From a virus (lineage: Duplodnaviria; Heunggongvirae; Uroviricota; Caudoviricetes): a stretch of 64,000 bases of DNA. Position numbers and translations under genes: made by a program. Where the stretch lies: the IMG/VR virus record IMGVR_UViG_3300043411_001076; one strand, written 5' to 3'. Numbering within the stretch: the stretch's first letter is position 1; every line of letters begins with the position of its first letter. Below the pieces are notes generated by a model. It had not been told where the DNA came from and made no database searches. It saw nothing but the letters and a program-made list of their open reading frames with translations. Of this stretch, positions 1 through 64,000 are shown in pieces.

Positions 1-116
1 TAAATACTAAAAATAATAATGAGGAATACACTATCCGAAATCTCATTTCTTATTTAGATGCAGAAAAGTATGTTAATAAGTCATATCATAGCTATTGCCA
101 TTGTATACATATTAAA

Positions 117-341
117 TTGGAAACATTTCTAATCCATTACCTATTAGATACTAGGCTAAGTGCCGACTTAAAAGATGCCCTTCTTGATGCTTATTGCGGA
201 TTGATACATCCAATAGGAAGAGACTCTTTATCTAAAAAGTCAAAATTTATATTTTTAACCTATTTAAAAGAAAAATTTAGTCATAACAAATACTTCTGTA
301 CGATTATTGATGAACAAATTGCAGATAACTTTACTATTTAG
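117..341 (+). CDS. hypothetical small protein (ORF-track start is TTG; weak)
   Basis: 74-aa ORF beginning TTG GAA ACA; no recognisable motif. Confidence 0.25.
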   Translation: METFLIHYLLDTRLSADLKDALLDAYCGLIHPIGRDSLSKKSKFIFLTYLKEKFSHNKYFCTIIDEQIADNFTI

Positions 342-402
342 CTATAGTATTCTGTGAGTCCATTCATAGACTCATGTAACAAGAAAGTAGAAGGGACATA
401 AT

Positions 403-1665
403 ATGACCTCAGTAAAGACAGTTGAACTTGGTGTATTTTCGAAAGATGAAACTATCAAAGATGATAAGATTACTACTCGTAGTGGATGGGGTGACGGACT
501 AGTCACTTGTTACATGGATAAGTCAGAGACAAGAAAGGCTCTTATTACAGACTCTGAATATAAATTGGATTCAAATATCCACTTTGAATCAGAAAGTAAA
601 ACAGATTTCCTCCATAGAAATCTTTTTGATTACTTAGCCCTATGCTATTCTAATCATTATAATGCTATTTTAACTCCTGACATGGTTTGGTTTTCTATTA
701 TGTCTGAATTGGCTGGTGAAGTCAATAGACAACCAGAGACTTATCGAAAATATTTCACAGATTCTAAAGAAAAGAAAACACTTCTAGTTTCTGTAGATCC
801 ATCTCAACCTGGGTTTTTGAATTTTTCTGATTTTAAATCTGCTCTAAAAGAAGCAGTACCTGTAGACACTAATCTGTTCATGCCATCGTTTTCAACATCT
901 GATGCATTATCTAATATGGCTATTCAAGCCGTATTTATGGATGCGGTTTCTCCGTTTTATAACTATATGATGTTTATGTGTGGTATTCCAAAAATTGAAA
1001 TTCATGGGTCTACAGAAGATTGGAATACACTAAAAAATAGTTTTACTGGTATTGTAGAACTAATGAATAACTCTTTCCCTGCTTATGCTAAAAATTGGTC
1101 AGCAAACGTTTATAAAGTTATTGATCAGGTAATCAACACCCTAAATGAACATACACAAGAATTTGATTGGAAAACTATTTTCTATAGTAAAAGTTGTGGA
1201 TCTGGTTCTCAACAAAACGTTTATGGTTGGATCTTTAATCTAGTCATGAATCATGAAGGAAAAGGAAATTCAGAAGGTAAGATGCTCCATAACTACCCGA
1301 CACAAATTGCTAAAGTATCTTATACTATCGTAAATGATCCCAATAATTATACGTTTAAGATTGGACTAACGAAATCAAGTCTAAACGAAAATAATTTCCT
1401 TATCCCTGAATTTGGCTATGTTGTTAACAAAGAGGTTGAAGTTAAAGAACAACCTAGACAACAGAATACAAATAAAGAAGTAGTTATAAAATCTGAATTA
1501 ATTACAACATCCAGACAGAAACTAGATGTTACATGGGAACCGAGAACTGAGATTTTTATATTATCTGGTGATGACGATAAAAGTAAACATCTCGGTCTAA
1601 GGGTAGAAGAAAAGATAGGTGTAGCCTGGACAACTAAAAAATATACTTTTTTACCAGAAGATTAA
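403..1665 (+). CDS. hypothetical protein (420 aa)
   Basis: Long ORF, ATG preceded by AGAAGGGA; followed by GC hairpin terminator; no motif recognised. Confidence 0.6.
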   Translation: MTSVKTVELGVFSKDETIKDDKITTRSGWGDGLVTCYMDKSETRKALITDSEYKLDSNIHFESESKTDFLHRNLFDYLALCYSNHYNAILTPDMVWFSIMSELAGEVNRQPETYRKYFTDSKEKKTLLVSVDPSQPGFLNFSDFKSALKEAVPVDTNLFMPSFSTSDALSNMAIQAVFMDAVSPFYNYMMFMCGIPKIEIHGSTEDWNTLKNSFTGIVELMNNSFPAYAKNWSANVYKVIDQVINTLNEHTQEFDWKTIFYSKSCGSGSQQNVYGWIFNLVMNHEGKGNSEGKMLHNYPTQIAKVSYTIVNDPNNYTFKIGLTKSSLNENNFLIPEFGYVVNKEVEVKEQPRQQNTNKEVVIKSELITTSRQKLDVTWEPRTEIFILSGDDDKSKHLGLRVEEKIGVAWTTKKYTFLPED

Positions 1666-1680
1666 TAAAATTGGTTACTA

Positions 1681-1706
1681 GGGGCTTCGGCCCCTTTCAC
1701 ATTTTC
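1681..1706 (+). terminator. intrinsic terminator
   Basis: GGGGC-TTCG-GCCCC hairpin then TTTCACATTTT. Confidence 0.6.
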
Positions 1707-1722
1707 AAAAAAGGTAATAAAA

Positions 1723-3054
1723 ATGGCTAAGAGAATCAAACCAAAAAACAATAAGACAGTAGAGAAATCTTCTGTGACTCCTTTAACTAATAATCAGGAA
1801 ACAGAAAAACTAGAATCTACTTCAGAATTAAATGTATCTTCGGAAAATCAAAATCCTGAAGTACAACAAACTGATAATGTAGTTTCAGAACCTACAGTTG
1901 ATGGAGCTTTACTTGATGAACAACCAGTTGTTCCAGAACCTACAGAAACGTTGGTTATAGAAGTAAGTTCATTGCTTCTCAATAACGATGTGAAAGTTCA
2001 AGACTCAGTAAAGACTAAAGTAATTCTTCCTTTATCATCAGATGATAAGTTTGAATCATCTGTCACCGTTTCACAGTCAAAAAGTAAACATGTTAAGGGT
2101 CTTTTAGATCATTGGGTTGACGCAGAATCTAAAGGACTTATGTATCGTTCTTTATTAGGCATTGCTCTAGGTGATGCTTTCGGTATGTTATTTGGTGAAT
2201 TTCCAAAAGATCCAAGTATCATTAGAAACATTGGATCAAAGGTTATTCCTCCAGAGAAGAATGCTCCTTCTTACTTGTGGAGATGGAGTGATGACACAGT
2301 TGCAGCAACTGCTATTGTAAAAACATTAGAGGAATTTAACGGTATCGATCAAGAAGAACTGAGTGATAACTTAGTATCTGGATATAATGCCTATTCAGAT
2401 AGAGGTTTTGGTGGTGGATTCAAGAAATTAATGGTAGGAATTAATGCTGGAGGATCTTGGAAGAAACTATCAAAAGACTTATTTGATGGGATTGGATCTT
2501 TTGGAAATGGATCGGCTATGAGAGTTGCACCTGTAGGTGCTTTTTTACACGATACAAGTATCCAAGCTGTTATACAGGAGGCAACAGAATCAGCAGAAGT
2601 GTCACATGCCCATCCAGAAGGAATTGCAGGGGCTGTTGCAGTAGCATTAGCTTCCTATTTTCTAAGTCAAGAAAATAATGAACCTCGTTCATTATTAAAT
2701 AAAATTCTGGAACATATGCCAGAATCAGAGACTAAAAATCAAATTAAGAAAATAAGTCACGTTGATATTCAAGAGCATCCATCATCTGTTGCTGAACTTT
2801 ATGGAACAGGAATGGCTCCAAAAAGTACGAAAATCAGTACAACATGTCAACATACAGTTCCATTCTGTCTTTGGATGGTACAGAGAAGTCTACTTTTTAA
2901 TAAGTCTTTTTCTACGACCATGTGGGAAGTTGCAGAATGTCTTGGTGATATTGATACGACTTGTGCTATTGTCGGTGGCATCCTTGCCTGCAATAAAAAT
3001 ATTAAGCTTCCTCAAGAATGGATTTCTAAACTAGAACCTATTCCTGTATTTTGA
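1723..3054 (+). CDS. ADP-ribosylglycohydrolase (DraG/ARH) family protein with low-complexity N-terminal extension
   Basis: Motifs LLGIALGDAFG, WSDDTVAATA, GNGSAMRVAPVGAF typical of ARH family; N-terminal ~140 aa S/T/E/Q-rich. Confidence 0.7.
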   Translation: MAKRIKPKNNKTVEKSSVTPLTNNQETEKLESTSELNVSSENQNPEVQQTDNVVSEPTVDGALLDEQPVVPEPTETLVIEVSSLLLNNDVKVQDSVKTKVILPLSSDDKFESSVTVSQSKSKHVKGLLDHWVDAESKGLMYRSLLGIALGDAFGMLFGEFPKDPSIIRNIGSKVIPPEKNAPSYLWRWSDDTVAATAIVKTLEEFNGIDQEELSDNLVSGYNAYSDRGFGGGFKKLMVGINAGGSWKKLSKDLFDGIGSFGNGSAMRVAPVGAFLHDTSIQAVIQEATESAEVSHAHPEGIAGAVAVALASYFLSQENNEPRSLLNKILEHMPESETKNQIKKISHVDIQEHPSSVAELYGTGMAPKSTKISTTCQHTVPFCLWMVQRSLLFNKSFSTTMWEVAECLGDIDTTCAIVGGILACNKNIKLPQEWISKLEPIPVF

Positions 3055-3083
3055 TAGCCAGAGGTCAAAATTAATATTCAATA

Positions 3084-3113
3084 AAGGGATGGTTTTCATC
3101 CCTTTTATTTTTT
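3084..3113 (+). terminator. intrinsic terminator
   Basis: AAGGGATG-gttttc-CATCCCTT hairpin followed by TTTTATTTTTT. Confidence 0.65.
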
Positions 3114-3123
3114 GAGGGAAAGG

Positions 3124-3762
3124 ATGTTAAAACAAAATCAATTATTTTATATCAATACGTATATCACATACAAAAATAATAATTTTGATATTTTGCAAGT
3201 AAATAATTTATTGGAAGGATTAAGTACAATAGACTTAAAAGAAATACAACAGATAAAAGAAGATATCGATTATATATTTGACGGGATGCCTGTAGAAAAT
3301 AGTCTTACAGAGGGAAGAATAAATGCATTATACGCTGAATGTATGTCTGATTTCCAGTCATTTCAGTGGAAGTGTTGTTTATCAACAGCAAGGATGTTAG
3401 TTAGAACTGATTCTAAATACCGATCCATTTATCTGTTTATGATGGGGAGATGTTATCAGTCATTAAATGCAATAGACTTATCTGTTTTTGTTTATCAGAA
3501 AACTCCTATTTATAAACTATATTTATGGATTGGATCTCTATGGAGAGATCCGCACATGATGAGTATTGAATCTATAAATAATGAACCTGATTCTGTCTGT
3601 TTGGAATGGTGGAAAGACAAAAAGAAACTTACTGTTTACATAGATTCTGATAAAATATCTTATTTGCAAGTGTCGGGTCCGTCCATACTAAATGATATGG
3701 TAGACGGAATATTGACGGAAGAAAACGCAGAAGGAGTATTTCAATGGATTTTGAAAGGTTAG
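3124..3762 (+). CDS. hypothetical protein
   Basis: ORF track starts at TTG 3112 inside terminator T-run; first ATG 3124 preceded by GAGGGAAAGG. Confidence 0.5.
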   Translation: MLKQNQLFYINTYITYKNNNFDILQVNNLLEGLSTIDLKEIQQIKEDIDYIFDGMPVENSLTEGRINALYAECMSDFQSFQWKCCLSTARMLVRTDSKYRSIYLFMMGRCYQSLNAIDLSVFVYQKTPIYKLYLWIGSLWRDPHMMSIESINNEPDSVCLEWWKDKKKLTVYIDSDKISYLQVSGPSILNDMVDGILTEENAEGVFQWILKG

Positions 3763-5438
3763 AAAGAACTATTATAGATAATCCTTCTGATGTTTTATTA
3801 TGTGAGGCGGTCCTAACACAGATTAAAAGAAATAAAGCATTAAGTGACTCCATAGAAGATCATTTGATCTTATCTGATCAACCTGAATTATTAAGTATTA
3901 TAAATGGAGTTCTTAATAAGTCCTATAATAATATTGAGGATTTATATAAGATAATAAAGGCCCGTAAGATAGCCTGGGAAGAATCTTATTCATTTGGATT
4001 TTCTAAGATTAAAGCCGAAAATAAGTCCTTATCAATTCGATTTATTAATTATTTATTCGAAAATGTAAATGATGATTTAGTAGTAGGCATGTTTAATACT
4101 TACTGTGAGATACATGTTCCAATTTATATCACGGATAAGTTGTCAGATACTAAGTACGTATTACTACTAAAATATTTTATTAAAGATGTGGAAAAAATAC
4201 AAACGAAAGAAATTAATAAACTTCATGTAAAATCATTAGTAAATGTTAAAAAGGAAATAGCAAGTAGTATAGTTTTTATCATTAAAACCTTAATTGATGC
4301 CGTACAAACAGAGAAAATAATATCATTCAAACAGATTCATCCATTTCTCACAGAAGAGTTAGGTACGGATATTTTAATAGATGAGCGTATTTTTAATTCT
4401 CCATTATCAATAGTAGAAGATAAATATACGCATGATTATCCATGTGGATCTTTAAGAAAAAATTCAAAAGATGCAAATTATGAAATGCAGCAGATTTATC
4501 AAGATTTTTACACAAGAGAAGCAGGATACAGTAGGGCAACACTTCAATACGGAAATCCTGTAGTTCCTTCTTTCCATTTATTTAAATACAAGTCATCGAA
4601 GACCATCGGATCTTTGAAATTGAAAGATGGATCGTTACAATACGAGATTACCTATGAAGCATTTTATATAAAATCAGTCACAGTAGGAAATCACGATGTA
4701 TTCTATAACCAATGTTCTTCAAACTATCTTCTAGGAGATGCTATAGGACATGGACTTAGACTATATATCCGCAAAAGTAAAATAGATACTTCATTTCGAG
4801 ATTTTTTAATCGAAAATTCAGTATTCATGTATGCTTCAGAACTTATAAAGATATTAGGTATTAGTACCATACAAGCAAATGGTAATTTCTCATATAGACT
4901 GAACAACTACAACAAATTTATCATTTGTGCGGGAAAATATTTACGCGGAGAACATAATACAAAGAAAACAAATAGCCTTACTACTTTTAAAGTAAATATG
5001 TTTAATAATGCGACACTTAATAGTGATCGGGCCATTTTTTATACTTTGGCTACTAACAATGTATCGTCTATCTCTAGTGAGTTGTACAATATAATCACAA
5101 AAACTAATGGCAGAGAGACATTAGATAAGACATTTAATTTTTTATTTGGAAATGATGACTTATATAAAGAAGTGACTATACATCCAAAAACTGTTAGATC
5201 ATATTATTTTGGGAGTCGTACATACGAAATATCCGCGTATACCTACAATACACCCCTTATTTACGAAACCTCGATGGTTAAAATAAAGCAGTTATTATCA
5301 AAAATAAAAGAGGCTTTAGTTGTTAAAGGAGAAACTAACAGATTAAATGATCCACCTTCATGGATAGATTTTCTTGACTGGAGTACTGTAAGTATAGAAT
5401 ATGCAGACACAATAAGGGCGTTTTTAAGTTTGACATGA
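3744..5438 (+). CDS. hypothetical protein (564 aa), N-terminus MDFERL resembles MDxERL paralog family
   Basis: Long ORF; N-terminal MDFERLERTI similar to starts of genes at 15565-19704. Confidence 0.55.
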   Translation: MDFERLERTIIDNPSDVLLCEAVLTQIKRNKALSDSIEDHLILSDQPELLSIINGVLNKSYNNIEDLYKIIKARKIAWEESYSFGFSKIKAENKSLSIRFINYLFENVNDDLVVGMFNTYCEIHVPIYITDKLSDTKYVLLLKYFIKDVEKIQTKEINKLHVKSLVNVKKEIASSIVFIIKTLIDAVQTEKIISFKQIHPFLTEELGTDILIDERIFNSPLSIVEDKYTHDYPCGSLRKNSKDANYEMQQIYQDFYTREAGYSRATLQYGNPVVPSFHLFKYKSSKTIGSLKLKDGSLQYEITYEAFYIKSVTVGNHDVFYNQCSSNYLLGDAIGHGLRLYIRKSKIDTSFRDFLIENSVFMYASELIKILGISTIQANGNFSYRLNNYNKFIICAGKYLRGEHNTKKTNSLTTFKVNMFNNATLNSDRAIFYTLATNNVSSISSELYNIITKTNGRETLDKTFNFLFGNDDLYKEVTIHPKTVRSYYFGSRTYEISAYTYNTPLIYETSMVKIKQLLSKIKEALVVKGETNRLNDPPSWIDFLDWSTVSIEYADTIRAFLSLT

Positions 5439-5580
5439 TTTCTATGTTACGTTTTTGTAGGTTCTGCGATATAATAGGCATCAGAAAGGTAGTAGCTAAT
5501 AGCTACTGCGGCGACTTGGATCGTTTTAAGGTTCTATCTATATGTGTAGTTGAACCTTAAAGCATTTTTTGGGAAAGAAA

Positions 5581-7194
5581 ATGACTAGACTAGCAAACGT
5601 TGTAAATCTTGTATCCGAAACTCCTTCGATGAAGGCTGATACCGTAAATAAGGAAGGATACGCCGCTTTCAAAAAGCAATTTGAAGAACAGTATATTCAG
5701 ACATTGTTAACTAATACTTTTGGAAAGGCATTTTACGCTACGTCTAATGAATTGATTAAAGAGTCTATTAATCTACACAACGAGATGGTAGAGAAAGATC
5801 CTGCATTTATGGCAAATGCCCTTGTATATGCCAGAAACAAGGGATACATGCGTTCTCAACCTATCTATGGTCTTGCAACATTGGCACGAAAATCAGTAAC
5901 TGATGCCAAAGCAGGACTAAAAGATTCGGCTGCTAGAGATAACTTCAAAAGAGTTTTCTCTCTAGTCGTACTAACTCCAAAGGACTTGTTAGACTTTGTT
6001 ACAGTGACAAGGTCTATGAGAGGATGGGGAAGTCTTGTTAGAAAGCAAGTACAGAAATGGCTAAGTGATAAGATGAATACCTATTGGGCCATTAAATATG
6101 GTTCCATGAAATCTGGAACCTATTCTTTGAGAGATGTTTATCGTATTTCTCACCCAAAGGTTTTGGAAGGTGCAAGGAAAGGAATCGTAAACTACATTGT
6201 TCGCGGTGAATTAGGTATGGAACACCCTGATCTGGAGCAGATTAATTGCTTTGAACAGTTAAAAACTGCAACTGATGCAGATTCCAAAGTTGAATTAATT
6301 AGACGCGGGCGCTTACCTCACGAAGTTGCGACTACCTTTGCAGGTAAAGATAAGAAGGTATGGGAATCCATTGTCCCTCAAATGCCTATCTTTGCCTTAC
6401 TACGGAATTTAGCAACCATTGAAAGAAATGATGTTGTGAAGGAAAGTAAGAATAAGATTGAGAGCACCTTCTCAAATGAACAGCAAGTACGAAAAAGTAA
6501 GATTCTTCCGTTCCAATTTTTATCTGCGATGGATAAGGTAACTACTCCTTTCATTAAAGATGCTCTTAGGGATGGTCTTGAGTTGTCTTTCAGTAATCTC
6601 CCAGAAATCACTGGTAACACAGTCGTATTCTTAGATATCTCTGGATCTATGGACGAATTAGATACCTCTGGATCTATGACCAATGGAAGTAAGATAAAGA
6701 CAGCCTCTATTTTTGCTGTTGCTCTTATGAAGAAGATTGAAGAAGGAAAACTATATCTTTTTGATACGGCTATTGAAGAAAGGGTAATCTCAAAAAGAGA
6801 TAGTCTTATGACTCAGGCAGAAAGAATCAAAACCAGAGGTGGTACTGAGACATCTATTACTATCGATACTATTCTTAGGAAGAAAGAAAAATATGATAAT
6901 ATTATTATGCTCACAGATGAACAGCAAAATTCTGGGCGTCCATTCTGTGATCGTTTAGCTGCATATCAAAGAGTTTACCCAGACGTAAAAACGTTTATTA
7001 TAGATATTTCTCCATACACTCAATCAAGGTCTTTACCTATTGATATGAAGAATGTATATTATATCTTTGGATGGTCCCCTAAAGTTTTGGAATTCATTTC
7101 TATGACTACTAAAGGATGGTCAACTATGACAGAAATGATCCGTGATCCGAAAAATTATTCTCTGCTTTCTGATAAAACAGAAGATGATGAATAA
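5581..7194 (+). CDS. Ro60-like protein: TROVE domain + von Willebrand A (vWA) domain
   Basis: N-terminal NKEGYAAFK...TNTFGKAFYATS...ANALVYARNKGYMRSQPIYGLATLA (TROVE-like); C-terminal MIDAS motif VVFLDISGSMD; ORF-track start 5569 is TTG, ATG 5581 has GGGAAAG upstream. Confidence 0.65.
   Translation: MTRLANVVNLVSETPSMKADTVNKEGYAAFKKQFEEQYIQTLLTNTFGKAFYATSNELIKESINLHNEMVEKDPAFMANALVYARNKGYMRSQPIYGLATLARKSVTDAKAGLKDSAARDNFKRVFSLVVLTPKDLLDFVTVTRSMRGWGSLVRKQVQKWLSDKMNTYWAIKYGSMKSGTYSLRDVYRISHPKVLEGARKGIVNYIVRGELGMEHPDLEQINCFEQLKTATDADSKVELIRRGRLPHEVATTFAGKDKKVWESIVPQMPIFALLRNLATIERNDVVKESKNKIESTFSNEQQVRKSKILPFQFLSAMDKVTTPFIKDALRDGLELSFSNLPEITGNTVVFLDISGSMDELDTSGSMTNGSKIKTASIFAVALMKKIEEGKLYLFDTAIEERVISKRDSLMTQAERIKTRGGTETSITIDTILRKKEKYDNIIMLTDEQQNSGRPFCDRLAAYQRVYPDVKTFIIDISPYTQSRSLPIDMKNVYYIFGWSPKVLEFISMTTKGWSTMTEMIRDPKNYSLLSDKTEDDE
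6638..6680 (+). repeat. in-frame tandem duplication (CTCTGGATCTATG x2, 27 nt apart) within vWA MIDAS motif
   Basis: Encodes SGSMDELDTSGSMTNG; direct DNA repeat visible. Confidence 0.5.
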
Positions 7195-7225
7195 TTAACC
7201 GCAAAAAACTGAAAACAACTCGATA

Positions 7226-7264
7226 AAAGCTCTATTATTTTTATAATAGGGCTTTTATCTTTTT
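7226..7264 (+). terminator. intrinsic terminator
   Basis: AGCTCTATTAT-tttt-ATAATAGGGCT hairpin followed by TTTATCTTTTT. Confidence 0.6.
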
Positions 7265-7274
7265 AGAGGGTATT

Positions 7275-7910
7275 ATGAAACATATAGATGATATTAAGGC
7301 AAGATCAGGGGTAACGTTAGAGCAAGTAAAAGATGAATTAAAATTTCCAACTATTTATGATCCAGAAAAATTTATATCAAAGACTCCCTATCCTAATAGT
7401 CATCCTTCTTACTTGAAAAATATAAAAATAGTTAAACATATCTCTGAAAACTTAAAGCCAGTAGATCACGAAGAGATGATGGCTTATGATAGGTCATTTC
7501 GACATGAAATTAGTAATAAATTAGATAAATTAAAGATTCCATATCAATGGGTAGACGGATTATTCGAAGAATTAGAATATCTTATAGTACTTGAAAAGTA
7601 CAGGCATAACAAGCCAAGACCTTTTATTTTAGGACCACACATAGGAGTAGAAATAACACCGATACATTACAGATATGCACAATCACCTTCATATCCTTCG
7701 GGCCACGCCATGCAAGCATATTTGGTGTCAGAGGTTATAAAATTACTATTAAATATTGACGAACTGGACTCTGTAGCAGGTAGAGTCTGTTTAATTCGTA
7801 TGCAAGCGGGTGTACACTTTCCATGTGATCTTATAGAAGGGATGAAATTAGCTAAAAATCTGGCTAAATATCTAGTAGAGACATATGGAAAGAATATTTT
7901 TAATTTGTAA
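7275..7910 (+). CDS. PAP2-superfamily phosphatase (soluble, no signal peptide or TM)
   Basis: All three PAP2 signature motifs with correct spacing: K-x6-RP (KYRHNKPRP), PSGH (YPSGHA), R-x5-H-x3-D (RMQAGVHFPCD). Confidence 0.65.
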   Translation: MKHIDDIKARSGVTLEQVKDELKFPTIYDPEKFISKTPYPNSHPSYLKNIKIVKHISENLKPVDHEEMMAYDRSFRHEISNKLDKLKIPYQWVDGLFEELEYLIVLEKYRHNKPRPFILGPHIGVEITPIHYRYAQSPSYPSGHAMQAYLVSEVIKLLLNIDELDSVAGRVCLIRMQAGVHFPCDLIEGMKLAKNLAKYLVETYGKNIFNL

Positions 7911-7927
7911 AACAGAAACGGGGAAGC

Positions 7928-8548
7928 ATGGACTGTTACAGTGATCCGCCTCTAATAGTAATGAGTACTATTGAATGTATTCAGCATCGACCTGGGATGT
8001 ATATAGATAAAACAGATGTCCTTCCAGAACATATCCCATACCAGATTTTATGGTATCTGTTAGATTGGGTGTCTTACTTAAATCCGACAACAGTATCTAT
8101 AGGAATTCATTCTTCTGGTGAGCTAGAGATAGTAGCCTCACCTATCAATCGTCAATATTTAAATCTTGAATCAGAATTAGAAAATGGTCATGGAGTTGAA
8201 GATAGGTATAGTTTATTTTCAAACTATAAATATATGATAGATCCTGTATCTAAAAAATTAGATATGGGGACTCTAGTTATTGTAAACGCCTTATCTGAAG
8301 AATTAGAATTAGATTATAACTGTGACAATAAAAATTTTAATTTTCGATACCAAAATGGTAATTTAGTAAGCAGATCTGAGGAAGATAGATCGGATAATCA
8401 TGTCAGAATTAGATTCAGACCTTCTTCAGAGATATTCAAAAAGCTTTGCGATATACCTTTCAATATATCGGACCTATCTTATATCTTAGGCTATGTAAGT
8501 AAATTAACATTACCCTTTAAAATTCATTTACTATCTACAAAGGAATAA
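7928..8548 (+). CDS. GyrB/ParE N-terminal (GHKL) -like fragment, catalytic residues not conserved
   Basis: IQHRPGMYIDKTD...ILWYLLDWVSYL aligns with type IIA topoisomerase RPGMYIG...LHHLVxEVVDNxxDE but N/E positions are W/Y; only 206 aa. Confidence 0.4.
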   Translation: MDCYSDPPLIVMSTIECIQHRPGMYIDKTDVLPEHIPYQILWYLLDWVSYLNPTTVSIGIHSSGELEIVASPINRQYLNLESELENGHGVEDRYSLFSNYKYMIDPVSKKLDMGTLVIVNALSEELELDYNCDNKNFNFRYQNGNLVSRSEEDRSDNHVRIRFRPSSEIFKKLCDIPFNISDLSYILGYVSKLTLPFKIHLLSTKE

Positions 8549-8549
8549 A

Positions 8550-8732
8550 ATGTTAGACTCAAAAAAGAACCCCGCATTAGTACTTGCCGTAAAAGAAGCA
8601 GAGAAAACATTCTTTATTCCTAAGTTTGTTGAAAATGATATAACGATTAATAATCCTGCAATTCTAAACGCTTTGAAAACAGTAAAATTTTATATGCCAA
8701 ATGTTCCCTATACGAAAAAGGAAGAAAAATGA
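8550..8732 (+). CDS. hypothetical small protein
   Basis: 60-aa ORF, SD AAAGGAATAAA upstream, stop overlaps next start. Confidence 0.4.
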   Translation: MLDSKKNPALVLAVKEAEKTFFIPKFVENDITINNPAILNALKTVKFYMPNVPYTKKEEK

Positions 8733-9088
8733 GCACGATTTTTGAAAAGATCATAGCAAGACAGATCCCTGCAAATATTGTCTATGAAGACGAAAACGTG
8801 TTAGCATTTGAGAGTAATGATCCTATTGCACCTGTTCATATAATTATTATTCCTAAGTTATCCACCGTTAGTAGAGACATCAATGACCTTTTTTATAAAT
8901 ATGTGCATGAGGAAGCCAAAACATATTTAGGACTTCTATTTGAAGTTGCCTATTCGTTAGCACTTTTGAAAGGAATAGCTAAGACAGGTTATCGTACTGT
9001 TATTAATAATGGACCAGATTCAGGACAGCAAGTTCCCTACATACATCTACATCTCATTGGTGGTAAACAATTAGGGAGCATCGGTTAA
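8729..9088 (+). CDS. HIT-family (HINT-like) nucleotide hydrolase
   Basis: Histidine triad YIHLHLIGG near C-terminus; N-terminal IFEKIIARQIPANIVYEDENVLAFESNDPIAPVHIIIIPK typical of HINT. Confidence 0.8.
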   Translation: MSTIFEKIIARQIPANIVYEDENVLAFESNDPIAPVHIIIIPKLSTVSRDINDLFYKYVHEEAKTYLGLLFEVAYSLALLKGIAKTGYRTVINNGPDSGQQVPYIHLHLIGGKQLGSIG

Positions 9089-9090
9089 AT

Positions 9091-9414
9091 ATGTCAAATG
9101 AAGGAAATTATAAGCAGGCTATTTTAGATGAAATAATGAATATAAGAAATAGACCTGAGATGTTTGCTAGGGATTTAAACGAAGCATGTCATATTTTGAT
9201 AACCCTATTCGATATTTTAAACAGAAATAGAGAGTTCGAAGAACTAGAGGTAAACGTATTTAAAATCTATCTTAATAAATTGGAAGTTACGTTTTCAAAT
9301 TCAAAAATAACTAATATAGAGCCACTTGTTCTTTTTTCAGATAAAAGAGCAGGGGAATTTATTAAAGACTTTGTAGATACTATCGTATCAGCATTGAGAT
9401 TAAACCATAATTGA
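9091..9414 (+). CDS. small GyrB N-terminal-like protein (degenerate)
   Basis: IRNRPEMFARDLNEACHILITLFDILNRN resembles topo IIA RPGMYIG..LHHLV.EivDN segment; 107 aa. Confidence 0.35.
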   Translation: MSNEGNYKQAILDEIMNIRNRPEMFARDLNEACHILITLFDILNRNREFEELEVNVFKIYLNKLEVTFSNSKITNIEPLVLFSDKRAGEFIKDFVDTIVSALRLNHN

Positions 9415-9425
9415 GTAGGGAAAAC

Positions 9426-9683
9426 ATGACTAAGAAAATTGATTTGGAAGATTTAGTTAGATTAAGAAATTCAGAAGTAAATGCAAATAAAGAAAGGATA
9501 AGAACAGGTGTTATTAAAGTATCTGAAGAAAATTACGTACCGAAGGAAGTCAAAGTAAGAGCTTGGATCTCACATTTTCTAGCAACAGTTGAATTAAAGG
9601 ATGATTTTGAAGGTGATTTTGAAGACTTAACAGATCCAAAAATTATATACATTGAACCCCATAGGAAATTAAATCTTTTATGA
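9426..9683 (+). CDS. hypothetical small protein
   Basis: ORF-track start 9411 is TTG; ATG 9426 preceded by GTAGGGAAAAC. Confidence 0.4.
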   Translation: MTKKIDLEDLVRLRNSEVNANKERIRTGVIKVSEENYVPKEVKVRAWISHFLATVELKDDFEGDFEDLTDPKIIYIEPHRKLNLL

Positions 9684-9886
9684 TGAGCTATATGATAGCC
9701 GTAAAGAAAGCAGAAGACTTAGAAAGTCTATGTTCTATTTTAAAAGAAAATAGTATATCTTATAGAAAATCTTTTGATACGTCAGTACGTGTCAATTACA
9801 GTAGTTCATTAGAATTAGGTATTTTACTATCCAAAACAAAAGTAGGATTTGAAATATTTCCTAGTTCAAAACTGGAATTCTTTTAA
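9680..9886 (+). CDS. hypothetical small protein
   Basis: ATGA overlap with upstream gene. Confidence 0.4.
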   Translation: MMSYMIAVKKAEDLESLCSILKENSISYRKSFDTSVRVNYSSSLELGILLSKTKVGFEIFPSSKLEFF

Positions 9887-9901
9887 TAAAGGAAAAAGGC
9901 T

Positions 9902-10282
9902 ATGCTACGAAAAATCTTAAGAGAAGCTTTGCTAAGTGAAAATCCAACAAGTAAACAGTTGGAAACACTTACAAGTAACTTGAAAATGTTTCCAGAAATG
10001 GCAGGTGTTAAAAACACTGAATTTGTAGACGAATTGAGATCTTATCTCATAAAGAATGAAAACGCAAGTATATGGGAAGCAATGCTTTTTTCTTTTCATA
10101 AGCGAATGTTTTTAGCAGAAGGTGGTGACGAAGAAAGCACTGAAAAAGATTGGGAAGAGACGAAATCAGACCTTCTAGGATTCGTAGAGCACACGATGGA
10201 TTTAAGAGCAGAACAAGTATTAGGAAAGAAAATCGAAGAAGAAATGGAAAAGCGGAAGGAAAATCCAACAACAATCCATTAA
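9902..10282 (+). CDS. hypothetical protein, acidic C-terminus
   Basis: SD AAAGGAAAAAGG upstream; followed by GGGGACA/TGTCCCC hairpin. Confidence 0.45.
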   Translation: MLRKILREALLSENPTSKQLETLTSNLKMFPEMAGVKNTEFVDELRSYLIKNENASIWEAMLFSFHKRMFLAEGGDEESTEKDWEETKSDLLGFVEHTMDLRAEQVLGKKIEEEMEKRKENPTTIH

Positions 10283-10291
10283 CCATATGTA

Positions 10292-10316
10292 GGGGACACT
10301 GTCCCCTAATTTATTT
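10292..10316 (+). terminator. hairpin terminator (weak T-run)
   Basis: GGGGACAC-TGTCCCC perfect hairpin then TAATTTATTT. Confidence 0.45.
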
Positions 10317-10414
10317 GGAGTTAACTCCGTAGTCTATTTATAGTGTGTATTACTATACAATACAATTACATGTATCATACTTCCACGACTAACTCACCTA
10401 GAAGAGTAGCATTT

Positions 10415-10891
10415 ATGTCAGAAAAACAGTCTAAGATCAAAAAATTCTTCCATTCAGCCTTTCAAGTTGTGTGGACACCTATAGCCCTACCTATTTTTTT
10501 ATTTACACAGTATATTATGATGTTAGAGAAAAATAGGGCTGATAAATTTAATGCCGAGGAAGATAAAAAGTATAGAACGGAACTAACCAATAAACTTATA
10601 GAGAGATTGAAAAAAGATTTAGAATTATCAGGTCCAAATTGGAAAATACATAGTCTCTCATACGACAATAACAACTATAATCTAGAAAATGATTATTACT
10701 ATTTTACAAGGAATCCAAATTTTACAACTTCGGTTGTCTATACTCTTACAGATAAAATTTCAGGTAAATATAGGCTATTTGAAAATAAACTAAAACATAA
10801 TAAAACCACCAACGAATTTGATATTGTTCTGACAGAAATTCCTTTAGATAAGGAAGAACAGGCATTTGATGATTTGGAAAGTTACTGGTAA
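10415..10891 (+). CDS. membrane protein (one predicted TM helix)
   Basis: ORF-track start 10343 is GTG; ATG 10415 (MSEKQSK); hydrophobic stretch VWTPIALPIFLFTQYIMML. Confidence 0.4.
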   Translation: MSEKQSKIKKFFHSAFQVVWTPIALPIFLFTQYIMMLEKNRADKFNAEEDKKYRTELTNKLIERLKKDLELSGPNWKIHSLSYDNNNYNLENDYYYFTRNPNFTTSVVYTLTDKISGKYRLFENKLKHNKTTNEFDIVLTEIPLDKEEQAFDDLESYW

Positions 10892-10908
10892 TTTATATGG
10901 TTTATGAA

Positions 10909-11187
10909 ATGAATAGAAAAATATACACATCGCCTTATTCGGTTGATATTATATATGACTATGCAACCGCAAAAAATAGTAGGGTACAGAGTTATAGGCA
11001 TAAAAAGAACTACGAAAAGTCTATAGTAACCTATGGAAAATTGGAAGAGAAAAATTATAATACTGCCTATATATTTCATATAGATAATAATAACGGCAAT
11101 TGGGATTCTATGTTTATTGAAAATAATTCAATCTATTCTAATTTTGAAGAAATAAGATTTTTCATTCGACAAACAAGAAAATTATAA
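10909..11187 (+). CDS. small Y-rich protein, tandem paralog family member 1 (MNRK[VI]YT ... TRKL)
   Basis: Shares N-terminal M[ND]RK[VI]YT and C-terminal [FL]TRKLNN with next three ORFs; second ATG chosen to match paralogs. Confidence 0.45.
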   Translation: MNRKIYTSPYSVDIIYDYATAKNSRVQSYRHKKNYEKSIVTYGKLEEKNYNTAYIFHIDNNNGNWDSMFIENNSIYSNFEEIRFFIRQTRKL

Positions 11188-11196
11188 AGGATCTTT

Positions 11197-11484
11197 ATGG
11201 ATAGGAAAGTATATACGACTAAAGAGGAAGTGGACTTTGCTTATAATTACGGATTAGTGGAATCGATTTATGGTGTAAAAGATGGAAGACCTTTAAAATC
11301 TATCTTAACATACGAAAATAGAAAATCACGCGAATACTTAGGCTATCCGCATAATTTGGATAACGAGATAAATAATTTATCTTCGACATCTCCCAGGTCG
11401 TTACCCCCTATTTTTAGATCCAACTTAACTAAAGAACGCTATCATTTTAGACTTACTAGAAAATTAAATAATAGGATAGGTTAA
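11197..11484 (+). CDS. small protein, tandem paralog family member 2
   Basis: MDRKVYTT...FRLTRKLNN. Confidence 0.45.
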   Translation: MDRKVYTTKEEVDFAYNYGLVESIYGVKDGRPLKSILTYENRKSREYLGYPHNLDNEINNLSSTSPRSLPPIFRSNLTKERYHFRLTRKLNNRIG

Positions 11485-11792
11485 TGGATGAGAAAGAAGA
11501 AATACGCAGAGTAGTCTATACATCTAGAATACAGGTGGAAGGTCCATTTAAATATGACGATATAAAATTATATGATAAATTAAAACGATATGACGAAAGC
11601 CGATTCTCTAATCTAACTTATAGTAAAAAAGAACAGTTACATATAGGAAATCCAGGGAATTTAAATGATGGTGGTAACAAGTACTCTACTTCTCCTGACT
11701 ATTATTTAGATATGTCTATTGAAGACGGACATTTTAGCGATGTCAGGTTGTTTAAAAGATTAAAGAGAAGATTACCAACTAACAAGGTATAA
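11484..11792 (+). CDS. small protein, divergent tandem paralog family member 3
   Basis: RRVVYTS...RLFKRLKRRL; weaker similarity. Confidence 0.4.
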   Translation: MDEKEEIRRVVYTSRIQVEGPFKYDDIKLYDKLKRYDESRFSNLTYSKKEQLHIGNPGNLNDGGNKYSTSPDYYLDMSIEDGHFSDVRLFKRLKRRLPTNKV

Positions 11793-11796
11793 AATA

Positions 11797-12087
11797 ATGA
11801 ATAGAAAAGTTTATACTGATATAATGCCTATTGCATATGTCTATGACTATGCTAATGTGTTCAATAGTACACTATGTGATTATAAATACAAAAAAGGATA
11901 TGTAGGAAAATCCATTATATCTCATGAACAGAGGAAAGAACAAGATTACACATATGCCTATAAATATGCTTTAGATAACGATTATAGTAATTGGGATGCT
12001 ATGTCACCTCAAAATGACGTTCCTTATTCTGGCTTCGGAAAAATGCGATATTTCTTTAATTTGACAAGGAAATTAAATAATGGCTGA
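11797..12087 (+). CDS. small protein, tandem paralog family member 4
   Basis: MNRKVYTD...FNLTRKLNNG. Confidence 0.45.
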   Translation: MNRKVYTDIMPIAYVYDYANVFNSTLCDYKYKKGYVGKSIISHEQRKEQDYTYAYKYALDNDYSNWDAMSPQNDVPYSGFGKMRYFFNLTRKLNNG

Positions 12088-12283
12088 AATCATATCAGAT
12101 GGGAATAAAAGAACATGTATATGTAATCGTTGTAGAAGTACAATCTCATACAATCTATCAGAAATTGTTTATTACGATAGTAAATTCTCAATTTTAGGCA
12201 CAGTAACAGCACTGTTAGAATGCCCTTCATGTCGAAATATGATTAACTTGGATAAACAGGAAAGAAAGAAAAGGGGACTGTAA
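12080..12283 (+). CDS. zinc-ribbon protein (CxxC...CxxC)
   Basis: CICNRC ... CPSCRN. Confidence 0.45.
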   Translation: MAEIISDGNKRTCICNRCRSTISYNLSEIVYYDSKFSILGTVTALLECPSCRNMINLDKQERKKRGL

Positions 12284-12568
12284 ATGCAAAACTTTATACC
12301 AACTGAAGTACATTTATATAAAGACATGTTAGATGATAGGGTACGTTCTCGTATAGGACATTCCTTAAATGCATGGGCAATTAAAGATTTTGCACGAATA
12401 AATAGCCGTAAACGTAGTTTAATAAATAGAAAAGAAATTATTTATTATTCTAAAGATTCTCGTGGTTCTTATGATAATAAACTAGATGAAAGGACTTCCG
12501 AAAGTAAGTCAAGATTTAGTCCAATCACAGTTCAGAGAATAACACATCATTATAATTCCTTATTTTAA
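12284..12568 (+). CDS. hypothetical protein
   Basis: ORF adjacent (stop/start abutting). Confidence 0.4.
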   Translation: MQNFIPTEVHLYKDMLDDRVRSRIGHSLNAWAIKDFARINSRKRSLINRKEIIYYSKDSRGSYDNKLDERTSESKSRFSPITVQRITHHYNSLF

Positions 12569-12582
12569 GGAAAGGAAGTAAA

Positions 12583-13197
12583 ATGAATCCACCTCAATAT
12601 GGTCCTTTTAGGACAGATAGTACAGAAGGTCTTGCTTTTGATACTATTCATGTATTAAATAAAAAAATAGAAACATATATGAGGACTAATTCTAAAACAA
12701 AATCTGATATAGATTATCAAAAAATGAGAGAGACACTTGACACAGATCTGAAATCCTGTGGATGTGATACTTGTCTTTCTTATCTAAAAGATATTTCCTT
12801 AATATCAGAGGATGAAGACCTTACTTGGAAATTTTTAATAGATCATTATCCTTGGCTAATTGCCAGATCTTATGGTGAGAATGTTACTTTTATTGTGTTA
12901 AAACCCTGCATTATATCTTCAGCACTTGGAACAATGTCAGCACGTTATTTATGGTCTTATTATCTACCTCAAGGAAGATGCCCTAATCGGTATTATAATT
13001 GGAATACGAAGGAATACGGTGAACCTGTTACACGCGGTTCTCTAGTTTTGCAAGTACCTCTTGAAGGAATGGTTCAGAGAAAACCTAAAATGGTTTTTAA
13101 TGAAGAAGTCCTAATTAAATGCTTATCTTTAGTTTACACTCTGAATCATGATCTTCAAGTTTTTGTCGATTCAACCCATGATCCTATCAAACCTTAA
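12583..13197 (+). CDS. hypothetical protein (204 aa)
   Basis: SD TTAAGGAAAGGAAG upstream. Confidence 0.5.
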   Translation: MNPPQYGPFRTDSTEGLAFDTIHVLNKKIETYMRTNSKTKSDIDYQKMRETLDTDLKSCGCDTCLSYLKDISLISEDEDLTWKFLIDHYPWLIARSYGENVTFIVLKPCIISSALGTMSARYLWSYYLPQGRCPNRYYNWNTKEYGEPVTRGSLVLQVPLEGMVQRKPKMVFNEEVLIKCLSLVYTLNHDLQVFVDSTHDPIKP

Positions 13198-13242
13198 AAA
13201 TGATTTACCATCTTCTATTTATTTTAATATACTATAATGCAA

Positions 13243-13270
13243 GACAGGGTTGTTAATTAACAATCCTGTC
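13243..13270. promoter_or_regulatory. 28-bp near-perfect palindrome (possible terminator/operator)
   Basis: GACAGGGTTGTTAA|TTAACAATCCTGTC, one G-T mismatch, no T-run. Confidence 0.4.
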
Positions 13271-13303
13271 AATTCTTAACAAGAAAAAAGAAGGAACTTT
13301 TTT

Positions 13304-14194
13304 ATGAAAGAAATCAGTGTTATCGGACTGCTATTTTGTACAATGATTCTAACAGGTTGCGGTGAGCGTGTCTCGATTCAGCCTGGGGAGGTAGGCAAGC
13401 AGCTTACAACAGATGGATTGGAAAAGGATATTCGTAGACCAGGAGCGTTCCGAATGGAACAATGTTGGATCGTAGCTTGTCCACGGCTTGTGCGTCTGCA
13501 AGTACAGAAGGCAACGAAACAATTCAAAATTGATAAACTTCTCCTAATGAAGTCGAATGTAGACTTATCTAATGTAGAAGTCGGTGTTCAGTTTCAGGTA
13601 AAGGATAATGAAGAGGCAATTAATCGTATCTTTGAAGAGGTTCGTCCAGTAGCTGCCTCATCGATTGAGGGTGAAAGTCTATCTGGTAGTTCAGTGTTAA
13701 TTATTACGACTGACATGTTATATAGTACCTATATTGAACGTAAAGCGCCAGATGCTGTTATTTCCGCTCTACGAGAATATACAGTTGAAGAGGCTATGGC
13801 AAAAACTCCAGAAATTGCCAAGTATGCTAAAGATAAAGTCAATGAGATGTTAAAAGACACTCCCATTGAGATTACAGAACTTGGTTTCCCTAATGGGGCT
13901 GGAGAACCACCTCCAGAGGTACTTGAAGCGAAGCGTAAATACTTTGTTGTCGAAGAGGAAACCGCACGTACTCTAAAGAAGTATGAAGCAGCTATCGAAA
14001 TTGAAAAAGCCAGACAAGCTGTTCAGAGAACACGTGTTTCAAACGATCTTGAAAATGCGGAAAAAGCAGGCATACCGTTTGGACTTTATGTTCTTCTGAA
14101 AAACATGGAACGATTTGCAGAGGAAGGTGTTCCTCTCGGTTATGTTCCAATTCAAGCATTTATGGAGCATGGTCAATGCACGCAATCTTTGTAA
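13304..14194 (+). CDS. lipoprotein, SPFH/band-7-like domain (tentative)
   Basis: Signal peptide + lipobox MKEISVIGLLFCTMILTGC; central beta-rich region and C-terminal coiled-coil EAAIEIEKARQAVQRT resemble prohibitin/stomatin family. Confidence 0.5.
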   Translation: MKEISVIGLLFCTMILTGCGERVSIQPGEVGKQLTTDGLEKDIRRPGAFRMEQCWIVACPRLVRLQVQKATKQFKIDKLLLMKSNVDLSNVEVGVQFQVKDNEEAINRIFEEVRPVAASSIEGESLSGSSVLIITTDMLYSTYIERKAPDAVISALREYTVEEAMAKTPEIAKYAKDKVNEMLKDTPIEITELGFPNGAGEPPPEVLEAKRKYFVVEEETARTLKKYEAAIEIEKARQAVQRTRVSNDLENAEKAGIPFGLYVLLKNMERFAEEGVPLGYVPIQAFMEHGQCTQSL

Positions 14195-14541
14195 TTCCTA
14201 GTGGACTTCTTGGTTTTTGCCTACTTATCTTCTTCTTACAAATCTTTTGGTTCGGAGATGTTCCAAAGAAAGTGAGAAAGAAGATAAAGAGAGTAAATTA
14301 CAGTGTCGCAACTATGGCTACACTTTGGATTGTCTGCTTTGTAGCCTTAGCTCATACAAAAGTAATTGACGTGGCCTTGCCTTGGGATAAACAGCCAATG
14401 GCTGAAAATCTTCCAAAGAGAGGTCAAGACCCACAAGTACCAATCCCTGTTGATCCAGGTAATGTTGAAAAACCTTCTCCTCTAAAAGACGAGAAGGAAA
14501 ATAACAAAGAGATTATTAAAGAATTGGATAACAGTCACTGA
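14176..14541 (+). CDS. small membrane protein (2 TM) with Pro-rich tail
   Basis: Hydrophobic segments FVIPSGLLGFCLLIFFLQIFWF and ATMATLWIVCFVALA. Confidence 0.45.
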   Translation: MHAIFVIPSGLLGFCLLIFFLQIFWFGDVPKKVRKKIKRVNYSVATMATLWIVCFVALAHTKVIDVALPWDKQPMAENLPKRGQDPQVPIPVDPGNVEKPSPLKDEKENNKEIIKELDNSH

Positions 14542-14564
14542 CCTTACATGTAGGTCAACAACAA

Positions 14565-14603
14565 AAGGCAGAGGACGTAAAAATTCTCTGCCTTTTTATT
14601 TTT
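14565..14603 (+). terminator. intrinsic terminator
   Basis: AAGGCAGAG...CTCTGCCTT hairpin then TTTTTATTTTT. Confidence 0.65.
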
Positions 14604-14614
14604 AAGGAACGAAA

Positions 14615-15553
14615 ATGGATACTGAAAAGATGGTAGGACAGCCATATCTACACTTCAAAGGAAATATCTACACAGTATTAGGATTCTGTAATGTAGACTT
14701 TGGAGGTAATTCAGACGTACTTCATGTAATCTATTGTGATTACATTAAGAGATTACAGGCAACTGATAATCTAGCCTTTCATACTGAAAGCTTATCTGCC
14801 TATAATATAGACAAAGACCTGACTATTCCATTGTCTCACTTTTATAAGGCTACAAGGGAGATTGGTAAATATGAAGAGGAGACAGATTTAACTAGAGAAT
14901 GTCGATCCACGTTTCAACATACCTGGATTAGACCTTTACAGTCATTTACGGATATCCTTGAGGATGGAACTCCTAGATTTAAACAATGTTTAAATTCTAA
15001 AGAATACTGGAAAGTATTTCACATAAGAAATCATTCAGCACCTCATACTTACCAAGATCATACCTACGAAGAATTCCCTATATACTGTGAAGATGATTTA
15101 AATACGGAAGATAACCAATTGCAAGTTAAAATTAATTTATTTAGGAATCTATTCTCAGAAAAAGGACCGGGAATTTACTATTTACAGAATGGTTCTATCC
15201 GTTATTTAGAAAATACAGAGCGTAATAATTATAAAACAACATCTGAACAGTTGTTTGTCAATGCCTCTTATTATAATGACTATTTTGATCATCCAAATGA
15301 TAAAAATAGAGTCACTGTGAACAAGATATCTACTATTGATATTCTAAAAGTCCTATCCCATTTCAATCTATGGGATACGGAGAAGGTGAATAAGCACGTT
15401 GCTCAAATTCAATTTATCCAAAAATGGTTTGAGTATCAAATCACAGTAGATGATTCAAGAAAATTTACATATGATACGCGAAATAATGTTATAGCAAATA
15501 TTCCAGAAAATATATTGGCGTCACTTCTAAGAAAGTTCAAGATTATCTTATAA
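14615..15553 (+). CDS. hypothetical protein with N-terminal DUF1653-like segment
   Basis: YLHFKGNIYTVLGFCN...VLHVIYCDY resembles DUF1653 consensus (YRHYKGxxYxVL...). Confidence 0.5.
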   Translation: MDTEKMVGQPYLHFKGNIYTVLGFCNVDFGGNSDVLHVIYCDYIKRLQATDNLAFHTESLSAYNIDKDLTIPLSHFYKATREIGKYEEETDLTRECRSTFQHTWIRPLQSFTDILEDGTPRFKQCLNSKEYWKVFHIRNHSAPHTYQDHTYEEFPIYCEDDLNTEDNQLQVKINLFRNLFSEKGPGIYYLQNGSIRYLENTERNNYKTTSEQLFVNASYYNDYFDHPNDKNRVTVNKISTIDILKVLSHFNLWDTEKVNKHVAQIQFIQKWFEYQITVDDSRKFTYDTRNNVIANIPENILASLLRKFKIIL

Positions 15554-15564
15554 AGGAAATAACT

Positions 15565-16596
15565 ATGGATGCAGAAAGAATAATAAATCTAGCTATAGCT
15601 GGTGATACCAGTATAAAAGAAGAATTAAATTCAAGAGCAAAAAGAACAAGTGACCCGTTCTTAAAGTGTTTTAATGAGATATACAGACTGAAACCTGCAT
15701 CTCTAGTGGATCATACTGACGAAAAGTTTTCAGAGTATAGCAAATATGGATCAGTTATAGGTAAATATGAAAAGTCCATAGATACAATGTCGGAACAAGA
15801 AATAGATTATTTAGATAAGATCTCCACAAAGTTAGTCCCCGTTTATAAACGAAAAATACATAATAAAAGAAATATGTCATTATCATTTCCAAGTAGGAAC
15901 GTCCTGTTATTGTGTAAACACCTACACATAAAGAACGCAAACTATTTTGATTATTTAGGATGCCTGGAGCCGTTAGGTGGTGAGTGTGCTATAACTTTTA
16001 GTAGTAATACTCCGTTATTTGAAAAGTATTTAGATCCTCTACTGCATGTAGTGGGGGATATTAGATACCTAAATCTAGGTATTTCTTTTAGAAGTCAAAA
16101 AACCCTAGAAAGGGCATGGAGATTAAACCATTTAGATACTTTCATATCTAATGAAGAGTGGTATGTTGATAGATATGCTAATAAGTTAACAAACTATTTG
16201 AGTACTATAAGTTCTATAAAAATAATGAAAATACACGCAAATTGTTTACAGGTATTACCTACCACATGTTCTATTGAAAATTTACATATTCACAGTCTAA
16301 CAAAAAGAATGCTTTTAAAGTTAGACAAAGACGTGAAAATAGATAAATTAATAATTACGGATGAAGTATCCTATATTGATAAAGAAACAGTAAAATGTAT
16401 TATTTCTCTGATAGAAGATTATCCTAATATAAAAGTATTGAGATTATCTTACACAGAATGTATCGATTACACTTCTTATTCTAGGGATGACGAAAATATA
16501 AATAGATTAAAGGATACTATGAAATACTATCATAGTAAAGCTAAAAGAACTAACTATACTAGTTATGGTTATTATGAAGATGATTTACACGATTAA
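15565..16596 (+). CDS. MDxERL paralog family protein 1 (leucine-rich C-terminal region)
   Basis: N-terminal MDAERIINLAIAGD...KRTSDPFLK and YKRK motif shared with four downstream paralogs. Confidence 0.6.
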   Translation: MDAERIINLAIAGDTSIKEELNSRAKRTSDPFLKCFNEIYRLKPASLVDHTDEKFSEYSKYGSVIGKYEKSIDTMSEQEIDYLDKISTKLVPVYKRKIHNKRNMSLSFPSRNVLLLCKHLHIKNANYFDYLGCLEPLGGECAITFSSNTPLFEKYLDPLLHVVGDIRYLNLGISFRSQKTLERAWRLNHLDTFISNEEWYVDRYANKLTNYLSTISSIKIMKIHANCLQVLPTTCSIENLHIHSLTKRMLLKLDKDVKIDKLIITDEVSYIDKETVKCIISLIEDYPNIKVLRLSYTECIDYTSYSRDDENINRLKDTMKYYHSKAKRTNYTSYGYYEDDLHD

Positions 16597-16611
16597 ATTA
16601 AGGAATAAAAA

Positions 16612-17607
16612 ATGGACATTGAGAGACTCTTACATTTGGCGTTAGAAGGTGACACAGGAGTAGTAGGTGACATTAAAAAATACGCTAAAAGGACAGACGA
16701 CATCTTCACAAAATACTTTTCAACTATATTATCCTTAAAAGGATCTACCGTAATAGATAGTATTAAACAACGCCTGTTAGTATCAAATTCTAAATTTGGT
16801 ACTAACTTACAAAAGCTAGATAATTTACATTACTTATCTAACATCTCGTCAGATAATCTTATTTTACTAAATAAATTAGCTGATATGAAAGTTCCTTATT
16901 ATAAGAGAAAGTTTAGTAATCACTATGAGACTTCAAATAATTCATACCCAAACAAAAGGGCTGTGACCTTATTTAGACACTTGCAGATAAATACTCAGGA
17001 CTATGTGAGACACTTTTTCACAGACGACTTTTTTGAAATATTTGCAGAGGGCGATTATGCTCTATCTTTAGATCTAAAATCAAAGAATCTAAATGATATC
17101 CAGACATCTCATATCCTGTCTAGATTTTCTAATCTAAAATTTCTTGATATGAATTCCTATACTATAGGAAATATTGAAGAATCTGAATATGCTAGTTTAA
17201 TGTCTAAACTAGATGTGTTAATTGTAAAAGATAGTTATCCTATAGAAAGGATACTTATGACTTATACTGGAACTAAAAAAGTAGAATACCGATTAAAGCA
17301 GTTATTAGAATATTTAGCCAATAAAGAAATTGGACTTTCACATCTATATCTAGATTCAAATAAAATAAGGTTGCTTCCGAAAAAAGGACATATAAAATGT
17401 CTCTATGTTTATAGGTATACTGATGAGTTATGTTCCATACCAAAAGATTTAAATATAGATGTCGTGGTTATTAATAATCTTGGGAGTCATACTTATTTTC
17501 CAAGAATCGATAAGCTATTAAAGGATAAACCAAATATAAAAGATGTAGATTTTGACCTACAAGGAGTTAGGCGATCCTATAAACTATATAGTGCATATTG
17601 TGTGTAA
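16612..17607 (+). CDS. MDxERL paralog family protein 2
   Basis: MDIERLLHLALEGD...KRTDDIFTK...YYKRK. Confidence 0.6.
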   Translation: MDIERLLHLALEGDTGVVGDIKKYAKRTDDIFTKYFSTILSLKGSTVIDSIKQRLLVSNSKFGTNLQKLDNLHYLSNISSDNLILLNKLADMKVPYYKRKFSNHYETSNNSYPNKRAVTLFRHLQINTQDYVRHFFTDDFFEIFAEGDYALSLDLKSKNLNDIQTSHILSRFSNLKFLDMNSYTIGNIEESEYASLMSKLDVLIVKDSYPIERILMTYTGTKKVEYRLKQLLEYLANKEIGLSHLYLDSNKIRLLPKKGHIKCLYVYRYTDELCSIPKDLNIDVVVINNLGSHTYFPRIDKLLKDKPNIKDVDFDLQGVRRSYKLYSAYCV

Positions 17608-17638
17608 TTCTGGTTATTCTTACACATAAGGAAGTAAG

Positions 17639-18646
17639 ATGGATATAGAAAGGTTGATAGAACTTTATGTTTTCGGTGACAATTCAGTTATACCCTTAAT
17701 AAAAAAGGAATCAAGTAGAAGAAATGATCCCTACTTAAAATTAATTACTAGTTTCATGGCCATGAGAGGCTCATGCTATATTGGGACTCTAGACTATACA
17801 AACTACTCGACATTTGCAGGAGTTATTGCAAAATACAGTGATGCTCTAAAAGACTTCTCATCAGATCAAATGAGAATATTGGAGTTAGTCTGTGAAGGAA
17901 TACCGACGTTTAAGAGAAAATGTCCTATTGATATCCCATTATCTAATAATAGTCTATCCCTTTGTAGGCAGTTTAAGATACAAACGCGAAGAATGTTGAA
18001 TTCTTTATTAGCGGCAAGTAGTTTATTAAATAACCAAAAAGAAATAGATATTGCTTACGAACTAAGAATCCCCCATTATCAACTTAACATATATGAAGAT
18101 ATTATTAAGCTATATGGTATTCAGAAAGGGGTGTTAAAATGGTTTCATTCAGATAATACAATATTTAATAAGTTAATGGACCAGCAGTATGACTTATTTA
18201 ATAATATAGAGTTATTATCCATTGATTATTACCAGGATAGTCAAAGTTATAGGTATCAAAGACTAGATAAATTAAAACATCTGATATTTTCAGGTTATAA
18301 TATAAATTCCACTTTTGATACTTTTAAATTCAAAAATAAGCTAGATATTATAAGTATAAAATCTATCGAAACGGTTAATAAATTACATTACTCAACAAGA
18401 TGTTCAATTATAAAAGTGGAAGAAAAAATATTTTTACGGTACAGCAGTATGGAACTTTCTGGGAGATTACGAAAAATCAAGGAAACTTTATCCTATTTTA
18501 ATGATACCCTTAAAGATGTTGACTCTATACAGATCACTTTCCACTGTTGGATAAATAAAAACCACGCTCACAATACATTTTTAATAGATCGTAGTAAGAC
18601 AATCGAAGAACACATGGATGCAATAAACCAGCTATTTAAAGAGTAA
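17639..18646 (+). CDS. MDxERL paralog family protein 3
   Basis: MDIERLIELYVFGD...RRNDPYLK...FKRK. Confidence 0.6.
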   Translation: MDIERLIELYVFGDNSVIPLIKKESSRRNDPYLKLITSFMAMRGSCYIGTLDYTNYSTFAGVIAKYSDALKDFSSDQMRILELVCEGIPTFKRKCPIDIPLSNNSLSLCRQFKIQTRRMLNSLLAASSLLNNQKEIDIAYELRIPHYQLNIYEDIIKLYGIQKGVLKWFHSDNTIFNKLMDQQYDLFNNIELLSIDYYQDSQSYRYQRLDKLKHLIFSGYNINSTFDTFKFKNKLDIISIKSIETVNKLHYSTRCSIIKVEEKIFLRYSSMELSGRLRKIKETLSYFNDTLKDVDSIQITFHCWINKNHAHNTFLIDRSKTIEEHMDAINQLFKE

Positions 18647-18648
18647 GT

Positions 18649-19704
18649 ATGGACTTTGAAAGGCTATTAACACTTGCCTTAGAGGGGGATAAGGCAGTAT
18701 TAAACGATATAAAAGCAGAAGCAAAAAGAAGATGTTCCCCTTATATGCACTTGGTATATGGTCTTCTAAAAGAAATAGGAGACGAGAATATAGACTACAA
18801 TTACAAATCGTCGTTTTCTAATATACTAGAGAAAAATGTTGAAACTCTAAAGGGTTTAAGCAATGAAGAGTATGAAGTACTGAGGTTAATAGCAAGTAAA
18901 ATACCGTATTACAAGAGAAGTAGTCCGTTAAAGAAGGACAATATGTATAACGATTCTATTTTTAGACTGTGTACATATTTTAAAATAGACTCCGTAGTCT
19001 GTATGCATAACGTTCAAAGACTAAACTCTGTACATGGTAAATACTTAGAGAAAAACCTAGCGTATAAGATTTCTGAAACGGTTTCAGATAATAAAGAAAT
19101 CTATAAATTTATTAGAAGTGTTAAGGATAACACACGATTCCTTGATATCCCTACAAATTTAGCAAATTTAATTTACTATCCAAATGTATACAAGAACAAA
19201 CGTGTTAGTTGGGACGTACTGTACAATTTAAAATACTTAAAATTATCTGGGCTGAATTTTGGAAATGGTAAAATAAATCCTTTAATAGAAGCTGCACCAC
19301 ATTTAGAGTTTTTGGATGTTAATGCATTTGAGTTAAAACAAGATTCTCTACCAGAAACTATGAATCTAAAAGTCCTAAAAATATCAAATAGTGTAGGACT
19401 TAATAATATTAATCTGCCTTATACTGAGCATATGCAGATAGATAAGTTAATATTATCTGATCCGATCTCAGCGGCAGATTTTAATAGTTTTAAAAAACTA
19501 CTTTATATACTATTTAATAGTAAATATAGCATACATAAGGTACACTACGGTATTTCAAATTATTTCTATGGAAAGAAGGGGAAAATAAATGTAAAATGGT
19601 ATACGATAGATACATCTACTGATAGTATCGATGATATTTATCGTGACTTAGAGAGGATCAGTAAAAAATTAATGTTAAAAGAGAGCAACGCAGATAAATC
19701 TTAG
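18649..19704 (+). CDS. MDxERL paralog family protein 4
   Basis: MDFERLLTLALEGD...KRRCSPYMH...YYKRS. Confidence 0.6.
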   Translation: MDFERLLTLALEGDKAVLNDIKAEAKRRCSPYMHLVYGLLKEIGDENIDYNYKSSFSNILEKNVETLKGLSNEEYEVLRLIASKIPYYKRSSPLKKDNMYNDSIFRLCTYFKIDSVVCMHNVQRLNSVHGKYLEKNLAYKISETVSDNKEIYKFIRSVKDNTRFLDIPTNLANLIYYPNVYKNKRVSWDVLYNLKYLKLSGLNFGNGKINPLIEAAPHLEFLDVNAFELKQDSLPETMNLKVLKISNSVGLNNINLPYTEHMQIDKLILSDPISAADFNSFKKLLYILFNSKYSIHKVHYGISNYFYGKKGKINVKWYTIDTSTDSIDDIYRDLERISKKLMLKESNADKS

Positions 19705-20516
19705 GTTATCTTCGATAGGTTAGGGAAACAGTATTTCAAGGCTGCTCTATCAGCTATCTTCAAAGTATCACCTAGTTTTAAAGTATGTAATTTCGGGGAT
19801 TTTAATAAGTATAGATTCTCTATATCCCTAATAGGATTCTTACTAAGAATTAGAACCCCTAGATTTGGGAATCGACATTTTTCCAGTCCTTCTAAAGATG
19901 TCACTGCATTATTCGTTAAATTTAGCAACTGTAATTTTTTACAGTTCAATTCATGTAAATTATAAATACTATTAATTAAATTGTTACCAAGATCTAAGTA
20001 TTTAAGATTTGGCAAATTCCATGTACGTATTAGGTCTATATCAGTTATCTTATTGTAATCTAATGAAAGATGACTTAAACTTGGAAAACTTAGATTCTCA
20101 CTGCCTTCTAAAGAGCTTATTTGATTATTGACACATATTAGTTTATCTAAAGATATTGCGTTTAAATAATTGATTCCTGCTAAAGAAGAAATACCTGTAT
20201 CAGTTATCCATAGTTCTTTAAGATTATTAGCATTTACTCCTGTAAGCCACTGGATATCGTTTAAAGCTTTATTGTTAAATTCCCATTTCTCTCCATTCAA
20301 ATCCAGATTAATATTATAATTGGTTTTAAGATATTCTAAAAGAAAGTCTGGATTTGCTCCTCTTCTACTTAATAGAGAATAGTAGGTTGAAAGGAGTGAT
20401 GGGTCTGTTGGATTTAGTCGAATTAAATGTTCCAATCTCTCCAATACAGAATCGCTAGAAGCTCTAATATGCTTTGCTAGTTTCTTAATAGACTTGTGGA
20501 TAGTCATAAAATACAA
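19701..20516 (-). CDS. leucine-rich repeat (internalin/SDS22-type LRR) protein, IKKLA paralog 1
   Basis: ~22-residue repeats LxxLxxLxLxxNxIxxIxxL (e.g. LNLTNNAVTSLEGLEKCRFPNLGVLILSKNPIRDIENL); N-terminal IKKLAKHIR shared with 20525 and 22282 genes. Confidence 0.7.
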   Translation of the reverse strand: MYFMTIHKSIKKLAKHIRASSDSVLERLEHLIRLNPTDPSLLSTYYSLLSRRGANPDFLLEYLKTNYNINLDLNGEKWEFNNKALNDIQWLTGVNANNLKELWITDTGISSLAGINYLNAISLDKLICVNNQISSLEGSENLSFPSLSHLSLDYNKITDIDLIRTWNLPNLKYLDLGNNLINSIYNLHELNCKKLQLLNLTNNAVTSLEGLEKCRFPNLGVLILSKNPIRDIENLYLLKSPKLHTLKLGDTLKIADRAALKYCFPNLSKIT

Positions 20517-20524
20517 CTCACAAT

Positions 20525-21109
20525 TTATATTAAAATTTCAGCGTCTGGGAATTTCAATTGAAGACTATCGTACACAACACTTTTATTAATTATGGGATTT
20601 TTTGTGAGATCTAAAGTTTTCAAATTATCTGCGTCTAATTCTAATAATTCATCCACATGAGTCAGATTGTTTGATGATAGAATAAGATGCTCTAAATTAT
20701 CAGCCTTAAGATTCTGTAAGTCTCTTAAAGAAACTAACATATTATTGGCTACTAAAATGCTCTGTAGATTAGGAGCAATAAGCCCACCTATTCCTCTAAG
20801 GCTTACCAACTCATTATTAGATAAATCTAATTCTTCAAGATTATTTAGTCTCAAACCGCTCATCCATAAAATATGTGGGACTCCATGATTAAATAAATCT
20901 AAAAATGGGGATTTTATATCTAATACATCACCACCAATAAAATTATCTAAGTAATAAGGATAAGCCCCAGACCTGGACCATAGTTTATTATATAACTGCC
21001 AAGCTAAAACATTACTATCATTCTTTTTCAACTTAGCGGCTGCATTATCTAGTTCTCTCTGATTTGCAATCCGAATCATACTAGCTAATTTTTTTATCTC
21101 TGTATACAT
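20525..21109 (-). CDS. leucine-rich repeat protein, IKKLA paralog 2
   Basis: NLEELDLSNNELVSLRGIGGLIAPNLQSILVANNMLVSLRDLQNL... LRR units; N-terminal EIKKLASMIR. Confidence 0.7.
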   Translation of the reverse strand: MYTEIKKLASMIRIANQRELDNAAAKLKKNDSNVLAWQLYNKLWSRSGAYPYYLDNFIGGDVLDIKSPFLDLFNHGVPHILWMSGLRLNNLEELDLSNNELVSLRGIGGLIAPNLQSILVANNMLVSLRDLQNLKADNLEHLILSSNNLTHVDELLELDADNLKTLDLTKNPIINKSVVYDSLQLKFPDAEILI

Positions 21110-21183
21110 AACTACCTAAATTTGTGATTTATTATATAAAATCGGTATTTGTTTTCGGGGCTTATACTATAAGGAACAAGAGA

Positions 21184-22239
21184 ATGGAACTAGAAAGAAT
21201 TTATTCTTTAGCGTCATTAAAAGATCCATCATATGCCTCTTCTATTTTATCAGAAGGAAATAGAAGAAACGACCCATTAATTTCATTAATTGCTCACCTT
21301 CTGGATTTATATTCTTCTAAGCTATCCGTAAACTCTGTTGACAGTAATATGGTTAAAGAAGATTATAGAACGAGTTCTACATACAGTAGAATCCTTACTC
21401 AATATAAGCAACTTATTGATTCATTATCAGAAGAACAGATTCAGTATTTAATCACGTTAACAGAGGGACTTAATTATAGATACAAGTTATGTCCACCAAA
21501 ACTAAAAGACATATCGACTAATATACTCAAGCTCTGTAATTATTTTTGTATAACGAAAACTAATTTCATGGACCAATTACATTACCATGCTGTTACACAT
21601 CCAAGTATAAATAAAGAACTAAGATATGATCTTATGCTAGGAACTCACCTACCAATTTCAGATTTTTTAGGAAATAGTAAACAACATGGGGTACTTAAAA
21701 GACTTAGAATTCCAACATCTCAACTATTAACTTTGGAAGATCAGGGTTCGGTAGGGAACGTGGATTATTTGTATTTAGATTATATTAATAGGCATACAGC
21801 TATGCGGTTTACACATCGAAAAACCATAGAAGAAGCTTATTATAAGGCTTTTACATTATTTTCTAATTTGAAACATCTCAAAATATTAAATTTTCAATAT
21901 GACAATATTCCATTACCTTCTTTAGAATCTTTGGAATTGGATGTAACTTTCGATCCAAGATGTGATATACAGTCAGACAAATTAATTAATTATGTAAATA
22001 GATTTATAAATGTGAAAAAACTCATCATATCTAATAAAATAAATGTGAGATCCAATATTAATGGGGAACTATACCTAGAGCCAGGAGATATAAAATTATT
22101 ATGGATGTTGGAAAAATCTAAAATAGATAATTTATATGTGAAAGTAAAATCTCGGCAGAATACTATTCTAGTAAATTCTACTCCTGGAACCGACTACTGT
22201 TCTTCTATCTTTAACAAGATTAAGGAACTTGACAGTTAA
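21184..22239 (+). CDS. MDxERL paralog family protein 5
   Basis: MELERIYSLASLKD...NRRNDPLISL; ORF-track start 21124 extended, ATG 21184 preceded by TAAGGAACAAGAGA like the other paralogs. Confidence 0.55.
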   Translation: MELERIYSLASLKDPSYASSILSEGNRRNDPLISLIAHLLDLYSSKLSVNSVDSNMVKEDYRTSSTYSRILTQYKQLIDSLSEEQIQYLITLTEGLNYRYKLCPPKLKDISTNILKLCNYFCITKTNFMDQLHYHAVTHPSINKELRYDLMLGTHLPISDFLGNSKQHGVLKRLRIPTSQLLTLEDQGSVGNVDYLYLDYINRHTAMRFTHRKTIEEAYYKAFTLFSNLKHLKILNFQYDNIPLPSLESLELDVTFDPRCDIQSDKLINYVNRFINVKKLIISNKINVRSNINGELYLEPGDIKLLWMLEKSKIDNLYVKVKSRQNTILVNSTPGTDYCSSIFNKIKELDS

Positions 22240-22248
22240 AATATGTAG

Positions 22249-22274
22249 GAACTATGACACAAAAGTCATAGTTC
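22249..22274. terminator. hairpin between convergent genes
   Basis: GAACTATGAC-acaaaa-GTCATAGTTC, 10-bp stem, no T-run. Confidence 0.4.
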
Positions 22275-22281
22275 ATATATG

Positions 22282-23088
22282 TCAAGTAATTATAGTCAAA
22301 TTTTTATGTTTTTTTGATTTATATATTTGATTTGCTAGATTAGGATCTAAACCTAATAAATAAACATCTAGACCTTTTGTCCTTCCCTCTGCTAGTTTGT
22401 TCAACTGATTTACGATATATGGCGCATTGGACAGAGGGTTTCCATTTAAGAACAGATTTTTTAATTTAGGAAAATTTAAATCCTCAATTCCATCTAGATC
22501 GTAGATTTTATTTAATACAAGATGTATGTTTTTCAAATTAGGTGCTGTTATATGAGATAATTCAGATATGTGACTTATATTGTTATGGTTTAACAACAGA
22601 TTTCTTAATACAGGAGCATCCATTTGCGGGATTTTCGATATTTTATTCTTTTCTAAATTTATTCTTATTACCTTAGATAAGTCTAATGTGGACAGATCAT
22701 CAATATCTGTAAGCTTATTATTAGAAAAATCAATCTCTATCAAGTTAGGAGTAATAGCATCTCCTAATCCTTCTATTGATGTGAGATTAGCGTAGTCATA
22801 AGCAAGGACTTCTAAATTAGGAAAAGTAAGCCCTGCCATCCATTGTAAATCATCAACCGCACCGCCTAAGTTAAAAGCATCCAAGTGTAAATAGAAACCA
22901 TACGTCTCTGATACCCAATTTATGTATATTTCTGGATCTTCCGTTAGTCTATTACATAATTTAAGATAGGCTTTTCTAATAGAAACATCTCTAGGATCAA
23001 GTTGTAATCGTCTTCCTAGAATTTCTAATTCTGCATTGGTTGATGACAAGCGAATATGAGAAGCGATTCTTTTTATTGCTTTAAACAT
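22282..23088 (-). CDS. leucine-rich repeat protein, IKKLA paralog 3
   Basis: LRR units LxxLxLxxNKIxxIxxL (e.g. LKNLFLNGNPLSNAPY, IRINLEKNKISKIPQM); N-terminal FKAIKRIASHIR. Confidence 0.7.
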   Translation of the reverse strand: MFKAIKRIASHIRLSSTNAELEILGRRLQLDPRDVSIRKAYLKLCNRLTEDPEIYINWVSETYGFYLHLDAFNLGGAVDDLQWMAGLTFPNLEVLAYDYANLTSIEGLGDAITPNLIEIDFSNNKLTDIDDLSTLDLSKVIRINLEKNKISKIPQMDAPVLRNLLLNHNNISHISELSHITAPNLKNIHLVLNKIYDLDGIEDLNFPKLKNLFLNGNPLSNAPYIVNQLNKLAEGRTKGLDVYLLGLDPNLANQIYKSKKHKNLTIIT

Positions 23089-23120
23089 ATTAATTTTCCA
23101 TAGTTAATATAAAATAAAAA

Positions 23121-23149
23121 GGGGAAGTATCTACTTCCCCTTTTTATTT
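23121..23149. terminator. bidirectional intrinsic terminator
   Basis: AAAAA-GGGGAAGTATCTACTTCCCC-TTTTTATTT. Confidence 0.65.
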
Positions 23150-23163
23150 GTTAATTATAAATT

Positions 23164-26100
23164 TTACTGTTCGCATCCACCAGCAGAGCAGGCAGCTTCA
23201 CCTTGAAATGAAGTTCCATCTTCTAATTCAAGCATAAATTCATAGTTCACAGGCTTGAAATTAGAAACAATATTATTCCATAGGAATTCATCTTTTTCAG
23301 TAACTACTTCTTCTCTTGGAGCAAAGGCATAATCTTTATCTCCTGAGTAGGGAAGCATCGAGATACCAGAAAACTGGAACCTTCTATCCCATAAGAAATG
23401 TTTTACATCTTCCCATTCATCAGGTTTAACAACGACGGTATTAGACACATTATTCTTAAGTCCTGGATTATCAGTATCTCTGGCAGTTCCGTAAGCAATC
23501 CAATTAGTCTGTGTCAAGAATACCCTCTCCAAAAATTCTAAAGCCGTCATATCATTTCTTGTTACTGCTCCTTCAGGAGCTTCTACACAGAACGTAATAA
23601 CATCTTCTGTGTCATTAACCTTTTCACACATATGGGGATTTATACTCTTGAAAAATTGATAAACTGCTTCACCTGGAGACATACGAACACGTCTAAAATA
23701 TCTCTTAGCATGATGCGGATGTATTCCACTACCCACACAACCTAGAGCTAAGGACGCTGTACCTGAAGGTTTTACTGCGGTAAGTCTAGCAGCAGAATTA
23801 ATACCTAGTAGGGCAGAAAACTTTTCATTTACTTCTTTGCATAATAAGGCTGCCCTTCTCTGAAGATCGGCATTAAAAGCAATAGCAGGGTTATCTACCA
23901 TTCCCGTCATAGAAACGCCCAACAAGGCATCTCTACGAGCAAGTAACTCTGTCACTGGTCCTAAATATGGAAAATCTGTATATCCAGCTTGGCAAGTACC
24001 AATGATTGTAGCTGCCGTCACCGATTCTAAAAATTCTTCTTCTGTCTTACATGCTGCAACATTTACTTCTGATAAATTACAAAACGACCAACCACATAAG
24101 ATATCTCCAATATTGACATTAATATTTCTTTCTTTTAAGAAGATTTGGGCTTTAGAATCAACAACATAGAAAGGATTGAATTGGACCTCGCTACAATTTC
24201 CACTAACAATACCATTAGCGATTACGCTATTCGTTTCGGGCTGAGTGAGACAGTACACATCTGTTCTCTCATCCATTTTCGTAATAGAAACTATTTTTGT
24301 AATGTGTCTTTCGGGCTTATTACAATCTCTACCTCGTTCGTCTAAAACCTGTGTAAGTCTTCTTCCTTTTGCCCCAGGTAATTTAATTGTATTTTCAAAA
24401 GTTATACAATTAGGACGGCTAATAATAAGTTCGTGCATAGGTTGGCATAGATAATCTTTATGGCCACCCTTTCCATCAGGTAACTTACGATAAGCTTCTT
24501 CAGTTCTCCTATACACCTTAGAAACAATTCCAAAACCCATCAAAAGATTTTGAATATCTTCCAATAAATCTCGATTAACTTGTGAAATTCTTAATGAAAC
24601 CGTTTTCTTTTTATCCTTTCCAGAACACAAGACAGTTCCATCAGATACAATCATTCCTGCAATATAGCCAGCCACCATTTCTTTGGTTCCCTTCCAAACA
24701 ACTTCTGGAACCATTTTTTTCAGATCACTGGTAGACTGTCCCTGTAAAATATTCTCAACTACTTTATAGAAATTTGCACCCCCTATTCTCTTTTTTGTTC
24801 CATGATCTTGACTATGCCACCCCAAATCATTTTTATTATTTAATTTGAATAGTTGTCTCTGATCATTAACAATCTTATGTAGTAAATCAGATAATTCGAA
24901 GTCCGACTCCCAAATGTCTATAAACGCACTTTTACCGCTGAAACATCCATCTCCTGTAAGCATTCCGAGAATAAATCCTTGATCCCAGCTTCCCTCCCTC
25001 CCAAATCTTACAGAACCAGAGTTTAACAAAAGAGTATCCCCAACAGATAACTCATGCGTTTCCTTTCTTCCATTAAAAGTAGGGAATTTATGGTTTTCTG
25101 TTACTTTTAATCTCTGCCCATGTTCTGTCTGTATCTCAAATACTTCTGCGCTCTTTTTGGTAAGGAACGCAGAAGTTGCCTTTCTTAGTTTATTTCCCTT
25201 TAATTCTGGAAATATCAGATCCCCTTTACCAACTCTGGTATCTGTATTAACACATAAGGGTATCCCATTTTTCTCCATATCTCCGATTTTCATCCATCCT
25301 TTACTTGTAGAGATCCTAGTATCAGGATGGAAACACGGATTTGTGCCGTAATCTAGACTATCTACAAATAAGAACCCAGGCTCTCCATATTCTTTTGTAG
25401 ATCTAAATAGTCTGCTATACTGTTCAAAAGTTGCTTGACTTCTTAATAGTACTGCCGAATTATTAGCGCGAGATCTCCAAGGATGTGTTTTCCACCATTC
25501 TCCAGTTTTAGCATTAATCATTTCCTCATCATCAATAGAAAATAAGGAAATCGAAGCACTGCGACGGACACCCCCAGCTAATACAGCTTCGCTAGCTAAA
25601 CATACGATGTCATGGCATTCAATAGGTCTTAAATGCCTGCCTTGAACTGAATCTAGTACTTTCCTAATACGACGAATTGCCAATTTAAGAGGGATATGTC
25701 CTGGTGCTCTACCGCCTGATGTAGACAGGTAAGATCCTTTACCTCTTATTTGACTATAAGAAAATTCGGTATAGTAGTCTCCTTCGACATAAGACATAAT
25801 AAGTGCATGCAATGCATCTGCCCATCCTTGGATCGTATCTTCTACGATATGATGTCTTACTTTGTCTTTATTAATATGCTTTAAAGGAGCTAATTGCGCG
25901 ACATGGTGCTTCTGTACTGAAAACCCTGTACCGCATCCACAGAGAAGTAAGAAAAAGGCTTCTTTAAAGAAAGAAAAACGATTGCATGGGCTAAAGCTAC
26001 AATTATAAATTCGTTCATTGATCGCTTTTACGCCCTTACCACCAAACTGCATAGATCGCATACTTGGAAGGGAAACACGATCTCTAACTTTATTAAAAGC

Positions 26101-26607
26101 CCATCTGATATCATTTTCAATTTGAGGAAACTTTTCAATGTGCATATTCTGTACACGGTCTATACTTTCCCCATGTACTTCGCGTCTAAATACTTCCTTC
26201 TTATACTGAGAATATTTAGCAACGTGAATGAAATCTGCTATTACTTCTTTAGGTAATCCTGGAAGCCTTTGATTTCTAAGTTCACTTCTCTTATTTCTAT
26301 AAAGAATATAAGACTTGGCTGCTTGGGGTAGATTAGCGCCAACTAAGATGTTTTCGACAATATCTTGAATAAGTTCTACATCAACGAAATCTTTATTTTC
26401 GGTGTCATTTGTCTTAGACAGTAAGATATACTGTGAAACTGCCTTACAAACATTATTTGTTAAATCTTCTAAATTATAAGTTTTAACATCATCACAAGAT
26501 AGTAAGCATTTATAAATAGCGTCTTTTATTTTTCCCTTTTCAAACGAGACAAGAGAACCATTTCGCTTTTTCACTAAAAAATTGGTATCGTAAATCGACA
26601 TGGACAA
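23164..26607 (-). CDS. ribonucleotide reductase catalytic subunit (ATP-cone; class II-like NPC[S]E active-site motif) interrupted by an intein
   Basis: N-terminal ATP-cone-like region; extein junction GTNP|CSEVQF matches RNR active-site NPCGE; C-terminal redox pair C-x4-C (AACSAGGCEQ); 380-aa Hint+LAGLIDADG insertion. Confidence 0.85.
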   Translation of the reverse strand: MSMSIYDTNFLVKKRNGSLVSFEKGKIKDAIYKCLLSCDDVKTYNLEDLTNNVCKAVSQYILLSKTNDTENKDFVDVELIQDIVENILVGANLPQAAKSYILYRNKRSELRNQRLPGLPKEVIADFIHVAKYSQYKKEVFRREVHGESIDRVQNMHIEKFPQIENDIRWAFNKVRDRVSLPSMRSMQFGGKGVKAINERIYNCSFSPCNRFSFFKEAFFLLLCGCGTGFSVQKHHVAQLAPLKHINKDKVRHHIVEDTIQGWADALHALIMSYVEGDYYTEFSYSQIRGKGSYLSTSGGRAPGHIPLKLAIRRIRKVLDSVQGRHLRPIECHDIVCLASEAVLAGGVRRSASISLFSIDDEEMINAKTGEWWKTHPWRSRANNSAVLLRSQATFEQYSRLFRSTKEYGEPGFLFVDSLDYGTNPCFHPDTRISTSKGWMKIGDMEKNGIPLCVNTDTRVGKGDLIFPELKGNKLRKATSAFLTKKSAEVFEIQTEHGQRLKVTENHKFPTFNGRKETHELSVGDTLLLNSGSVRFGREGSWDQGFILGMLTGDGCFSGKSAFIDIWESDFELSDLLHKIVNDQRQLFKLNNKNDLGWHSQDHGTKKRIGGANFYKVVENILQGQSTSDLKKMVPEVVWKGTKEMVAGYIAGMIVSDGTVLCSGKDKKKTVSLRISQVNRDLLEDIQNLLMGFGIVSKVYRRTEEAYRKLPDGKGGHKDYLCQPMHELIISRPNCITFENTIKLPGAKGRRLTQVLDERGRDCNKPERHITKIVSITKMDERTDVYCLTQPETNSVIANGIVSGNCSEVQFNPFYVVDSKAQIFLKERNINVNIGDILCGWSFCNLSEVNVAACKTEEEFLESVTAATIIGTCQAGYTDFPYLGPVTELLARRDALLGVSMTGMVDNPAIAFNADLQRRAALLCKEVNEKFSALLGINSAARLTAVKPSGTASLALGCVGSGIHPHHAKRYFRRVRMSPGEAVYQFFKSINPHMCEKVNDTEDVITFCVEAPEGAVTRNDMTALEFLERVFLTQTNWIAYGTARDTDNPGLKNNVSNTVVVKPDEWEDVKHFLWDRRFQFSGISMLPYSGDKDYAFAPREEVVTEKDEFLWNNIVSNFKPVNYEFMLELEDGTSFQGEAACSAGGCEQ
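24196..25335 (-). mobile_element. intein (Hint domain + LAGLIDADG homing endonuclease) inserted at RNR catalytic Cys
   Basis: Starts CFHPDTRISTSKGW (block A), LAGLIDADG motifs ILGMLTGDGCF and IAGMIVSDGTV, ends VYCLTQPETNSVIANGIVSGN followed by +1 Cys (blocks F/G); aa 425-804 of host protein. Confidence 0.75.
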
Positions 26608-26755
26608 CTCCGAAAAAAATAAACAACATCTATTTATTCACCATGTCCTTCGAAAAGGTCACTGGTAAATAGATAGAAACTATAAAGGTAAAAACTACAG
26701 GATAACCTATTGACTTGTTCTATAGGGCCGCAAAAGAATTTAACAATTTTTTAAA

Positions 26756-27133
26756 TTATAATTTTCTTAAAATCAATCTATTTTTTAACATATTCCGTAA
26801 ATATGTATACTTATCATTTAGACGTATAGCTTCTTCGTCATTCGTATTTAAAACATAAGATAAAACCAGCATTTCGATATCAATCTTTATGTTGTCAATA
26901 GCTTGATATAATGTAATACCTAATCCCCATAAATCAAGATCTGGAATATGCGCCATCTTAAATGCTTCACTGCGTTTTCTATCCTTTGAGTATACTATTA
27001 TTTCAAAGGGTGGATGGAACTGATAGTATTTATCATCAGTTTTAATAAACTGTAGCATAGTTCTACTGATGGGCTTTACGATTGAATCTTTATTAAATGG
27101 ACCATTCCCATCGGTAGAACTATTAGATGACAT
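26756..27133 (-). CDS. hypothetical protein
   Basis: 125-aa ORF in co-directional block. Confidence 0.45.
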   Translation of the reverse strand: MSSNSSTDGNGPFNKDSIVKPISRTMLQFIKTDDKYYQFHPPFEIIVYSKDRKRSEAFKMAHIPDLDLWGLGITLYQAIDNIKIDIEMLVLSYVLNTNDEEAIRLNDKYTYLRNMLKNRLILRKL

Positions 27134-27160
27134 ACATATAGCCCTTATGTATTATATTTT

Positions 27161-27922
27161 TTAGTTTATAACAGATCCTTTTGCTTTAAATCTAATTCCA
27201 AGCTTAGTTAGGATTTTTAGTAGTTCACTAGGAGTCAATTTTTCTACTAACTTCTTATTTTGGTTATAAAAATTTAACAGTCTTTGGCTATCTGATTTAT
27301 TTTGGATGGTGTAAGTATTAGTTGAAGTATCTCCAACTTCAATGTCTACTGTAGACCCGTCAACAGAGATAATATGAAAACCTTTACCTGTGATATCATA
27401 TAGAACTTTATCTGAGATATCAGATAAATACTCTAAGTCTTCGTATATCACACCAGAAACCTTAGTATAAACAGTGCAGCTTCCTAAATCATCTACCTCT
27501 CTATCTTTAAATCTTTTAACAATTATATTGTAGCACTGATCAAAACTAAAATCACCTTTTGTCAACATGCTCATAATAGCTTTTACATTTCTCTTCTGCG
27601 TTTCTATGATTGAAGAATTGATAGGCTCCATAACTTCATTGGAATGAATATCAAAATTTACATAAAAAATGTGATTCTTTCCTGATTTTATTTTTCCTTT
27701 GATAAATTGTATATGAATCGACGTTTGTGCTTTAGACATCTTCTTTATAAAGACATAAGCAAAGAAGTCTTTCCCTTTCCAGCTTCTCTGTAACTCTCCC
27801 TTTCTCCAAGCAGTTTTATAGTTGAGATATTCTATATACGGACGTACATCAGTTGGATTTTTATTTGCCTCTTCTTTTAAATTAGATAATGTATTGTTCG
27901 TATCAAAAATATTAAATGACAT
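27161..27922 (-). CDS. hypothetical protein
   Basis: 253-aa ORF. Confidence 0.5.
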   Translation of the reverse strand: MSFNIFDTNNTLSNLKEEANKNPTDVRPYIEYLNYKTAWRKGELQRSWKGKDFFAYVFIKKMSKAQTSIHIQFIKGKIKSGKNHIFYVNFDIHSNEVMEPINSSIIETQKRNVKAIMSMLTKGDFSFDQCYNIIVKRFKDREVDDLGSCTVYTKVSGVIYEDLEYLSDISDKVLYDITGKGFHIISVDGSTVDIEVGDTSTNTYTIQNKSDSQRLLNFYNQNKKLVEKLTPSELLKILTKLGIRFKAKGSVIN

Positions 27923-27953
27923 ATACCCTCTTACTTATTATTTTGTTTTATTA

Positions 27954-28883
27954 TTAGGATCTGGCTAATAAACTAGGTCTTCCTAATCCCAAACCTGCTG
28001 GACGTGGTGTAGACAACATTCCAGGGGATCTTCCTAATCCTAATCCAGCAGGCTTTGTAGGAGCACCATCATCTTCAGAGGGAGGCATAGATAGTCCAGG
28101 TGGCTTCGGTATATCTTTTCCAGCATAGGCATCAAATTTTCCTTTTGCTTTTGAAAAGTCTTCATCCTCTTTCTTTTCTTCCCAAGGTTCATCACCTACC
28201 GCAAAACCTTTCCTCGCTTTTAAATCATAAACTTTTGCCATAAGACCGTTAGATTTTAATAGTTTATGGAACTCTTGTGGTGTAATATTTTTAAGAACTT
28301 CTTCTTTTTCTCGCATCTTGTTTACAAATTTTTCTGCTTCTCGCGCATCATTATATAAAGCTGTTATATAATAATCTTTGCCGAAATATCCTTGGATCAT
28401 ATCAAATCCAAAGGTTAATTTTACGGTAGGGGACACCACTTTAAATATTTGCTTTTTCTGATCCTTATATTCTGTTTTACCTTTCTTTAAGGACACAAAA
28501 GACCTGTCATCTGCTTTAAATAATTTTGCTACGACTTTTTGTAAATCAGAAACAGCATTATCATATGTCATAGAATCAGACTGTGACCACCTAGCTACTA
28601 GCTGATCCATGATTTTGACAAAATTTAAGTAATCCTCCAATCCCTTCTTTTTTAAATCTGCTTTATCTACCAGCAGTGTTATTGAATCCTTCATATCCCC
28701 TGTTGTTGTCTTATCGACTAATCTAAGAATAAAAATCTTCGCATCAGGATCGTATTTTTGTAAAACGACATTGGGATTTCTTGATAGAGGTGTGGCTGCT
28801 AACCGAATAAGCCTTGCCATCTTTCTTATGGTTCTGATTAATTTAGCTTTTTTATACATAGTAATCCATTTTTTAAGTTCCAA
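27954..28883 (-). CDS. hypothetical protein with C-terminal PAGLGLGR repeats
   Basis: 309-aa ORF; C-terminal repeated PAGLGLGRSP / PAGLGLGRPS mirrored by a DNA direct repeat. Confidence 0.5.
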   Translation of the reverse strand: MELKKWITMYKKAKLIRTIRKMARLIRLAATPLSRNPNVVLQKYDPDAKIFILRLVDKTTTGDMKDSITLLVDKADLKKKGLEDYLNFVKIMDQLVARWSQSDSMTYDNAVSDLQKVVAKLFKADDRSFVSLKKGKTEYKDQKKQIFKVVSPTVKLTFGFDMIQGYFGKDYYITALYNDAREAEKFVNKMREKEEVLKNITPQEFHKLLKSNGLMAKVYDLKARKGFAVGDEPWEEKKEDEDFSKAKGKFDAYAGKDIPKPPGLSMPPSEDDGAPTKPAGLGLGRSPGMLSTPRPAGLGLGRPSLLARS

Positions 28884-28943
28884 AAAATAATAAAGCCTCT
28901 ACTAAGAGGCTCTATAGATAAATATACATATTTTATGAAAAGA

Positions 28944-29786
28944 TTATTTCAGACTCAAAAACTCATTAATTTTAAGCTTTAATCCGTCTATTGCCTTATG
29001 TAAAGAGGTACTATTGATACCTAGCTCCTCTGCTATTTCTTTTTTCTTCTTACCAGAAGACAGTAGTTCAACAATCGAAACCACAGAATCCCCCATACCT
29101 CTTTTTGTTTTAATCCACTTTTTAAAATCACTCATAATCATTTCTTCATTTGAATAATCCGAATCTTCTGTTGAGTTCTCTGTATAGTTTTTAGGTATCT
29201 CTGCTTTTTCCTTCATACCTCTTTTGATTTCTTTCTTTCTAAAATTTTTATACACACTACCAGCTACCATGTGAACATAACTTCCAAAACTTCCTCTACT
29301 AGGATTCCATGCCCCCTTTCCCTTGTTTCTAACAAGTAATCCCTTAAATACCTCTTGTAATAAGTCTTCTACCGATAAACCCTCTGACACTGCCCTTTTA
29401 GCATAATAAGCGTAAAATATCTTTTCTATATCTTTTTTCTTCTTTACTATATCTATCCCTGTATTAGATGGAGAGGTGACGCTCTCATCATCTACTACTA
29501 ATTCAGAATTATCTGCGTTACACGCCGCACATGTCTCTTTATAAGTTTTAATATTTTCTAAAATTCTATATATTGTCATGTCTGTTTTCGTATTTACCCT
29601 AAAATAGTTAAAAAATGTAGTGGCGGCCTTACTTTTCGACTGTTTCAGGAAATCTTTTACTGAATTATAGACAAACTCCCCAATCTTAAGCTCATACCTT
29701 TTTCTTTTTCCTTCCCCTTTTTCCTTAATCTGTACAGGTAATGAACCATCTTCGTATCTTGAATATAAAATATAAGTACTTTCCAT
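28944..29786 (-). CDS. sigma-70 family (ECF-like) RNA polymerase sigma factor with N-terminal extension
   Basis: Region 2: DLLQEVFKGLL...WNPSRGSFGSYVHMVAGSVYKNFRKK (cf. ECF D[LV]xQExF ... FDPSRGSFxxWL); region 4 HTH KKEIAEELGINSTSLHKAIDGLKLKINEFL. Confidence 0.7.
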   Translation of the reverse strand: MESTYILYSRYEDGSLPVQIKEKGEGKRKRYELKIGEFVYNSVKDFLKQSKSKAATTFFNYFRVNTKTDMTIYRILENIKTYKETCAACNADNSELVVDDESVTSPSNTGIDIVKKKKDIEKIFYAYYAKRAVSEGLSVEDLLQEVFKGLLVRNKGKGAWNPSRGSFGSYVHMVAGSVYKNFRKKEIKRGMKEKAEIPKNYTENSTEDSDYSNEEMIMSDFKKWIKTKRGMGDSVVSIVELLSSGKKKKEIAEELGINSTSLHKAIDGLKLKINEFLSLK

Positions 29787-29792
29787 AGCATA

Positions 29793-29830
29793 CCTCTAAA
29801 ATAAAAAAGACCCTATATAGGGTCTTTTAC
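29793..29830 (-). terminator. intrinsic terminator-like hairpin in the sigma-gene leader
   Basis: AGACCCTATATAGGGTCT palindrome; on - strand followed by TTTTTTATTTT, then SD AGAGG and the ATG at 29786. Confidence 0.55.
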
Positions 29831-29906
29831 TTAAATCTGATAACTGAGATATTCTTCATAAAACACTTAAAATAGTAGAGTACGTCAAGGGCATTAATAT
29901 ACCCTG

Positions 29907-29940
29907 ATTACTATAATAGTGTTTTTTATCAGTATGTCAA
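29907..29940 (-). promoter_or_regulatory. candidate sigma-70-type promoter (TTGACA-N16-TATTAT) upstream of sigma factor gene
   Basis: On - strand TTGACATACTGATAAAAAACACTATTATAG; two further TTGAC motifs nearby. Confidence 0.3.
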
Positions 29941-29951
29941 GATAGAGCGGG

Positions 29952-30581
29952 TCAATTTTCTTTATTTATAGCGTCTCTAAGTACTCTTAGTGCTAAGGCA
30001 TTGACATCTTTAGGTATAGAAGGAATAGTATAGTCTGGAAGTTTCTTAATATCTTTACTATTCTTTGGAGGACGGCCTGCTTTTCTTTTTAGCTGACCGT
30101 TATGTTTCAAATATTCGTTTACTCTGTTATCTACGAGATCGTTTACGTCATCATCGGACATGATGGGAGTAGATGTTACTTCCTTTAACTTTTCTCTTAG
30201 ATCTTTCAATTTACCTTTTGAACGTACAATGATATCGTCTTCACTATCTTCATCATAATCCTCTATAGTCGGGTCTTCTATAACAAGACCTGACTTTTCA
30301 TCTACAACGTCATCTTCTAATATATTAAAAGCCTCTGCAAAGAAAGATGGGCCTCTGTTATTAAATCTCTCAACCCAAGATAAAAGAGTTTGAAGACTAA
30401 TTCCCATGTCCTTATGTATAGTATTCATATAAGTATCAATAGATAAAAGATATACTGCAAATGCTTTTCTCTGCCCATCTTTTGTTGGGAAGTTTAAAGC
30501 TATATGAAATAATCCTTTTCTAGAGATACCCCATTTTTTATAATGTACTGCTAATTGCTTCTGTAATATTTTTTTAGGCAC
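29952..30581 (-). CDS. hypothetical protein with C-terminal AT-hook-like motif (RKAGRPPK)
   Basis: 209-aa ORF; acidic middle; KRKAGRPPKNSK. Confidence 0.45.
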   Translation of the reverse strand: MPKKILQKQLAVHYKKWGISRKGLFHIALNFPTKDGQRKAFAVYLLSIDTYMNTIHKDMGISLQTLLSWVERFNNRGPSFFAEAFNILEDDVVDEKSGLVIEDPTIEDYDEDSEDDIIVRSKGKLKDLREKLKEVTSTPIMSDDDVNDLVDNRVNEYLKHNGQLKRKAGRPPKNSKDIKKLPDYTIPSIPKDVNALALRVLRDAINKEN

Positions 30582-30596
30582 GATAAATTCTCTCTG

Positions 30597-31217
30597 CTAA
30601 ATAAATTTTAAACCTTTTTCTATAATCCTAGTTATCTCAGGATGGGGATAACCGTTAATCATAATACTATCGTGCTCGATTTTTATCTCTATTCCATCGT
30701 CACCAATAGGCCAATTATTTACAAGATGTTTATATCTATCCGATAAAATATGAACTACTTGATTGTCAGAACCAATATATCTACGTTTTCTACTTGCCTG
30801 ATCTTTTTTAAACAAGCCATCAACTATGATATCTGCATTATCAATAAGATCTGACTCACCATTCTTATTTTTAAGTCTTTTTAAAGCATTAAGAGTAAAT
30901 CCAGTAAAAATCATAACGGAAAGATCATGTTTCTTTAGTTCTTTTGCCAATACTGCAAGAGACTTTGCTTGTGCAAAGGGTTCACCACCAATAAAAGTAA
31001 CACCTTCGATAGTGTCTTTTACTTTTAAAATTTCTTCCAAGAGAAATTCTACGGTAACAGTTCTGTTTTCTTTAAACTCTAATAAATGAGGATTACAACA
31101 ATCAGGGCATCTAAAAAAGCATCCTTGCACCCATAGGGCAAATCGTTTTCCTGGCCCTTCAACCTCTGTGACTGAGTTGTAGTATCCAATATTGAGAGTT
31201 ACTTCGTTCAATAACAC
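30597..31217 (-). CDS. glycyl-radical-enzyme activating protein (PflA/NrdG-like radical SAM)
   Basis: EGPGKRFALWVQGCFFRCPDCCNPHL matches activase signature DGPGxRxxxFxxGCxxxCxxCxN (Cx3Cx2C cluster). Confidence 0.7.
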   Translation of the reverse strand: MLLNEVTLNIGYYNSVTEVEGPGKRFALWVQGCFFRCPDCCNPHLLEFKENRTVTVEFLLEEILKVKDTIEGVTFIGGEPFAQAKSLAVLAKELKKHDLSVMIFTGFTLNALKRLKNKNGESDLIDNADIIVDGLFKKDQASRKRRYIGSDNQVVHILSDRYKHLVNNWPIGDDGIEIKIEHDSIMINGYPHPEITRIIEKGLKFI

Positions 31218-31226
31218 AGAAACCTC

Positions 31227-32402
31227 CTACAGAACATTTTTTAAGAATTGAAGCGGATCTTTTGGGGACTTCTTTAATCTCCGCTCCTTATAGAATAGTG
31301 CTTTTTTCCAGTCTTTTATTAAATCATATATCCAAGTAGTATCCTTAAAGAAGGATATGTTCTTTTCGTCTGTTGTTTCTCTTAGTCGTATTAGTATATT
31401 TTTAAAAAATACGGACGATCTTCTCTTATTATTGTCATAAGGTAAATGAATTATAAAGTCTATTTTCGATCCATAATTCTTAACATCTGTAATTTCTATG
31501 ATTATATTTCCTTCTAATCTATCAAACGTGAATGAAATTAATCTATCTTTCCTATCCCAATTCTTATGGAAGGTAAACGTAAACCAAGTCGGCTTTACAT
31601 TCAAACCAAGTAGACAGATAATTTCACTATGACTTATATCGTCAGAATTTTGTTTCAAATGTTTTAAAAATCTTGGGGAAACATGAGCATCACATGACAT
31701 ACCGAAAAACGTAAGGCTGTCATTTTCTTTTGGTCCTATTTTTAATCCGCATATCTGCTGACTTCTCAACATCGGCTTTCTATAAGCGGGTCGCTTACTA
31801 CACGGGTTAATTCCCAAATAAGCCCTATCTTTTAAAGATAGATATAATATGAAGTCCAAAGAATCACATCTGGTATTTATAGCGTAACTAAAATCGAATC
31901 CTTCTATAAAATTTGAACCTTTCAAAAATTTTATAATATCATCCAAACTTATTATCTCTGCACAGTCTATTTTATCCAGTAAAGCGACTAAAGATTTAAG
32001 ATATACCTCATGTTCCCTATAAAAAGAAATCGTTGTATACCTGTCTAAAGACTCATAGATAGTTCCTACCAAGTATCTCGGTAAAACATGAGATGGGGAA
32101 CTTTCTAGTATCATTACTATTTTATTATTTTTGGCCCATTTATTTTCTAAATCATCAAAATAAATACGTTCTAATATATCTGGGTCAGAGTCTGCGTCTC
32201 TGATTTCCCATAAAATCTCCAAAGATTTACTATCCCCTTGCTCTACGAACATAGTTATATTATCTTGTATAATACTCTTATCATCCTCCCAATGTTCGTC
32301 TCTAAAAGATTTTCGCTTATGGTATGAATAAAGGTCGTAAGTTGCTAATTTGTCGCTTAAATCAGATAATAATCTTAGCCTATCTATATCAGTATTAAAC
32401 AT
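31227..32402 (-). CDS. hypothetical protein (391 aa)
   Basis: Long ORF; no motif recognised. Confidence 0.5.
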   Translation of the reverse strand: MFNTDIDRLRLLSDLSDKLATYDLYSYHKRKSFRDEHWEDDKSIIQDNITMFVEQGDSKSLEILWEIRDADSDPDILERIYFDDLENKWAKNNKIVMILESSPSHVLPRYLVGTIYESLDRYTTISFYREHEVYLKSLVALLDKIDCAEIISLDDIIKFLKGSNFIEGFDFSYAINTRCDSLDFILYLSLKDRAYLGINPCSKRPAYRKPMLRSQQICGLKIGPKENDSLTFFGMSCDAHVSPRFLKHLKQNSDDISHSEIICLLGLNVKPTWFTFTFHKNWDRKDRLISFTFDRLEGNIIIEITDVKNYGSKIDFIIHLPYDNNKRRSSVFFKNILIRLRETTDEKNISFFKDTTWIYDLIKDWKKALFYKERRLKKSPKDPLQFLKNVL

Positions 32403-32470
32403 AAAAAGCCTCTATTAGGAAGAGAATGGACTCTCCTAATAGAGGCTTTTATAAAATTTTACGACATAGA

Positions 32471-34636
32471 TCAGCCAGCATTAAACTCTGTAACGAGTTT
32501 TTCAATGTCAGCTTTCAATAGAGTCTTCTTATCAAGAAGTTCTGTAAGTAATTTATCGAATAATGGACGATTATCAGCCAAAATCGTCTGGCAACGTTTT
32601 TGCTGTTCTTTTAGAATATTATCAATGTGAACATCAATTTTATTCGATAGTTCAGCACTTACACTAGGACGATCATCTTTGTCGTGAACATGACCGACAG
32701 GTGCTGTAATTGCTCTCAATGTAGCATCTGACATACCCAACCGTTCTACCATGAGTCTAGCGATATCAGTAGCTTTTTCGAGATCGTTCGCACAACCAGC
32801 CGAAAAATCACCATAAATTAGGAGTTCTGCTTCACGACCGCCAAATAGGATGCAAATGGTATCCAGGAATTGACCGCGTGTTTGAACGTATTTCTTATCA
32901 CCTGTCTCATGCAATACGTAACCAAGAGCACCTTCTTTATCAGAAGCAATGGTAATTTTTTCAATAGGTTCACTATTTGTAGTCTTTAGTCCAATGATAG
33001 CATGGCCTACTTCATGAACTGCAATTACCCTTTCTTCTTTCACACTCAACTTAATTTTTGTAGATGCCGATTTAGGCAAAGCAGCCATACAATTTTCTTC
33101 TGTAAGCAAAATTTCTTCGGCTTTAATGAACTTTCCCTTCTTTGCAGTTTCTTGAGAACGTCGAATGGATTCACGTTTCAATCCGCGTGCAATAGCGTTC
33201 AAGTGATCACCTGAAAACTTGAGATTGTTCTTAACGTCAGAGTATCCGCCTGTACGATCTACGAGAAACTTAATCAGTTCGTCAGACAGATTAAGATTGA
33301 ATTTTTTACGGTACAGATCAAGGATGATCTTTCTATCGTCTTCTTTTGGGTAAGGAATCTCAATCTGCAATTCAAAACGACCAGGACGTAACAGTGCAGC
33401 ATCGATACTTTCCACAAAGTTTGTGGTGGCTACGATAAATACAAGATCTTCCTTACGGAATCCGTCCATTTCTGTGAGTAGTTGGTTAACCATTGAGTGT
33501 TCAACACCGCTACCACCGTAAGTACCACGGTGAGTTGCAAAGCTATCAATTTCGTCAAACACGATAATTGACGGTGCCGATTTTCGTGCCTTCATAAATA
33601 CGTCACGAATGTTTTTCTCTGAATCACCAACCCACTTACTTTTTAGTTCTGGACCAGAAACAATAATGATTGTGGCATCCAATGCAGTGGCCATAGCCTT
33701 TGCAAAGAATGTTTTACCCGTACCTGGAGGTCCAGAGAAAATCATACCTTTTGGTATAATTTCTTCAATCTGCTTAACCTCATCTACAGAGGTTAGTGTC
33801 TCCTTATAATTAAGGAGTTCAAGAATTTCGTTTTTAATGCGTTTTTTTACTTCTGAGTACCCACCGATGTCATTATCCAAACTTACGTTTGGAAAATCTA
33901 CATCTGAGGTGATAGTCATATTACGAAGTTCTCGGTACAATGCATTTGTCTGAGACTCGTCATCTTTATTATAATCTAAACGATCATGAAAAGACTCAAG
34001 GACTTCACGTAGTCTAACAACGTTCATCCCAGAAACATATTTATACAATTTGAAAGGATTAAATTCTTTATGTCCAAATTTCTTGGCCTCTGTCTGAGTA
34101 ATTACACAAGGCAGAATATCACGTGTAATTCCAGAAATCGTTCTCTTAGCCGAGAATAGATGTTCAATAGGCTCTGGAATTTCCAAAGAAGGATCTTTAA
34201 ACATGACGATACGAACATCAGGATTATCGTAGACAGCAGCCATCAATTCTCTACTCGTATCTGTCATACCTGATTTAGAGGTAGTAACTGCAACGTCAAG
34301 GTGAGGAATAAACAAGCAGATATTAGATTCACCAGAGAAAATTCTCACAAGCGTTTGTGCCAACAAGTGTCGCATAATATTTCCACCACTTTCAGGATCT
34401 GGACCTGCAATGAGGTGGCTGGTAAATTTAAATGCTGTATTGTCTTTCAATGCTGTACGAATAAGTTTATACACATAAGTATAAAGTTGCTTCTCACATT
34501 CAATGAGAACGTTCATTCCCTTTACAATCTTATCAACGATCCATTCCAAATCTTCACGATATGCGATTTGTACAGCATTCAAATGTGTCAATTTTGCAGG
34601 CAGTGAACTGATCTGTGTCAAAGTCTTATCCGACAT
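32471..34636 (-). CDS. FtsH-like AAA+ ATPase / M41 zinc metalloprotease, no N-terminal TM region
   Basis: Walker A GPPGTGKT, Walker [37 protein letters not shown] (HEVGHAIIG), [33 protein letters not shown] matches the FtsH protease core; ORF-track start 34729 is TTG, ATG 34636 preceded by AAGAGAGAAAAGAAG. Confidence 0.8.
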
Positions 34637-34736
34637 CTTCTTTTCTCTCTTCTTTTCTTGTTTTTGATTAACACCCACAGACAGTCTCTGTGAGTTCTTA
34701 GTATAAAATAATTGATAATGAATGTGCAAATAAAAA

Positions 34737-35744
34737 CTAAGACACTATTTTATCTTTTGGTAGCCCTGTATACTCATGTACATCGTTCACCTTACTATTT
34801 TTATAGAATCCAGTATAAAATAGTCGATATTCGATGGGATTTCCATCTATATCTCTAGGGACTATAAAAATAAGTGGATCTTTTTCCACAAATCTAATAA
34901 AATTGTATATAGCACACATGGTTTTATAACGTAAATGTGCTAAGGATCTACGTGTCCAATCACAATGTATGGAAGTGACATATCCAGTATCACCTGTGGA
35001 ACTAAAGTACAGTACAGAATAAATACTCACTTTATTTTTATCAGTTAATCTAAATCCTTCACGGATTGTAGATACTGACTTTAGCTGTCTCTTCATCTCT
35101 TCCGTGAGTTCATTAAATGCAGACTCGTTGAACTTTACACTACACATGGTAGAACGGTTAACATCTTTAATTAATCTAGGATCATTATAGGTATATTCTA
35201 TAGATAGATCCAAATTAAGACGGTAGACAATAGATTTTTTATAAGACTCGTTTATCTGCTTAATGGGCTTATTTTTAGTCTCTTTTTTATCTGAATCTGT
35301 AGTAGGGTCTGTTTTTTCTTCTCTACGTCTAATAGAAACAGACTCTGATATATTATTAATTTGAGGAAGTGTTTCCTGCTCCGTATTAGAAGCTGGAATA
35401 TCTATTTTGTAAGGGATAATTATCTGTCTACTATTAACGAAATCTATAGTAATATTTTTAACATACTCTTGGGATGCAAAACTATGTACAATAGTATCAA
35501 AAGCTATTTTCAACACTGTTACAATATTATATAAATCTTTACTTATAACAGGTATGATAAAGTCATTATCAAAATGAGAATACATTAAAAAGTGACCATA
35601 TCTATTATTTCTTTCAAAACCAGAAAATAAGTAAATACGATTTCTAAGTAAAAATTCTACCTCGTTCTTCTGTATAGCAAAACGTTCGTATAGTCTATGC
35701 ATAGCATGTGATGACCAACGAAGTTTATTAAAGTTGATGTCCAT
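34737..35744 (-). CDS. hypothetical protein
   Basis: 335-aa ORF. Confidence 0.5.
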   Translation of the reverse strand: MDINFNKLRWSSHAMHRLYERFAIQKNEVEFLLRNRIYLFSGFERNNRYGHFLMYSHFDNDFIIPVISKDLYNIVTVLKIAFDTIVHSFASQEYVKNITIDFVNSRQIIIPYKIDIPASNTEQETLPQINNISESVSIRRREEKTDPTTDSDKKETKNKPIKQINESYKKSIVYRLNLDLSIEYTYNDPRLIKDVNRSTMCSVKFNESAFNELTEEMKRQLKSVSTIREGFRLTDKNKVSIYSVLYFSSTGDTGYVTSIHCDWTRRSLAHLRYKTMCAIYNFIRFVEKDPLIFIVPRDIDGNPIEYRLFYTGFYKNSKVNDVHEYTGLPKDKIVS

Positions 35745-35777
35745 TTTCTTCTTTCCTAGAGAGAATTTCCCCCGTGG

Positions 35778-36233
35778 TTAAATTAAAAGATGGAATAAAG
35801 AATCGTCTACTCTTCCATCTTTATGTCCAAAAATAAAGAATGTCCCTGATGAGTCATCTTCTATCTCTATAGACACCTCAAATCTAATTCCTCTTGTTAA
35901 ATTAATTTCACTTGGTATTAACTTATAATAATGCAACGGATACTTTATGCTAGGTAAATTTTTCAGAACACATCTTAAAGTAGTTCCTTCCCTTTTCCCA
36001 AGTAGACTAAAAGAATCCATTGGTTTATCTTTATAAATTTGATTTTCACAGGAAAAATATTCTCTCGTACTTTTTACGTCAGTTCTTCTAACTAAAATGA
36101 TATTTTCTTGAAATAACATACTCATTCGTTTATAAATAGAAAATAGATGATTAACTGCTGTATGGTCATCTGGATTTTCTATTAAAGTATGAAGTAATTG
36201 GATTCTTTTATCAGAACTTTGTTCTGAAGACAT
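35778..36233 (-). CDS. hypothetical protein
   Basis: 151-aa ORF. Confidence 0.45.
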   Translation of the reverse strand: MSSEQSSDKRIQLLHTLIENPDDHTAVNHLFSIYKRMSMLFQENIILVRRTDVKSTREYFSCENQIYKDKPMDSFSLLGKREGTTLRCVLKNLPSIKYPLHYYKLIPSEINLTRGIRFEVSIEIEDDSSGTFFIFGHKDGRVDDSLFHLLI

Positions 36234-36236
36234 AAG

Positions 36237-37202
36237 TTATTCCAAATTTAATAAGTCAGTAATAGACTGCTTCTCGTTTTCTATCTTATTAGTTTCTTGT
36301 ATAGTATCCTGCTCTGGATCTGTAAATTCCAAAATAGGAATCTGCTTCATTTTGTGAAACATACGAGAGACAAACTTTCTCGCTCGTTCCACACTCTTAA
36401 AGATAGCAACTTTCGGATCTCTATTGTAATAAAAACTAAAAGAATCAAACTCCTCACCGATACCCCTTCCTACCTCTACCTCATAAATAATGTATGAGTC
36501 TCTAAAGTTAAAATCAATCAAGACATCCAAATCATCTCCGAAGGTAAAATCCATACCGTCAATTTCACAAGCATTCTCCTTAATATTGGAGAATTCTTTC
36601 ATAATCTTTCTAATATCAGAACAAGCACGTCTTGATAATAAGACTTTTGACATTGCATACGAAATCTGATGTAAAAAAGGTTCCCAATTATAGTCATGGG
36701 GAGGAGGAATAGTTAAATTTTCAGTATGGATTTTCTGACCTTCACTATAAAAATATAAAATTCCGTCCAAATATTCAGTGTTGCTCTGATCCGTAGAAAT
36801 AAATATTTCTATAGATACACGGATACTATCTGTTGTATTGAAATAAATAAAATGCTTCTCTTCCAAAGATTCAGTATATACTTTATATCCTGCTAAAGGC
36901 CGAAGTTTGGACTTTATTAGAGAAGACATCTTAAATAAATTAATGGATCTATTGGGAGAATTTGAGAATATAGACATATTAGCATCCCTATTATCCTTAT
37001 TAAATCTCATCTGATTTTTATTAGGACGCTCTATAGTAGTTTCGGATTTGTCTACGGTAGAGTAGCTATGGTTTTTATATTCTTTAATAGTCTTAGGAAA
37101 AGAATCTGCTTCAACTGTGTTAGGTAGCGTCTTTTGTGTCATTTTATTCATATTGGGCTTGACCATTATACTAATTCCTTTATACTGTTCTATACTAGAC
37201 AC
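36237..37202 (-). CDS. hypothetical protein
   Basis: 321-aa ORF; start uncertain (several in-frame Met near N-terminus). Confidence 0.5.
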   Translation of the reverse strand: MSSIEQYKGISIMVKPNMNKMTQKTLPNTVEADSFPKTIKEYKNHSYSTVDKSETTIERPNKNQMRFNKDNRDANMSIFSNSPNRSINLFKMSSLIKSKLRPLAGYKVYTESLEEKHFIYFNTTDSIRVSIEIFISTDQSNTEYLDGILYFYSEGQKIHTENLTIPPPHDYNWEPFLHQISYAMSKVLLSRRACSDIRKIMKEFSNIKENACEIDGMDFTFGDDLDVLIDFNFRDSYIIYEVEVGRGIGEEFDSFSFYYNRDPKVAIFKSVERARKFVSRMFHKMKQIPILEFTDPEQDTIQETNKIENEKQSITDLLNLE

Positions 37203-37222
37203 TCAAAAAGTGTCTACGGTTA

Positions 37223-37277
37223 ATCCTACCAAAACATCCCCAAAACTCCTTCCTTATTATCCTACCAAAACACCCTT
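37223..37277. repeat. two direct repeats ATCCTACCAAAACA(T/C)CC, 36 bp apart, in a divergent intergenic region
   Basis: C-rich repeats in an otherwise AT-rich intergenic region between divergent gene starts. Confidence 0.5.
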
Positions 37278-37299
37278 CCTAATCACCACCCCGAATAAA

Positions 37300-37331
37300 C
37301 CCTATCATGTGAATGGTAGGGTTTATTTTTA
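37300..37331. terminator. hairpin + T-run (terminator-like) inside the divergent region
   Basis: CCCTATCAT-gtga-ATGGTAGGG (one G-U pair) then TTTATTTTTAT. Confidence 0.45.
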
Positions 37332-37347
37332 TCTAATTGGAAAGAGT

Positions 37348-37626
37348 ATGGTATCAAAAGAAAAGAAGTGTAAAGTATCAAAAGAAGTGAAGAATGTATT
37401 CGCTAACGATCCAAAGAAATTGACAGTAGATGTAAAGATCATACTGTCAGAAGCTTATGCAAAAGAAGGGACTAAATGGATAAGAGAAACTTTCTTCAGA
37501 GAAGGAATCTCTATAGAGTCAGAAGATAAAGAAAATTTCTTCTTGGTTGCAAAGATACAGAAAAAACATATTGATCGACTAGACTACTCTATTTTTGTTA
37601 CGTTCGTGGACTTGCACAAAACTTAA
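37348..37626 (+). CDS. hypothetical K/E-rich small protein (short form; ORF track gives 37117 with TM + PT-rich N-terminus)
   Basis: GGAAAGAG upstream of ATG 37348; the long form would overlap the divergent gene start and contain the terminator-like hairpin. Confidence 0.3.
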   Translation: MVSKEKKCKVSKEVKNVFANDPKKLTVDVKIILSEAYAKEGTKWIRETFFREGISIESEDKENFFLVAKIQKKHIDRLDYSIFVTFVDLHKT

Positions 37627-37629
37627 ATA

Positions 37630-37929
37630 TTATTTTAGTTTTGCGGATAATTCTTTTAACTCCTGTTCTTTTCTCTCTTGAATAATCCTTTTCTTTTTCT
37701 CGTCTTTCGATTCTTCTTTGACAACTTCTGTTACACAATACAGATTCTTCATTTCTCTTACTTCCTGAAGTAAATTTCTATTCATATCACATAAAATTAC
37801 TCTTGTCGATTCTAATATGTGATTTATTAATACTCCTTTAGAAAGTAAGATAGCTTTAATAGTTTCAAACTCTTCATTAGTAGATTCTGGAAAACCACGT
37901 ACTATAACGTATGCCATATTCGTAATCAT
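37630..37929 (-). CDS. hypothetical small protein
   Basis: 99-aa ORF, charged C-terminal coiled-coil. Confidence 0.45.
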   Translation of the reverse strand: MITNMAYVIVRGFPESTNEEFETIKAILLSKGVLINHILESTRVILCDMNRNLLQEVREMKNLYCVTEVVKEESKDEKKKRIIQERKEQELKELSAKLK

Positions 37930-38023
37930 TTTTATATCCTTAAAAAATAAAAAGAAGAAGTAGAGTCTTAAATCGAAAACCCCACTTCTTCTTAATAGGT
38001 TATTCTACCCAGATTGTCAAAAT

Positions 38024-39244
38024 TTATGGTGTAGGATTTGTAGGTGTATTAGCAGGTGGATCTACTACACCTGTAACATCCAAATAGTCTTGTAGACCTC
38101 TAGTTATAATCATCCCTGTATTTTTTAATACATAGGGCAAATATTTAGCTGAGTTCTCTACTTGGGTTACGAAAATATTTCCTGCTGATGCTCTATATGC
38201 TGGAGTAACACCTATAATACTAGCAATACCATCCTTAAATAATCCCTTAAGATCTTTTGCCCATTTAGTATCTGTAACTCCTGTCATTTGAGCTATCCCA
38301 AATAACATACTAGCAAATCCTTTTCCTAAAGACACAAGAGGATTTGATCCATCGTCCCTATCGTCATCGTCATCATCGTCGTCTTGATCACGATCATCAA
38401 GTCCATCATCTTTTATATTAAAAGCCTCCTTTATCTTCTTCATAGGTAAGGGAGGTGGTTTAATTTTAGGAATGTGGGTTATTTCCTGTAATGTTGAGTC
38501 AAGAACCTTCTTTACAGACTGTACTAAAGAACCCACTTCTTTAGAATGCACTAATTTTTCATCTATACGAATAGGTATATACTTAGAAGTTATTTTTGCA
38601 GACTCTATATCTAATCTCAGACTAATAGTTATACCGAGAGTATTTAATACAGTAATTGCATTTTCTAACTTAGTCTCCCCTTGGATACGTTTTATTTGTT
38701 TTTCTTTTTGTGCATGGCTTATAAGTGTATTTACTCTATTTTTACCAAGGCATATGGGTAAGAAACTTCCCTCAAGGATATTCCATTTAACCTCTATAGC
38801 TTCTTTCCCATAATTTAACTCAACATTAATACCCTTAATTTTATTACTATTCAAAATATCCCTAATTCTTTGAACTACTTCTCTGACGAAATGTTGTCTC
38901 GGAAATTCACTATTTGACTCTATCTCTTCAATCATTTCAAGCTTATCGTCATCAAAAGAATTTAGCATCAATTTCATGTATTCTTGATTACTTTTTCCAG
39001 ATATAATCAATGCGGGATCTATAGGTGTACTCTCATTTTCTTCTTCTAAAGAAAAACCCATAGAGCCATCTGGATTTTGGGTCATTCTAATTTTTCTTTG
39101 ATTTTGTCCGATTAGATCGGTAATATTGGAAAGACTTGGTAATTGTCCTTGTGGACCTGCATTTTGTCCTTGTGCGGCTATTTTCGAGATTCCTTCAGCA
39201 CCTAATGTGTGAAAGCCTAATTTCATGAAATCTTCTATGTTCAT
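38024..39244 (-). CDS. hypothetical protein with poly-Asp tract
   Basis: DDRDQDDDDDDDDRDDG; start moved to ATG (MNIEDF) preceded by GAGGAA; ORF track gives 39292. Confidence 0.5.
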   Translation of the reverse strand: MNIEDFMKLGFHTLGAEGISKIAAQGQNAGPQGQLPSLSNITDLIGQNQRKIRMTQNPDGSMGFSLEEENESTPIDPALIISGKSNQEYMKLMLNSFDDDKLEMIEEIESNSEFPRQHFVREVVQRIRDILNSNKIKGINVELNYGKEAIEVKWNILEGSFLPICLGKNRVNTLISHAQKEKQIKRIQGETKLENAITVLNTLGITISLRLDIESAKITSKYIPIRIDEKLVHSKEVGSLVQSVKKVLDSTLQEITHIPKIKPPPLPMKKIKEAFNIKDDGLDDRDQDDDDDDDDRDDGSNPLVSLGKGFASMLFGIAQMTGVTDTKWAKDLKGLFKDGIASIIGVTPAYRASAGNIFVTQVENSAKYLPYVLKNTGMIITRGLQDYLDVTGVVDPPANTPTNPTP

Positions 39245-39327
39245 TTTAAATTCCTCAAGGTGTATCGACTGTACAGTATTACATAATACCATAGATTATA
39301 AAATTATTAGTTACGAGGATTAAGCAT

Positions 39328-40119
39328 ATGAGTAAAGGTCTTTCAGAAACTTTAGAGTTTGCTTTAGATAGCAAATCTATCAGACCGTTAGCAAAAAGAT
39401 TAGACCGTATCCTTTCAGAAAAATATGATCTTGAAGGTTATTTAACAGACGAATCTGGATACCCTCAACTTGTATTACAAAAAGGCGATAAAGCAATTGT
39501 TTTAGAATCTAAACAAGATAACCAAGATTCTGACTGCCTTTGGACAGCCACTACATATTATGAAGATGAGTCTAGGGCGTATGTTTGGAAGAGAGACGTT
39601 GTAAATCAAATACTTTGGCTAATTTCTAATAAAAAACCACAAAAATATGAAGTTAATGAACCTATTCGTACTGATACTACAAAAAATGAACCTATAAGAG
39701 GTACTAAAAATAATATGTCTACAGGTAATCCAACAAATAACAAACTTGCCTATGTAAGAGACGTTTTTGATGTTTTATTTAGAATCATGGAAGAAGAGTC
39801 TTTTCCGAAAGAAAGCAGAATGGACCTTATTACTATGGGAGTTAATGAGTTCATAGGACTGAAAGGATTTAATACTATTTTTGAAAATATCCAAAAGAAG
39901 AGAGAAACTAATGCGTTGAGTTCAAAGATCAATCAACTAGAGGAGCTAGTTAAACAACTATCAGCTAGTAATAAACCTGCCCCAGGTGGATTTACAATTA
40001 AAAAATCTAGCGGTGGGACTCGTCAAGAAATTATCCGAGAGGATGATGAAGACGAAGATGAAGATGGTGAATTAAACGATTTCGACCAAGAACTAGAAAA
40101 CATCGAAGACGAAGAGTGA
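39328..40119 (+). CDS. hypothetical protein with acidic C-terminus
   Basis: 263-aa ORF; EDDEDEDEDGELNDFDQELENIEDEE tail. Confidence 0.5.
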   Translation: MSKGLSETLEFALDSKSIRPLAKRLDRILSEKYDLEGYLTDESGYPQLVLQKGDKAIVLESKQDNQDSDCLWTATTYYEDESRAYVWKRDVVNQILWLISNKKPQKYEVNEPIRTDTTKNEPIRGTKNNMSTGNPTNNKLAYVRDVFDVLFRIMEEESFPKESRMDLITMGVNEFIGLKGFNTIFENIQKKRETNALSSKINQLEELVKQLSASNKPAPGGFTIKKSSGGTRQEIIREDDEDEDEDGELNDFDQELENIEDEE

Positions 40120-40129
40120 GGGCAATAAT

Positions 40130-40621
40130 ATGAAAATCAAAAAACCTAGAGTATTTCTTTCTAAAGAATTAGAGGGTCATAAGAACCCTCTAAGAGTTTC
40201 CCTTCAAGAACTAAATAAATTTGCAGAGACACCAGAATATATCTTTTGGTTATGTCATGGAATTAACTTTATTAATTCCAATGCAAAAGAAGCAATTTGG
40301 AATCCAGTTTTTGAATTTATCTATGAAGAAGATAAAACCATGCTCAATAAATGTAAACTAAAACATATTATAAGAGCAATTGAAATAAAAGACTTGGACG
40401 CAAAATCTGCTTTATGGGCCGTACAACCCCCTCTTATCATGTATGAGTTGTCCAGATTTTCTGAAATGAAGCCTGAACTAAGGCTTCCTGCAAATAGCGA
40501 GATTTGGACATACTTTGACACATTCATCTCTAATTTGAATGTACACTCAAAACTCAGTTTAGAAGAAATGACCCATTTCAATCAAGAAGTAAAACAAGAG
40601 TTGTCCGAGATTGTTGATTAA
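40130..40621 (+). CDS. hypothetical protein
   Basis: 163-aa ORF. Confidence 0.45.
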   Translation: MKIKKPRVFLSKELEGHKNPLRVSLQELNKFAETPEYIFWLCHGINFINSNAKEAIWNPVFEFIYEEDKTMLNKCKLKHIIRAIEIKDLDAKSALWAVQPPLIMYELSRFSEMKPELRLPANSEIWTYFDTFISNLNVHSKLSLEEMTHFNQEVKQELSEIVD

Positions 40622-40690
40622 ATCTCTCGTTTTTTCTTATTAACAATAGGTGGGAGGGTTTATTTAACCTGTTTTGTTAGTAGGAATAAA

Positions 40691-42235
40691 ATGAACGACA
40701 ATCAAGAACTCGGATGTCTGTATCTAAACCCAGAAGATTTACAAAATTTCTTCTGGGCCTCCCTCTCTGAGAGAGGTCACAAAAATGAACCTACCGCTTG
40801 GTCATTTAGACAGGCTATCACATGGTACATTGAACTTTATAGTAAAGGTTGGGACTCTGTCCCATTCTTTTTTGTTTATGACTTGGGATTGCTTCTTATG
40901 GAAGCTAATAAATTTCAATTCCGAAACTATTCGGAAACAGATGTTACGAAAAACACAGAAGAAGTTAACGCCCAGATTAGTCGTCGTGTAACCTATCAAA
41001 ATAGAATCTTAAATAGATTTTTGGCTCTCCCTGTATTTAGTGAATTACATGATTTTGTGGTAGAATCGAAAAACCCAAAATTGCAAATTGCAGCTATTTT
41101 GTCTTACTGGTTAGAACCAATTAAGAAATCTAACATTGAGTCTGTGCAGACATCTGCACAAATTCTAAGACAACTTACAAGTCCAGCTATTACTGTAGAA
41201 GAGGCTAGAGTAGCGGTAGAACAGTTACTAGAAGCCCCTAATTATTTCTATGATCAACTTGAAGAAGTTATCCGAGTAATGTCGGAGACACATCTGTCAA
41301 ACTTAATCCAGCCCGAAGACATTTTTATTATTAAAAATATCGAGGCGTTAAGCAGTGACGCCCTGCGTCTTTCTGCAAAGCAAGTAGTAGGTATTGAACA
41401 ACAAATGGGAGATGTAGACCATCCTCCCGTACATATGAGAAAAGAAGCACCCCAAGCACACGTTAATCTTTCAGACGTAGGTTTATATCCTCAAGGTGGA
41501 TTAGATCAACTTTCTAATAGAGGAAGTATTGAAAATCTTGTAAGAACTGAATTGGCTTATGTAGACGATAAAGCCGATATTGATATGTTTACTATGCGTT
41601 ATCTTGAGGGTGAGCTTCTATACTACACTAGAGATGAGGCACAGCTTCTAAGAAGAAACAGAACTACTCATATTTCCCTTGAGTTCGGGCACGCTCACCA
41701 TATCAAATACCCTAACCATCCAACTCAAATGTCTATTCTTTTACGGGCTATGACAGCCCGATTAATTGACGATTTATTTAAGTTATTTGCTAATGACTCA
41801 TTAAAAGTTATTTTACATATCCATGATATTAGATCTTCTGATGCTGTAGAACTGTGGAAAATCCGATTCAAAGATCAGTTGACTAGAAGTGATATGCAAT
41901 TAAATGTTGTAAACTCTCCTCCATTTGCTAATGTGAAAAAGAAAGACTTTAAAGCTTTGCAAGAAGAAACTGCTAAATACATTGATACTGGTAGATACTC
42001 TACATTAATACGCATTTCTCCGTTAGAACCTCTTTCTAATGAAGAATTAAGTCTTGCAGGTAGACAGGGATTAAATATCCTGCATCTACAATGTCCTTTC
42101 AAAAAGCCTGCTGAGAAAAAAGAGGACGTACCAACCCAACAAAAATTTATTGGTGTAACTTCAGATGATAGAAATATTATCGAAAGCCTACACGAAGCTA
42201 GAAAGTATCTCTTGTGGACTCTCTTAGGTTGCTGA
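40691..42235 (+). CDS. hypothetical protein (514 aa)
   Basis: Long ORF; followed by bidirectional terminator. Confidence 0.55.
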   Translation: MNDNQELGCLYLNPEDLQNFFWASLSERGHKNEPTAWSFRQAITWYIELYSKGWDSVPFFFVYDLGLLLMEANKFQFRNYSETDVTKNTEEVNAQISRRVTYQNRILNRFLALPVFSELHDFVVESKNPKLQIAAILSYWLEPIKKSNIESVQTSAQILRQLTSPAITVEEARVAVEQLLEAPNYFYDQLEEVIRVMSETHLSNLIQPEDIFIIKNIEALSSDALRLSAKQVVGIEQQMGDVDHPPVHMRKEAPQAHVNLSDVGLYPQGGLDQLSNRGSIENLVRTELAYVDDKADIDMFTMRYLEGELLYYTRDEAQLLRRNRTTHISLEFGHAHHIKYPNHPTQMSILLRAMTARLIDDLFKLFANDSLKVILHIHDIRSSDAVELWKIRFKDQLTRSDMQLNVVNSPPFANVKKKDFKALQEETAKYIDTGRYSTLIRISPLEPLSNEELSLAGRQGLNILHLQCPFKKPAEKKEDVPTQQKFIGVTSDDRNIIESLHEARKYLLWTLLGC

Positions 42236-42258
42236 TACACATTATAATAAGATAAAAG

Positions 42259-42290
42259 AAAAGCCCCAATTAAGGGGCTTTTCTTTTATC
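42259..42290. terminator. bidirectional intrinsic terminator
   Basis: AAAGCCCC-aattaa-GGGGCTTT then TTCTTTTATC; between convergent genes. Confidence 0.65.
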
Positions 42291-42297
42291 TACTCAT

Positions 42298-42723
42298 TTA
42301 TATATTTCTAAGTAACTCACACCTATGTATCTCATCATTAAATAGATTAACTAGTTTAGTCATTAATTTATCTACTAATTCTGGAAGATAGTACAGAAGG
42401 CTGCTAATAATTTGTTCGTCAGTAGTTTGTTTTTCGTCAAATGGCAATTGAAATAATCTATGTGCATGATATACTTTATCTGCATGTTCTTCTAAATTCT
42501 CAAAACATATAAATTCCGTTTTCTCTTGGTCTATAAAAAATTCGAAATGAAAATAACGTGGATCTAAACGAGTAACAATCCCCCCAAACCAACCGGGATT
42601 GTTCGGAAAGTGGGCATAGTTTTCATGGTACTGACAATACCGAATGTTTCGATCAAATACACAGCCTTGTTTTTCAAATAGATCTTGAAATTTATCTAAC
42701 AGGATATTTAGTCTATCTTCCAT
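42298..42723 (-). CDS. hypothetical protein
   Basis: 141-aa ORF. Confidence 0.45.
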   Translation of the reverse strand: MEDRLNILLDKFQDLFEKQGCVFDRNIRYCQYHENYAHFPNNPGWFGGIVTRLDPRYFHFEFFIDQEKTEFICFENLEEHADKVYHAHRLFQLPFDEKQTTDEQIISSLLYYLPELVDKLMTKLVNLFNDEIHRCELLRNI

Positions 42724-43171
42724 GAGTTAATCCTTTTTTATCCTCTTCGTAGTCTTCGGACACTGACAAGAAAAACTCTTGCGCTATTAAATCCTGCTGA
42801 TAATCATCAGCAGCTATAAAAATACTTGATTTAAGACTTGATTTTAATGATTTAAATAAACGGTCAAGTATATTTGAGGATTGTTCTTCAATATCTCCAG
42901 TAGAGTTAAAGGTCAATAGACAAATATTAACATAACTCCCTGTTCCCTTAAAATCCTCGTAAAAAATTATATCCTGTTTGTTAAATACCCTGATCTTAAT
43001 ACTTGGCTTTCTAAACGTAGTATAGGGGACTTTAAAATGAATAACATTTTGATACGACCCATAAAGGCCGTCATTTTGGTTTTCTGTCCTAACCACCCTA
43101 TCTACAGAGATACCTTTTTCTGTAAAAATTTCGCAGATCTTGGCTGTTACATGATTTAGCATAGTGGACAT
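42713..43171 (-). CDS. hypothetical protein
   Basis: 152-aa ORF directly downstream of the helicase gene. Confidence 0.45.
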   Translation of the reverse strand: MSTMLNHVTAKICEIFTEKGISVDRVVRTENQNDGLYGSYQNVIHFKVPYTTFRKPSIKIRVFNKQDIIFYEDFKGTGSYVNICLLTFNSTGDIEEQSSNILDRLFKSLKSSLKSSIFIAADDYQQDLIAQEFFLSVSEDYEEDKKGLTHGR

Positions 43172-43172
43172 G

Positions 43173-46100
43173 TTATTCCTCTAGTTTTTCTTTTTCTTCG
43201 TTATCAACTGGAAGAACGTCTTCCAATTCCGTATTTTCTTTCTGCTGTAAATTATTAAGATCTATAATACAAGACTCATCAATAAACATTGAGGGTCCAG
43301 AATCTTTATTCATATGGTCTTTTCTAGACCATACAGCCAATACAGTTTCCTCACCTCTTGTAATAGCTACATAGGCAAGTCTTCGTTCCTCTCTTATTTT
43401 ATTATTGTACTTGTAGACATTTTCTGATTTAGGATGGTCATAGATAGGTTTCTTATTATTCTTAGGACCAACTAAAAATAATCTACGGCCATCTGGAAAT
43501 GTAGTACTATTCATAACTATAAATACGTGTTTGGCTTCTAATCCTTTCCACATGTGAACAGTATAAATCGGAACTGCATCTTCTTCACCAGCCTTAATTT
43601 TATTCTTATTCGATTCAGCTATTTTCTTTAATTTAAAGAAATAGTCAACAACTGTCTTAATATCATTTATACCGTACTCTTCGGTTTCCCCCTTCTTTTG
43701 AGAAGCCGATAATATCTGCTTTAATGATAGAACGACAGGTAGATCATATTTTTTTACAACTGGAGCATTTGTGTCTGTTGATACTTCTAATGACTCTTCA
43801 GAGTCGTCTGTAACGGTATCATCTTGGACATCCTCATTTACATCATTTTTTACTTCTTTATCTAAATCTTTTAAAGCATCTCTCAATGTCTTTCTATTTG
43901 GATTACCGTCTTTATAATCTAGCATGTAGTCTAGTAAAGAATCAAATGAAATATCTGCTTCTGCCGCTTTTGCCCTAATATCTAAACACATCTTTGCATG
44001 GGATAATAAACTAGACTCCATAGACTTCTTAGAATAAACTGGCATAGATTGACTTAAAACAAGCCGTAAAATACCCTGCTCATTTAATAGTCTATCAAAC
44101 CTAGAATTTGTGTTTGTAAGTTGTATAATTTTCTTCTTTAAAGTGTCAGCAGATAAACCTGTTTCTGGAAAAGAAAGAGTGGCATAGAACATATCTGCTA
44201 ATTTATCCCGATCATCTACGACTGCTAAACTCAACCAATTTATTAGTCTAGTGAGTACAGGATCAGACATCATCGATTTTGATTTTATATAAGGAATTTG
44301 ATATTTTAAAGCAGCTAATTCAAAACCATGAGATTCATCATTTACCCTAATAACAATACCAAAATCTTTCCACTTTAAGTCTTGTCTTTCGTCTTTTAGT
44401 ACTCTTACTTCTTTCATTACATATTCACATAACTCGGAATAGCTATCAAATCCCCTAGAAGCAACCAATCCTGAACCCTTATGAGGAGTAGCCTGACATG
44501 CCATAGGAATTTGATAAGACGAGTTATGACTTATCAATGTATTAGCTGCATCTACTATCTGTTCTCCAGATCTATAATTTGTGGATAGTAAAATAGTTTT
44601 AAAATTTCCACTTTGTAAATCTGATCTGTGAATAAATTCTTCTGGGTCTGCTGATCTAAAAGAGTAGATAGAATTATGACTTAGTACATTATTTCCAAAG
44701 AAATTAGATGCGTCATTCACATCTAAGTCTATGAAAGAATCTTCTACTTTCTCCACAGATACTATTTTATCTTCATAGACATTTCCAAAATCATCTATAC
44801 ATATAACTCCCATTCCGACCTGCACGGTCATACTCATCATTAATTCAAAAAATTTCCCATTAAACCCTATTTTTTCTACGATATGCTGTCCATATGAAGT
44901 TGCAAATGTAAGGGCCTCTCTGTAATTATCAAAATTATGCATACCATTTAAATATTTGACAACAGTTCCTCTATCTGTATGTGCCAAAATATTTACATAA
45001 TTCTTATAAGACCTGTTACTGGAATCACTTGACACCCAAATCCTATGATTTGGTGACATAATTAATAGATTACCTGTATCTGTCGTTATCTTATATCCCC
45101 AAGTCCAAGATGTCTCACAAACATGAGATACAACTTGCTCAACTACTTCAGCATTTCTATAAGAAAGTATCTTATCTCCTATGTTTACCTCTGATAATAA
45201 CTTGTAACCATCTTTAGTAGAAATACAGGTAGTTGCGCTAAGACACTGTTTGTCATCCCCAATTATAGAATAAACTTCAGCAGTTAAACCTCTTGCAGGG
45301 CGAGATTTATCTTTGATTTCCCAAGTTGCATCAGTTGCAGGGTTTCTGATTCCTGCAATATATTCAAAGAATCTGTGTTGAGCAGCATTAAGATCCTGTC
45401 CCTCATCAATAAGAACAACTTTAAATCTGGATTGTAATTGGGACCGGGCATTTGAATTATGCTGCATTAAATCACCAAATGCCCATAATGTATCTGTCCT
45501 ATCAAGAGGAAATTCATTACCTAATACTTTCTGAATACTAGGCTCATTTCTCTTTAACCATTCATAAGCACCCCATACCGCTAACATACAGGGTGATTCT
45601 GGTGGTATATGAGAATTATCTTTTTCCTCTCCTGTCTCTGAATAAGTATTGTAAAAGTCCTTATACTTATCCCATAACTCTTCTGGATTTCTGAACTTGC
45701 CGCTTAATCTAGCAACAGCGGAAGCTGCATCCTTTATAGTCAATTTATAAGGATATCCGATATTAAACCACTGATTAGCAGGTTTGTATAAGTAGGGACT
45801 CTTCTTTGCTTCTTGAGCTACTAGATTTCTTTTAGACTCTTGTTCTGTGGAGTCTTGAAATGACGCTAATTTTGAAATTTCAGATCCTGTCTGAATCCCT
45901 GTTATATCCTTAAAATAAGATTTCCCACTGTTTGATTTAGAAAAATTGAAATCAGTGAGTCCAATAAATAACTCTATTCTTTCTATGTCTCTTTCAGAAA
46001 TTTGGGATTTAATATTAGGAGAGATACTTGTTATATCATTAGAGTAATTATTAGTGATCGTATTTCTTAATAATTTTAGGGTTGCATTAGATAAATTTAA

Positions 46101-48125
46101 TCTCTTAGTTCTCCCATATTCTTCTATGGAATCTTTTAATCTAAAACCTATATCGGAATCAGAGGCAACAACAATATTTAAAAACTTCACTAGAGCATAG
46201 TCTAATGAGTCATCATCATTAAACATCCCTACTTGACATACAGCCGCTCTTAATAAAGAATTAAATAAGTCCGTCTTATCGGTAAAATAAAACATTCTCT
46301 TTACGTATCTATCTTTACCATATTTTAAGAGTAAAGAAGCTACGGTACTATCTATAGTCCTACCGATATATAGGTTATCGCCTTTTAATCCGTCTTTAGC
46401 CATTCCTAAAAAATGTTCACATCGTTCCCTTAATTCCTGTGAAGATTTTCTAGTAAATGAATTTGCTATGATTTCTTCTGGACGAGCTAATCCAGACTCA
46501 ATACTTTTAGCAACTGTCCCTGCCATCGCTCTTGTTTTTCCAGATCCTGCACCCGCAGCAACTATTGATGATCCTCGTTGTAAGATAACTTGGGTCTGTT
46601 CTGAAGAAAAACCAATTCTCTTAATAAGATCATTTTGTCTATTATTTACAGCTTGATTAGCTATAGTAGCTGTAATGGCTTCATAGTTAGGGGTGGTTTT
46701 TAATACTTCATCTAGTTTCGTCTTCTCTTGATGCAAAGATAATGAAGCTGCATCGTATAAATTACCTGTGGACACATTAGCCAGAGTTTCTAACTCAGAA
46801 ACCTTTGCAGCCAGTCTATTTGCTGCCAATGCCTCGGAAGATATCCTATCGACAGCACTACGTTCTATTCCTAATCGAGTGCAGACAGTATCCATCCATT
46901 CAGACGTACCTAAAAAACTACGATAATTAGGAATCGTAGACAGTTCACCTATTAAACCTTTTCTATTTCCCTTTTTCTCTGAAAATATTCTTAATAAATT
47001 TGAAATGTCTTCTCTTAAATGTAACGGAAAGAAATTTGTAAATTCAGCATTTTCAGAAGAAATATCGATAATCTTCTTAACATTAATAATAACCTTTTTC
47101 CAGTCTCCCTTATCAAAGGATAACAAGTCCAAGGGTTCTAGTAATGCTTCCAGATCGGTATTTCCATTTACAATGGGATTTAGAATATTTAAAAATGATG
47201 CTTTAATAGTCCTTGTATGTTTATTGGCTATTAAAAGACCAGAAGCCGATAGATTCTTTGATTCTGGTGATTCAATCAAAGTAACTAGAAATAAGACTGT
47301 GATAAAGTTGAATCCGTCAATAAAGGATTCATATGATACGGATCTAGCTAAATTGTTATTAACAACAGACTCTTCCTCTAAACCTTCACTCTTCTTAATT
47401 GTCACAGGAACAGATACAGAGATTACGTCGTCTACCGTTTTAATGCCTGTAGAACTATCATCCTCAGAATCAGTATCTGAGGATGAGTCCATCACTATAT
47501 TTTTAGATAAGAAGAAATTATCAGGATGCCCTGTTATTGTAATGTAATGGTTCTCTGTGAGCCAGTTTTTCAAATCTGATATTTGATTTTCTTTTAACTT
47601 TGACCAATCAACTGTAAATGAACCTTTTAAATTAATCGGTGAATTTATATATTTTACACTAACTCCCGATCCTATTAAATCTCGTATTTCCTTCCTTACA
47701 TTTGATATTTCATCAACAGAGAGTCTAAAAATAATAGGAGATGTGATAGAGTCTCCCTCATCTGTATTTTCAGATAGAACAGTGTCTGCTTTCAAGGCAA
47801 ATATATTATTGATGCCTTCTGATATAGCAGTTAACTGGATTTTTGGAGCGTTAATACCTCCAATAGATTTTACATCAAGATTAAATTCAGTAAGAAATGA
47901 TAAAATCTGTTCTAATTGTTCTCTTGTCAACCTTCTGGTTGTTTTTATGGAGAACGACCCATAACTAATTGGATCTTGGCTGTCTAAATTTACAACGATA
48001 TTAACAGGTAGAAGAGGGTATCGTTTTGTTAGCTGTTTATCTATCTTATTTATCTGAGATTCAGATAATCTTATAAAAGTACGTTTTGCAGCCAATTTAT
48101 TCAGACAAGATGCAATTTTAAACAT
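43173..48125 (-). CDS. 1650-aa protein: ~500-aa unknown N-terminal region fused to a UvrD/PcrA-like SF1 helicase interrupted by a mini-intein
   Basis: Walker A AAGAGSGKTRAMAG, motif II VVLIDEGQDLN, motif III IIGDDKQ|SIYSFRSA split by the intein, motif VI TVHMWKGLEAKHVFIV, RRLAYVAITRGEETV. Confidence 0.8.
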   Translation of the reverse strand: MFKIASCLNKLAAKRTFIRLSESQINKIDKQLTKRYPLLPVNIVVNLDSQDPISYGSFSIKTTRRLTREQLEQILSFLTEFNLDVKSIGGINAPKIQLTAISEGINNIFALKADTVLSENTDEGDSITSPIIFRLSVDEISNVRKEIRDLIGSGVSVKYINSPINLKGSFTVDWSKLKENQISDLKNWLTENHYITITGHPDNFFLSKNIVMDSSSDTDSEDDSSTGIKTVDDVISVSVPVTIKKSEGLEEESVVNNNLARSVSYESFIDGFNFITVLFLVTLIESPESKNLSASGLLIANKHTRTIKASFLNILNPIVNGNTDLEALLEPLDLLSFDKGDWKKVIINVKKIIDISSENAEFTNFFPLHLREDISNLLRIFSEKKGNRKGLIGELSTIPNYRSFLGTSEWMDTVCTRLGIERSAVDRISSEALAANRLAAKVSELETLANVSTGNLYDAASLSLHQEKTKLDEVLKTTPNYEAITATIANQAVNNRQNDLIKRIGFSSEQTQVILQRGSSIVAAGAGSGKTRAMAGTVAKSIESGLARPEEIIANSFTRKSSQELRERCEHFLGMAKDGLKGDNLYIGRTIDSTVASLLLKYGKDRYVKRMFYFTDKTDLFNSLLRAAVCQVGMFNDDDSLDYALVKFLNIVVASDSDIGFRLKDSIEEYGRTKRLNLSNATLKLLRNTITNNYSNDITSISPNIKSQISERDIERIELFIGLTDFNFSKSNSGKSYFKDITGIQTGSEISKLASFQDSTEQESKRNLVAQEAKKSPYLYKPANQWFNIGYPYKLTIKDAASAVARLSGKFRNPEELWDKYKDFYNTYSETGEEKDNSHIPPESPCMLAVWGAYEWLKRNEPSIQKVLGNEFPLDRTDTLWAFGDLMQHNSNARSQLQSRFKVVLIDEGQDLNAAQHRFFEYIAGIRNPATDATWEIKDKSRPARGLTAEVYSIIGDDKQCLSATTCISTKDGYKLLSEVNIGDKILSYRNAEVVEQVVSHVCETSWTWGYKITTDTGNLLIMSPNHRIWVSSDSSNRSYKNYVNILAHTDRGTVVKYLNGMHNFDNYREALTFATSYGQHIVEKIGFNGKFFELMMSMTVQVGMGVICIDDFGNVYEDKIVSVEKVEDSFIDLDVNDASNFFGNNVLSHNSIYSFRSADPEEFIHRSDLQSGNFKTILLSTNYRSGEQIVDAANTLISHNSSYQIPMACQATPHKGSGLVASRGFDSYSELCEYVMKEVRVLKDERQDLKWKDFGIVIRVNDESHGFELAALKYQIPYIKSKSMMSDPVLTRLINWLSLAVVDDRDKLADMFYATLSFPETGLSADTLKKKIIQLTNTNSRFDRLLNEQGILRLVLSQSMPVYSKKSMESSLLSHAKMCLDIRAKAAEADISFDSLLDYMLDYKDGNPNRKTLRDALKDLDKEVKNDVNEDVQDDTVTDDSEESLEVSTDTNAPVVKKYDLPVVLSLKQILSASQKKGETEEYGINDIKTVVDYFFKLKKIAESNKNKIKAGEEDAVPIYTVHMWKGLEAKHVFIVMNSTTFPDGRRLFLVGPKNNKKPIYDHPKSENVYKYNNKIREERRLAYVAITRGEETVLAVWSRKDHMNKDSGPSMFIDESCIIDLNNLQQKENTELEDVLPVDNEEKEKLEE
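44673..45245 (-). mobile_element. mini-intein (191 aa) in helicase motif III
   Basis: CLSATTCIST... (block A), SPNHRIW (block B), IDLDVNDASNFFGNNVLSHN followed by +1 Ser; excision restores GDDKQSIYSFR. Confidence 0.7.
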
Positions 48126-48186
48126 TTTTCATAATCTCTTGATTTAATCTAATAAAAATTGTTTATCCTTCTAAGATCAAAATAGA

Positions 48187-48786
48187 TTATTTAGAACTTA
48201 CAGGGATTATAATCCTTTTCTCATTATCGTTTTTAATAGCTGTATGAGATTCTTTTTCTTTAGATAGAGCCTTATCTAAATCTTGTTTATTTAATTTTTC
48301 TATGTTCGCTTTTCCAGCTTCAATAACTCTAAACAATTCCCTCTGATCTTCTGTAAGTTTCCAAGACCCGTCATATCTATTAGTAAGTCCAACAGTGCCA
48401 GACTTTACTCGTTTAACAATAAATGGGTCCAATTTCTTAAACTGGATTACCCAATTCATTGAAAACACCTCCCCCGATTTCACCATAATAGGATCTCCCA
48501 AAGATAATTTCTGCCTAAAAATCTCCTCTCCTGTTCTTATCTGTAATGACAAATCTAAATAATAGACGGGCAGATAGAATTCTGGCTTGGTAAAAGGGAT
48601 AGTAAAATCGATGGATAAGACAGCGTCACCTAATACTGGCTTTCTATCAAAAATATTAACCATCCCAAATCCAACCACTTCTATCTGAAGATCATTTGCA
48701 TCTATTAATCTATTTATAGCGTCTTGCTCATCCTCTGATAGAGGAGCATAGGCAAACGATTCATTTTTCCCGCCTAAAATATTCAT
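48187..48786 (-). CDS. hypothetical protein
   Basis: 199-aa ORF. Confidence 0.45.
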   Translation of the reverse strand: MNILGGKNESFAYAPLSEDEQDAINRLIDANDLQIEVVGFGMVNIFDRKPVLGDAVLSIDFTIPFTKPEFYLPVYYLDLSLQIRTGEEIFRQKLSLGDPIMVKSGEVFSMNWVIQFKKLDPFIVKRVKSGTVGLTNRYDGSWKLTEDQRELFRVIEAGKANIEKLNKQDLDKALSKEKESHTAIKNDNEKRIIIPVSSK

Positions 48787-48791
48787 AATTA

Positions 48792-49115
48792 TTATCCCCT
48801 TAGGAGTATCGATGGAATATGTGTATTTTGCATATTAGCAATGTCTTTATCTAAAGCCTCCCAATCAGGCAGTAGATACCGCACATTTGGATTATTTTCT
48901 ATAAGTAAAGTTAATCTTTCTTGTTCTTCAGGAAGAAGTGTTTCAAATATAATGTTAAAGTCAGTTCTTGCTTTAGGAACCCTATATAAATAGTATAGGA
49001 TTTCTTCATCTGATATAATAGCTGGATTCTCTGGATCTCCAGGTATACCTTTTAAGAAATTTCTATTAGTTTCATCATACCACCATTTACCTGGAAGAAC
49101 AGATTCCCCTGGCAT
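48792..49115 (-). CDS. hypothetical protein
   Basis: 107-aa ORF. Confidence 0.4.
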   Translation of the reverse strand: MPGESVLPGKWWYDETNRNFLKGIPGDPENPAIISDEEILYYLYRVPKARTDFNIIFETLLPEEQERLTLLIENNPNVRYLLPDWEALDKDIANMQNTHIPSILLRG

Positions 49116-49140
49116 ATGTCTACCTCAAGAGTGAATTAAT

Positions 49141-49656
49141 TTAATTGAAATCAATACGTTTTGTTTTAACAGACACTGCATCTGTCTTTGGAACATTATC
49201 TAAAGTAAATATAAAATTTGGGACGACAGGAGATCCTGTTTTTAACATGCCTACAGGTTTTCCATTAGAGCAGTCCTCATTATTTGTTTTAGTATCTGTC
49301 ATATTAAGATCTAATCTTAATTCAGATTTTTGTTCTATATTTGTAGAATCTGGCTTCAAATCTTCTTCGGAAGAAAAAGACAAATCTTTAATATCAGATT
49401 TTTTCGATTGCTTTTCTACACCCTTCTTTACTGTCTCAGTAGCTTCCTTCCTACCTCTTTTCTTCTGAGATGTAGGCTCTATAACTTTTTCTACAGGCTT
49501 TTCTTCTTTTACAGGTAGCGGTTCTTTTATAGATAGAGAAGGCTGAACATACGATTTCAAAACTTGTGATTCGGATTTTGGTGGGCGACCACGACGTTTT
49601 GGTGCTTCTTTAACTTCAGAGTTTTTCGATTTAATTGTCTTTTTCACTTCGCTCAT
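49141..49656 (-). CDS. AT-hook-containing basic protein
   Basis: PKRRGRPPKSESQ canonical AT-hook, KKRGRKEA; ORF-track start is TTG; ATG (MSEVKK) preceded by ACGGAGG. Confidence 0.5.
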   Translation of the reverse strand: MSEVKKTIKSKNSEVKEAPKRRGRPPKSESQVLKSYVQPSLSIKEPLPVKEEKPVEKVIEPTSQKKRGRKEATETVKKGVEKQSKKSDIKDLSFSSEEDLKPDSTNIEQKSELRLDLNMTDTKTNNEDCSNGKPVGMLKTGSPVVPNFIFTLDNVPKTDAVSVKTKRIDFN

Positions 49657-49714
49657 AATTAAAACCTCCGTTAATTGAGATAAATTTCCCAATATTTATA
49701 GTATAGTACTTTAA

Positions 49715-50143
49715 TCATTCCTTTTCAATTATCGGATGAAAATAAGTACATAAATCATAGTATTTCTTATAGTTATCAGATAAAGTAAGTAATGCTTTTG
49801 AGGTTTCCTCATCTTCTCTAATAACATAGCAAGGAGATGTTCCTTTTAGAAATAATTCCTCTTGTGTTTTCGGAATAAATAATGACCAGTACAACGGACA
49901 TTCAACACATTTATCACATAAATAAGGATAAAATTTTGGATAGTCTTTGAGTATCTCTGTTTTGCTCTGCTGAACTGTGCATTTTACCGAAAGTCCATTT
50001 TCAGATAAACACGAAATTATATTATTTCTCTCCGTATTTGTAAGACATAATGTCCAAACAGAGATATGATTAGCCTTATGGTTAAAATGACCATTTCCAA
50101 GTATATAAAGACTAAAATCCACTGGACCACAGACTTCAATCAC
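49715..50143 (-). CDS. Cys-rich hypothetical protein
   Basis: CDKCVECP cluster; ORF-track ATG at 50197 would overlap the upstream gene by 62 nt; GTG at 50143 forms a GTGATTGA stop/start overlap with AAAGGA 7 nt upstream. Confidence 0.35.
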   Translation of the reverse strand: MIEVCGPVDFSLYILGNGHFNHKANHISVWTLCLTNTERNNIISCLSENGLSVKCTVQQSKTEILKDYPKFYPYLCDKCVECPLYWSLFIPKTQEELFLKGTSPCYVIREDEETSKALLTLSDNYKKYYDLCTYFHPIIEKE

Positions 50144-50831
50144 CGATATATCCTTTTGCTTTATAGTACCATCCAACTTTTCTATCTGAGTAGTCATTAA
50201 CTGTCTCCACCATTAGAAATATAGCATTTAAATTATTTTCCATACAGAATTTATAAATATTTATAGAGAATACAGATATGACATTTTGTAAGTAATCAAA
50301 ATTTTCATTTAAATTGTCATTAATATCTAATGTCCATCTGTCTTGCTTTAATATGGTATTTTCATCTTCAGGCATCTCAACTTGACTGACTATTATATTT
50401 CTATCTGTCAAATGCTTAGATACTGCATTCCAGATATTTACAGACATCTGCTGTCTGTACCGTGTCGTCTTGATATCAGAATGTAATGAAGATCCTTTCT
50501 GACCAGCATCTCTACAAACTAGCTGTGTTTCTGTACTATGATATTTTGGTAAGCTCTCGGCCTTTTCATCAATATATCGATTATTTGTTTCCAATATCTT
50601 CTCAAACTGTAATCTCTCTGCTAATGTAGCTATTAAAACAGGATTATATTTTACTACACCCTCTTGTGTTTTAAAAAATGCCACGCTTTGATATTCAGGA
50701 CATGACATACACACAAAGGATATTGCAAATTTTAATATTTCTTCTGGTCTAGCATCCGTACCTAACTGATTTATAACAAAAATTTGATTTAGTACATCAT
50801 CCCCAATTTTAGCTAGTATATTTGCTGACAT
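50136..50831 (-). CDS. hypothetical protein
   Basis: 231-aa ORF. Confidence 0.45.
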   Translation of the reverse strand: MSANILAKIGDDVLNQIFVINQLGTDARPEEILKFAISFVCMSCPEYQSVAFFKTQEGVVKYNPVLIATLAERLQFEKILETNNRYIDEKAESLPKYHSTETQLVCRDAGQKGSSLHSDIKTTRYRQQMSVNIWNAVSKHLTDRNIIVSQVEMPEDENTILKQDRWTLDINDNLNENFDYLQNVISVFSINIYKFCMENNLNAIFLMVETVNDYSDRKVGWYYKAKGYIGD

Positions 50832-50846
50832 AAATGGATAAAGCCC

Positions 50847-51785
50847 TCATTTAGGTTTTTTATTATCTAGTTTATTCAATCTATTAGAAGAGGTATTAAC
50901 TGTAGGTCTACTTACTACTGTAGGTCTGCTTGTGGCAGCAGGTGGTGAAGGGTCATTATTTGTCAGAGTAACAGTTACTTTGTTTGAATCATGTGTTTTA
51001 CTCCCCCAATCCATTTTTCTAGGCTGCTCTTTATTTAATTGGCTACCTGCTTGACTTGCTGGTCTTGTATTAGCTTTTCCATCAGATCTAGATAACATGA
51101 TACCACCTATAGGGATAGGAGTATTTCTGGGTAGATGCCTCAATACCGTTTTATCATCCGTAGATTCTGGTATATTATTAGGAATTTGAGATGTATTTAT
51201 GACTTTTAAATAATCGGTTCCTTTATGTATTACTTCGTCATCCGTCGTATCAGAATCTTCCCTAGAATCGTCATATTCATTGTTTATACTATGTTCATCA
51301 ATATCTAAATCCTCATTCGTAATATGTTCGTCTGTGTCTAATTCTTCTTCTAAATTGTCCTCAGACTCAGCTTCTTCTGGATATGGGTCATTATAGTCTA
51401 TGGAGGAATGTTGATTAGGTTTTTCTGAAAATCCTTGGGGTGATAATTTTCCTTCTTTATATTTACTAACTTCTTCCTTAGAAGGAATTATCCAATTATT
51501 GTTTTTGTTTACTACTTCTCTCATAAGAGCATTGTCTAACAAATCCGTAAATTCCAACTTTCTGATAGTTTCAAATTTCGGATCATCAGGATCTGCTATA
51601 TTTGGATTTTCAAAAAATCTATACTCCTGTGTCCGAACTCTATTCTCCCATAAAGAATTAGAAAATTCGGACACGGAGCATTCTTTATTTTGACACCGTG
51701 AGCAAAAATTATTTCTAAGAAAAGATTCTGTGTTCTTTCCTCCGATTTCTGATAAACACTGCTCTGTTAAATCTTTTCTTATCAT
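50847..51785 (-). CDS. hypothetical acidic/S-T-rich protein with N-terminal Cys cluster
   Basis: ATG (MIRKDL) lies 5 nt after the polymerase stop; ORF-track start 51848 would overlap the polymerase gene. Confidence 0.45.
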   Translation of the reverse strand: MIRKDLTEQCLSEIGGKNTESFLRNNFCSRCQNKECSVSEFSNSLWENRVRTQEYRFFENPNIADPDDPKFETIRKLEFTDLLDNALMREVVNKNNNWIIPSKEEVSKYKEGKLSPQGFSEKPNQHSSIDYNDPYPEEAESEDNLEEELDTDEHITNEDLDIDEHSINNEYDDSREDSDTTDDEVIHKGTDYLKVINTSQIPNNIPESTDDKTVLRHLPRNTPIPIGGIMLSRSDGKANTRPASQAGSQLNKEQPRKMDWGSKTHDSNKVTVTLTNNDPSPPAATSRPTVVSRPTVNTSSNRLNKLDNKKPK

Positions 51786-51789
51786 ATAA

Positions 51790-54537
51790 TCACTGCTCCA
51801 ATCTATCGAGACTAGCTTGTATCGTATTCTTAAAAACAAGATCGTCAAAACAATTAATGGCTATACCCTTATAAGCTAATTTGATTTTTATTTTATCTTT
51901 CGTAGTGTCATCTGCAATATTATTATGTAAGTATACCACTAACTTTTCAACATCCTCCGATGATAATTCTTTTTTCAAGTTAAATACTTTAGTCGCTATC
52001 TCAGGTTTTGACTCAAATCTGTTAAATTTCTTAGACTGTTCTACAAATTTAGGAAATAAGTGGGCGTACTCTTCTGGCCAATCCTTTATGTTATAATAAC
52101 AAGGATAAAAACTAAAATCCCCATCCCAAGTTCTACCAATATCCATATCGATATCTAAAGGAACTGGTAATTTTATACTCTTGATAAAGGTATTATCAAT
52201 CATAATAGGTCTTAACACTTCAACAAATTCTTGAGCAAGAGATTCCTTTACCTCAAAAACTAATTCGTCATGCATTGTGATAATGAGTCTTACTTGATCT
52301 AATGCTGGATTTTCCAAATTAATCCATCCTCTCTTGACAAATTCAATATATGACAAGGACATAGCTATTTTAGTAATATCAGCAGAAAGACCTTGAATAG
52401 GACTATTCGTGCAGTTTCTTTCTGATTTGCTTCTGATAGCTCCATCTTCATGGAGAATATCAGGAACTGGATATTTTCTATTAAATTTAGTAAGTACAAA
52501 CTTGTACTGTCTAGCAAAGTCCTTAATATCTTCCCACCATTTAGTAAGTCCTACGTAAAATTGGTCGAATTTATTTTTGAACCGCTTTGCTTCTGTTATC
52601 GTACATTTTGTCGCTCTAACAAGAGCATTAGGACCACCACCATAAGCTAATGAGAAGTTGCCACCCTTCGCATTTTTTCTTAACTGTGACCAGTTATTTG
52701 ATTGTTTTGCTTCCTCTCCATAAACACCGACAGCAGTAAGACTATGGAGATCCCCAATTTCTAGTGATCCACATTTATAACAATACTTAACGGCTGTCTC
52801 CGATCTTGGAAATAAGAATCCACACTTAGCGCATTTGAAATATTCTTGCTCCCATAGCTTTTCTCTTGATAAACTAGTAGCAAGTCTTAACTCAACACCT
52901 GCATAGTCAGCAGCTACGATAATATATCCGATTCTCGCTTTAAATGCATTTCTTAGCTCCCGCATGGGTCTAATTTTCTTAGCGTCAATAGACGCAGGAA
53001 CACCATGTATGAAAACTTTAGCTTGACCTGTTTTCTCATAAGAGTCGTCTTTCTTATTTCTTCCGTTACCTGAATTTTTATCCTCTTTTACCTTAAATCT
53101 ACCAGTTTCCGTTCCTAAAGTTAAAAAACTAACATGAATAGAGCTATCTCTAAAAATAAGATCCGATTTGCAATTAGGGCATGTGTTCGTCTTATTATCC
53201 ATGAAGGATAATCCGCAAGCCGTACATCCCCATCCTTCATTAGCACCATCATACATATTGATCAGATAGGTTGATATACATTTATCAACTTCTCTAAATT
53301 TAGAAAGAATTTTCAAGAAAGGAAAACTATCGGAATGTTTCTCGATAACTTTATCTAATTTATCTTTCCCTGTCGCTACTCTTCCTGATTTTTCTTTATA
53401 TTCTAAGTCTGGTACTTTTAATTCAAGAAGTAATTCGCCCAATTGTGTAGAGCTTGCAATATTGTAGGTCGGTCCTTCTTTTTCCAATGCAGATTTCACA
53501 TATTCTTCTGGATATGTCATTTGGAAAAATGGGCCTTTATTTATAGTTCGCTTTATCTTATCTCCTTCTTTTTTAGCTGCCTTTTTCATATTGATAAAGC
53601 AACGAGGATCACTTTTTTTATAAGGCTTCAATTCAGGGTTTTTAGTCTTCACATAGTTTTTAAGAACTAAATAAGAAATAGACGTTGCGTTTCTTCCCAA
53701 CAAAGAATCTAATTCACTATAAATTCTATCCCCGACATCAAAATACATCTCTATCGCTTCTTTAGTTAATTCACATACTTTATCCAGATCGACGAGAATC
53801 CTACAGCGTTCCATATGTCTTGTTGCCGTAGATACCATCTTCTCTAATCGATATATAAATTCTTGAGTAGCCTCCAATCCTTCTAATTTTAGACAAGTAT
53901 CTCTTTTACTTTTATATAAGGCAAGTGTACAAAACGCATCACCACAAGCATATCCAAGAACATTTTCATCAGAAGGATCTAGTTCATTAAAGGTACATTG
54001 TGTAGGTCTATTGTAATTTGTAATTTCATCATATTCAATCATCTCAAGATTCAAATCCTCTTTTGAAATAACTTTCAAAGAGAGATTAAATCTTTTAGAG
54101 TTTTCTAAATAAGAAAGGATCATGGTATCTTCCCATTTATTTGGGTTGTCCCATGCCCCACCTAATGCACCATAACCGTTATACTGTAATAATTCGTGAT
54201 CGAATTTTCCATTATGAAATACAAATTTAATATTAGCAGCAAATAAACGCTGCATCTCAATAAATACAATGGACCACGGAATATTATGCTTAGAAGAAGA
54301 TCCTGTGTGTCCTACAGGCAAATAAAAAGCTTCTTTATCATTACCACATAAACAAAAACCAGTGATCTGGTGTCGTGTCTGTTTATTGAATACACGAATA
54401 TCCAACCCTGTAGCTTCTAAGTCTACTGCACATGCCCCATATGGAGAACTTAATAAACTATCTATTACACTAGTAATAGTGTCTACCGTAACCATGACAA
54501 AACTTTTTGTTTTCATCCACTCTTTTAATAAACTCAT
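51790..54537 (-). CDS. family A (Pol I-like) DNA polymerase with 3'-5' exonuclease domain and Cys4 zinc-ribbon inserts
   Basis: Exo I AVDLEATGLD; motif A DYAGVELRLA; motif B RKNAKGGNFSLAYGGG; motif C ITMHDELVFEV; inserts CTACG...CPNCKS and CAKCG...CYKCGS. Confidence 0.85.
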   Translation of the reverse strand: MSLLKEWMKTKSFVMVTVDTITSVIDSLLSSPYGACAVDLEATGLDIRVFNKQTRHQITGFCLCGNDKEAFYLPVGHTGSSSKHNIPWSIVFIEMQRLFAANIKFVFHNGKFDHELLQYNGYGALGGAWDNPNKWEDTMILSYLENSKRFNLSLKVISKEDLNLEMIEYDEITNYNRPTQCTFNELDPSDENVLGYACGDAFCTLALYKSKRDTCLKLEGLEATQEFIYRLEKMVSTATRHMERCRILVDLDKVCELTKEAIEMYFDVGDRIYSELDSLLGRNATSISYLVLKNYVKTKNPELKPYKKSDPRCFINMKKAAKKEGDKIKRTINKGPFFQMTYPEEYVKSALEKEGPTYNIASSTQLGELLLELKVPDLEYKEKSGRVATGKDKLDKVIEKHSDSFPFLKILSKFREVDKCISTYLINMYDGANEGWGCTACGLSFMDNKTNTCPNCKSDLIFRDSSIHVSFLTLGTETGRFKVKEDKNSGNGRNKKDDSYEKTGQAKVFIHGVPASIDAKKIRPMRELRNAFKARIGYIIVAADYAGVELRLATSLSREKLWEQEYFKCAKCGFLFPRSETAVKYCYKCGSLEIGDLHSLTAVGVYGEEAKQSNNWSQLRKNAKGGNFSLAYGGGPNALVRATKCTITEAKRFKNKFDQFYVGLTKWWEDIKDFARQYKFVLTKFNRKYPVPDILHEDGAIRSKSERNCTNSPIQGLSADITKIAMSLSYIEFVKRGWINLENPALDQVRLIITMHDELVFEVKESLAQEFVEVLRPIMIDNTFIKSIKLPVPLDIDMDIGRTWDGDFSFYPCYYNIKDWPEEYAHLFPKFVEQSKKFNRFESKPEIATKVFNLKKELSSEDVEKLVVYLHNNIADDTTKDKIKIKLAYKGIAINCFDDLVFKNTIQASLDRLEQ

Positions 54538-54998
54538 TGAACCGACCCCTTTTTCGTATTTATCGTAAAACCTTCACTACTTACTAATACTACATAGTAG
54601 TCGGATTTTATATAGTCTAATAATTGACTAATAGGCTCTACTAAAGAGATGTCTCTAGGGTATTTATAGCACATAGGTACTTGTTGTGAACCTGGGTAAC
54701 ATGATGAAAGTCTCATACCACACTTATTTTTAGCGTGAGAGGAACACATCCAGTCAACACCAATTCTTGCTAATTTTAAGCTTGGAAGATCACCGACCTG
54801 CTGTAGAAAACTATTTAAATAACCATATAAAGCTTCTGATAAAGCTTCTCCTGTTACAGTTGTAAATAAACATTCCCAATCTGTTCCTTTTAATGGAGCA
54901 AATGCTCCCCATAAATCACTATCTCTGGGAATAACCCTAGCGACTTTTATAGTCCCCCAATTCTTTATTTCTTTAACGTGTTCTGTAAAATAGTTCAT
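54534..54998 (-). CDS. hypothetical protein
   Basis: 154-aa ORF; ATGA overlap with polymerase start. Confidence 0.45.
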   Translation of the reverse strand: MNYFTEHVKEIKNWGTIKVARVIPRDSDLWGAFAPLKGTDWECLFTTVTGEALSEALYGYLNSFLQQVGDLPSLKLARIGVDWMCSSHAKNKCGMRLSSCYPGSQQVPMCYKYPRDISLVEPISQLLDYIKSDYYVVLVSSEGFTINTKKGSVQ

Positions 54999-55006
54999 AA
55001 GATTAT

Positions 55007-55558
55007 TTAACCTATTATCTGTAAAGCTTCATTTTTTATCTTTACCAAGTAATTTTTTATTATCGGTTCGGCATAGGATTTTCTAAATTCAGCAGAGCAT
55101 AACATATCATATTTTCTCCAAAAAACAATGGCTTGCTCCTTTGAGAAATAACGGTTTCTGGACAGATAAAGTAATAAATCTTCCGTGTCTTTTTTTACGG
55201 AAGAAAAGTCTTTTTCGCTTCCAGCAATAGGAATTACTAATTCTGTAACATCTTTATATGTTTTTATACTATATTTTGTTTCTAAGTAATCTAAAGCATC
55301 TGTAAACGTAAGATGCTTTTTATCCATAATAGTCTGAACTGAATCCCTTCTTTTACCACAACCGAAACAATGCCATACATTTTGATCATAGTATAAGTGT
55401 GCAGAGGGTGAATGGTCCTCTGACCCGTGTAAATCACAACTAAATTGTTGATTAGACTCATCATAAGCATCAACATCATAATTTAAGTCGCTTAATACTT
55501 TTCCTACTTTCACAGCTTTCCATATGATAGCTGCTCTTTTCTTTAATAGATCTTTCAT
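55007..55558 (-). CDS. DnaG-type primase zinc-binding domain (CHC2) protein, no TOPRIM domain recognised
   Basis: FSCDLHGSEDHSPSAHL...WHCFGCGKRRDSVQTIM...FTDALDYL matches zf-CHC2 (CPFHxExTPSF...HCFGCGxxGxxIxF). Confidence 0.6.
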   Translation of the reverse strand: MKDLLKKRAAIIWKAVKVGKVLSDLNYDVDAYDESNQQFSCDLHGSEDHSPSAHLYYDQNVWHCFGCGKRRDSVQTIMDKKHLTFTDALDYLETKYSIKTYKDVTELVIPIAGSEKDFSSVKKDTEDLLLYLSRNRYFSKEQAIVFWRKYDMLCSAEFRKSYAEPIIKNYLVKIKNEALQIIG

Positions 55559-55576
55559 TTTTTGACTCCTAATAAA

Positions 55577-57112
55577 TTAGGCATCAGGTAATGCACTTTC
55601 AAAGTCCAAATCTTCTGCATCAAGGCTGTTATCATCTTTTTCTCCATCATCAGTGCATGTGAGAATGCGCCTACACTCCCAATAAATTCTGGATTTAAAT
55701 GGCTCTAACAGAGATTCATCTCTGCTCTTTAGGTTCTGTAATAATAGCCTAGATTGTTCTCTTAATTCATCATTTAAAAATGACAAGGTAATAATATCCG
55801 CTGATTTTTCTACCTCGTTTGAATAGTTAAAAGCAGTTAGGTCATAAATACCCTCTTCTTTCATCGCCTTTCGATAACCATCACGACTTGTCTGATATAA
55901 TGCTAGAATGCCTATTCCCTCATCCCTATTAAATTTCATTGTTAGTTGTTTTGTTTCTCTAACAATTTCATTTAATGAGTCTGTTCTACTAGCATATTTT
56001 TCGCTAGATCTCAAAAGCATTAAGTGGTCAATAATAATCATCTTTAGTGGGTCACGTGCATGATGAATTTCCGCTACACGACCAATATCAGATATTTTAG
56101 TTCCCTTTTTCTGATTATATGACTCAGTTTCAATTATTATCTTTCCGTAGTTCTGCTCTGGATCTTCTAAATCAGCCAATACACGATTAAATAGAAATAC
56201 CTCTTCATTAGGTTTTAGTTCTCCCTTCTTTAAGAACTTATAGGATAATGAACAAGGTTCATTTACATTCGTCTGTATTCCTAATTCCAATCTATCTTGT
56301 TCAAACTTGTCATTAAAGGAATGCATGCAGACAAGTATTCTCTGTAATTGTTCAAATGGCATCTCTAAAGAATAATAAAGAACATTGTATTTATAGTGGA
56401 TGGCTTGGTTATATGCCCAATTTAGAGCAATAGACGATTTCATATGGCTTACGAAGGCAGCATGTATCCATAGCTCCTTCTTCCTAAGTCCACCAATATG
56501 AGTATCCCACTGTTTAATACCTGAAAATTGTCCCTGATTCATATCAGGATTTGCTTTTATCTGTTCATAATTTAATTTAAAATCCTCCAATTTTTTAGGA
56601 TCAAAAGCATTACCGTTAATAGATGCTCCCATTTCTGGAGATAAGATATCATGGGAGTTGTCTAATACATAATTAATAGCGTCTTCGGGTCCAAAAAGCC
56701 TAGAGGTTTCTCTTCCATTTACAATATCTCGTCCCGTCTGTACGATATCAAAGGCTTCTTTTAATAATATAGAAGCCTTTGTTTTCTTCTGGGATCTTAT
56801 TTCTAATCGAATATTTTCTACGAAATCTCCCTGATAAACAGGTTTTCTAGTTTTTAATATAAAAGTATAATCTATAACTGATGGTTCGTTTTTATTAGAA
56901 AAATGTGCTTGAACCGTAGATATTTCTGGATTATGATGATTATCTAAAAAGAATCTTAAAACAAATGAATAGAGAGATTTTTGCGCTGATGTATTCATTT
57001 CCAAACTTGAACACATCAATAAACTATTAAAATTATCACGTAATAAGTCTCTCTGATCCGTAATATCAAAAGCAATACATGAGCGAAGAATTACATCTAA
57101 TCGATTGTCCAT
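55577..57112 (-). CDS. DnaB-family replicative helicase with non-canonical P-loop
   Basis: YYSLEMPFEQL (H1a), KMIIIDHLMLL (Walker B), LALYQTSRD, ADIITLSFL; P-loop position reads AAFVSHMKSS instead of GARPSMGKT. Confidence 0.7.
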   Translation of the reverse strand: MDNRLDVILRSCIAFDITDQRDLLRDNFNSLLMCSSLEMNTSAQKSLYSFVLRFFLDNHHNPEISTVQAHFSNKNEPSVIDYTFILKTRKPVYQGDFVENIRLEIRSQKKTKASILLKEAFDIVQTGRDIVNGRETSRLFGPEDAINYVLDNSHDILSPEMGASINGNAFDPKKLEDFKLNYEQIKANPDMNQGQFSGIKQWDTHIGGLRKKELWIHAAFVSHMKSSIALNWAYNQAIHYKYNVLYYSLEMPFEQLQRILVCMHSFNDKFEQDRLELGIQTNVNEPCSLSYKFLKKGELKPNEEVFLFNRVLADLEDPEQNYGKIIIETESYNQKKGTKISDIGRVAEIHHARDPLKMIIIDHLMLLRSSEKYASRTDSLNEIVRETKQLTMKFNRDEGIGILALYQTSRDGYRKAMKEEGIYDLTAFNYSNEVEKSADIITLSFLNDELREQSRLLLQNLKSRDESLLEPFKSRIYWECRRILTCTDDGEKDDNSLDAEDLDFESALPDA

Positions 57113-57124
57113 ATAGTTACTCTC

Positions 57125-58111
57125 TTATCTTCTAGGCTTTTTAACAGTCCTTGTCCTACTCGCCAATCTACTAGAAATATCAACCGTTTGATGCGCTTCT
57201 ATTGGTGTAGGAGGACTTAATACATCATCGCTGACTAGATGACTAATACTAGGAACTATAGGCAACTCAGCCTCTATTTTCTTCGCTTTATCTCTAATAA
57301 CTTCATCGGTTTTATTTTCAATAATATTACTACCTGATTTATTTTCAGTTTTTGCAGTAACACTATTAGAAGAATTTAGAGTTGCTAATCTTACTCTCCT
57401 ATGTGGCCATTGTCGAAGGAAAAAATCCAATTCTGTAGAATAGCATAAATGCCCTGTTGATAATGGCTTTTCTGGCTGATCTACTATCCATGTAGGCATA
57501 TTTAATTGATACCTAGTTCTTAACACCTCCATGAGTACATTTGTTGTCTCTTTATTAGATGCTGATTTAATACCAAGAATGATACAAAGAAAACTATTTG
57601 CTTTCGCTGCATGTTCAAGTGTGACATAGTCTGTTTCTAAAGGATCAATATCTTTATAGTCCCTATCTAAAATCTCAACTCCTTTCATGGCAATATTTGC
57701 TAGCCATGCTTGTACTAAATCGGCATCGGTTAATACCTTAAATTTCCAATGTGGTCCTTTATCAATAGCAACCCTTCTGAAATGACCCTTGAAAATATCA
57801 ATAGGAGACGTTATCCATGCATTCTTTCTAAGATAGTCACTTAACTCCGTTTTATCTGTCCTTCCAGCAAATACTAACCCCTTCCACCCTCTTTCCATAT
57901 TCTCTGCTAAATCTTGTTTTCTTCTACAGTCACATCTTTTAGATTCAGGAGGTGTAGAACCACCAGTAACCACCCTAATAAATCCTGAACTCCCACACTT
58001 TTCACATGCTATTTTCTTTTTCTCTTTACCCTCTATTCCTTTGTTCACATAATCTTCCGAAATCTTGTACTGTTTCCCGATAGAGTCTTTTATTGTGTCT
58101 CTTACAGACAT
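57125..58111 (-). CDS. hypothetical zinc-ribbon protein in the replication module
   Basis: CEKCGSS...CDCRRK near N-terminus; no Walker motifs. Confidence 0.45.
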   Translation of the reverse strand: MSVRDTIKDSIGKQYKISEDYVNKGIEGKEKKKIACEKCGSSGFIRVVTGGSTPPESKRCDCRRKQDLAENMERGWKGLVFAGRTDKTELSDYLRKNAWITSPIDIFKGHFRRVAIDKGPHWKFKVLTDADLVQAWLANIAMKGVEILDRDYKDIDPLETDYVTLEHAAKANSFLCIILGIKSASNKETTNVLMEVLRTRYQLNMPTWIVDQPEKPLSTGHLCYSTELDFFLRQWPHRRVRLATLNSSNSVTAKTENKSGSNIIENKTDEVIRDKAKKIEAELPIVPSISHLVSDDVLSPPTPIEAHQTVDISSRLASRTRTVKKPRR

Positions 58112-58125
58112 GGCCCCTCCAAATT

Positions 58126-58161
58126 AAAACAGCGCAAACGGTGGTATGCGCTGTTTTTTAT
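58126..58161. terminator. bidirectional intrinsic terminator
   Basis: AAAACAGCGCA-aacggtggtat-TGCGCTGTTTTTT. Confidence 0.6.
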
Positions 58162-58202
58162 AACAATTTTTTATGCTAATGGATAAAATAGATAAATTTA
58201 AC

Positions 58203-60371
58203 TTAGTCTTTAGCTACTTTTAAATCTTTCGCAGACTTTACTAAGTCATTATATATTTTTAGAATTGTCTGATTAGCATCATCCATTTGAAAATTATCAG
58301 TACTTTTTATTTGTTTACCGATAGTTTTCTCTATTGTTTTTATCTTACCTAGAACAATTTTCAATACGAGTTCGTCAATTGTTCCCTTAGCAACAATATG
58401 CACACAATAGATATTATCGTATTTAGATCCTATTCTATCAGTTCTTCCCAATATCTGCAAGTAGTTGCCACCAGAAAAAGGTATATCGTAATATATAACT
58501 ACCGACGCGCTCTGTAGATTAATGGCATGAGATGCCGCATCCGTAATAAATACTACCTTTACATCTGGATTGTTCTGGAACTCATTTTTTGCAGTATCTC
58601 TTTGTTTCTCATCCATGTCTCCGATAATTTTAACAAATTTCTTTTTCTCTGTAAAAGTTTCCTCAAAAATAGACACCATTTCGCTGAATCTCGTATATAC
58701 TACAACCTTTTCGTCTTTAAATTCACCTTCACAGAGTAAGTCTATGAGCATTTCCAATTTTACGGATGACCCTCTTCTGTCGATAAGTTTAGGATGATCT
58801 ACGATTTGTTGACAATAGATAAGTTCAGTTAGTTTCGATATCTTCTTTGCAGTTGCGTTTAAGTCCTCACCAATCTGCAACATACCTGATAAGGCTTCTG
58901 CATAGATTTGCAACTGATCATATTCCATTTCCACATAGATATCCTTGCGAATAATTGACGGGAGATCACTTGCTACTTCATATTTTAATCTTCCCAAATA
59001 ATAAGGATTGATAATCTGTGAGAACTTCTCAATATGCTTATCTGTATGTCCTGCCACCTTAGTCATACATTTATTTCCAACCATCTGAGTATACACTTTA
59101 CAGAAATTAACCAAAAAATCATTATATTCACCGAATAATCCAGGAACTACAACATTATAAATGCTATAACCCTCTAACAAATTATTTTTAATAAGGGTTG
59201 CTGTAAGCCCTATACATTTTTCTGATGCTTTTGACAGCCTTGAACATGCCAAATGCACGTCAGTAGTTAAACTCTTAAAAGCTGTACATTCATCACAGAC
59301 AAAAACAAAAGGTGTTTCCTTAAATAGATCTAGTATTATCTCCGCATCCATTGTTGCTTTTGCATAAGTTAATATCAGTACGGAAGGCCCATCTTTGTAC
59401 TCACTGAAATTAATATATTCACGTTTTCTCAAATCTTGCGTATCTACAGATAACATGCGGTATTTTTTAAATAATTCCTTAAGAGCGTGTATATCCTGTG
59501 AAGGTATTGGTTGCTCATTGGCTAATTTCTTTAAATTATCTTTTCCAAATGTAGAATCACTATAATTACCTTCTTTTTCAGCAAGATCAATCAAATACAT
59601 CAATTTTATATTATTTTTATTTGACCAGAATTTAGGATGATAAAATGGGATACCATATCTTACAGATAAGTCTCTTCTATAATCCGTAAAAAATTTCTTT
59701 GGGATGCTAGGAAAAGTCCCTCTTAAAGACTCAATAAATTCTAATTCTGAAAAAGATAAAGATTCGTTTTTGACAAATGATTTTATCACTTGTTCTAGTT
59801 TTTCCTTTACTTGTTTATCTTTTACCTTATAATATAAATAACACATCTCTGGATATATCGGATTTTCCCATAAATCCTTTTCCGAATTAATACGAGGATA
59901 CTCGAAAATAGAGTCAAATTTAGATTTGTCTTTATTAGAAAATAACTTTATTTTAATTTCTTTTACTGCTGCCTGAGTAGAAACCAAGAAAGGTTTCACG
60001 CCTACCGTAAACCTATCAATTTCAGTCCTCCACTGAGGAACCGAAGATTTACAAGAAACTATGATAACCTTTTTATTTGGTTCTGTTTCCCAAAGACAAC
60101 AACAAGCAGCTATAGCCTGTAAAGTCTTTCCCAATCCACAAGAATCACCAAGAACCATTCTTGGGGCTAAATAAGTAGATAAAGCCCCTTGTACCTGATA
60201 AGGTCTTAAAGCTAGGGGAAAAGTATTTCCATCTATGTCGTCGATAGTCTCAGATAAATATTTTAATTTTCTAAGGTTTACTTGCTTTTTTCTTACTTCT
60301 AAAATCGAATTAATAAGATACTCGGGAGTTAAATAAGTCATATCTCTTGCCTCATCATTATTTGGAATCAA
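58203..60371 (-). CDS. SNF2-family (SF2) ATPase/helicase
   Basis: LRPYQVQG, motif I DSCGLGKTLQAIA, motif II FVFVCDECTAFKS, motifs V/VI DAASHAINLQSAS...ILGRTDRIGS. Confidence 0.8.
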   Translation of the reverse strand: MIPNNDEARDMTYLTPEYLINSILEVRKKQVNLRKLKYLSETIDDIDGNTFPLALRPYQVQGALSTYLAPRMVLGDSCGLGKTLQAIAACCCLWETEPNKKVIIVSCKSSVPQWRTEIDRFTVGVKPFLVSTQAAVKEIKIKLFSNKDKSKFDSIFEYPRINSEKDLWENPIYPEMCYLYYKVKDKQVKEKLEQVIKSFVKNESLSFSELEFIESLRGTFPSIPKKFFTDYRRDLSVRYGIPFYHPKFWSNKNNIKLMYLIDLAEKEGNYSDSTFGKDNLKKLANEQPIPSQDIHALKELFKKYRMLSVDTQDLRKREYINFSEYKDGPSVLILTYAKATMDAEIILDLFKETPFVFVCDECTAFKSLTTDVHLACSRLSKASEKCIGLTATLIKNNLLEGYSIYNVVVPGLFGEYNDFLVNFCKVYTQMVGNKCMTKVAGHTDKHIEKFSQIINPYYLGRLKYEVASDLPSIIRKDIYVEMEYDQLQIYAEALSGMLQIGEDLNATAKKISKLTELIYCQQIVDHPKLIDRRGSSVKLEMLIDLLCEGEFKDEKVVVYTRFSEMVSIFEETFTEKKKFVKIIGDMDEKQRDTAKNEFQNNPDVKVVFITDAASHAINLQSASVVIYYDIPFSGGNYLQILGRTDRIGSKYDNIYCVHIVAKGTIDELVLKIVLGKIKTIEKTIGKQIKSTDNFQMDDANQTILKIYNDLVKSAKDLKVAKD

Positions 60372-61147
60372 AAGTCTACGGTAATTCTTCCAGATCCAGT
60401 ACCTATATTAAATTTAATACCGTTTGGATCATTTACAACACCCACGTCACCTGTCTGATTAATGTCAACTTCTCTATCTATAGATGCAGTAGATAGATAT
60501 AAATAACCCTTGTTATTTTGTGTTTTATTCGTTGATGGATCTCTTGAACAGAGTTCTATAGCTATATTTTCGTAAGTTATACCATATAAACCTAAAGACT
60601 GTAAAGACTTTTTAGTTCTATCAGTTAGAGTACCATTAATAGGACCACAATTAATACCTAGTCTGTGTAACTGACTCTGTATTAAAAACATAAGGTAGCC
60701 ATCATGAGATATCTTTCCAATATCCGTCATTGAAGCATACCACATAGAAGACCATGCATATTCTCCACTTCCTTCAGAATATAGTCTTTCCATAATCGGC
60801 TGCCATATACCAAAAAAATGAAATAAATCAGACCCCTCTCCTGGTAAGGGGTGTCTGTAATAAGGTAAAAATCCTAATGGATAAGCTAACGACCATACGG
60901 TACATATTTTTTCATAGACTGTCAGATTTAAGCTATTTTTACTAGAATAACGAATTAATACTTCTCTTCCTGAGTCATAGAAATTTTGTGCGTGGTTTTT
61001 TAGAACACTGTCAGAAGCATCTAAAATATCTAATATGATATTTTTCTCTCTTGCTTTTTGCTCCAAAATATGTAAAGCATAGGCTGTGTCAGTAGCCACA
61101 GATAACGCACCATATCTTGTAAGAGCAGTTCTCTTAATTATTTTCAT
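60368..61147 (-). CDS. hypothetical protein with peptidoglycan-binding-like segment (tentative)
   Basis: LHRLGINCGPINGTLTDRTKKSLQSLGL resembles PG_binding_1 repeat; N-terminal domain unrecognised. Confidence 0.4.
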   Translation of the reverse strand: MKIIKRTALTRYGALSVATDTAYALHILEQKAREKNIILDILDASDSVLKNHAQNFYDSGREVLIRYSSKNSLNLTVYEKICTVWSLAYPLGFLPYYRHPLPGEGSDLFHFFGIWQPIMERLYSEGSGEYAWSSMWYASMTDIGKISHDGYLMFLIQSQLHRLGINCGPINGTLTDRTKKSLQSLGLYGITYENIAIELCSRDPSTNKTQNNKGYLYLSTASIDREVDINQTGDVGVVNDPNGIKFNIGTGSGRITVDF

Positions 61148-61704
61148 TTTTTATCTCTATTTATATGTTGATCACAACGAGATTCGTAATTATCACCTGA
61201 ATCTAATAAGTATAATTCCTTCTTATCCTGTTTTACATAGGTATTTCTGGCTGGTGAATTACATACAAAGCATCTAGCATACAAAATCTCGACAAAATCA
61301 GCGATTTGAACTATTTTTTCGGAAATTGGAAAATAATCTCCGTTAGAGTCTGTGTCTAATCCACTTACAATAAAATTAAATCCCCTATCTAATAGACATC
61401 CAATGTACTCGATATCAGAAGCAGGGAAAAATTGGATCTCATCAATGAATATAAAATTTACGTTAGGATCTGGTTTATTAATATTAATTTCCATTTGAGA
61501 AAGACTGGACATAGAGATAGCAGGATGAGATACTCCTGTTCTTGATTTTATCAAATTTCCTTTTCTTTCATCATCAAAAGAATTTTTAAAAAGATAGGTA
61601 TTGATCGATCCAGCTTTCATTTGTAAATATTTTTCTAGTAGCCAATGAGTCTTTCCAGAAAACATACACCCTGTAACAAATAAAAGCTTGCCTCTAATAG
61701 CCAT
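61144..61704 (-). CDS. tdk: thymidine kinase (type II)
   Basis: P-loop LFVTGCMFSGKT; C-terminal zinc motif CFVCNSPARNTYV...CDQH. Confidence 0.85.
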   Translation of the reverse strand: MAIRGKLLFVTGCMFSGKTHWLLEKYLQMKAGSINTYLFKNSFDDERKGNLIKSRTGVSHPAISMSSLSQMEININKPDPNVNFIFIDEIQFFPASDIEYIGCLLDRGFNFIVSGLDTDSNGDYFPISEKIVQIADFVEILYARCFVCNSPARNTYVKQDKKELYLLDSGDNYESRCDQHINRDKK

Positions 61705-61717
61705 ATTTTAATATTTC

Positions 61718-62233
61718 CTATTTCAAGTCCGAAATTATAGACGAAAAGGTTGTTTGATAACAAGCCTCTTGTAAAGGACAACTATTACATATTTCGCTTT
61801 CAATATCAACATACCCGTAACAACTCATATTTGCTATTAATATCTTGTCATCTATAGACAAAGAGATCGGGGATAGCAGTACCTCTAAATATTTCTCAGG
61901 AAATTTAGAGTCTTCTACGGAAATAGTAATTTTTGCAGGCTTTGGTAAATCTTGTTTTACTGAAAACGAAGAATGAAATGATGTGGCAAGTATACCTAAT
62001 TTCAGAGCCTTTTTTAGTCCCTCTGGAGTTATATAATATATATCACTCTCTACATTCCGAATCCATTTTTTCTTCTTCATTGTACTTATAATAGAATTAT
62101 ATTCCGAATGTACTTTGGTTATATTCAACGGATCATCACATAAATTAGAAAAGATATCTACCAGAGTCTTCTCTTCAACAAATTCATTTGAGCATAATAC
62201 TTGTAAATAAGGTATTAGGTTAGCGTCTTCCAT
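61718..62233 (-). CDS. hypothetical protein
   Basis: 171-aa ORF. Confidence 0.45.
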   Translation of the reverse strand: MEDANLIPYLQVLCSNEFVEEKTLVDIFSNLCDDPLNITKVHSEYNSIISTMKKKKWIRNVESDIYYITPEGLKKALKLGILATSFHSSFSVKQDLPKPAKITISVEDSKFPEKYLEVLLSPISLSIDDKILIANMSCYGYVDIESEICNSCPLQEACYQTTFSSIISDLK

Positions 62234-62244
62234 TTATAATTCCT

Positions 62245-63291
62245 TTATAAATTCGTAGAATTTATTCCTGCTAAGTCAGATTCTAGTAATCTAAGTATTT
62301 TAAGACGTGTCTCTTCGTCAGGCAAACTGTCTGTCCATACTCTTATGGACCTAGCCAAGAGATTAGTTGTTTCCCCTGTTTCTTTTAGCATGTCCTGAGC
62401 ATGTCCAAGCCATCCCTTTAATGACCTAATGGAAAAATCGGCAAAAAATTGTTCATTGTCGATGGCTGAACGAATCTTAGATACTGCATTTCTTAAATCA
62501 ATCTGTATGTTTTTACACTCAGAGAAAACTAAAGGAAAACATTGCTGTAGAATAAGTTTTTCATCTTCCCACGGCATTGTTCCCATTTTAAATTTTCTTT
62601 CTATTCTATCAAATAATGACATATCAATTGGATTAGATGATAAATATTTTCCAGAAGCATCCCCTGATCCTGGACTATTACCAGTAAATACAAAGCACGT
62701 TCCTGGAAAAATAGAATATGTCACTCCATGTGGCCCTTTAATTCTTCCCTTAATAGAGTCAAGAATAAGTCTTAAAGATTCTGCTTGGCTTTTCTCTGCT
62801 CTATCAAAATCAGAAATTAATATCATATAAGGTATTTTCGTACCATCCGATAGGGTATAGCCATCCCTTATCATCTTTAATAATAAACCATCGGTAAAAA
62901 ATGTACCTTCTTTATTAAAATCTCTTAGAAAGAACCATGACTGAATATCTTCTCCTGGCCTTATCTGGAATATTTCAGAGGGTGTTTTTGTCATAGCACA
63001 ATAAGCATGAACAAATGAATCTTTTCCACAACCAGAAGTTCCCCAAATAAAGGTATGTCTTCTATTCTTTAATGCAATTACTATCTGCTGGAGAGTTTTT
63101 TCATATTTTTTATTCTTCGGAAACATATAATTATCAGGTAACATTAAACAGTCACTACTATTAACCAACCAATTTACTTTACATGGAATATCACAGATAA
63201 CAGTAAACAACGAATCGTAATTAACGCTAAAGCGTTTTTTCACATTAGCTATATGCTTTTTATATTTTTCGTAATCTATTTTTGTAAACAT
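62245..63291 (-). CDS. P-loop NTPase-like protein with atypical GKD P-loop
   Basis: IWGTSGCGKDSFVHAY (GxxxxGKD); kinase/AAA-like fold inferred. Confidence 0.45.
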   Translation of the reverse strand: MFTKIDYEKYKKHIANVKKRFSVNYDSLFTVICDIPCKVNWLVNSSDCLMLPDNYMFPKNKKYEKTLQQIVIALKNRRHTFIWGTSGCGKDSFVHAYCAMTKTPSEIFQIRPGEDIQSWFFLRDFNKEGTFFTDGLLLKMIRDGYTLSDGTKIPYMILISDFDRAEKSQAESLRLILDSIKGRIKGPHGVTYSIFPGTCFVFTGNSPGSGDASGKYLSSNPIDMSLFDRIERKFKMGTMPWEDEKLILQQCFPLVFSECKNIQIDLRNAVSKIRSAIDNEQFFADFSIRSLKGWLGHAQDMLKETGETTNLLARSIRVWTDSLPDEETRLKILRLLESDLAGINSTNL

Positions 63292-63302
63292 GGAAATCCA
63301 AA

Positions 63303-64000
63303 ATGAGTAATGATAATATACTATATCTTAAAGGTGATCTATATTATAATACCCACAAGATGACTGTTTTCTCTATATTAGGTAAAAAGTCTCCGACTAT
63401 TGAATCCAAACACCATAAATTAAGTAGTAATCATTTTTTCGTATATAGAGAATTAATGCAGGCTCTTTTTTTATTATCTGATAGTCTAACAGAAGATGAA
63501 CAAGCAGGTACTATCTATAGATATATAGAAAATAAGAAATCTAAATACATGAAAAATGAAAAAACGAATATAACTATACCTGACACACCTTTTAAACTTC
63601 CTGTAAAATTGGCAGAGTGTCTAATAGGAGGAATATATAGGGAATCATGGAAAATTCTATTCAATCCTCCTATATCCGAAAGACTTCCTAATATAGTAGA
63701 GATCAAAAATATACTTAAACAGATCCCAACAAGAGACTGGATAGAGTATAAAAATATTATTTTGGCACTTTATGATTTGATAGAAGATATCAGAATCCTA
63801 TCATTAGGACTACAAAAATATCCTAATACAGAGCCAAAAATAAACAGTTTATGGGAAGCCATAGCAAAGAAAGAAACTATAGACTTAGAAAATCCTTTTC
63901 CTATAAAAATAATACTTCATATGCTAAGAGACTTATGGCTAGGTAATCAGAATTCTGATTTATATCATGATCTGATGGATACGTATAGAGAGAAGTTTCC
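63303..64000 (+). CDS. hypothetical protein, 5' part of an ORF that runs off the window end
   Basis: ATG 63303 with no in-frame stop to position 64000 (232 codons); absent from ORF track because incomplete. Confidence 0.45.
   Translation, partial: MSNDNILYLKGDLYYNTHKMTVFSILGKKSPTIESKHHKLSSNHFFVYRELMQALFLLSDSLTEDEQAGTIYRYIENKKSKYMKNEKTNITIPDTPFKLPVKLAECLIGGIYRESWKILFNPPISERLPNIVEIKNILKQIPTRDWIEYKNIILALYDLIEDIRILSLGLQKYPNTEPKINSLWEAIAKKETIDLENPFPIKIILHMLRDLWLGNQNSDLYHDLMDTYREKF

Follow-up and report, generated by a model that had tools for sequence, protein, structure and literature searches.

A conserved hairpin without Y RNA features precedes the Ro60 gene of a phage

Y RNAs are generally regarded as the means by which Ro60 proteins act; the study of phage Ro60 is only beginning, with phage phiLo in 2025. 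Hairpins of 5' untranslated regions that stabilise mRNA or serve as processing sites include the 5' stem-loop of ompA and the intergenic RNase III sites of T7; for phage SP82, Hue and colleagues reportedly described in 1995 an RNase III site together with a polypurine 5' stabiliser in B. subtilis.

Y RNA genes normally lie beside Ro60 genes, and GNCGAA is the Ro60-binding motif of YrlA RNAs (Chen et al., 2014, PMC4201824). The Thermus phage phiLo encodes two RNAs, Yrl1 and Yrl2, upstream of its Ro60 gene; Yrl2 consists of one stem-bulge-stem hairpin, and a CGAA motif located in a large internal bulge of the Yrl RNAs is required for binding (PMC12135203). A passage of PMC7509114 that cites Hue et al. 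(1995) counts 5' stem-loops and purine-rich ribosome-binding sequences among mRNA stabilisers, including those of phage SP82 of B. subtilis.

Here we analyzed the spacer upstream of a Ro60 gene in a 64,000-nucleotide stretch of phage DNA (IMGVR_UViG_3300043411_001076; Caudoviricetes), referred to below as the window. A sequence-only reading had seen in this spacer a candidate Y-RNA-like non-coding RNA.

The Ro60 gene and its spacer

The gene and the elements around it are as follows.

5439–5487, + strand: 5' part of the spacer, possible promoter of the Ro60 gene (motif ATGT(T/G)ACG-N15-CGATA)
5489–5509, + strand: HP1, 9-bp hairpin with an AAU triloop, near-perfect palindrome (dG -10.8, z -3.5)
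5510–5522, + strand: linker GGCGACUUGGAUC, read directly from the sequence
5523–5563, + strand: HP2, 41-nt irregular hairpin of 16 pairs, the conserved element (dG -15.5, z -6.0)
5565–5570, + strand: run of six U immediately behind HP2 (U6 run), confined to the window and L089
5571–5580, + strand: purine-rich ribosome-binding region GGGAAAGAAA, conserved in relatives
5581–7194, + strand: Ro60 homologue, TROVE ring and vWA domain with the MIDAS motif DISGSM (Pfam, PHROG and structure matches)
7222–7264, + strand: 17-bp hairpin with a U5 tract behind it, the intrinsic terminator of Ro60

The 537-aa product of the gene matched the Pfam TROVE domain (PF05731, E = 1.6e-21), vWA_Ro60 (PF25045, 28.6 bits at a cut-off of 27.7) and PHROG 850, "RNA-binding protein" (1.3e-49). 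It also aligned with the solved structures of phiLo Ro60 (9KOP/9L5Y, 1.2e-18, residues 11–509), D. radiodurans Rsr (2NVO, 1.3e-17) and Xenopus and human Ro60; the value for 1YVP was 1.7e-14. Many of its 488 homologues are named 60 kDa SS-A/Ro or TROVE. The initial identification of the product as a Ro60-like (TROVE + vWA) protein is thus borne out. The MIDAS DxSxS motif of the vWA domain, LDISGSM, is invariant across the Ro60 alignment. In the window protein, a tandem repeat of 27 nt has copied part of this motif.

The gene starts at ATG 5581, and GGGAAAGAA(A/G)ATGACTAGA is kept in relatives. A start at TTG 5569 was rejected in favour of this ATG, and Met17, chosen by one gene caller, was rejected because relatives have Leu at that position. 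The protein itself looks functional. Of the 126 alignment columns whose conservation in relatives reaches 85% or more, it retains 119, and it also keeps basic residues aligned with the RNA-contact residues of phiLo Ro60, so that it probably still binds a structured RNA. On the RNA-contact helix, GGRxxK is replaced by WG(S/N)xxR in all three proteins of the clade. The RNA partner is presumably encoded elsewhere, either in an unsampled part of the phage genome or by the host.

The spacer (5439–5580) directly adjoins the gene. It was correctly described as structured (MFE -38.8 kcal/mol, z -3.2, one of 200 shuffles as stable), but its length is 142 nt instead of 130. The surroundings are tightly packed, as had been claimed: gaps between the window ORFs have a median of about 9 nt in a hand-picked set that we tabulated ourselves, and the Ro60 spacer is among the five largest.

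The 5' part of the spacer is a candidate promoter of the Ro60 gene, judging by the semi-conserved elements ATGTKACG and CGATA, which stand at the same 15-nt spacing when aligned with the relatives L001 and L002; a TATAAT is located at 5470–5475. A sigma-70 consensus scan flagged no promoter in the spacer, with hit counts at chance level, and promoter scans revealed none conserved among relatives. At the other end, the ribosome-binding tract is kept as GGGAAAGAAG, GGAAAAGAAG and AGGAAAGAAA across all relatives. The heptamer RGGTTCT occurs twice in the spacer, but the window as a whole has 14 copies where 15.8 would be expected, so that it is not significant window-wide. Two further candidates were rejected: a 41-aa ORF at 5435–5560, which is unconserved and has only seven codons in L001, and a 5' hairpin at 5439–5487 with a weak closing stem (CAGAAA/UUUUUG), whose pairing is absent in L001.

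Structure and conservation of the hairpins

Both stems listed in the sequence-only reading were found, each longer than described. The stem GTAGTAGCT-AAT-AGCTACT, given as 7–8 bp with a 3-nt loop, extends to nine pairs and constitutes HP1. In L089 a U.G pair is replaced by C-G (dG -12.8), and the palindrome is perfect. Other lineages have weak, unrelated hairpins at this place (dG -4.8 in L001; 6 bp in L087), so HP1 is poorly conserved.

The second stem, TTAAGGTTC...GAACCTTAA, given as 9 bp, extends to 12 pairs (5523–5534 with 5552–5563) and forms the main stem of HP2; its loop has 17 nt, not 18, and contains a further inner stem of 3–4 bp. None of 200 shuffles was as stable. The hairpin is present in all four sequence variants of the phage clade, with 16 pairs in 40–42 nt (dG from -14.9 to -17.7, z from -4.9 to -6.0), and it invariably ends 17–18 nt before the AUG. 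Its counterparts in L001 (4943–4982), L088 (2943–2982) and L087 (140–181) have the same size and position.

Comparison of the lineages revealed that the stem sequences differ almost completely while the pairing is kept. L001 and L088 are unlike at 13 of the 34 stem positions, and the changes include five double compensatory pairs and two that are G.U-compatible; 94% of the cells are paired versus 32–59% when the partner is slid by 1–3 columns, and the shuffle control for this pair gave 21/500. The divergence of L001 and L088 falls in a mosaic block, and the neighbouring coding sequence is about as diverged. Between the window and L001 we counted, in a hand alignment, three double compensatory changes, one compatible change and no disruptive ones among the 11 shared pairs of the lower stem. 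The covariation set comprises four distinct sequences. MAFFT registers of the spacer break the hairpin, and we therefore used an anchored and model-based alignment.

HP2 has two G.U pairs in each variant, and in all four its fold is 3–7 kcal/mol more stable on the + strand than on the - strand, in agreement with the strand of the Ro60 gene. A covariance model, R2, was built from L001, L002 and L088, with the window left out. Its top match in the 64 kb, on both strands, was the window spacer at 5520–5583 (28.4 bits, E ~2e-4; the next match had 16.4), and it also found L087 at 136–202. Thus, the covariation in related phages that had been proposed as a check is found in HP2, which is a conserved secondary structure of the coding strand, with compensatory changes and a fixed distance to the ribosome-binding site.

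Search for Y RNAs

To place the spacer among its relatives we used 82 loci whose Ro60 proteins are 40–50% identical to that of the window; the cluster members P0121, P0122 and P0124 supplied three further loci. A nucleotide search of the INPHARED phages with positions 3700–7300 gave no match and two scans of viral_contigs revealed no relative; a metagenome scan with generic patterns found at least one distant locus.

In the 82 loci the Ro60 gene is directly preceded by one to four Y RNAs in tandem; together with the published rule (PMC4201824), these loci confirm the premise of the sequence-only reading that Ro60 and Y RNA genes are normally neighbours. Their common signature, GAGGCG...GGGUUACUUCG...UUUUCCUC with two covarying stems, defines a Bacillota-type Y RNA, 5'-stem-GAGGCG-N5-7-GGGUUACUUCG ... 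CCUUUCC-N-UUUUCCUC-stem-3'. This sharp signature, a by-product of the work, lies far below threshold in the current Rfam YrlA model. A covariance model of it, R1, recovered held-out true modules with 32–54 bits (E from 1e-8 to 1e-6). The last Y module of the relatives ends 16–25 nt before the AUG (19 nt in L006, 23 nt in L004). HP2 thus occupies the site that the basal stem of the proximal Y RNA has in relatives, and it may have a Ro60-related role.

No such RNA was recognised in the window. The covariance-model scan suggested by the sequence-only reading gave no Rfam Y_RNA or YrlA match at the gathering score in the window, none at E ≤ 5 across the whole of it and none at E ≤ 10 in 5300–7500, while the YrlA model (RF02553) matched the positive control L006 (31.7 bits, E = 0.004). 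With R1 the window spacer reached at most 3 bits and that of L001 at most 3.9 (best on the minus strand); the model found nothing upstream of Ro60 in L087–L089 and nothing credible in the 64-kb window or five close relatives. The 5' half of the signature, found 190 times in the 82 loci, is absent from the window, L001 and L002 with up to four substitutions allowed. ARAGORN revealed no tRNA-like module in the window or L001/L002, the Rfam tRNA model had no match in the window even below threshold, and the spacer contains neither the YrlA T-arm GGUUCGAAUCC nor a D-arm. Its predicted folds consist of independent local hairpins, without a 5'/3' closing stem bearing a GNCGAAN0-1G bulged helix. What the spacer has in common with the definition of YrlA is positional: such RNAs are encoded no more than about 4 kb from Ro60 and on its strand.

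Several resemblances were followed up. GGCGAC (5510–5515) is one mismatch away from GNCGAA; it lies in the linker, outside any 5'/3' stem, and L001 has UUCGUC there, so that at the sequence level it may be taken as a weak lead. The 5' strand of HP2 (GGUUCUAUC, GAUACUC, UUACUUC) recalls GGGUUACUUCG, but this match is post hoc, uses shifted registers and was missed by R1; it was rejected as an identification and kept as a possible, weak lead. An R1 match at 42245–42337 on the - strand (14.2 bits) covers an ORF end and a bidirectional terminator without GAGG/CCUC and is attributed to chance. A circularly permuted Y RNA with HP1 as the closed basal stem has no supporting pairing and would be over-fitting.

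The label "Y-RNA-like" is consequently not upheld: there is no Rfam match, no tRNA-like module and no motif-bearing end stem, and the R1 score is at most 3 bits. The sequence-only reading had tied its refutation to the joint lack of a model match and of hairpin conservation. We found no match, but HP2 is conserved, so the Y RNA idea is half refuted by its own rule. The clade therefore presents an apparently functional Ro60 and no recognisable Y RNA within 64 kb, while every sampled relative has one to four upstream. This leaves three options: (i) host Y RNAs are borrowed; (ii) the Y RNA is encoded elsewhere; or (iii) the proximal Y RNA has been reduced to a leader hairpin.

A form of the last option is that the spacer or HP2 is a minimal, highly diverged Y-like RNA, derived from the proximal Y RNA of the relatives, to which the phage Ro60 binds. 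Such an RNA might be a small transcript of its own, with a promoter near 5448–5475 and a terminator made of HP2 and the U6 run; alternatively, Ro60 might bind the leader of its own mRNA and so regulate itself. We regard this as unlikely. Position and strand agree with the Y RNA rule (PMC4201824), the distance of HP2 to the AUG (17–18 nt) falls within the range of the last Y modules, and the TATAAT at 5470, the two hairpins and the U6 run would bound an RNA of about 90 nt. GGCGAC, the retained conserved columns and basic RNA-contact residues of Ro60 and the example of phiLo Yrl2, a single stem-bulge-stem hairpin that serves as a Y-like RNA (PMC12135203), point the same way, and the change from GGRxxK to WG(S/N)xxR could reflect a changed RNA partner. 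However, besides the negative results of the Rfam, R1 and signature searches, HP2 has no end-joining stem, no motif-bearing internal loop and no T- or D-arm, the U-run and TATAAT are not conserved in L001, L088 and L087, and the HP2 stems have no common sequence signature that a protein could read. More specifically, HP2 might be a "mini-Y" of about 40 nt in the Ro60 leader, a stripped-down proximal Y RNA bound by the WG(S/N)xxR Ro60 for autoregulation or cis loading; we consider this improbable, though if true it would represent a hitherto undescribed kind of partnership between Ro60 and RNA.

Possible roles of HP2 and comparison with known systems

The reading that we favour, with modest confidence, is that the spacer serves the phage Ro60 gene as a non-coding leader, rather than being a Y RNA gene, and that HP2 is most likely a cis-acting mRNA element. 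A 40-nt hairpin that abuts the ribosome-binding site fits a cis-acting leader better than a separate ncRNA gene. The functional core would be HP2 itself, with its roughly 40 nt and 16 bp on the strand of Ro60, followed by the purine-rich ribosome-binding tract, and we infer that the Ro60 mRNA includes this hairpin. By analogy with known leader hairpins, it may have a processing or stabilising role: (i) it could be a double-strand-specific processing site (RNase III type) that splits the Ro60 message from the upstream genes, or (ii) a 5'-proximal stem-loop that, with the purine-rich site, would shield the message from 5'-end-dependent decay. In this phage, the U6 run probably adds leaky termination of the upstream two-gene unit. 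The outcome is mostly a correction: the spacer would be an ordinary-looking, though well conserved, mRNA leader structure.

The U6 run makes HP2 look like an intrinsic terminator in this phage and L089, and HP2 with U6 could be the terminator or attenuator of the upstream unit 3112–5438, HP1 and the rest being incidental. A 12-bp stem is indeed followed by AUUUUUU in the window, the junction at 7222–7264 is alike (a long A+U-rich hairpin, a U-run and the Shine-Dalgarno sequence of the next gene), and AGGUUC (5459–5464) could pair with GAACCU (5552–5557) in an alternative structure. As an account of HP2 this is nevertheless doubtful. L001, L002, L088 and L087 keep HP2 with A-rich tracts after it (AAAGAAAAGGG, UAGAAAAAAGG) and no U-run, so termination cannot be the conserved function; in addition, the consensus terminator scan does not flag HP2, and the bona fide terminators of these phages combine a G+C-rich stem with a U-run behind it.

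It is very improbable that the inverted repeats act as DNA (operator palindromes for a dimeric regulator, a cruciform or a replication signal). The near-perfect 21-bp palindrome of HP1, perfect in L089, speaks for such a role, but HP1 is unconserved beyond the window lineage. HP2 keeps G.U pairs, for which DNA or the opposite strand would have A.C mismatches; its + strand RNA fold is the more stable one in all four variants, and its stem sequence is unconserved, the opposite of a protein-binding site.

Compared with YrlA (RF02553) and Bacillota-type Y RNAs, the spacer has the same place, immediately upstream of Ro60 on the same strand; HP2 ends at about the same distance from the AUG as the last Y module of the relatives and, like Y RNAs, forms a stable helix that is interrupted by a bulge or mismatch. 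Unlike them, HP2 has no basal stem joining the 5' and 3' ends of the RNA, lacks GAGG/CCUC, GNCGAA, GGGUUACUUCG and the T- and D-arms, has 40 nt versus 85–140 nt for the Y modules of the relatives, and does not score with Rfam or the clade-specific model. The spacer shares with phiLo Yrl1/Yrl2 a phage-encoded position upstream of a phage Ro60 gene, and HP2 resembles the single hairpin of Yrl2; unlike the Yrl RNAs, it has neither the large internal bulge nor its CGAA, and the nearest CGA(C) lies outside the hairpin.

With intrinsic terminators HP2 shares the U6 run of the window; it differs from them in its A+U-rich stem, in the irregular apical region of 17 nt, which contains a short inner stem, and in the lack of a U-run in three of the four hairpin-bearing sequence variants. 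With the stabiliser and processing hairpins of mRNA leaders HP2 has several traits in common: it is an irregular 16-bp stem-loop in an intergenic or leader position, with a purine-rich ribosome-binding sequence directly behind it, conserved in structure and free in sequence.

The Ro60 gene and the spacer in front of it

The window is A+T-rich (G+C 33%), forms part of a large phage genome and contains genes for DNA polymerase, helicases and ribonucleotide reductase. By three lines of evidence the ORF at 5581–7194 (+) is a Ro60 homologue: it matched the Pfam domains TROVE (1.6e-21) and vWA_Ro60, it matched PHROG family 850, and its product could be aligned over the full length with solved structures of Ro60, among them Thermus phage phiLo Ro60 and D. 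radiodurans Rsr. The Ro60-like protein proposed in the sequence-only reading was thus borne out. The start is placed at the ATG at 5581: GGGAAAGAA(A/G)ATGACTAGA and the N-terminus MTRLA are kept in the relatives, where the alternative start Met17 is Leu.

Of 126 alignment columns conserved at 85% or more among 117 relatives, the window Ro60 keeps 119 and is therefore under purifying selection. Seven replacements are clade-specific, and three of these lie together at residues 149–154 (nt 6025–6042), where GGRxxK, conserved at 88–97% in the 117 relatives with canonical Y RNAs, is replaced by WG(S/N)xxR in all three phage-clade proteins. In alignment, these residues fall on the helix of phiLo Ro60 that carries R137, K141 and K142, which contact the RNA. 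Elsewhere in the gene, a 27-nt tandem duplication (AGATATCTCTGGATCTATG / AGATACCTCTGGATCTATG) was revealed at 6633–6678 within the vWA MIDAS motif, the product reading DISGSMDELDTSGSM; the resulting 9-aa insert is missing from the 77% and 74% identical relatives.

The gene upstream ends at 5438, so the spacer (5439–5580) is 142 nt long and not 130 nt as first proposed. Its structured character was upheld: the whole spacer folds with an MFE of -38.8 kcal/mol (z -3.2), and both hairpins described earlier are present, with small corrections, as HP1 and HP2.

Structural features of the spacer
5489–5509: HP1, 9 bp with a triloop, dG -10.8
5523–5563: HP2, 12-bp lower stem and short upper stem, dG -15.5, z -6.0
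5565–5570: U6 run, directly 3' of HP2 and ahead of the purine-rich ribosome-binding region

Two other features of the window should be mentioned. The motif (A)TGTAGG was found 5–20 nt past stop codons in several intergenic regions (5456, 10288, 14549 and 22244 (+), and about 6613 in the related phage locus L001), usually just ahead of a terminator hairpin. The window contains 31 copies versus about 20 expected, and the motif may signal transcription or processing in a phage-specific way. The 821 nt at 37203–38023 hold no ORF of 100 aa or longer, start with repeated CCTACCAAAACA-like motifs and contain several hairpins; the stretch could serve in regulation or as an origin, or harbour small genes.

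Y RNAs of Ro60 relatives and searches of the window

A protein search with the window Ro60 revealed three very close proteins (100%, 77% and 74% identity), followed by hundreds at 40–50% identity, mostly from Bacillota. We sampled 80 Bacillota loci, chiefly from Paenibacillaceae, Brevibacillus, Cohnella and Syntrophomonadaceae, and three additional metagenomic, phage-like or unassigned loci. In essentially all of them, one to four tandem modules are located in the approximately 500 nt upstream of Ro60 on the same strand. The 5' half of a module (190 occurrences in 82 loci) consists of stem a ending in GAGG, then CG, 5–7 nt and GGGUUACUUCG; the 3' half consists of CCUUUCC, a few nucleotides, UUUU and then the CCUC-stem a', and the apical part between them is variable and often tRNA-like. 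The second stem, which was not used in delimiting the modules, is 98% paired, and both sides change in five of its seven pairs.

Arrays of one to four such Y RNAs were located at 2522–2981 in L006, at 415–736 in L004 and at about 1000–1450 in L007–L086. The signature of these Bacillota and phage-like Y RNAs is very sharp (GAGGCG-N5-7-GGGUUACUUCG ... UUUUCCUC); the RNAs come in three lengths, about 100, 115 and 135 nt, and only some are tRNA-like. At its gathering score Rfam recognised no module in 20 loci, and one L006 module was identified as YrlA with 31.7 bits versus a gathering score of 69. Since scores lie so far below the threshold, this subfamily is under-detected by the current Rfam YrlA model.

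In the window, Rfam gave no match at gathering thresholds, and ARAGORN found no tRNA-like gene. The covariance-model scan suggested as a check of the Y-RNA-like label was likewise empty: neither Y_RNA nor YrlA matched in 5300–7500 (E≤10) or across the full window (E≤5). R1, our covariance model of Bacillota-type modules, was trained on 60 modules and run with filters off; it recovered untrained modules (two in L004, and 2867–2981 in L006) with E-values of 1e-8 to 8e-6. Its top match in the 64-kb window (42245–42337 (-), 14.2 bits, E 0.32) was rejected as a Y RNA, the site being an ORF end with a terminator. On the spacer R1 scored at most 3 bits, with generic hairpins only and via local ends, and no credible Y RNA was found in the close phage relatives L001, L002 and L087–L089 either. 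A fuzzy search for the 5' half with four substitutions allowed found none. Taken together, these searches show that all defining Y RNA features that can be tested on sequence are absent from the spacer, and by Rfam, ARAGORN and R1 it belongs to no known Y RNA family, so that the label itself was not sustained. Judged in this way, the phage clade is the exception among the sampled Ro60 relatives in lacking an upstream Y RNA.

A sub-threshold Rfam match (45.7 bits, E 2.4e-4, gathering 65.2) to n00280, 'Clostridioides difficile sRNA included into helicase gene', was observed at 43325–43421 (-), inside a 1650-aa helicase ORF. Homology between helicase genes is the probable cause of this match, which may hint at a clostridial host.

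Conservation of HP2 in the phage clade

Five further loci belong to the phage clade of the window. L089 is 97% identical to the window in nucleotide sequence, L001 and L002 encode Ro60 proteins 77% identical to that of the window, L088 is a mosaic relative of L001, and L087 (only 199 nt of upstream sequence) is a third lineage with about 70% nucleotide identity. The window, L001 and L002 share the gene order ADP-ribosylglycohydrolase, two unknown genes, spacer, Ro60, PAP2. In L002 a class II aminoacyl-tRNA synthetase-like gene (8309–9868; tRNA-synt_2b and HGTP_anticodon) follows a few genes after Ro60; L001 lacks this gene at the corresponding position.

Between lineages, little of the spacers can be aligned beyond ATGTKACG-N15-CGATA close to the 5' end, UCGUUU ahead of HP2 and the ribosome-binding region. 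Equivalents of HP2 were found in four variants.

HP2 equivalents of the same size and place
Window: 5523–5563
L001: 4943–4982
L088: 2943–2982
L087: 140–181

Each variant has 16 pairs, including two G.U, and ends 17–18 nt before the AUG; dG ranges from -14.9 to -17.7 and z from -4.9 to -6.0, and none of 200 shuffles was as stable. In all four the plus-strand fold is 3–7 kcal/mol more stable than the minus-strand one, which favours an RNA on the Ro60 strand over a DNA element.

In a 64-nt alignment of L001 and L088, 13 of 34 stem positions differ versus one of 30 flanking positions; five pairs change on both sides, two become G.U, and the loop UAGGUU is identical. Paired cells amount to 94%, versus 32–59% with partners slid by 1–3 columns. 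As a caveat, the shuffle control gave only 21/500 for what are two distinct sequences, located in a mosaic block where adjacent coding sequence, too, has diverged by about 22%. That block (L088:1580–3130) distinguishes two phages that are otherwise nearly identical, and it takes in the upstream gene, HP2 and 130 nt at the start of Ro60; within it, only about 3% divergence is seen over the first 95 nt of the spacer and over the terminal 80 nt of the gene before it. Such a pattern speaks for one of two things: mosaic recombination, or an element there whose sequence is constrained.

Between the window and L001, the 11 shared lower-stem pairs show three double compensatory changes, one compatible and none disruptive, as read by hand from a manual alignment and not counted by a tool. 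R2, a covariance model of HP2 built from L001, L002 and L088 only, with the window left out, was run against both strands of the window and had its best match at 5520–5583 (28.4 bits, E about 2e-4, the conserved flanks contributing part of the score; next match 16.4 bits), and it also matched L087 at 136–202 (18.2 bits). HP1 is strong in the window and in L089, which has C-G for a U.G pair; in other lineages its site holds weak, unrelated hairpins only, and its conservation is much poorer than that of HP2. As regards the covariation to be looked for in related phages, compensatory changes were seen in HP2.

Possible roles of HP2

We lean towards HP2 being a cis-acting mRNA leader element, processing or stabilising, because its structure is conserved and its sequence free, and it is strand-specific, 16 bp long and abuts the purine-rich ribosome-binding site. 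From this we infer possible steps of processing, protection and partial termination. A double-strand-specific RNase could process HP2 and so free the Ro60 message from the upstream genes; or HP2, as a 5'-proximal stem-loop, could protect the mRNA together with a ribosome at the purine tract. In the window phage, partial termination at the U6 run is probably an added effect.

It is rather unlikely that HP2 or the spacer represents a Ro60-binding mini-Y or an autoregulatory leader. Several leads nevertheless point towards such a Ro60 ligand. In the relatives the last Y RNA module ends 16–25 nt before the Ro60 start codon (19 nt in L006, 23 nt in L004), so that HP2 stands exactly where the basal stem of the proximal Y RNA would be. 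The purifying selection on Ro60 and its changed residues aligned with the phiLo RNA-contact helix may also be considered, as may GGCGAC at 5510–5515, one mismatch from the Ro60-binding motif GNCGAA (PMC4201824). Moreover, phiLo Yrl2 is a precedent for a single stem-bulge-stem hairpin serving as a Ro60 ligand (PMC12135203). It is equally possible that the phage uses host Y RNAs, the nearest cellular relatives of its Ro60 being Bacillota proteins, or that it encodes a Y RNA beyond the 64-kb window, a related contig being 133 kb long. Other identities of HP2 were rejected: a conserved intrinsic terminator (the U-run is restricted to the window and L089, with A-rich tracts in the others, and recognisable terminators of these phages have G+C-rich stems), a coding sequence (a 41-aa spacer ORF is not retained in L001) and a repeated element (no second copy by R2).

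Overall, the sequence-only reading is upheld in part: the Ro60 gene is real, as is the conserved RNA structure that precedes it, but this structure belongs to no known Y RNA family. For the leader element that we favour, the RNase III sites of T7 are a phage precedent for processing hairpins. A further precedent is the RNase III site with a polypurine stabiliser reported for SP82 in B. subtilis (Hue et al., 1995, as cited in PMC7509114). Beside these, the spacer element is best classed with structured mRNA leaders, as a new example.

Follow-up and report, generated by a model that had tools for sequence, protein, structure and literature searches.

A stand-alone GyrB/ParE-type GHKL domain with a destroyed ATP site in an uncultured large-phage clade

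Gyrase and topoisomerase IV are major antibacterial targets, and to our knowledge their ATP-operated N-gate has been drugged solely via the ATP pocket. In GyrB43 dimer structures, the N-terminal strap of GyrB/ParE crosses to the partner protomer as this gate closes, and in real GyrB the strap of the partner docks onto the ATP-closed lid. D73 of the DxGxG box is a contact of the adenine. Within the same site, the Glu E42 is catalytic, the Asn N46 binds Mg and the Gly-rich loop has a phosphate role (PMC4159350).

Two phage proteins, Igy (LUZ24 gp9) and Gip (CGP3 Cg1978), are proposed or demonstrated modulators of host gyrase during infection, Igy as a proposed DNA mimic on GyrB and Gip by binding GyrA (PMC10886550). 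A subunit mimic is not among the classes of phage gyrase modulator in this review, and the terms 'GHKL' and 'dominant' are absent from its text. Two further groups of proteins are GHKL domains outside full type IIA enzymes. The SPO11 partners (TOPOVIBL/MTOPVIB and yeast Rec104) contain B-subunit-derived GHKL domains which lack the ATP-binding motifs and are kept for non-catalytic protein binding. Viruses also encode GHKL folds that are not full topoisomerases, including stand-alone GyrB-like ATPases (Nile crocodilepox virus Q070G5, 392 aa) and the rIIA-type GHKL proteins of phages.

We analysed a 64-kb stretch of phage DNA (the window), in which ORF 7928 encodes a 206-aa protein, g206, that can be compared with each of these. 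Like the SPO11 partners, g206 is a GHKL domain of B-subunit type without ATP-binding motifs; however, those proteins are eukaryotic and meiotic, derive from a type IIB enzyme (topo VI), work with a catalytic A-type partner and have no sequence kinship to g206. The viral GyrB-like and rIIA-type proteins match the g206 model in structure, but at 281-1,400 aa (at least 266 aa for the fragments listed) they are far longer, and no sequence kinship to g206 was detected. Igy and Gip would share the biological role that we propose for g206, but both are peptides of ~50 aa and neither is a homologue of a topoisomerase domain.

The gene block around g206

The initial annotation had drawn attention to two ORFs, 7928 and 9091, as GyrB/ParE-like proteins. 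Both were found on the + strand at these positions, with both of the peptides quoted for them. The features of the locus are as follows.

7222..7259, + strand: terminator-like hairpin from a consensus scan (17-pair stem followed by a T-run), upstream of the PAP2-to-g126 block
7275..7910, + strand: PAP2-family phosphatase (Pfam PAP2, E 7.7e-7), the first gene of the block, directly 5' of g206
7928..8548, + strand: g206 (ORF 7928), 206 aa, a stand-alone catalytically dead GHKL (Bergerat-fold) domain that ends at the GHKL/transducer boundary
7928..8002, + strand: g206 codons 1-25, the N-terminal strap MDCYSDPPLIVM and the ECIQHRPGMY motif
8040..8071, + strand: g206 N-box helix YQILWYLLDW, from HMMER and MAFFT alignments
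8550..8732, + strand: g60, a conserved 60-aa ORF with g206 upstream and HIT downstream
8729..9088, + strand: HIT-family (Hint-like) nucleotide hydrolase (Pfam HIT, E 6.3e-19)
9091..9414, + strand: g107 (ORF 9091), 107 aa, lineage-specific and mostly helical by prediction
10290..10308, + strand: terminator-like hairpin from a consensus scan (8 pairs, 5 of them GC), after g126, closing the block

The genes of the block are co-directional, tightly packed and bracketed by the two terminator-like hairpins. The neighbourhood in the window includes genes for an ADP-ribosylglycohydrolase and a Ro60/TROVE protein in addition to PAP2 and HIT, all of an accessory or host-interaction type. Neither Rfam nor tRNA scans of the window gave a match. 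Several of these genes have counterparts in a distant second phage lineage (L003/L004). The PAP2 protein is 72% identical to its counterpart in L003, and g60, which has a dN/dS of 0.13, shows 67% identity over 46 aa to a 59-aa ORF there. The HIT domain is kept both in L003 and in L001, a 92%-identical relative. Its histidine-triad motif is YIHLHLIGG, in which Tyr takes the place of the first His; the motif of the L003 orthologue is HLHIHLIGG. HIT matches in phages were uninformative.

The two ORFs had been presented as a pair flanking the HIT gene. HIT does lie between them, together with the 60-aa ORF, but this arrangement is not a conserved cassette: in L003/L004 three genes, including an aminoacyl-tRNA synthetase gene, separate the dead GHKL gene from HIT, and a homologue of ORF 9091 is absent. 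We therefore rejected HIT as a functional partner of g206, since their adjacency is not conserved in L003/L004.

Homology, ATP site and selection of g206

g206 resembles the B subunits of type IIA topoisomerases far more closely than expected by chance. A phmmer search of the PDB matched 56 ParE/GyrB chains and no other proteins, with a best E of 2.8e-8 and alignments over residues 3-184, and a profile of the g206 family reached E 1.7e-9. An all-protein HMMER search with g206 recovered only GyrB/ParE-like proteins and one family member, and identity to the bacterial ParE/GyrB N-terminal domain is about 24-30% across the whole domain; Pfam HATPase_c gave no match at all to g206. The likeness had been described as a short N-terminal segment, which understates its extent, as a complete GHKL domain of ~24 kDa is aligned. 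Moreover, the motif quoted as the ATP-lid region is in fact the N-terminal strap, helix 1 and N-box. The predicted structure of g206 shares the Bergerat fold of the ParE/GyrB GHKL domain, in an AF2 model that is biased toward the GyrB fold because genuine GyrBs were in its input alignment. With bacterial ParE/GyrB (S. aureus ParE 4URN/4URL, E. coli GyrB 4DUH/1EI1), g206 has in common this predicted fold, the Tyr strap, RPGMY, the VNALS helix and the C-terminal domain boundary. Unlike these enzymes it is phage-encoded and stand-alone, without transducer (Q335/K337), TOPRIM or tail, and the next ORFs encode the 60-aa protein and then HIT. The nearest relatives of g206 are cellular ParE/GyrB and not phage topo II, which argues against the suggested origin from a phage topo II gene.

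The alignments confirmed that the catalytic residues are absent from ORF 7928. In the N-box, GyrB E42, D45, N46 and E50 are replaced by Gln39, Trp42, Tyr43 and Trp47, respectively. A six-residue gap spans EDNGRG, so that the G1 box (DxGxG) is deleted. The G2 box is also lost, with the Gly-rich GGLHGVG reading KKLDMGT and the LHAGGKF lid reading LENGHGV, and the lid carries an insertion of about 9 residues. This lid is degenerate, poorly conserved across lineages and modelled with pLDDT <50.

The second lineage (L003/L004) encodes an orthologue, P0006, of 211 aa and 27% identity to g206, at the syntenic position in the order TROVE-PAP2-(79 aa)-GHKL. At this level of identity both the GHKL domain boundary and the protein length are preserved. 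P0006 has Glu at both the E42 and N46 positions, and no Asp or Gly motif at the position of the G1 box. Compared with L001, g206 has a dN/dS of 0.09. The ATP site is dead, the gene is under purifying selection and it has been retained in two lineages; therefore g206 is very probably a pseudo-enzyme, a functional gene for a stand-alone GyrB/ParE GHKL domain with all of its ATP-site motifs destroyed.

The g206 family belongs to an uncultured large-phage clade and is kept by strong purifying selection. It is a very small family: 1.8 billion representative proteins contain members from two lineages only. The nearest DNA polymerase lies in a 485-kb uncultured phage. A DNA search of positions 5500-11500 against GenBank phages gave no match. 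Searches of phages by tblastn returned just three weak ParE-like matches to g206, in probable bacterial contaminants, and none to PAP2. Peptide patterns derived from the alignment found no family members in IMG/VR, JGI metagenome contigs or GTDB genomes, and a word-indexed protein search returned self-matches and GyrB fragments and nothing else.

Strap conservation and candidate functions of g206

The strap and RPG[ML]Y are by far the best conserved segment of the g206 family: 17 of 25 residues are identical between g206 and P0006, compared with 22% identity elsewhere (binomial P ~1e-6). Codons 1-25 of g206 correspond to the N-terminal arm of GyrB (the Tyr5 region) and RKRPGMYIG. Y4 and R21-P22-G23-M24-Y25 of g206 match GyrB/ParE, and neither genuine GyrB/ParE sequences nor the phage family vary at the Tyr, R-P-G and Y. 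Since the strap with its Tyr and RPG[ML]Y is the part most held by selection, pairing with the ATPase domain of a type IIA topoisomerase is the most likely role. We estimate at roughly one in three (0.3-0.35) the probability that g206 pairs in this way with a genuine B subunit and acts as a dominant-negative mimic. The target would probably be host GyrB or ParE. The resulting dead heterodimer would be incapable of productive N-gate closure or ATP turnover, and host DNA supercoiling or decatenation may in this way be stopped or re-tuned during infection. The finding of no phage topoisomerase subunit among the ~45 window ORFs scanned and a neighbourhood of accessory or host-interaction genes are in keeping with such a role. 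The lid of g206, onto which a partner strap would dock, is degenerate, poorly conserved and of low modelled confidence, so a symmetric clamp is unlikely.

If pairing with a host B subunit is correct, a mimic of half the N-gate dimer would represent a new inhibitory principle, a subunit mimic and not a DNA mimic, poison or ATP competitor, and would offer a model on which to build strap-based peptide or protein inhibitors. It would also provide a clear case in which a phage has taken part of an essential host gene and made a pseudo-enzyme of it.

The strap and RPGMY are, however, also core-structural and highly conserved in the real enzymes, and their conservation in g206 could stem from folding or homodimerisation instead of heterodimerisation. 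A tentative alternative is that g206 is a dead GHKL domain put to a new use, as a general scaffold or protein-binding module that acts either as a homodimer or together with a phage partner and has no topoisomerase link. There is precedent in the GHKL-fold anti-sigma factors, which bind sigma factors. However, the sequence similarity of g206 is specifically to ParE/GyrB, and the part that has been kept is the type IIA-specific strap and RPGMY, which are missing from the GHKL domains of anti-sigma factors and histidine kinases. As a scaffold, or as an accessory subunit, g206 would add modestly to the catalogue of degenerate GHKL domains.

That accessory subunit would be a non-catalytic component of a phage type II topoisomerase encoded outside the window, which we consider unlikely. 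The genome is probably much larger than the 64 kb of the window, with the nearest DNA polymerase in a 485-kb uncultured phage, and a topo II partner could be encoded elsewhere in it. Degenerate GHKL domains are documented as structural partners of topoisomerase-like enzymes (TOPOVIBL and Rec104 with SPO11), and topo II is encoded by some jumbo phages (PMC7824862). Against this, no phage topoisomerase subunit was found among the ~45 window ORFs scanned with Pfam and/or PHROGs, no topoisomerase gene was found by precomputed Pfam in relatives of 14-16 kb, and cellular ParE/GyrB are closer to g206 than phage topo II is.

There is a slight chance that g206 acts as a decoy for a host toxin or defence system that attacks the ATPase domain of GyrB/ParE, for instance by Fic-type adenylylation of the lid or Cpe1-type cleavage. 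Toxins are known to act on this domain: its LHAGGKF loop is cleaved by Cpe1, and a Fic toxin has been mentioned in the same context (PMC12136450). The Tyr100-Lys101 pair of g206 occupies the position of GyrB Y109-K110, consistent with a lid-directed decoy. However, P0006 does not conserve the lid region, the Tyr-Lys pair included, and it is the strap that is kept instead. A decoy for the Cpe1 protease was rejected, as the cleavage motif is not kept in g206, where the site reads LENGHGV.

The suggestion that both ORFs are functionless, decaying remnants of a broken topoisomerase gene, which would fit the loss of catalytic motifs and their shortness beside full GyrB, is effectively refuted by dN/dS values of 0.09 and 0.13, by ORFs intact in four independent contigs, by the same-length orthologue with its domain boundary held at 27% identity in the second lineage, and by the co-directional, tightly packed genes between two terminator-like hairpins. 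Two further candidate functions were rejected. Truncated GyrB titrates coumarin drug, but g206 lacks the pocket residues N46 and D73, and a coumarin sponge was rejected for this reason. A DNA mimic was likewise rejected, with g206 and g107 just mildly acidic (pI about 5.0-5.2).

ORF 9091 and its likeness to GyrB

The proposal that both proteins are catalytically degraded GyrB/ParE homologues was supported for ORF 7928 but not for ORF 9091, where the match is a borderline one of ~37 residues and the low-confidence model gives no evidence of a GHKL fold. In hhalign, g107 reached a probability of 4.8% over 22 columns. The weak likeness of g107 to GyrB is confined to about 22-37 residues (ILDEIMNIRNRPEMFARDLNEA...), at residues ~9-45, in the strap/helix-1/RPGMY segment.

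We consider the odds about even that the RNRPEMF motif of g107 is a chance or convergent likeness in an unrelated small helical protein. Searching the whole PDB with the g107 sequence or profile brought up no GHKL, Pfam, PHROGs and the PDB gave no matches, and BLASTP of g107 against ORF 7928 returned nothing. The AF2 model of g107 is of low confidence (pLDDT 68.7) and mostly helical with a short beta-hairpin; it has no recognisable GHKL fold, and its structure matches are generic helix bundles only. A counterpart is absent from the distant lineage (L003), in which the 79-aa ORF upstream of P0006 (…AVRDLPGL…) was considered as a second strap-like protein and rejected, as it gave no score with the GyrB-N HMM. 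Against a chance likeness, an HMM built from genuine GyrB/ParE N-termini only ranked g107 second of 413 stop-to-stop segments of the window (E 0.006, 11.4 bits), and none of 20,000 shuffles reached this score. The match also agrees with GyrB in its distance from the N-terminus, and in both a helix, predicted in g107, comes next.

A broader reading would make the g206 family a new class of phage topoisomerase modulator that acts via strap heterodimerisation, with g107 as a miniaturised, strap-only derivative at the same interface; we regard this combination as doubtful. Because the distant lineage does without g107, this protein is not needed for the function of the g206 family. The dN/dS of g107 (0.13) indicates that it is a real gene; it shares a transcription unit with g206 and encodes a distinct small, helical protein that is specific to its lineage.

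A GyrB/ParE-type domain with a degenerate ATP site

The 206-residue protein g206 is by descent a member of the GyrB/ParE GHKL domain family. A phmmer search against all PDB sequences returned 56 chains, every one ParE or GyrB, with the S. aureus ParE 24-kDa domain as best match (4URN, E 2.8e-8), and a profile of the phage family improved this to E 1.7e-9, bearing out the initial annotation of g206 as GyrB/ParE-like. Exhaustive HMMER searching of 1.84 billion representative proteins gave ten matches at E ≤ 1e-3: g206, one family member and GyrB/ParE-like proteins only. Many of the PDB alignments span residue 3-4 to about 180. The match to GyrB begins at the N-terminal Tyr and extends as far as the final β-strand of the 24-kDa domain (PFKIHLLS versus GVSIRLRD). 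As the protein ends at this point, g206 is the whole ATP-binding domain and no mere fragment. It has neither a transducer nor a TOPRIM domain.

In GyrB, N46 binds the Mg ion, a water molecule links E42 to the γ-phosphate, and the γ-phosphate is held by the Gly-rich loop and helix α6 (PMC4159350). We compared these motifs, numbered as in E. coli GyrB; the same motifs are found in the database proteins P0002, P0003, P0007, P0011 and P0012.

ATP-site motifs of GyrB and their counterparts in g206 and its 211-residue orthologue P0006
E42 (catalytic Glu): g206 Gln39; P0006 Glu
D45: g206 Trp42; P0006 Trp
N46 (Mg-binding Asn): g206 Tyr43; P0006 Glu
E50: g206 Trp47; P0006 Trp
EDNGRG segment holding D73: g206 deleted; P0006 without Asp/Gly motif
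LHAGGKF lid: g206 LENGHGV plus ~9-residue insertion; P0006 not conserved
Gly-rich loop GGLHGVG: g206 KKLDMGT; P0006 not conserved

Replacement of the catalytic residues, as first proposed, is thus borne out by E42 to Gln39, N46 to Tyr43, the deleted EDNGRG segment and the lost Gly-rich loop. Pfam HATPase_c did not match g206 at all. From these motifs we predict with high confidence that g206 neither binds nor hydrolyses ATP canonically. With none of its catalytic features intact and the other subunit domains absent, annotation as a topoisomerase would be wrong.

The gene block and its relatives

The genes from PAP2 to position 10282 are co-directional and closely packed between two terminator-like hairpins.

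7222-7259 (+), terminator-like hairpin bounding the block at its start
7275-7910 (+), PAP2 phosphatase, first gene of the block
7928-8548 (+), g206, GyrB/ParE-type GHKL domain
8550-8732 (+), g60, small ORF
8729-9088 (+), HIT hydrolase (Pfam), Hint-like
9091-9414 (+), g107, small protein
last ending at 10282 (+), three further small ORFs in the 3' part
10290-10308 (+), terminator-like hairpin bounding the block at its end

Because stop and start codons touch or overlap at several junctions, this layout makes co-transcription of the block likely.

An identical copy of g206, called from the same ATG, is present on a Logan contig (L002), and a close relative (L001) carries a syntenic copy (92% DNA identity) with a dN/dS of 0.09. 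P0006 (27-30% identity to g206; E 2.9e-14 in the exhaustive HMMER search) is encoded on two contigs of a distant lineage, L003 and L004, in the order ARH – 221 aa – 541 aa – TROVE – PAP2 – 79 aa – [P0006] – 71 aa – 59 aa – class II aaRS – HIT – onwards. PAP2 (72%), g60, HIT and two further window ORFs, g126 and g182, have recognisable orthologues there. With P0006 found at conserved length amid shared neighbours, two lineages whose copies of this protein have 27% identity have both retained the dead GHKL gene, its length unchanged. No further relatives were detected in IMG/VR, JGI metagenome contigs, GTDB genomes or GenBank phages.

The HIT protein is a bona fide Hint-like protein with a dN/dS against L001 of 0.12, comparable to that of g206. 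Its triad motif, YIHLHLIGG, has Tyr for the first His (HLHIHLIGG in the L003 orthologue). In L003 and L004, three genes lie between the dead GHKL gene and HIT, a pair of small ORFs and a class II aminoacyl-tRNA synthetase of 519 aa, and an unrelated 73-aa ORF lies 3' of HIT; the arrangement of two GyrB-like proteins around HIT is therefore peculiar to one lineage and no conserved cassette. The synthetase gene (L003 8309-9868, L004 6778-8337; tRNA-synt_2b and HGTP_anticodon) has no equivalent in the window.

The second flanking protein, g107, is the product of a real gene: compared with its L001 copy, which is 79% identical, it has a dN/dS of 0.13. It matched nothing in Pfam, PHROG or PDB, as sequence or as profile, and BLASTP against g206 gave nothing. 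We ran an HMM built from genuine GyrB/ParE N-termini alone over all 413 stop-to-stop segments of the window: g206 came top (E 7.6e-6), followed by g107 (E 0.006, 11.4 bits), whose match of 37 residues covers the strap end, helix 1, the RP.M[FY] motif and the beginning of the next helix. As none of 20,000 residue shuffles of g107 reached this score, and given its rank, pure chance seems an unlikely source of the motif. By this match the claim that g107 is GyrB-like has weak support; against it are the missing PDB match, an hhalign probability of 4.8% over 22 columns of the GyrB-N alignment, and a mostly helical single-sequence AF2 model (pLDDT 68.7, weak) matching generic helix bundles only. 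At 107 aa it cannot hold a full GHKL domain. L003 and L004 lack a counterpart, and the HMM picks up none of their other ORFs. We rate a remote strap-derived mini-protein and an unrelated helical protein with a convergent motif about evenly.

The 85-aa ORF 3' of g107 (9426-9683, +) showed a dN/dS of 1.8 against L001, from very few substitutions (97% DNA identity); its translation may begin with either the TTG at 9411 or the ATG at 9426.

The conserved strap and a candidate function

Within their first 25 residues g206 and P0006 agree at 17 positions (MD[CY]YSDPP[LV]I.M.S..EC[IV]Q.RPG[ML]Y), against 22% identity outside this segment (binomial P ~1e-6). Conservation extends to five residues of the former N-box helix (Y38, L41, W42, L45 and W47) and to the VNALS helix. 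The Tyr, the R-P-G and the next Tyr are invariant in the dead family and genuine GyrB/ParE alike. This segment corresponds to the N-terminal arm of GyrB; in GyrB43 dimers the arm wraps onto the partner protomer as ATP closes the N-gate. Y5 lies in this arm (PMC4159350). We conclude that the finding is real: in g206 the phage carries a pseudo-GHKL domain of GyrB/ParE type that stands alone and whose dimerisation strap is conserved. The public JGI call (P0001, 183 aa) takes Met24 as its first residue and therefore lacks the strap (7928-7996, +), the best-conserved stretch; in the Logan call the start is the ATG at 7928.

The reading we favour, at a probability of roughly 0.3-0.35, is that g206 is a subunit mimic: by pairing with a genuine type IIA topoisomerase (probably that of the host) at its ATPase domain, it would prevent productive N-gate dimerisation. 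This is suggested by the loss of ATP chemistry while the type IIA-specific pairing element was kept, by the closer relationship of g206 to cellular ParE/GyrB than to phage topo II, by its accessory or host-interaction neighbours, and by the absence of a phage topoisomerase gene among the ORFs scanned in the 64-kb window, which is part of the genome only. The arm-receiving lid of g206, which is degenerate and poorly modelled, counts against it. More broadly, the inhibitor or decoy function first suggested is plausible.

The strap could instead serve homodimerisation or folding. A generic scaffold or protein-binding module is a somewhat weaker candidate than the subunit mimic, and a TOPOVIBL-like accessory subunit of a phage topo II encoded outside the window is unlikely. 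Slightly less probable again is a decoy that would draw off toxins directed against the GyrB ATPase domain, as neither the Cpe1 cleavage motif nor the lid Tyr-Lys pair is conserved. A decaying pseudogene is scarcely credible, and the proposal of a decayed topo II fragment fails likewise, in view of the low dN/dS (0.09) and the retention of P0006, at 27% identity, in a syntenic place in L003 and L004.

The nearest functional precedent is provided by the degenerate GHKL partners of SPO11, although these derive from type IIB enzymes. The phage gyrase inhibitors Igy and Gip are precedents for the proposed role, but are ~50-aa peptides with mechanisms unlike that of a subunit mimic. A 2024 review of protein gyrase inhibitors includes no GHKL-derived or dominant-negative class (PMC10886550), and a comparative jumbo-phage survey mentions only full two-subunit phage topo II and rIIA-type GHKL proteins (PMC7824862). 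BFVD contains viral GHKL proteins longer than g206, among them a 392-aa crocodilepox virus 'GyrB-like ATPase domain protein', and none of its size.

The wider window

The window looks like part of a large phage. It encodes ribonucleotide reductase, a family A DNA polymerase, DnaB-like and other helicases, Ro60/TROVE, ADP-ribosylglycohydrolase and a sigma-70 region 2 protein. Among GenBank phages, the closest DNA polymerase comes from an uncultured phage of 485 kb and shows 35% identity. GC is ~0.30-0.35 throughout, and g206 is no different. A tRNA scan of the 64 kb found none.

The Ro60/TROVE and vWA protein (5569-7194, +) matched Pfam TROVE (E 1.6e-21) and phrog_850 (E 1e-49). No Y-RNA or other Rfam family reached gathering score in the whole 64 kb; a divergent Y-RNA-like partner may be present below detection. 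The ribonucleotide reductase (23164-26607, -; 1,147 aa) has a PHROG match split into two stretches, which suggests a large insertion, possibly an intein. Other features were observed as follows.

403-1665 (+), DUF4419 protein, upstream of the block
1723-3054 (+), ADP-ribosylglycohydrolase (ARH), upstream of the block and syntenic in L003
10897-11792 (+), three tandem ~95-102-aa ORFs with alike N-termini (..RK.YT..) that look like paralogues; L002 has a fourth copy
19701-20516 (-) and 22282-23088 (-), two leucine-rich-repeat proteins (Pfam LRR_4/LRR_8), unusual phage cargo
32471-34729 (-), 752-aa AAA+/protease-like ATPase
40691-42235 (+), protein with the ivWA domain of the 'FtsH ternary system' and the N-terminal helical region of that system

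Follow-up and report, generated by a model that had tools for sequence, protein, structure and literature searches.

Two leucine-rich repeat protein families with new N-terminal modules in an accessory block of a large uncultivated phage

Introduction

Modular phage receptor-binding proteins carry conserved N-terminal anchors. Tail-fibre tips can carry adhesins or assembly proteins such as P2 G, Mu U and T4-type gp38, and the corresponding gene order in phage P2 is W-J-I-H-G. [quoted passage not shown]

Here, we describe two protein families, A and B, encoded in one block of a large phage. They resemble the DUF7941 family of the Chimalliviridae (Goslar gp22, gp23, gp86, gp92, gp161 and others) in that many paralogs occur per large phage, a constant N-terminal module precedes variable binding domains (some of them LRR/beta-helix in the DUF7941 case), the genes partly lie scattered outside the main tail module, and the module is restricted to one phage clade. 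They differ from it in several respects. The A and B modules have no sequence match to any Pfam family, two different modules are present, and nearly all the C-terminal domains are LRRs. Moreover, the virion location of the Goslar proteins comes from mass spectrometry, whereas for the A and B proteins such a location would be a prediction.

Results

Organization of the block

Positions 15565-23088 of the window (the whole stretch of 64,000 nucleotides that was analysed) contain eight intact ORFs, five on the + strand encoding family A and three on the - strand encoding family B (Table 1). All eight were present where an earlier note on this DNA had placed them. Pairwise BLASTP E values of 1e-7 to 8e-19 within family A and of 1e-14 to 2e-20 within family B bore out its proposal of two paralogous families. 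We regard the region as an accessory block, bounded by hairpins, in which a large uncultivated phage of contractile-tail type encodes eight soluble LRR proteins. It is surrounded by replication, nucleotide-metabolism and repair-type genes, structural genes not being adjacent.

Table 1. Features of the block and of the gene at 3744.
Feature	Coordinates	Strand	Description
564-aa protein	3744..5438	+	N-terminus MDFERLERTIIDNPSDV... weakly matches the family B TPR-like hairpin; C-terminal part unrelated
Left border hairpin	14563..14596	+	Intrinsic-terminator-like; 13-bp stem then T-run; closes the upstream Band_7/TM-protein unit
First gene of + unit, 312 aa	14615..15553	+	Marginal DUF1653-like N-terminal match; in neither family
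A1, 343 aa	15565..16596	+	Family A LRR protein
A2, 331 aa	16612..17607	+	Family A LRR protein; sister to A1 group
A3, 335 aa	17639..18646	+	Family A LRR protein; dN/dS 0.07
A4, 351 aa	18649..19704	+	Family A LRR protein; member whose structure was modelled
B1, 268 aa	19701..20507	-	Family B LRR protein; N-module 1-90, then six 24-residue LRRs
B2, 194 aa	20525..21109	-	Family B LRR protein, four LRRs; dN/dS 0.08
B2/A5 divergent spacer	21110..21183	.	Sole in-block spacer >40 nt upstream of a gene start
A5, 351 aa	21184..22239	+	Family A LRR protein; most divergent A group
A5/B3 convergent hairpin	22243..22280	.	16-nt arms, 88% complementary
B3, 268 aa	22282..23088	-	Family B LRR protein; dN/dS 0.15
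Right border hairpin	23112..23149	.	Perfect 18-bp arms, GC-containing, T-runs on both strands

The 312-aa gene at the head of the + unit is separated from A1 by 11 nt and is probably co-transcribed with A1-A4. It has an ortholog in the same position in lineage L005; lineage L003 has only a 113-aa DUF1653-like gene there, and the version in lineage L001 carries an extra 309-aa N-terminal extension. B1 is convergent with A4, with a 4-nt overlap. The spacer between the divergent B2 and A5 is a putative promoter region serving the B2-B1 unit and A5. On the right, the border hairpin separates the start of B3 from the stop of the ribonucleotide reductase gene. Two starts deserve mention. B1 most likely starts at ATG 20507 rather than at TTG 20516. 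The ATG of A5 is inside a GTG ORF opening at 21124, and the gene calls of an identical contig use 21184.

Family A proteins carry an irregular LRR solenoid

Family A proteins consist of a helical N-module of about 105 residues, within a conserved N-terminal region of about 125 residues, followed by an irregular LRR solenoid. Among the paralogs the conserved part is the N-module; M1, R5, D14, R27 and S54 are invariant across 18 family members. A YYKRK motif, put forward earlier as a family signature, held only in part, the window genes reading VYKRK, YYKRK, TFKRK, YYKRS and YRYKL. The C-termini are leucine-rich as had been noted, but they are more than that, being true LRR solenoids by profile and structure. 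The solenoid was detectable only by these two routes, the structure being a solenoid of beta-strands and helices and the family profile matching LRR proteins of solved structure. With single sequences, the five window proteins gave no Pfam LRR match at E ≤ 1 and no Pfam or PHROG match. Neither the A nor the B N-module matched Pfam, PHROGs or PDB sequences. As judged from sequence comparison, both N-modules are new protein-family modules.

The A4 model is confident (pTM 0.80) and shows helices at residues 3-105, about nine beta-strand/helix repeats at 110-321 with an irregular spacing of 18-34 residues, and a C-terminal helix at 327-350. In this model the solenoid resembles ribonuclease-inhibitor and F-box-LRR proteins. 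However, when ribonuclease inhibitor, RanGAP, NLR and F-box/LRR proteins (FBXL, GALA) were compared with family A, the identity was 6-17%, the repeat spacing of family A was irregular, no F-box signature was found, and Foldseek E values reached only 4e-3 to 1e-4. Ribonuclease-inhibitor-like LRRs are characterised by repeats of 28 and 29 residues in regular alternation, the helix being on the convex side. None of 14 family A N-modules matched F-box families, even at E ≤ 10. Giant-virus repeat-protein expansions (LRR, F-box/LRR, FNIP, ankyrin) also form paralog arrays in one virus, and they gave the best viral structural matches to family A, but weak ones; giant viruses infect eukaryotes, whereas the present virus, which has Baseplate_J and gp25-like genes, belongs to the tailed phages.

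Family B proteins carry regular 24-residue repeats

In family B, an N-module of about 90 residues, made of a helix ('SIKKLAxxIR') and a TPR-like hairpin, is followed by four to six regular LRRs. The three proteins matched Pfam LRR_4 with 81.5 (B1), 35.0 and 37.9 bits (cut-off 27), and LRR_8 with 58.9, 30.5 and 34.2 bits. LRRs had indeed been seen behind the IKKLAxxIR module, but with a supposed period of 22 residues. We found a period of 24 residues in 13 of the 14 inter-repeat spacings and 21 in one, the repeats starting at positions 96, 120, 144, 168, 192 and 216. The register of these tandem repeats, which have the LxxLxLxxN core of LRRs, is clear. As suggested earlier, both families are repeat-type binding proteins.

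The label "internalin-type" given to these proteins was not upheld. As in Listeria internalins, the genes form a genome-clustered multigene family, an N-terminal helical cap precedes regular LRRs, and LRR_4 and LRR_8 match. Unlike internalins, family B proteins have no signal peptide, Internalin_N cap, inter-repeat Ig domain or LPXTG/GW cell-wall anchor, and the period is 24, not 22. Internalin_N and the LRR_adjacent Ig-like domain were absent both from Pfam matches at E ≤ 1 and from the N-module scan at E ≤ 10. A signal peptide or membrane segment was looked for in the sequences of the block proteins and none was found; in the first 36 residues of the B proteins, the maximal 12-residue Kyte-Doolittle mean is 0.32-0.52, and their C-termini read ...NLSKIT, ...AEILI and ...NLTIIT. 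The best generic neighbours of the family B repeats are SDS22/PPP1R7 LRR proteins (E 1e-21 to 1e-24), with which they have in common the NxIxxLxGL second repeat half. Family B differs from these by its 24-residue period and its phage-specific N-module, and true members score far higher (E 1e-48 to 1e-76).

The gene at 3744 begins MDFERL, as previously remarked, yet it does not belong to family A (BLASTP E 3.9; no match to the A N-module HMM at E ≤ 10). Instead, its 564-aa product weakly matches part of the family B N-module, with 14.6 bits against the hairpin (E 0.002 among 1785 ORFs). Searched alone, the protein scored 18.6 bits, as compared to a maximum of 8.5 in 2000 shuffles. It had no Pfam or PHROG match.

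Both families are confined to one phage clade and are old

Using the family A profile against 1.84 billion representative proteins, only 10 proteins were retrieved (E 7e-114 to 2e-9), a similarity far beyond chance; all those traced to a contig lie within the syntenic phage block. The family B search gave only three family-level matches, followed by generic LRR proteins at E 1e-24 and weaker. Neither family was found in GenBank phages, and family A, which was also searched in IMG/VR, was not found there. Both families are confined to one clade of large unannotated phages related to huge phages.

The block is located between the Band_7 and ribonucleotide reductase genes in four of four lineages (L001, L002, L003/L004 and L005), with four to five copies of family A and two to four of family B. 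A1 has orthologs in L001 (6275-7306; 92% identity, dN/dS 0.15), L003 (10001-11029) and L005 (3651-4640), whereas A2 has no positional ortholog in L003 or L005. In every case A5 closes the row of A genes towards the ribonucleotide reductase gene; it is 75% identical to its L001 ortholog (dN/dS 0.20). B1 has a dN/dS of 0.14, and the ortholog of B3 is at 9086-9940 in L005 (46% identity). In three deeply diverged lineages, paralogs group with those at the same genomic position, which dates the duplications to before the lineage split. A lineage-specific expansion, if understood as recent, is therefore not supported. Best cross-lineage matches, mostly positional orthologs, are 26-46% identical, as compared to 79-87% for the neighbouring Band_7 protein. 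The block genes are old duplicates, in fixed order in four lineages, that diverge much faster than the flanking core genes.

Among relatives, dN/dS was 0.02-0.21 in N-modules and LRR parts alike; the eight genes are true paralogs under purifying selection. dS is uneven along the block, from 0.26 to 0.83, suggesting exchange by recombination. Between close relatives, substitutions affected 10 of the 70 positions of the concave LRR face, as compared to 31 of the 126 convex ones (p=0.10). The concave face is not enriched in substitutions, and receptor-driven diversification is therefore not apparent over this short range.

The family B module occurs in a tail gene cluster

The family B N-module is joined to different C-terminal domains, as in modular receptor-binding proteins. 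Besides LRR proteins, it heads a 202-aa non-LRR protein on contigs L007 (12576-13184) and L010 (12915-13523), with 54 and 51 bits, respectively. L010 and the L003 block belong to one contig of 133,673 bp. The gene order in L010 is gp25-like, Baseplate_J, 429 aa, 960 aa, 202-aa B-module protein, 1783 aa. This order mirrors W-J-I-H-G of P2 and places the 202-aa gene in the slot of a tail-fibre assembly protein or adhesin. L007, a variant of the L010 phage, has three additional B-type LRR genes at precisely the junction of the 960-aa and 202-aa genes. In this sister lineage they constitute a present-or-absent insert directly after the putative tail-fibre gene, the 960-aa 'fibre' being assigned by gene position and a weak pectinesterase-like match (E 0.025).

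A small B-module gene directly after a putative fibre gene and a variable insert at exactly the same place recall the P2 G, Mu U and gp38 type of protein. Unlike that type, the binding part is an LRR, and the three window B genes are far from any tail gene. The 202-aa protein had no Pfam, PHROG or PDB sequence match and no homology to known tail-fibre assembly families. B-type genes lie in the tail/baseplate module in the sister lineage (L007, L010), which is not so for the eight window genes.

Contig L013 overlaps the window end exactly and reaches 5.5 kb further. It holds a fourth B gene, closest to the tail-module B copies (38-42% identity, E 1e-43), adjoining a holin-like gene and a gene in common with a 485-kb huge phage. 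The family A module was found only in the cassette and has no link to any structural gene; this, and the distance of the window cassette from structural genes, weigh against a tail role.

Discussion

We infer from the sequences that both families combine a constant docking module with an LRR binder. Each N-module would dock a variable LRR binder onto a shared partner, following the known phage scheme of a constant N-terminal anchor and a variable binding domain. The common partner proposed in the earlier note agrees with the modules being separable and with the B module also occurring on non-LRR proteins. For family B, the sole functional context that emerged is that of the tail module. Its partner would most likely be a tail-fibre or baseplate component, and the B proteins would be accessory parts of the virion that can be exchanged, acting as adhesins or in receptor binding. 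Since family B is tied to tail genes in relatives, its members may be exchangeable host-recognition parts, and we tentatively favour the prediction that they are tail-associated in this way. LRR solenoids are usually monomers and classical receptor-binding proteins trimers, which counts against this reading. Family A, always inherited with family B, might serve the same process or be an intracellular binder.

A serious but somewhat less likely alternative is that the proteins are intracellular host-takeover or anti-defence binders whose LRR surfaces bind and block host proteins; family A would then block nuclease-type defence effectors as ribonuclease inhibitor clamps RNases. Consistent with this, the cassette ends a + strand block rich in genes of the repair or counter-defence type, among them those for ADP-ribosylglycohydrolase, Ro60/TROVE, PAP2 and Band_7 lipoprotein. 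The bounding hairpins recall an accessory island. The rapid divergence, the variable copy number and the signs of recombination also fit, and the proteins lack a signal peptide or membrane segment. However, general profile libraries revealed no known anti-defence family, and paralog identity and order are stable across deep divergence, unlike typical fast-turnover anti-defence islands. The location of B-type genes and the B module within the tail module, the purifying selection throughout and the conserved concave face also argue against it. A more specific version, which we consider rather improbable, is a cytoplasmic repertoire of LRR 'clamps' in which each old paralog neutralises a different host defence effector (nuclease, toxin). 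Such a repertoire would parallel, on the viral side, ribonuclease inhibitor and NLR sensor domains, with N-modules coupling the clamps to a shared phage machine. To our knowledge, no LRR-based anti-defence of this type is on record for phages.

It is unlikely that the proteins are adhesins, displayed on the virion or released, whose target is not the bacterium but a eukaryotic surface: mucus, for example, or an animal or protist with which the bacterial host is associated. LRR families are common in eukaryote-interacting bacteria and giant viruses, and eukaryotic SDS22/PPP1R7-type and internalin-like proteins come closest in sequence to the LRRs of family B; but these matches reflect generic repeat similarity, far weaker than those of true members, and a secretion signal and anchor are absent. 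We give slightly less credit still to substrate adaptors for phage-encoded proteolysis or remodelling, in which, following F-box logic, the LRR picks host proteins for destruction while the family A module docks on a phage machine such as the FtsH/MoxR/vWA set 10-45 kb off. The phage does encode an FtsH with M41 peptidase, an ivWA protein, a MoxR-like AAA_5 protein and a vWA protein, and giant-virus F-box/LRR proteins are among the top viral Foldseek matches. Nevertheless, the case is one of architecture, F-box matches are lacking in the N-modules, the FtsH genes are not co-located with the cassette, and a Skp1/cullin partner, Skp1 being what F-box proteins bind in an SCF ligase, is not known from bacteria. 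Finally, chance N-terminal likeness or non-functional remnants, for which nothing speaks but the lack of Pfam or PHROG matches to single family A sequences, are refuted by the pairwise and profile E values, the confident family A model, and cross-lineage orthologs intact in four lineages with dN/dS of 0.07-0.20.

Eukaryotic innate immunity and many bacterial effectors use LRR proteins as their standard scaffold for binding, but in phages such proteins are rare and unstudied. The two new N-modules described here are each coupled to an LRR scaffold and have persisted, despite deep divergence, as multi-gene sets in a conserved order. If the family B proteins are exchangeable tail adhesins, they would add an LRR-based class to phage receptor-binding parts and provide a natural docking-module-plus-binder design; if the proteins act inside the cell, they would be host-protein binders of a new class. 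Whichever applies, the two modules stand for new protein families open to search and test.

Two paralogous families at 15565-23088

An earlier note on this DNA had proposed eight open reading frames forming two families, and all eight are present in the window (Table): five family A genes (A1-A5) on the + strand and three family B genes (B1-B3) on the - strand. Pairwise BLASTP among the window proteins gave E values of 1e-7 to 8e-19 within family A, with alignments mostly confined to residues 1 to 90-140, and of 1e-14 to 2e-20 within family B, values that dispel a suspicion of chance N-terminal similarity. Among these paralogs, mean identity was 27% in the A module as compared to 14% in the remainder of the protein; in family B it was about 30% in the N-terminal module and the remainder alike. 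With pI values of 7.6-9.1, the family A proteins are basic, those of family B are for the most part acidic to neutral, and no signal peptide or membrane segment was detected in any of them.

A 5-sequence alignment gave a poor family A model (pLDDT 52), and the AlphaFold2 model of A4 obtained with a 12-sequence alignment (pLDDT 80.5, pTM 0.80) was used. Residues 3-83 of this model form six helices, the PYYKRx motif sits on a basic loop, about nine beta-strand/helix repeats cover residues 110-321, and a long C-terminal helix caps the protein. Foldseek matches of the family A model were weak, the best viral ones being giant-virus LRR and F-box/LRR proteins; the family A profile also matched solved plant LRR receptors. 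Family B proteins consist of a module of about 90 residues, the hairpin of which is faintly TPR-like, followed by 4-6 repeats of consensus LxxLxLxxNxIxSLxGLxxLxxPN, and they exceed the Pfam thresholds for LRR_4 and LRR_8. These repeats had been described as canonical 22-residue LRRs; their period is in fact 24 residues. Neither module matched a sequence family in Pfam, PHROG or PDB.

The two modules were also compared with each other. hhalign of the full A module against the full B module gave a probability of 3.5%. With the hairpins only, the two aligned in the expected register, family A residues 1-45 (ERLxxLAxxGDxSVxxxIKxEAKRRxDP) facing family B residues ~20-58 (P 0.008, probability 4.8%), and HMM scores of family A N-termini were within shuffle noise. 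Because of these low probabilities and shuffle-level scores, homology is not claimed; the two modules may have a common origin.

The gene at 3744, previously likened to family A, encodes a 564-aa protein that proved not to be a member. At its N-terminus, MDFERLERTIIDNPSDV..., it resembles the hairpin half of the B module at E 0.002, a value that none of the shuffles approached. The resemblance is between its first ~45 residues and the TPR-like hairpin of that module, and the remainder is unrelated to family A or B. At the position matching its start, proteins of L007, a tail-module contig of a sister lineage, read MDFERI. In view of the hairpin match, the B module, whole or in part, is fused to C-terminal domains of at least three types.

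Features of the window and of related contigs (window positions unless a contig is named)
Feature	Position	Strand	Remark
DUF4419 protein	403-3054	+	span includes the adjoining ADP-ribosylglycohydrolase; start of + strand block
564-aa protein	3744-5438	+	no family match
Ro60/TROVE-vWA RNA-binding protein	5569-7194	+	
Band_7/SPFH lipoprotein, then overlapping 121-aa membrane protein	13304-14541	+	lipobox LTGCGE
Strong hairpin	14563-14596		precedes 312-aa gene and A1-A4
Gene directly upstream of A1	14615-15553; L001 4398-6263		309-aa N-terminal extension only in L001
Family A genes	15565-16596, 16612-17607, 17639-18646, 18649-19704, 21184-22239	+	BLASTP
Family B genes	19701-20507, 20525-21109, 22282-23088	-	BLASTP and Pfam
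Hairpin	22243-22280		between convergent A5 and B3
Perfect hairpin, 18-bp arms	23112-23149		between B3 and ribonucleotide reductase gene
Ribonucleotide reductase, split by intein	23164-26607	-	Intein_splicing and LAGLIDADG_3 on L002 copy
Weak Sigma70_r2 match	28944-29786	-	22.9 bits, just below 24-bit cut-off
FtsH/ivWA/MoxR/vWA set	32471-34729 (-), 40691-42235 (+), 62245-63291 (-); L013 4199-6241		
UvrD-like helicase, 1650 aa	43173-48125	-	intein within
Three B-type LRR genes	L007 10001-12579 (present); L010 12884-12914 (absent)		between 960-aa putative fibre gene and 202-aa gene
Fourth B gene, 248 aa	L013 1250-1996	-	~3.5-4.3 kb past window position 64000

Layout, selection and age of the block

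The block is located at the junction of the window's + strand and - strand gene blocks. A1-A4 are tightly packed (gaps of 2-31 nt), A4 and B1 converge with a 4-nt overlap, and B2-B1 and A5 diverge out of a 74-nt spacer. No DNA repeats, invertible segments or retroelement-style diversification were found beyond chance-level short repeats, and the upstream regions yielded no motif for late or early promoters, only AAGGA-type ribosome-binding sites being prominent in them. For the 309-aa extension seen upstream of A1 in the relative L001, no counterpart exists among the fetched sequences; it constitutes an indel on the cassette's left border.

The same eight genes occur in the same order in a nearly identical contig (L002) and in L001, which is ~90% identical. 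A dN/dS calculation was run on the window and L001 orthologs. It gave 0.07-0.20 for all eight genes, and 0.02-0.21 with modules and LRR parts scored apart. Because the flanking Band_7 gene shows 99% identity and a dN/dS of 0.03, the cassette genes gain amino-acid changes several-fold faster. A test for diversification of the concave LRR face was negative. Against L001, dS is uneven over 15565-23088, at ~0.8 for B1, B2 and A5 and 0.26-0.50 for A1-A4 and B3 (Band_7, 0.26), which suggests a recombination mosaic across the block.

Two further lineages carry the block at the same site, between the Band_7/small genes and the ribonucleotide reductase gene, with the orders A A A / B B / A (L003/L004) and A A A / B B B B / A (L005). 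In trees, paralogs sort by position across lineages into groups A1, A3, A4, A5 and B1, B2, B3, with A2 and L005-B3 as extras. Best cross-lineage matches, mostly positional orthologs, share 26-46% identity as compared to 79-87% for Band_7. From this grouping and these identities, the duplications are old, with every copy kept and all evolving fast; the description as a lineage-specific expansion, if taken to mean a recent one, is not supported. The Band_7 lipoprotein and the 121-aa membrane protein, just upstream of the cassette, are strongly conserved between lineages (79-99% identity).

The family A profile retrieved 10 proteins among 1.84 billion representative proteins, all of this phage group. 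With the full-length family B profile, three true relatives came up (E 1e-48 to 1e-76), followed only by generic SDS22-like and internalin-like LRR proteins (E 1e-24 and weaker). A profile of the B module only gave zero matches among 5.8 billion proteins and missed its own members, an outcome put down to the word index; the full-length profile did work. Neither family was present in GenBank phages, the sole B matches being generic LRRs in Listeria records. No IMG/VR match was obtained with a single family A protein as query, and the Band_7 profile matched nothing in JGI metagenomes and, in IMG/VR, only loci that were distant and unrelated.

Gene content of the phage

The window (G+C ~33%) encodes a family A DNA polymerase, DnaB-like and SNF2 helicases, an intein-bearing UvrD-like helicase, an intein-bearing ribonucleotide reductase, FtsH, an ivWA protein and a Ro60/TROVE protein. 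The nearest relative of the polymerase is in LR745208, an unannotated 485-kb 'uncultured phage' (35% identity across 91% of length). Baseplate_J and gp25-like genes are present in relatives, and megablast of the region against GenBank phages gave no match. Therefore, the phage is large, uncultivated, of contractile-tail type and far from everything in GenBank. A literature search on the sample accessions yielded neither a habitat nor a host.

Several further observations concern this gene content. The L005 ribonucleotide reductase (761 aa) has no intein. Rfam and tRNA scans of the whole window were both empty, with neither Y-RNA nor tRNA. Counter-defence or repair functions are possible for the DUF4419 protein and the ADP-ribosylglycohydrolase, and 28944-29786 may encode a phage sigma factor. 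FtsH with an M41 peptidase, the ivWA protein (PF19997/PF19996), a MoxR-like AAA_5 ATPase and a 680-aa vWA protein are all phage-encoded, and L005 has a radical-SAM gene near FtsH. This set resembles the 'FtsH ternary' conflict systems of bacteria (PMC7159879).

Family B modules in tail regions of relatives

A family B relative, P0013, lies within a tail module on the 39.7-kb contig L007. Genes follow one another there as gp25-like, Baseplate_J (1146 aa), 429 aa, 960 aa, a run of three B-type LRR genes, a 202-aa gene and 1783 aa; in the 202-aa product the B module is followed by a C-terminal part that is not an LRR. Cluster members of the L007 tail proteins (>=90% identity) lie on the 133,673-bp contig bearing the L003 cassette, and a region of that contig (L010) carries the same tail module with the 202-aa gene directly after the 960-aa gene, the three LRR genes being missing. 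L007 and L010 are variants of one phage. In P2 and Mu, genes G and U are placed after the fibre gene, and the 202-aa gene occupies a like slot after the putative fibre gene. Therefore, from the cluster membership and the L010 tail module, one lineage combines the A/B cassette close to the reductase gene, a gene with the B module in the P2 G/Mu U slot and, at that slot, a present-or-absent insert of B-type LRR genes.

The contig L013, which overlaps the window end exactly and reaches 5.5 kb further, carries a fourth B gene of the window's own phage. Its product is closest to the L007 tail copies (38-42% identity), and its neighbours are a holin-like gene and a gene shared with the huge phage LR745208 (42% identity).

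Possible roles of the two families

In the best-supported reading, a constant docking module would carry an LRR binder. From gene context in relatives, we infer that family B may dock on the tail; its partner would most likely be a tail or baseplate component, and the B proteins would be accessory adhesins. Other phage receptor-binding proteins have conserved N-terminal anchors, to which the B module with its binder can be likened, and the Goslar DUF7941 family would be a close parallel to family B in such a role. A strong rival is an intracellular role in host binding or anti-defence. Tail docking is favoured by the position of B-type genes in L007, and is weakened by the location of the window cassette among replication-type genes, by family A having no structural link and by the absence of concave-face diversification. 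An F-box-like adaptor role for the phage FtsH/MoxR/vWA set, recalling the F-box/LRR proteins among the weak Foldseek matches, is a weak alternative.

Overall, the LRR scaffold and the module-plus-binder design were already known. Both modules are new, as are the ordered block of two families and the conservation of this block in a clade related to huge phages.

Follow-up and report, generated by a model that had tools for sequence, protein, structure and literature searches.

A probable class 1 intein enclosing a LAGLIDADG endonuclease at the radical-cysteine site of a phage class II-like ribonucleotide reductase

A 64,000-nucleotide stretch of DNA from a tailed phage (IMG/VR record IMGVR_UViG_3300043411_001076; hereafter the window) carries a ribonucleotide reductase (RNR) gene in which 380 extra codons part the catalytic cysteine from the residues before it. 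Are these codons an intein, as the original prediction from the bare sequence held, and could such an intein still splice and move? When the locus was compared by megablast with a collection of cultured and deposited phages, a single 37-bp match came up, so the phage is absent from that collection.

Results

The gene is a single uninterrupted open reading frame on the minus strand (23164..26607; all features below are on this strand) for an ATP-cone, RTPR-like class II RNR with one intein. The precursor is 1147 aa long from the TTG at 26607 and 1145 aa from the ATG at 26601, where the identical public protein P0008 begins. That protein is labelled only "intein/homing endonuclease", and looking up its exact sequence returned no contig. 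Residues are numbered from the ATG unless stated. The exteins are an N-extein (25336..26601; 422 aa from the ATG, ending ...DYGTNP) and a C-extein (23167..24195; 343 aa, starting CSEVQF...). The N-extein contains an ATP-cone domain, the allosteric activity site (26281..26574; PF03477, 59 bits at aa 12-109 in TTG numbering), and Cys201 (25999..26001), which aligns with the family-invariant N-C-S cysteine. The C-extein contains the second active-site Cys in F-C-N-L (24079..24081) and a C-terminal C-x4-C pair (23188..23190 and 23173..23175). With 38 homologues aligned, C201, C803, C841, C1138 and C1143 are all invariant, as are N421 and E805. These five cysteines, comprising an active-site pair, the radical Cys and a C-terminal pair, are what we take to be the counterparts of RTPR C119, C408, C419, C731 and C736.

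Comparison with RNR profiles, one of the checks proposed with the original prediction, gave TIGR02505 (RTPR) as the best family of the spliced sequence at 200 bits, below the equivalog cut-off of 340 bits, so that B12 dependence and a triphosphate substrate are no more than possible for the extein. The best solved relative by sequence was the L. leichmannii RTPR (1L1L; 5e-26), a monomeric class II enzyme whose N-P-C-x-E loop, F-C-N-L cysteine and C-terminal C-x4-C pair recur in the window extein. 1L1L has no intein, its alignment omits the first ~216 residues of the window protein, ATP cone included, and the window extein has an extra loop of ~30 aa between the two active-site cysteines. The host enzyme is, judged by these matches, an RTPR-like class II RNR but not a TIGR02505 equivalog, in agreement with the class II-like enzyme with an ATP cone first proposed.

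The insert lies at 24196..25335 and runs for 380 aa from Cys1 to Gly-Asn380, as placed by domain models, alignments and fold; aa 425-804 of the original prediction (TTG numbering) map exactly to these positions. It starts CFHPDTRIST and ends ANGIVSGN before Cys-Ser-Glu-Val, as had been read, and its excision in silico yielded the expected junction ...DYGTNP/CSEVQF (slashes mark insertion points). The insertion point is directly N-terminal to the Cys of N-P-C-x-E (GTNP/intein/CSEV), and this Cys is the invariant C803, which places the insert at the catalytic RNR cysteine, as had been claimed. Intein-free homologues read ...GTNP/C[GVS]E... precisely there, with P0010, P0013, P0016 and P0042 contiguous at the junction (...NPC[GV]E...), and most homologues are ~750-780 aa long, without the 380-aa segment. 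In class I/II RNRs, inteins occur most often directly before the thiyl-radical Cys (PMC2677866), and the inteins of all 45 relatives inspected are at NP/C.E.

Intein models matched the insert with scores far above chance. PF14890 (Intein_splicing; cut-off 35.8 bits) scored 51 bits on the full ORF and 53.5 bits on the 380-aa insert, and on the insert alone TIGR01445 (intein_Nterm; cut-off 24.5 bits) scored 42.8 bits over aa 1-86 and TIGR01443 (intein_Cterm; cut-off 15.6 bits) 25.1 bits. A profile search matched 59 inteins and LAGLIDADG enzymes of solved structure, PI-PfuI (1.4e-12) and I-DmoI among them. PHROGs contains no family for the intein, and a pattern scan of IMG/VR with it gave only distant matches (24-41% identity). 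Used by itself as query in a word-indexed protein search, the intein gave seven matches, which did not include the identical protein, and an exhaustive search was needed. The identity, boundaries, site and family of the insert are shown by these matches and alignments.

Structure prediction, also proposed as a check, gave an AlphaFold precursor model with a pLDDT of 79.6. Its best fold match was 1L1L (E 1e-22, TM 0.65), followed by the inteins TliVMA, PI-PfuI, PhoVMA and PI-SceI; the endonuclease fold matched TliVMA, PI-PfuI and PI-SceI. For the precursor, Foldseek gave an E of 6e-13 and a TM of 0.54 for 1DQ3 (PI-PfuI, from the Pyrococcus furiosus RNR), and a TM of 0.61 for 7QSU. PI-PfuI and the VMA inteins combine a Hint splicing domain with a LAGLIDADG endonuclease, as the window intein does, but they are only 13-17% identical to it, come from archaeal or yeast hosts and have canonical His-Asn termini.

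The N-terminal splicing region (24982..25335) was assigned from TIGR01445 and the invariant C1, T79 and H82. Block A (25297..25335) holds the N-terminal nucleophile, Cys or Ser in class 1 inteins and here Cys1 (TGT), which directly follows the N-extein Pro and is invariant in the alignment, and block B (25078..25110) holds the T-x-x-H motif as T79-E-N-H82, invariant in seven allelic inteins. The C-terminal splicing region (24196..24321), assigned from TIGR01443 and a residue-by-residue alignment to DnaB mini-inteins, contains block F, DVYCLTQPETNSVIANG, and block G, IVSGN. The junction codons GGA AAT / TGT encode a penultimate Gly, the terminal Asn and the +1 Cys, so the intein ends in one of the residues of a class 1 C-terminus (Asn, Gln or Asp) and is followed by one of the usual +1 residues (Cys, Ser or Thr) (...IVSGN/C). 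The +1 Cys (24193..24195) is the predicted trans-esterification nucleophile and, once spliced, would be the Cys of N-P-C-S-E at the RNR thiyl-radical position (PMC2677866).

Cys1, the block B Thr and His, Asn380 and Cys+1 are thus all in place, and three assisting residues are non-canonical: block F has Cys for Asp and Asn for His, and the penultimate His is Gly. The two block-F replacements had been missed earlier. The penultimate His and the block-F Asp and His are typical of class 1 inteins, not obligatory; ~5% of functional inteins have no penultimate His (G:6), and Gln can stand for the C-terminal Asn (PMC4031507). Among the 45 relatives, the penultimate Gly occurs in 34, the block-F Cys (F:4) in 33, the block-F Asn in 23 and a terminal (G:7) Gln in 25, and the C-N-G set is the commonest state of the clade (C-N-G-Q in 12/45, C-N-G-N in 4/45). 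Terminal Asn and Gln are exchanged even at 87% intein identity (AAT versus CAA). The original prediction had set the Gly against the usual His; the residue itself stands, but it is the rule in this intein lineage rather than an oddity. A class 3 (WCT) intein, considered on account of the Cys at F:4, was ruled out: class 3 inteins have no position-1 nucleophile and carry Trp at B:12, Cys at F:4 and Thr at G:5, whereas this intein has Cys1, Phe at B:12 and Ser at G:5.

A LAGLIDADG homing endonuclease domain is nested between the splicing regions (24322..24981), as supported by PF14528, invariant residues, dN/dS and fold. PF14528 (LAGLIDADG_3; cut-off 22.5 bits) scored 63 bits on the full ORF and 67 bits on the insert alone. 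The two motifs foreseen by the original prediction were located at 24940..24975 (FILGMLTGDGCF, containing FILGMLTGDG) and 24631..24672 (AGYIAGMIVSDGTV, containing YIAGMIVSDG); both retain the acidic residue, and G128, D129 and G130 together with D232 and G233 are invariant in the alignment. A conserved LPDGKGG lies at 24451..24486. The endonuclease is predicted to be of the two-motif, monomeric LAGLIDADG type.

The closest comparison with a described phage is the bnrdE intein of SPbeta (SPBc2; Bsu-SPbeta RIR1), a temperate Bacillus siphophage. It occupies the homologous site before the radical Cys (FSNL/C.../CSEV), aligns over its full length at 29% identity (tblastn E 2e-37) and also has a nested LAGLIDADG endonuclease with LPDGKGG. 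Its annotated sequence (NL/CVTGET...NGIVTGN/CSEV) has a C-terminus almost identical to that of the window intein, with the penultimate Gly and terminal Asn. The SPbeta intein differs in its host, a class Ib NrdE with N-L-C where the window host has N-P-C, and in retaining the block-F Asp and His (DVYD...YHS), both of which the window intein lacks. The Chilo iridescent virus intein (CIV RIR1) likewise sits in a viral RNR and has a non-canonical C-terminal end: its native last residue is Gln, with which it splices (PMC4031507, PMC549080). The relatives of the window intein mostly end in Gln too, and the window intein itself in Asn; CIV is a virus of eukaryotes and its host protein a class I RNR, whereas the window host is a class II-like enzyme of a phage.

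The nearest relatives are same-site inteins of uncultured RTPR-like RNRs (P0009 from locus L003, P0128 from locus L004, P0098, P0109 and P0129-P0134). They share host family, site, the CFHPDTR start and the C-N-G-N or C-N-G-Q set with the window intein, at identities of 87% (P0009), ~97% (P0128) and 47-52% (P0098, P0109 and P0129-P0134). Most of them end in Gln and the window intein in Asn, and P0128 has an extra intein at GGVRR/S, which the window RNR does not.

Against the syntenic relative L003, dN/dS was 0.084 for the intein, 0.035 for its N-splicing part and 0.11 for its endonuclease part; in the exteins it was ~0.06, where dS is saturated (>2), so that the dN/dS figures are approximate. 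The locus is under purifying selection, and values of ~0.1 in the splicing as well as the endonuclease part argue that both are functional. Comparison with L004 shows recombination and polymorphism at the population level: nucleotide identity to L004 is 97-100% in the intein and its flanks, and 87% between the two genomes. Within the endonuclease domain, a mosaic patch (24712..24891; intein aa 149-208) has 81% nucleotide identity to the L004 allele versus ~98% for the rest of the intein. Its dS is ~1.0, versus ~0.1 elsewhere, with a dN/dS of 0.12; the patch is therefore read as recombination, and positive selection was rejected since dS is also high. The 97.6%-identical P0128/L004 allele, from another sample, carries a 405-aa LAGLIDADG intein at GGVRR/SASISLF, a site that is empty in the window (25558..25563), and a recombination boundary falls exactly at this second-intein site. 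The recombination tracts around the inteins indicate ongoing mobility.

Discussion

The locus very probably holds a class 1 intein that encloses a LAGLIDADG endonuclease, placed between the Pro and the catalytic Cys of N-P-C-S-E in a phage ATP-cone, RTPR-like class II RNR, and this intein is real and probably active. From the established class 1 pathway we infer the following steps. The 1145-aa precursor would be inactive because 380 residues part the finger-loop Cys from Asn-Pro. Cys1 would undergo an N-S acyl shift helped by Thr79 and His82 of block B, the +1 Cys would attack the thioester to give a branched intermediate, Asn380 would cyclise and release the intein, and an S-N shift would yield the mature ...GTNP-CSEVQF... 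RNR of 765 aa. Asn cyclisation would have to run with Gly for the penultimate His and Asn for the block-F His, a lineage-wide trait. The freed intein would then act as a site-specific endonuclease on intein-less RNR alleles during co-infection, and repair from the intein-plus allele would copy the intein with co-conversion of its flanks.

It is possible, though not the expected case, that splicing is active and the endonuclease is dead, leaving a vertically inherited passenger that would persist only because precise deletion at a catalytic Cys is hard. Decayed endonucleases are common among inteins, and shortened inserts occur at the same site in relatives (P0011, 279 aa; P0038, 317 aa). The window intein nevertheless retains the acidic residues of both motifs, its endonuclease region gave a dN/dS of 0.11-0.13 in three pairwise comparisons, and the high-identity tract around it, set against the 87% genome background, points to recent transfer.

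The replacement of all three assisting residues for C-terminal cleavage across the clade, with free alternation of terminal Asn and Gln, could reflect a distinct succinimide or glutarimide catalysis or redox-gated splicing; this reading, taken jointly with the notion that the radical-Cys-site clade to which the window intein belongs is large and experimentally almost untouched, is rather unlikely. Distinct catalysis might draw on one of two cysteines, that of block F or the reactive one at the +1 radical site, and redox gating would make RNR maturation depend on the cell's state. More doubtful is the narrower proposal of a conditional redox switch, in which a disulfide traps the precursor and active RNR forms only under reducing conditions. 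Disulfide-controlled inteins are known (cited in PMC4031507), Cys1, the block-F Cys and Cys+1 put three cysteines at catalytic positions, and Cys is enriched at F:4 in the clade, but this enrichment may simply mirror common ancestry.

Splicing that is defective or very slow for want of the three usual assisting residues, Asp and His in block F and His at the penultimate position, which would make the RNR a pseudogene or helper-dependent, is improbable. The three non-canonical residues speak for it, but the same set is the commonest in the clade, in RNR genes that are otherwise intact; strong purifying selection on the exteins would be senseless if the product were never assembled, and functional inteins with other penultimate residues than His are documented (PMC4031507). 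A lineage-specific structural insertion kept in the mature enzyme, the case without Hint blocks that the original prediction had set against itself, has nothing for it except the in-frame position and can be dismissed, since the scores of the intein and LAGLIDADG models exceed their cut-offs, homologues that lack the segment run straight through the junction and the segment parts Asn-Pro from the invariant Cys-x-Glu.

The window intein is an unexceptional representative of a known group with many members, at the commonest RNR intein site. For annotation, the gene is better called a single RNR precursor with an intein. The intein is also a compact, Gly-Asn-terminated candidate for protein-engineering screens. 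It adds another case, in a large uncultured phage, of inteins that target an essential enzyme of replication at its most conserved catalytic residue. The population data, namely the second-intein allele, the recombination boundary, the mosaic patch in the endonuclease and the Asn/Gln swap, together offer a convenient natural setting in which to study how phage inteins home and are turned over.

Identification of the intein

The feature at 24196..25335 (-) belongs to a well-known type, a ribonucleotide reductase (RNR) intein that sits at the radical cysteine, carries a LAGLIDADG endonuclease and has the clade-typical Gly-[Asn/Gln] end, and the original prediction was correct in both observation and interpretation. 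The RNR precursor is encoded by an uninterrupted ORF at 23164..26607 (-), with 1147 codons counted from a TTG start; the alternative ATG at 26601, used in the identical public protein P0008, gives 1145 codons. Residues 425-804 (TTG numbering) map exactly to window positions 25335..24196, in agreement with the predicted coordinates. The insert starts with CFHPDTRIST, finishes with ANGIVSGN and is followed by CSEVQF, and its removal in silico gives ...DYGTNP-CSEVQF..., so the predicted ends and GTNP-CSEVQF junction were reproduced from the ORF translation. Both of the predicted LAGLIDADG motifs, FILGMLTGDGCF and AGYIAGMIVSDGTV, were located within it.

Four curated models scored above their own cut-offs for the insert: PF14890 Intein_splicing (51 bits for the ORF, 53.5 bits for the insert; cut-off 35.8), PF14528 LAGLIDADG_3 (63 and 67 bits; cut-off 22.5), TIGR01445 intein N-terminal region (42.8 bits for the insert; cut-off 24.5), and TIGR01443 intein C-terminal region (25.1 bits for the insert; cut-off 15.6). 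When seven allelic inteins were combined into a profile, it matched 59 solved inteins and LAGLIDADG enzymes, including DnaB mini-inteins (1e-15), VMA inteins, PI-PfuI (1DQ3, 1.4e-12), PI-SceI, and I-DmoI. Structure prediction, which had been proposed as a check, was run on the whole precursor using AlphaFold (mean pLDDT 79.6); the top Foldseek match was the class II RNR 1L1L (E 1e-22, TM 0.65), followed by the endonuclease-containing inteins TliVMA (TM 0.61), PI-PfuI (TM 0.54), PhoVMA, and PI-SceI. These model, profile and fold matches support the predicted intein with its endonuclease. The alternative weighed in the original prediction, that the 380-aa segment is a conserved RNR insertion, is refuted: homologues of the host protein are mostly 750-780 aa and lack the segment, and ...NPC[GV]E... 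is contiguous exactly at the insertion point in the intein-free homologues P0010 (61% identical), P0013, P0016, and P0042.

Insertion site, relatives and C-terminal residues

The insertion point before the radical cysteine is the well-known RNR intein site; it is described by Dassa et al. (PMC2677866) and counts in the literature as the commonest point of intein insertion in class I/II RNRs. The annotated SPbeta bnrdE intein (NC_001884; FSNL|CVTGET...NGIVTGN|CSEV) shares 29% identity with the window intein in an alignment that covers all 380 aa, and the 595-kb uncultured phage LR756511 has SNL|CVTGD...SFITSN|CTEI. HMMER, run exhaustively against 1.84 billion representative proteins, gave 2894 intein relatives at E <= 1e-3 and 180 at the stricter E <= 1e-30; in all 45 relatives with extracted junctions, the insertion point is NP|C.E. 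Neither P0008 nor the intein of P0009 (87% identical; on contig L003, a syntenic relative) came up in a word-indexed protein search using the intein alone; the exhaustive search recovered the family. P0008 already carries the label "intein/homing endonuclease".

The residue correspondence in block F and at the C-terminus was fixed by alignment to DnaB mini-inteins (VYCLTQPETNS vs VFDLTVPGLHN). Of the 45 relatives, 33 carry Cys where block F usually has Asp and 23 carry Asn at the block-F His position; 25 end in Gln and 20 in Asn. At these two block-F positions, the penultimate and the terminal position, the window intein carries Cys, Asn, Gly, and Asn, respectively. The penultimate Gly in place of the usual His was correctly noted in the original prediction but is no anomaly, since Gly is found in 34/45 relatives (His in only 4/45) and in SPbeta. 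Judged from sequence, these counts and the SPbeta terminus identify Gly-Asn as a lineage trait. Among the close inteins, the terminal codon is AAT (Asn) in the window and in contig L004 and CAA (Gln) in L003. About 5% of functional inteins have a residue other than His at G:6, the block-F and penultimate histidines are dispensable in some inteins, and the CIV RNR intein, which ends in Gln, splices efficiently (Mills et al. 2014, PMC4031507). A class 3 intein was ruled out by the presence of Cys1, with Phe at B:12 and Ser at G:5. That this clade, without all three usual assisting residues and with free Asn/Gln swapping, might use a distinct or redox-gated C-terminal cleavage mechanism is conceivable but improbable.

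Host ribonucleotide reductase

The best family of the spliced sequence was TIGR02505 (adenosylcobalamin-dependent ribonucleoside-triphosphate reductase) at 200 bits, which is under the 340-bit equivalog cut-off, and an ATP cone was found at the N-terminus (PF03477, 59-60 bits). The nearest solved relative was the Lactobacillus leichmannii RTPR, at 5e-26 by sequence and as the top match by fold. In a 38-sequence alignment, Asn421, Cys803 (the +1 residue, first of the C-extein), Glu805, Cys201, Cys841, and the C-terminal pair Cys1138/Cys1143 are invariant, and Pro422 is kept in at least 90%. We take the invariant cysteine pattern to be the five functional cysteines of RTPR. The family score, RTPR match, ATP cone, and invariant residues support the predicted class II-like enzyme with ATP cone and show it to be RTPR-like. 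Cultured phages commonly have homologous RTPR-like genes (32-41% identity), and the metagenomic protein set holds more than 8000 homologues.

Genomic setting

The window has about 30% G+C and dense coding, and its genes include a family A DNA polymerase, DnaB-like, SNF2 and UvrD-like helicases, FtsH, and TROVE/Ro60. The nearest polymerase was a 35% similarity match in a 485-kb uncultured "huge phage" record (LR745208), which makes a large uncultured phage the most likely identity of the element. The window polymerase (51790..54537 (-)) is 915 aa long, with about 80 additional residues inside the polymerase domain and weak zinc-ribbon matches at aa 421-460. The match in LR745208, the best phage relative, lies in three pieces across 4.9 kb, which suggests a polymerase gene with insertions.

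The window has another intein, a 191-aa mini-intein without endonuclease (44673..45245 (-)) inside the UvrD-like ORF 43173..48125, in helicase motif III (GDDKQ|CLSATTCIST...NNVLSHN|SIYSFRSA); its end is the canonical His-Asn, and the +1 residue is Ser. Unusual phage cargo is encoded at 32471..34729 (-), 40691..42235 (+), 5569..7194 (+), and 1723..3054 (+): an FtsH-type AAA protease, an ivWA protein of the 'FtsH ternary system', a TROVE/Ro60-like protein with vWA, and an ADP-ribosylglycohydrolase. Tandem paralogues of about 330-350 aa starting MD[AIF]ERL..LA..GD occur at 15565..19704 (+), 21184..22239 (+), and possibly 3744..5438 (+); the members scanned had no Pfam or PHROGs matches. An N-terminal motif, IKK[LI]A..IR[LI].., is common to the ORFs 19701..20507, 20525..21109, 22282..23088, and 27954..28859 (all -), and the UvrD-like ORF start loosely resembles it. 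The first three are leucine-rich-repeat-like, with L003 counterparts that have LRR Pfam matches. Its sharing may reflect a common signal for targeting or packaging.

Selection, mobility and recombination

The window was compared with L003, from a different sample, with genome segments 65-78% identical (nt). The dN/dS ratios, approximate because dS is saturated in the exteins, were 0.084 for the whole intein, 0.035 for its N-terminal splicing part, 0.11 for the endonuclease part, 0.09 for the C-terminal splicing part, and about 0.06 for the exteins. Strong extein constraint would be sensible only if the RNR is assembled, and assembly requires splicing. Both LAGLIDADG motifs keep their acidic residues in the alignment of allelic inteins, and the low dN/dS of the endonuclease part suggests a still working enzyme.

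An RNR allele from a third sample, P0128 on L004, was found by exhaustive search and is 97.6% identical to the window protein, with differences at 28/1145 aligned residues. It has a second LAGLIDADG intein of 405 aa at GGVRR|SASISLF (L004 9403..10624); this target is exact and empty in the window (25558..25563 (-), junction 25560/25561). Identity between the window and L004 is 87% across the 9.4 kb upstream of the site and jumps to 95.6% from the site onward. Within the RNR gene, codons 1-347 are about 92% identical, and codons 348 to about 900, which span the whole first intein, are 97-100% identical; the synonymous differences break off exactly where the second intein is inserted. In the endonuclease domain of the first intein, a mosaic patch of 60 codons (24712..24891 (-)) has 81% nt identity to L004, with dS about 1.0, compared with about 98% and dS about 0.1 in the rest of the intein. 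Positive selection in the patch was set aside on its dS and its dN/dS of 0.12, which indicate that the intein recombined with a more divergent allele. Third positions compared with L003 are 80-87% identical in the second half of the endonuclease domain and 30-60% elsewhere in the gene. Taken together, the patterns in the three sequences are consistent with gene conversion and homing between phages that circulate together.
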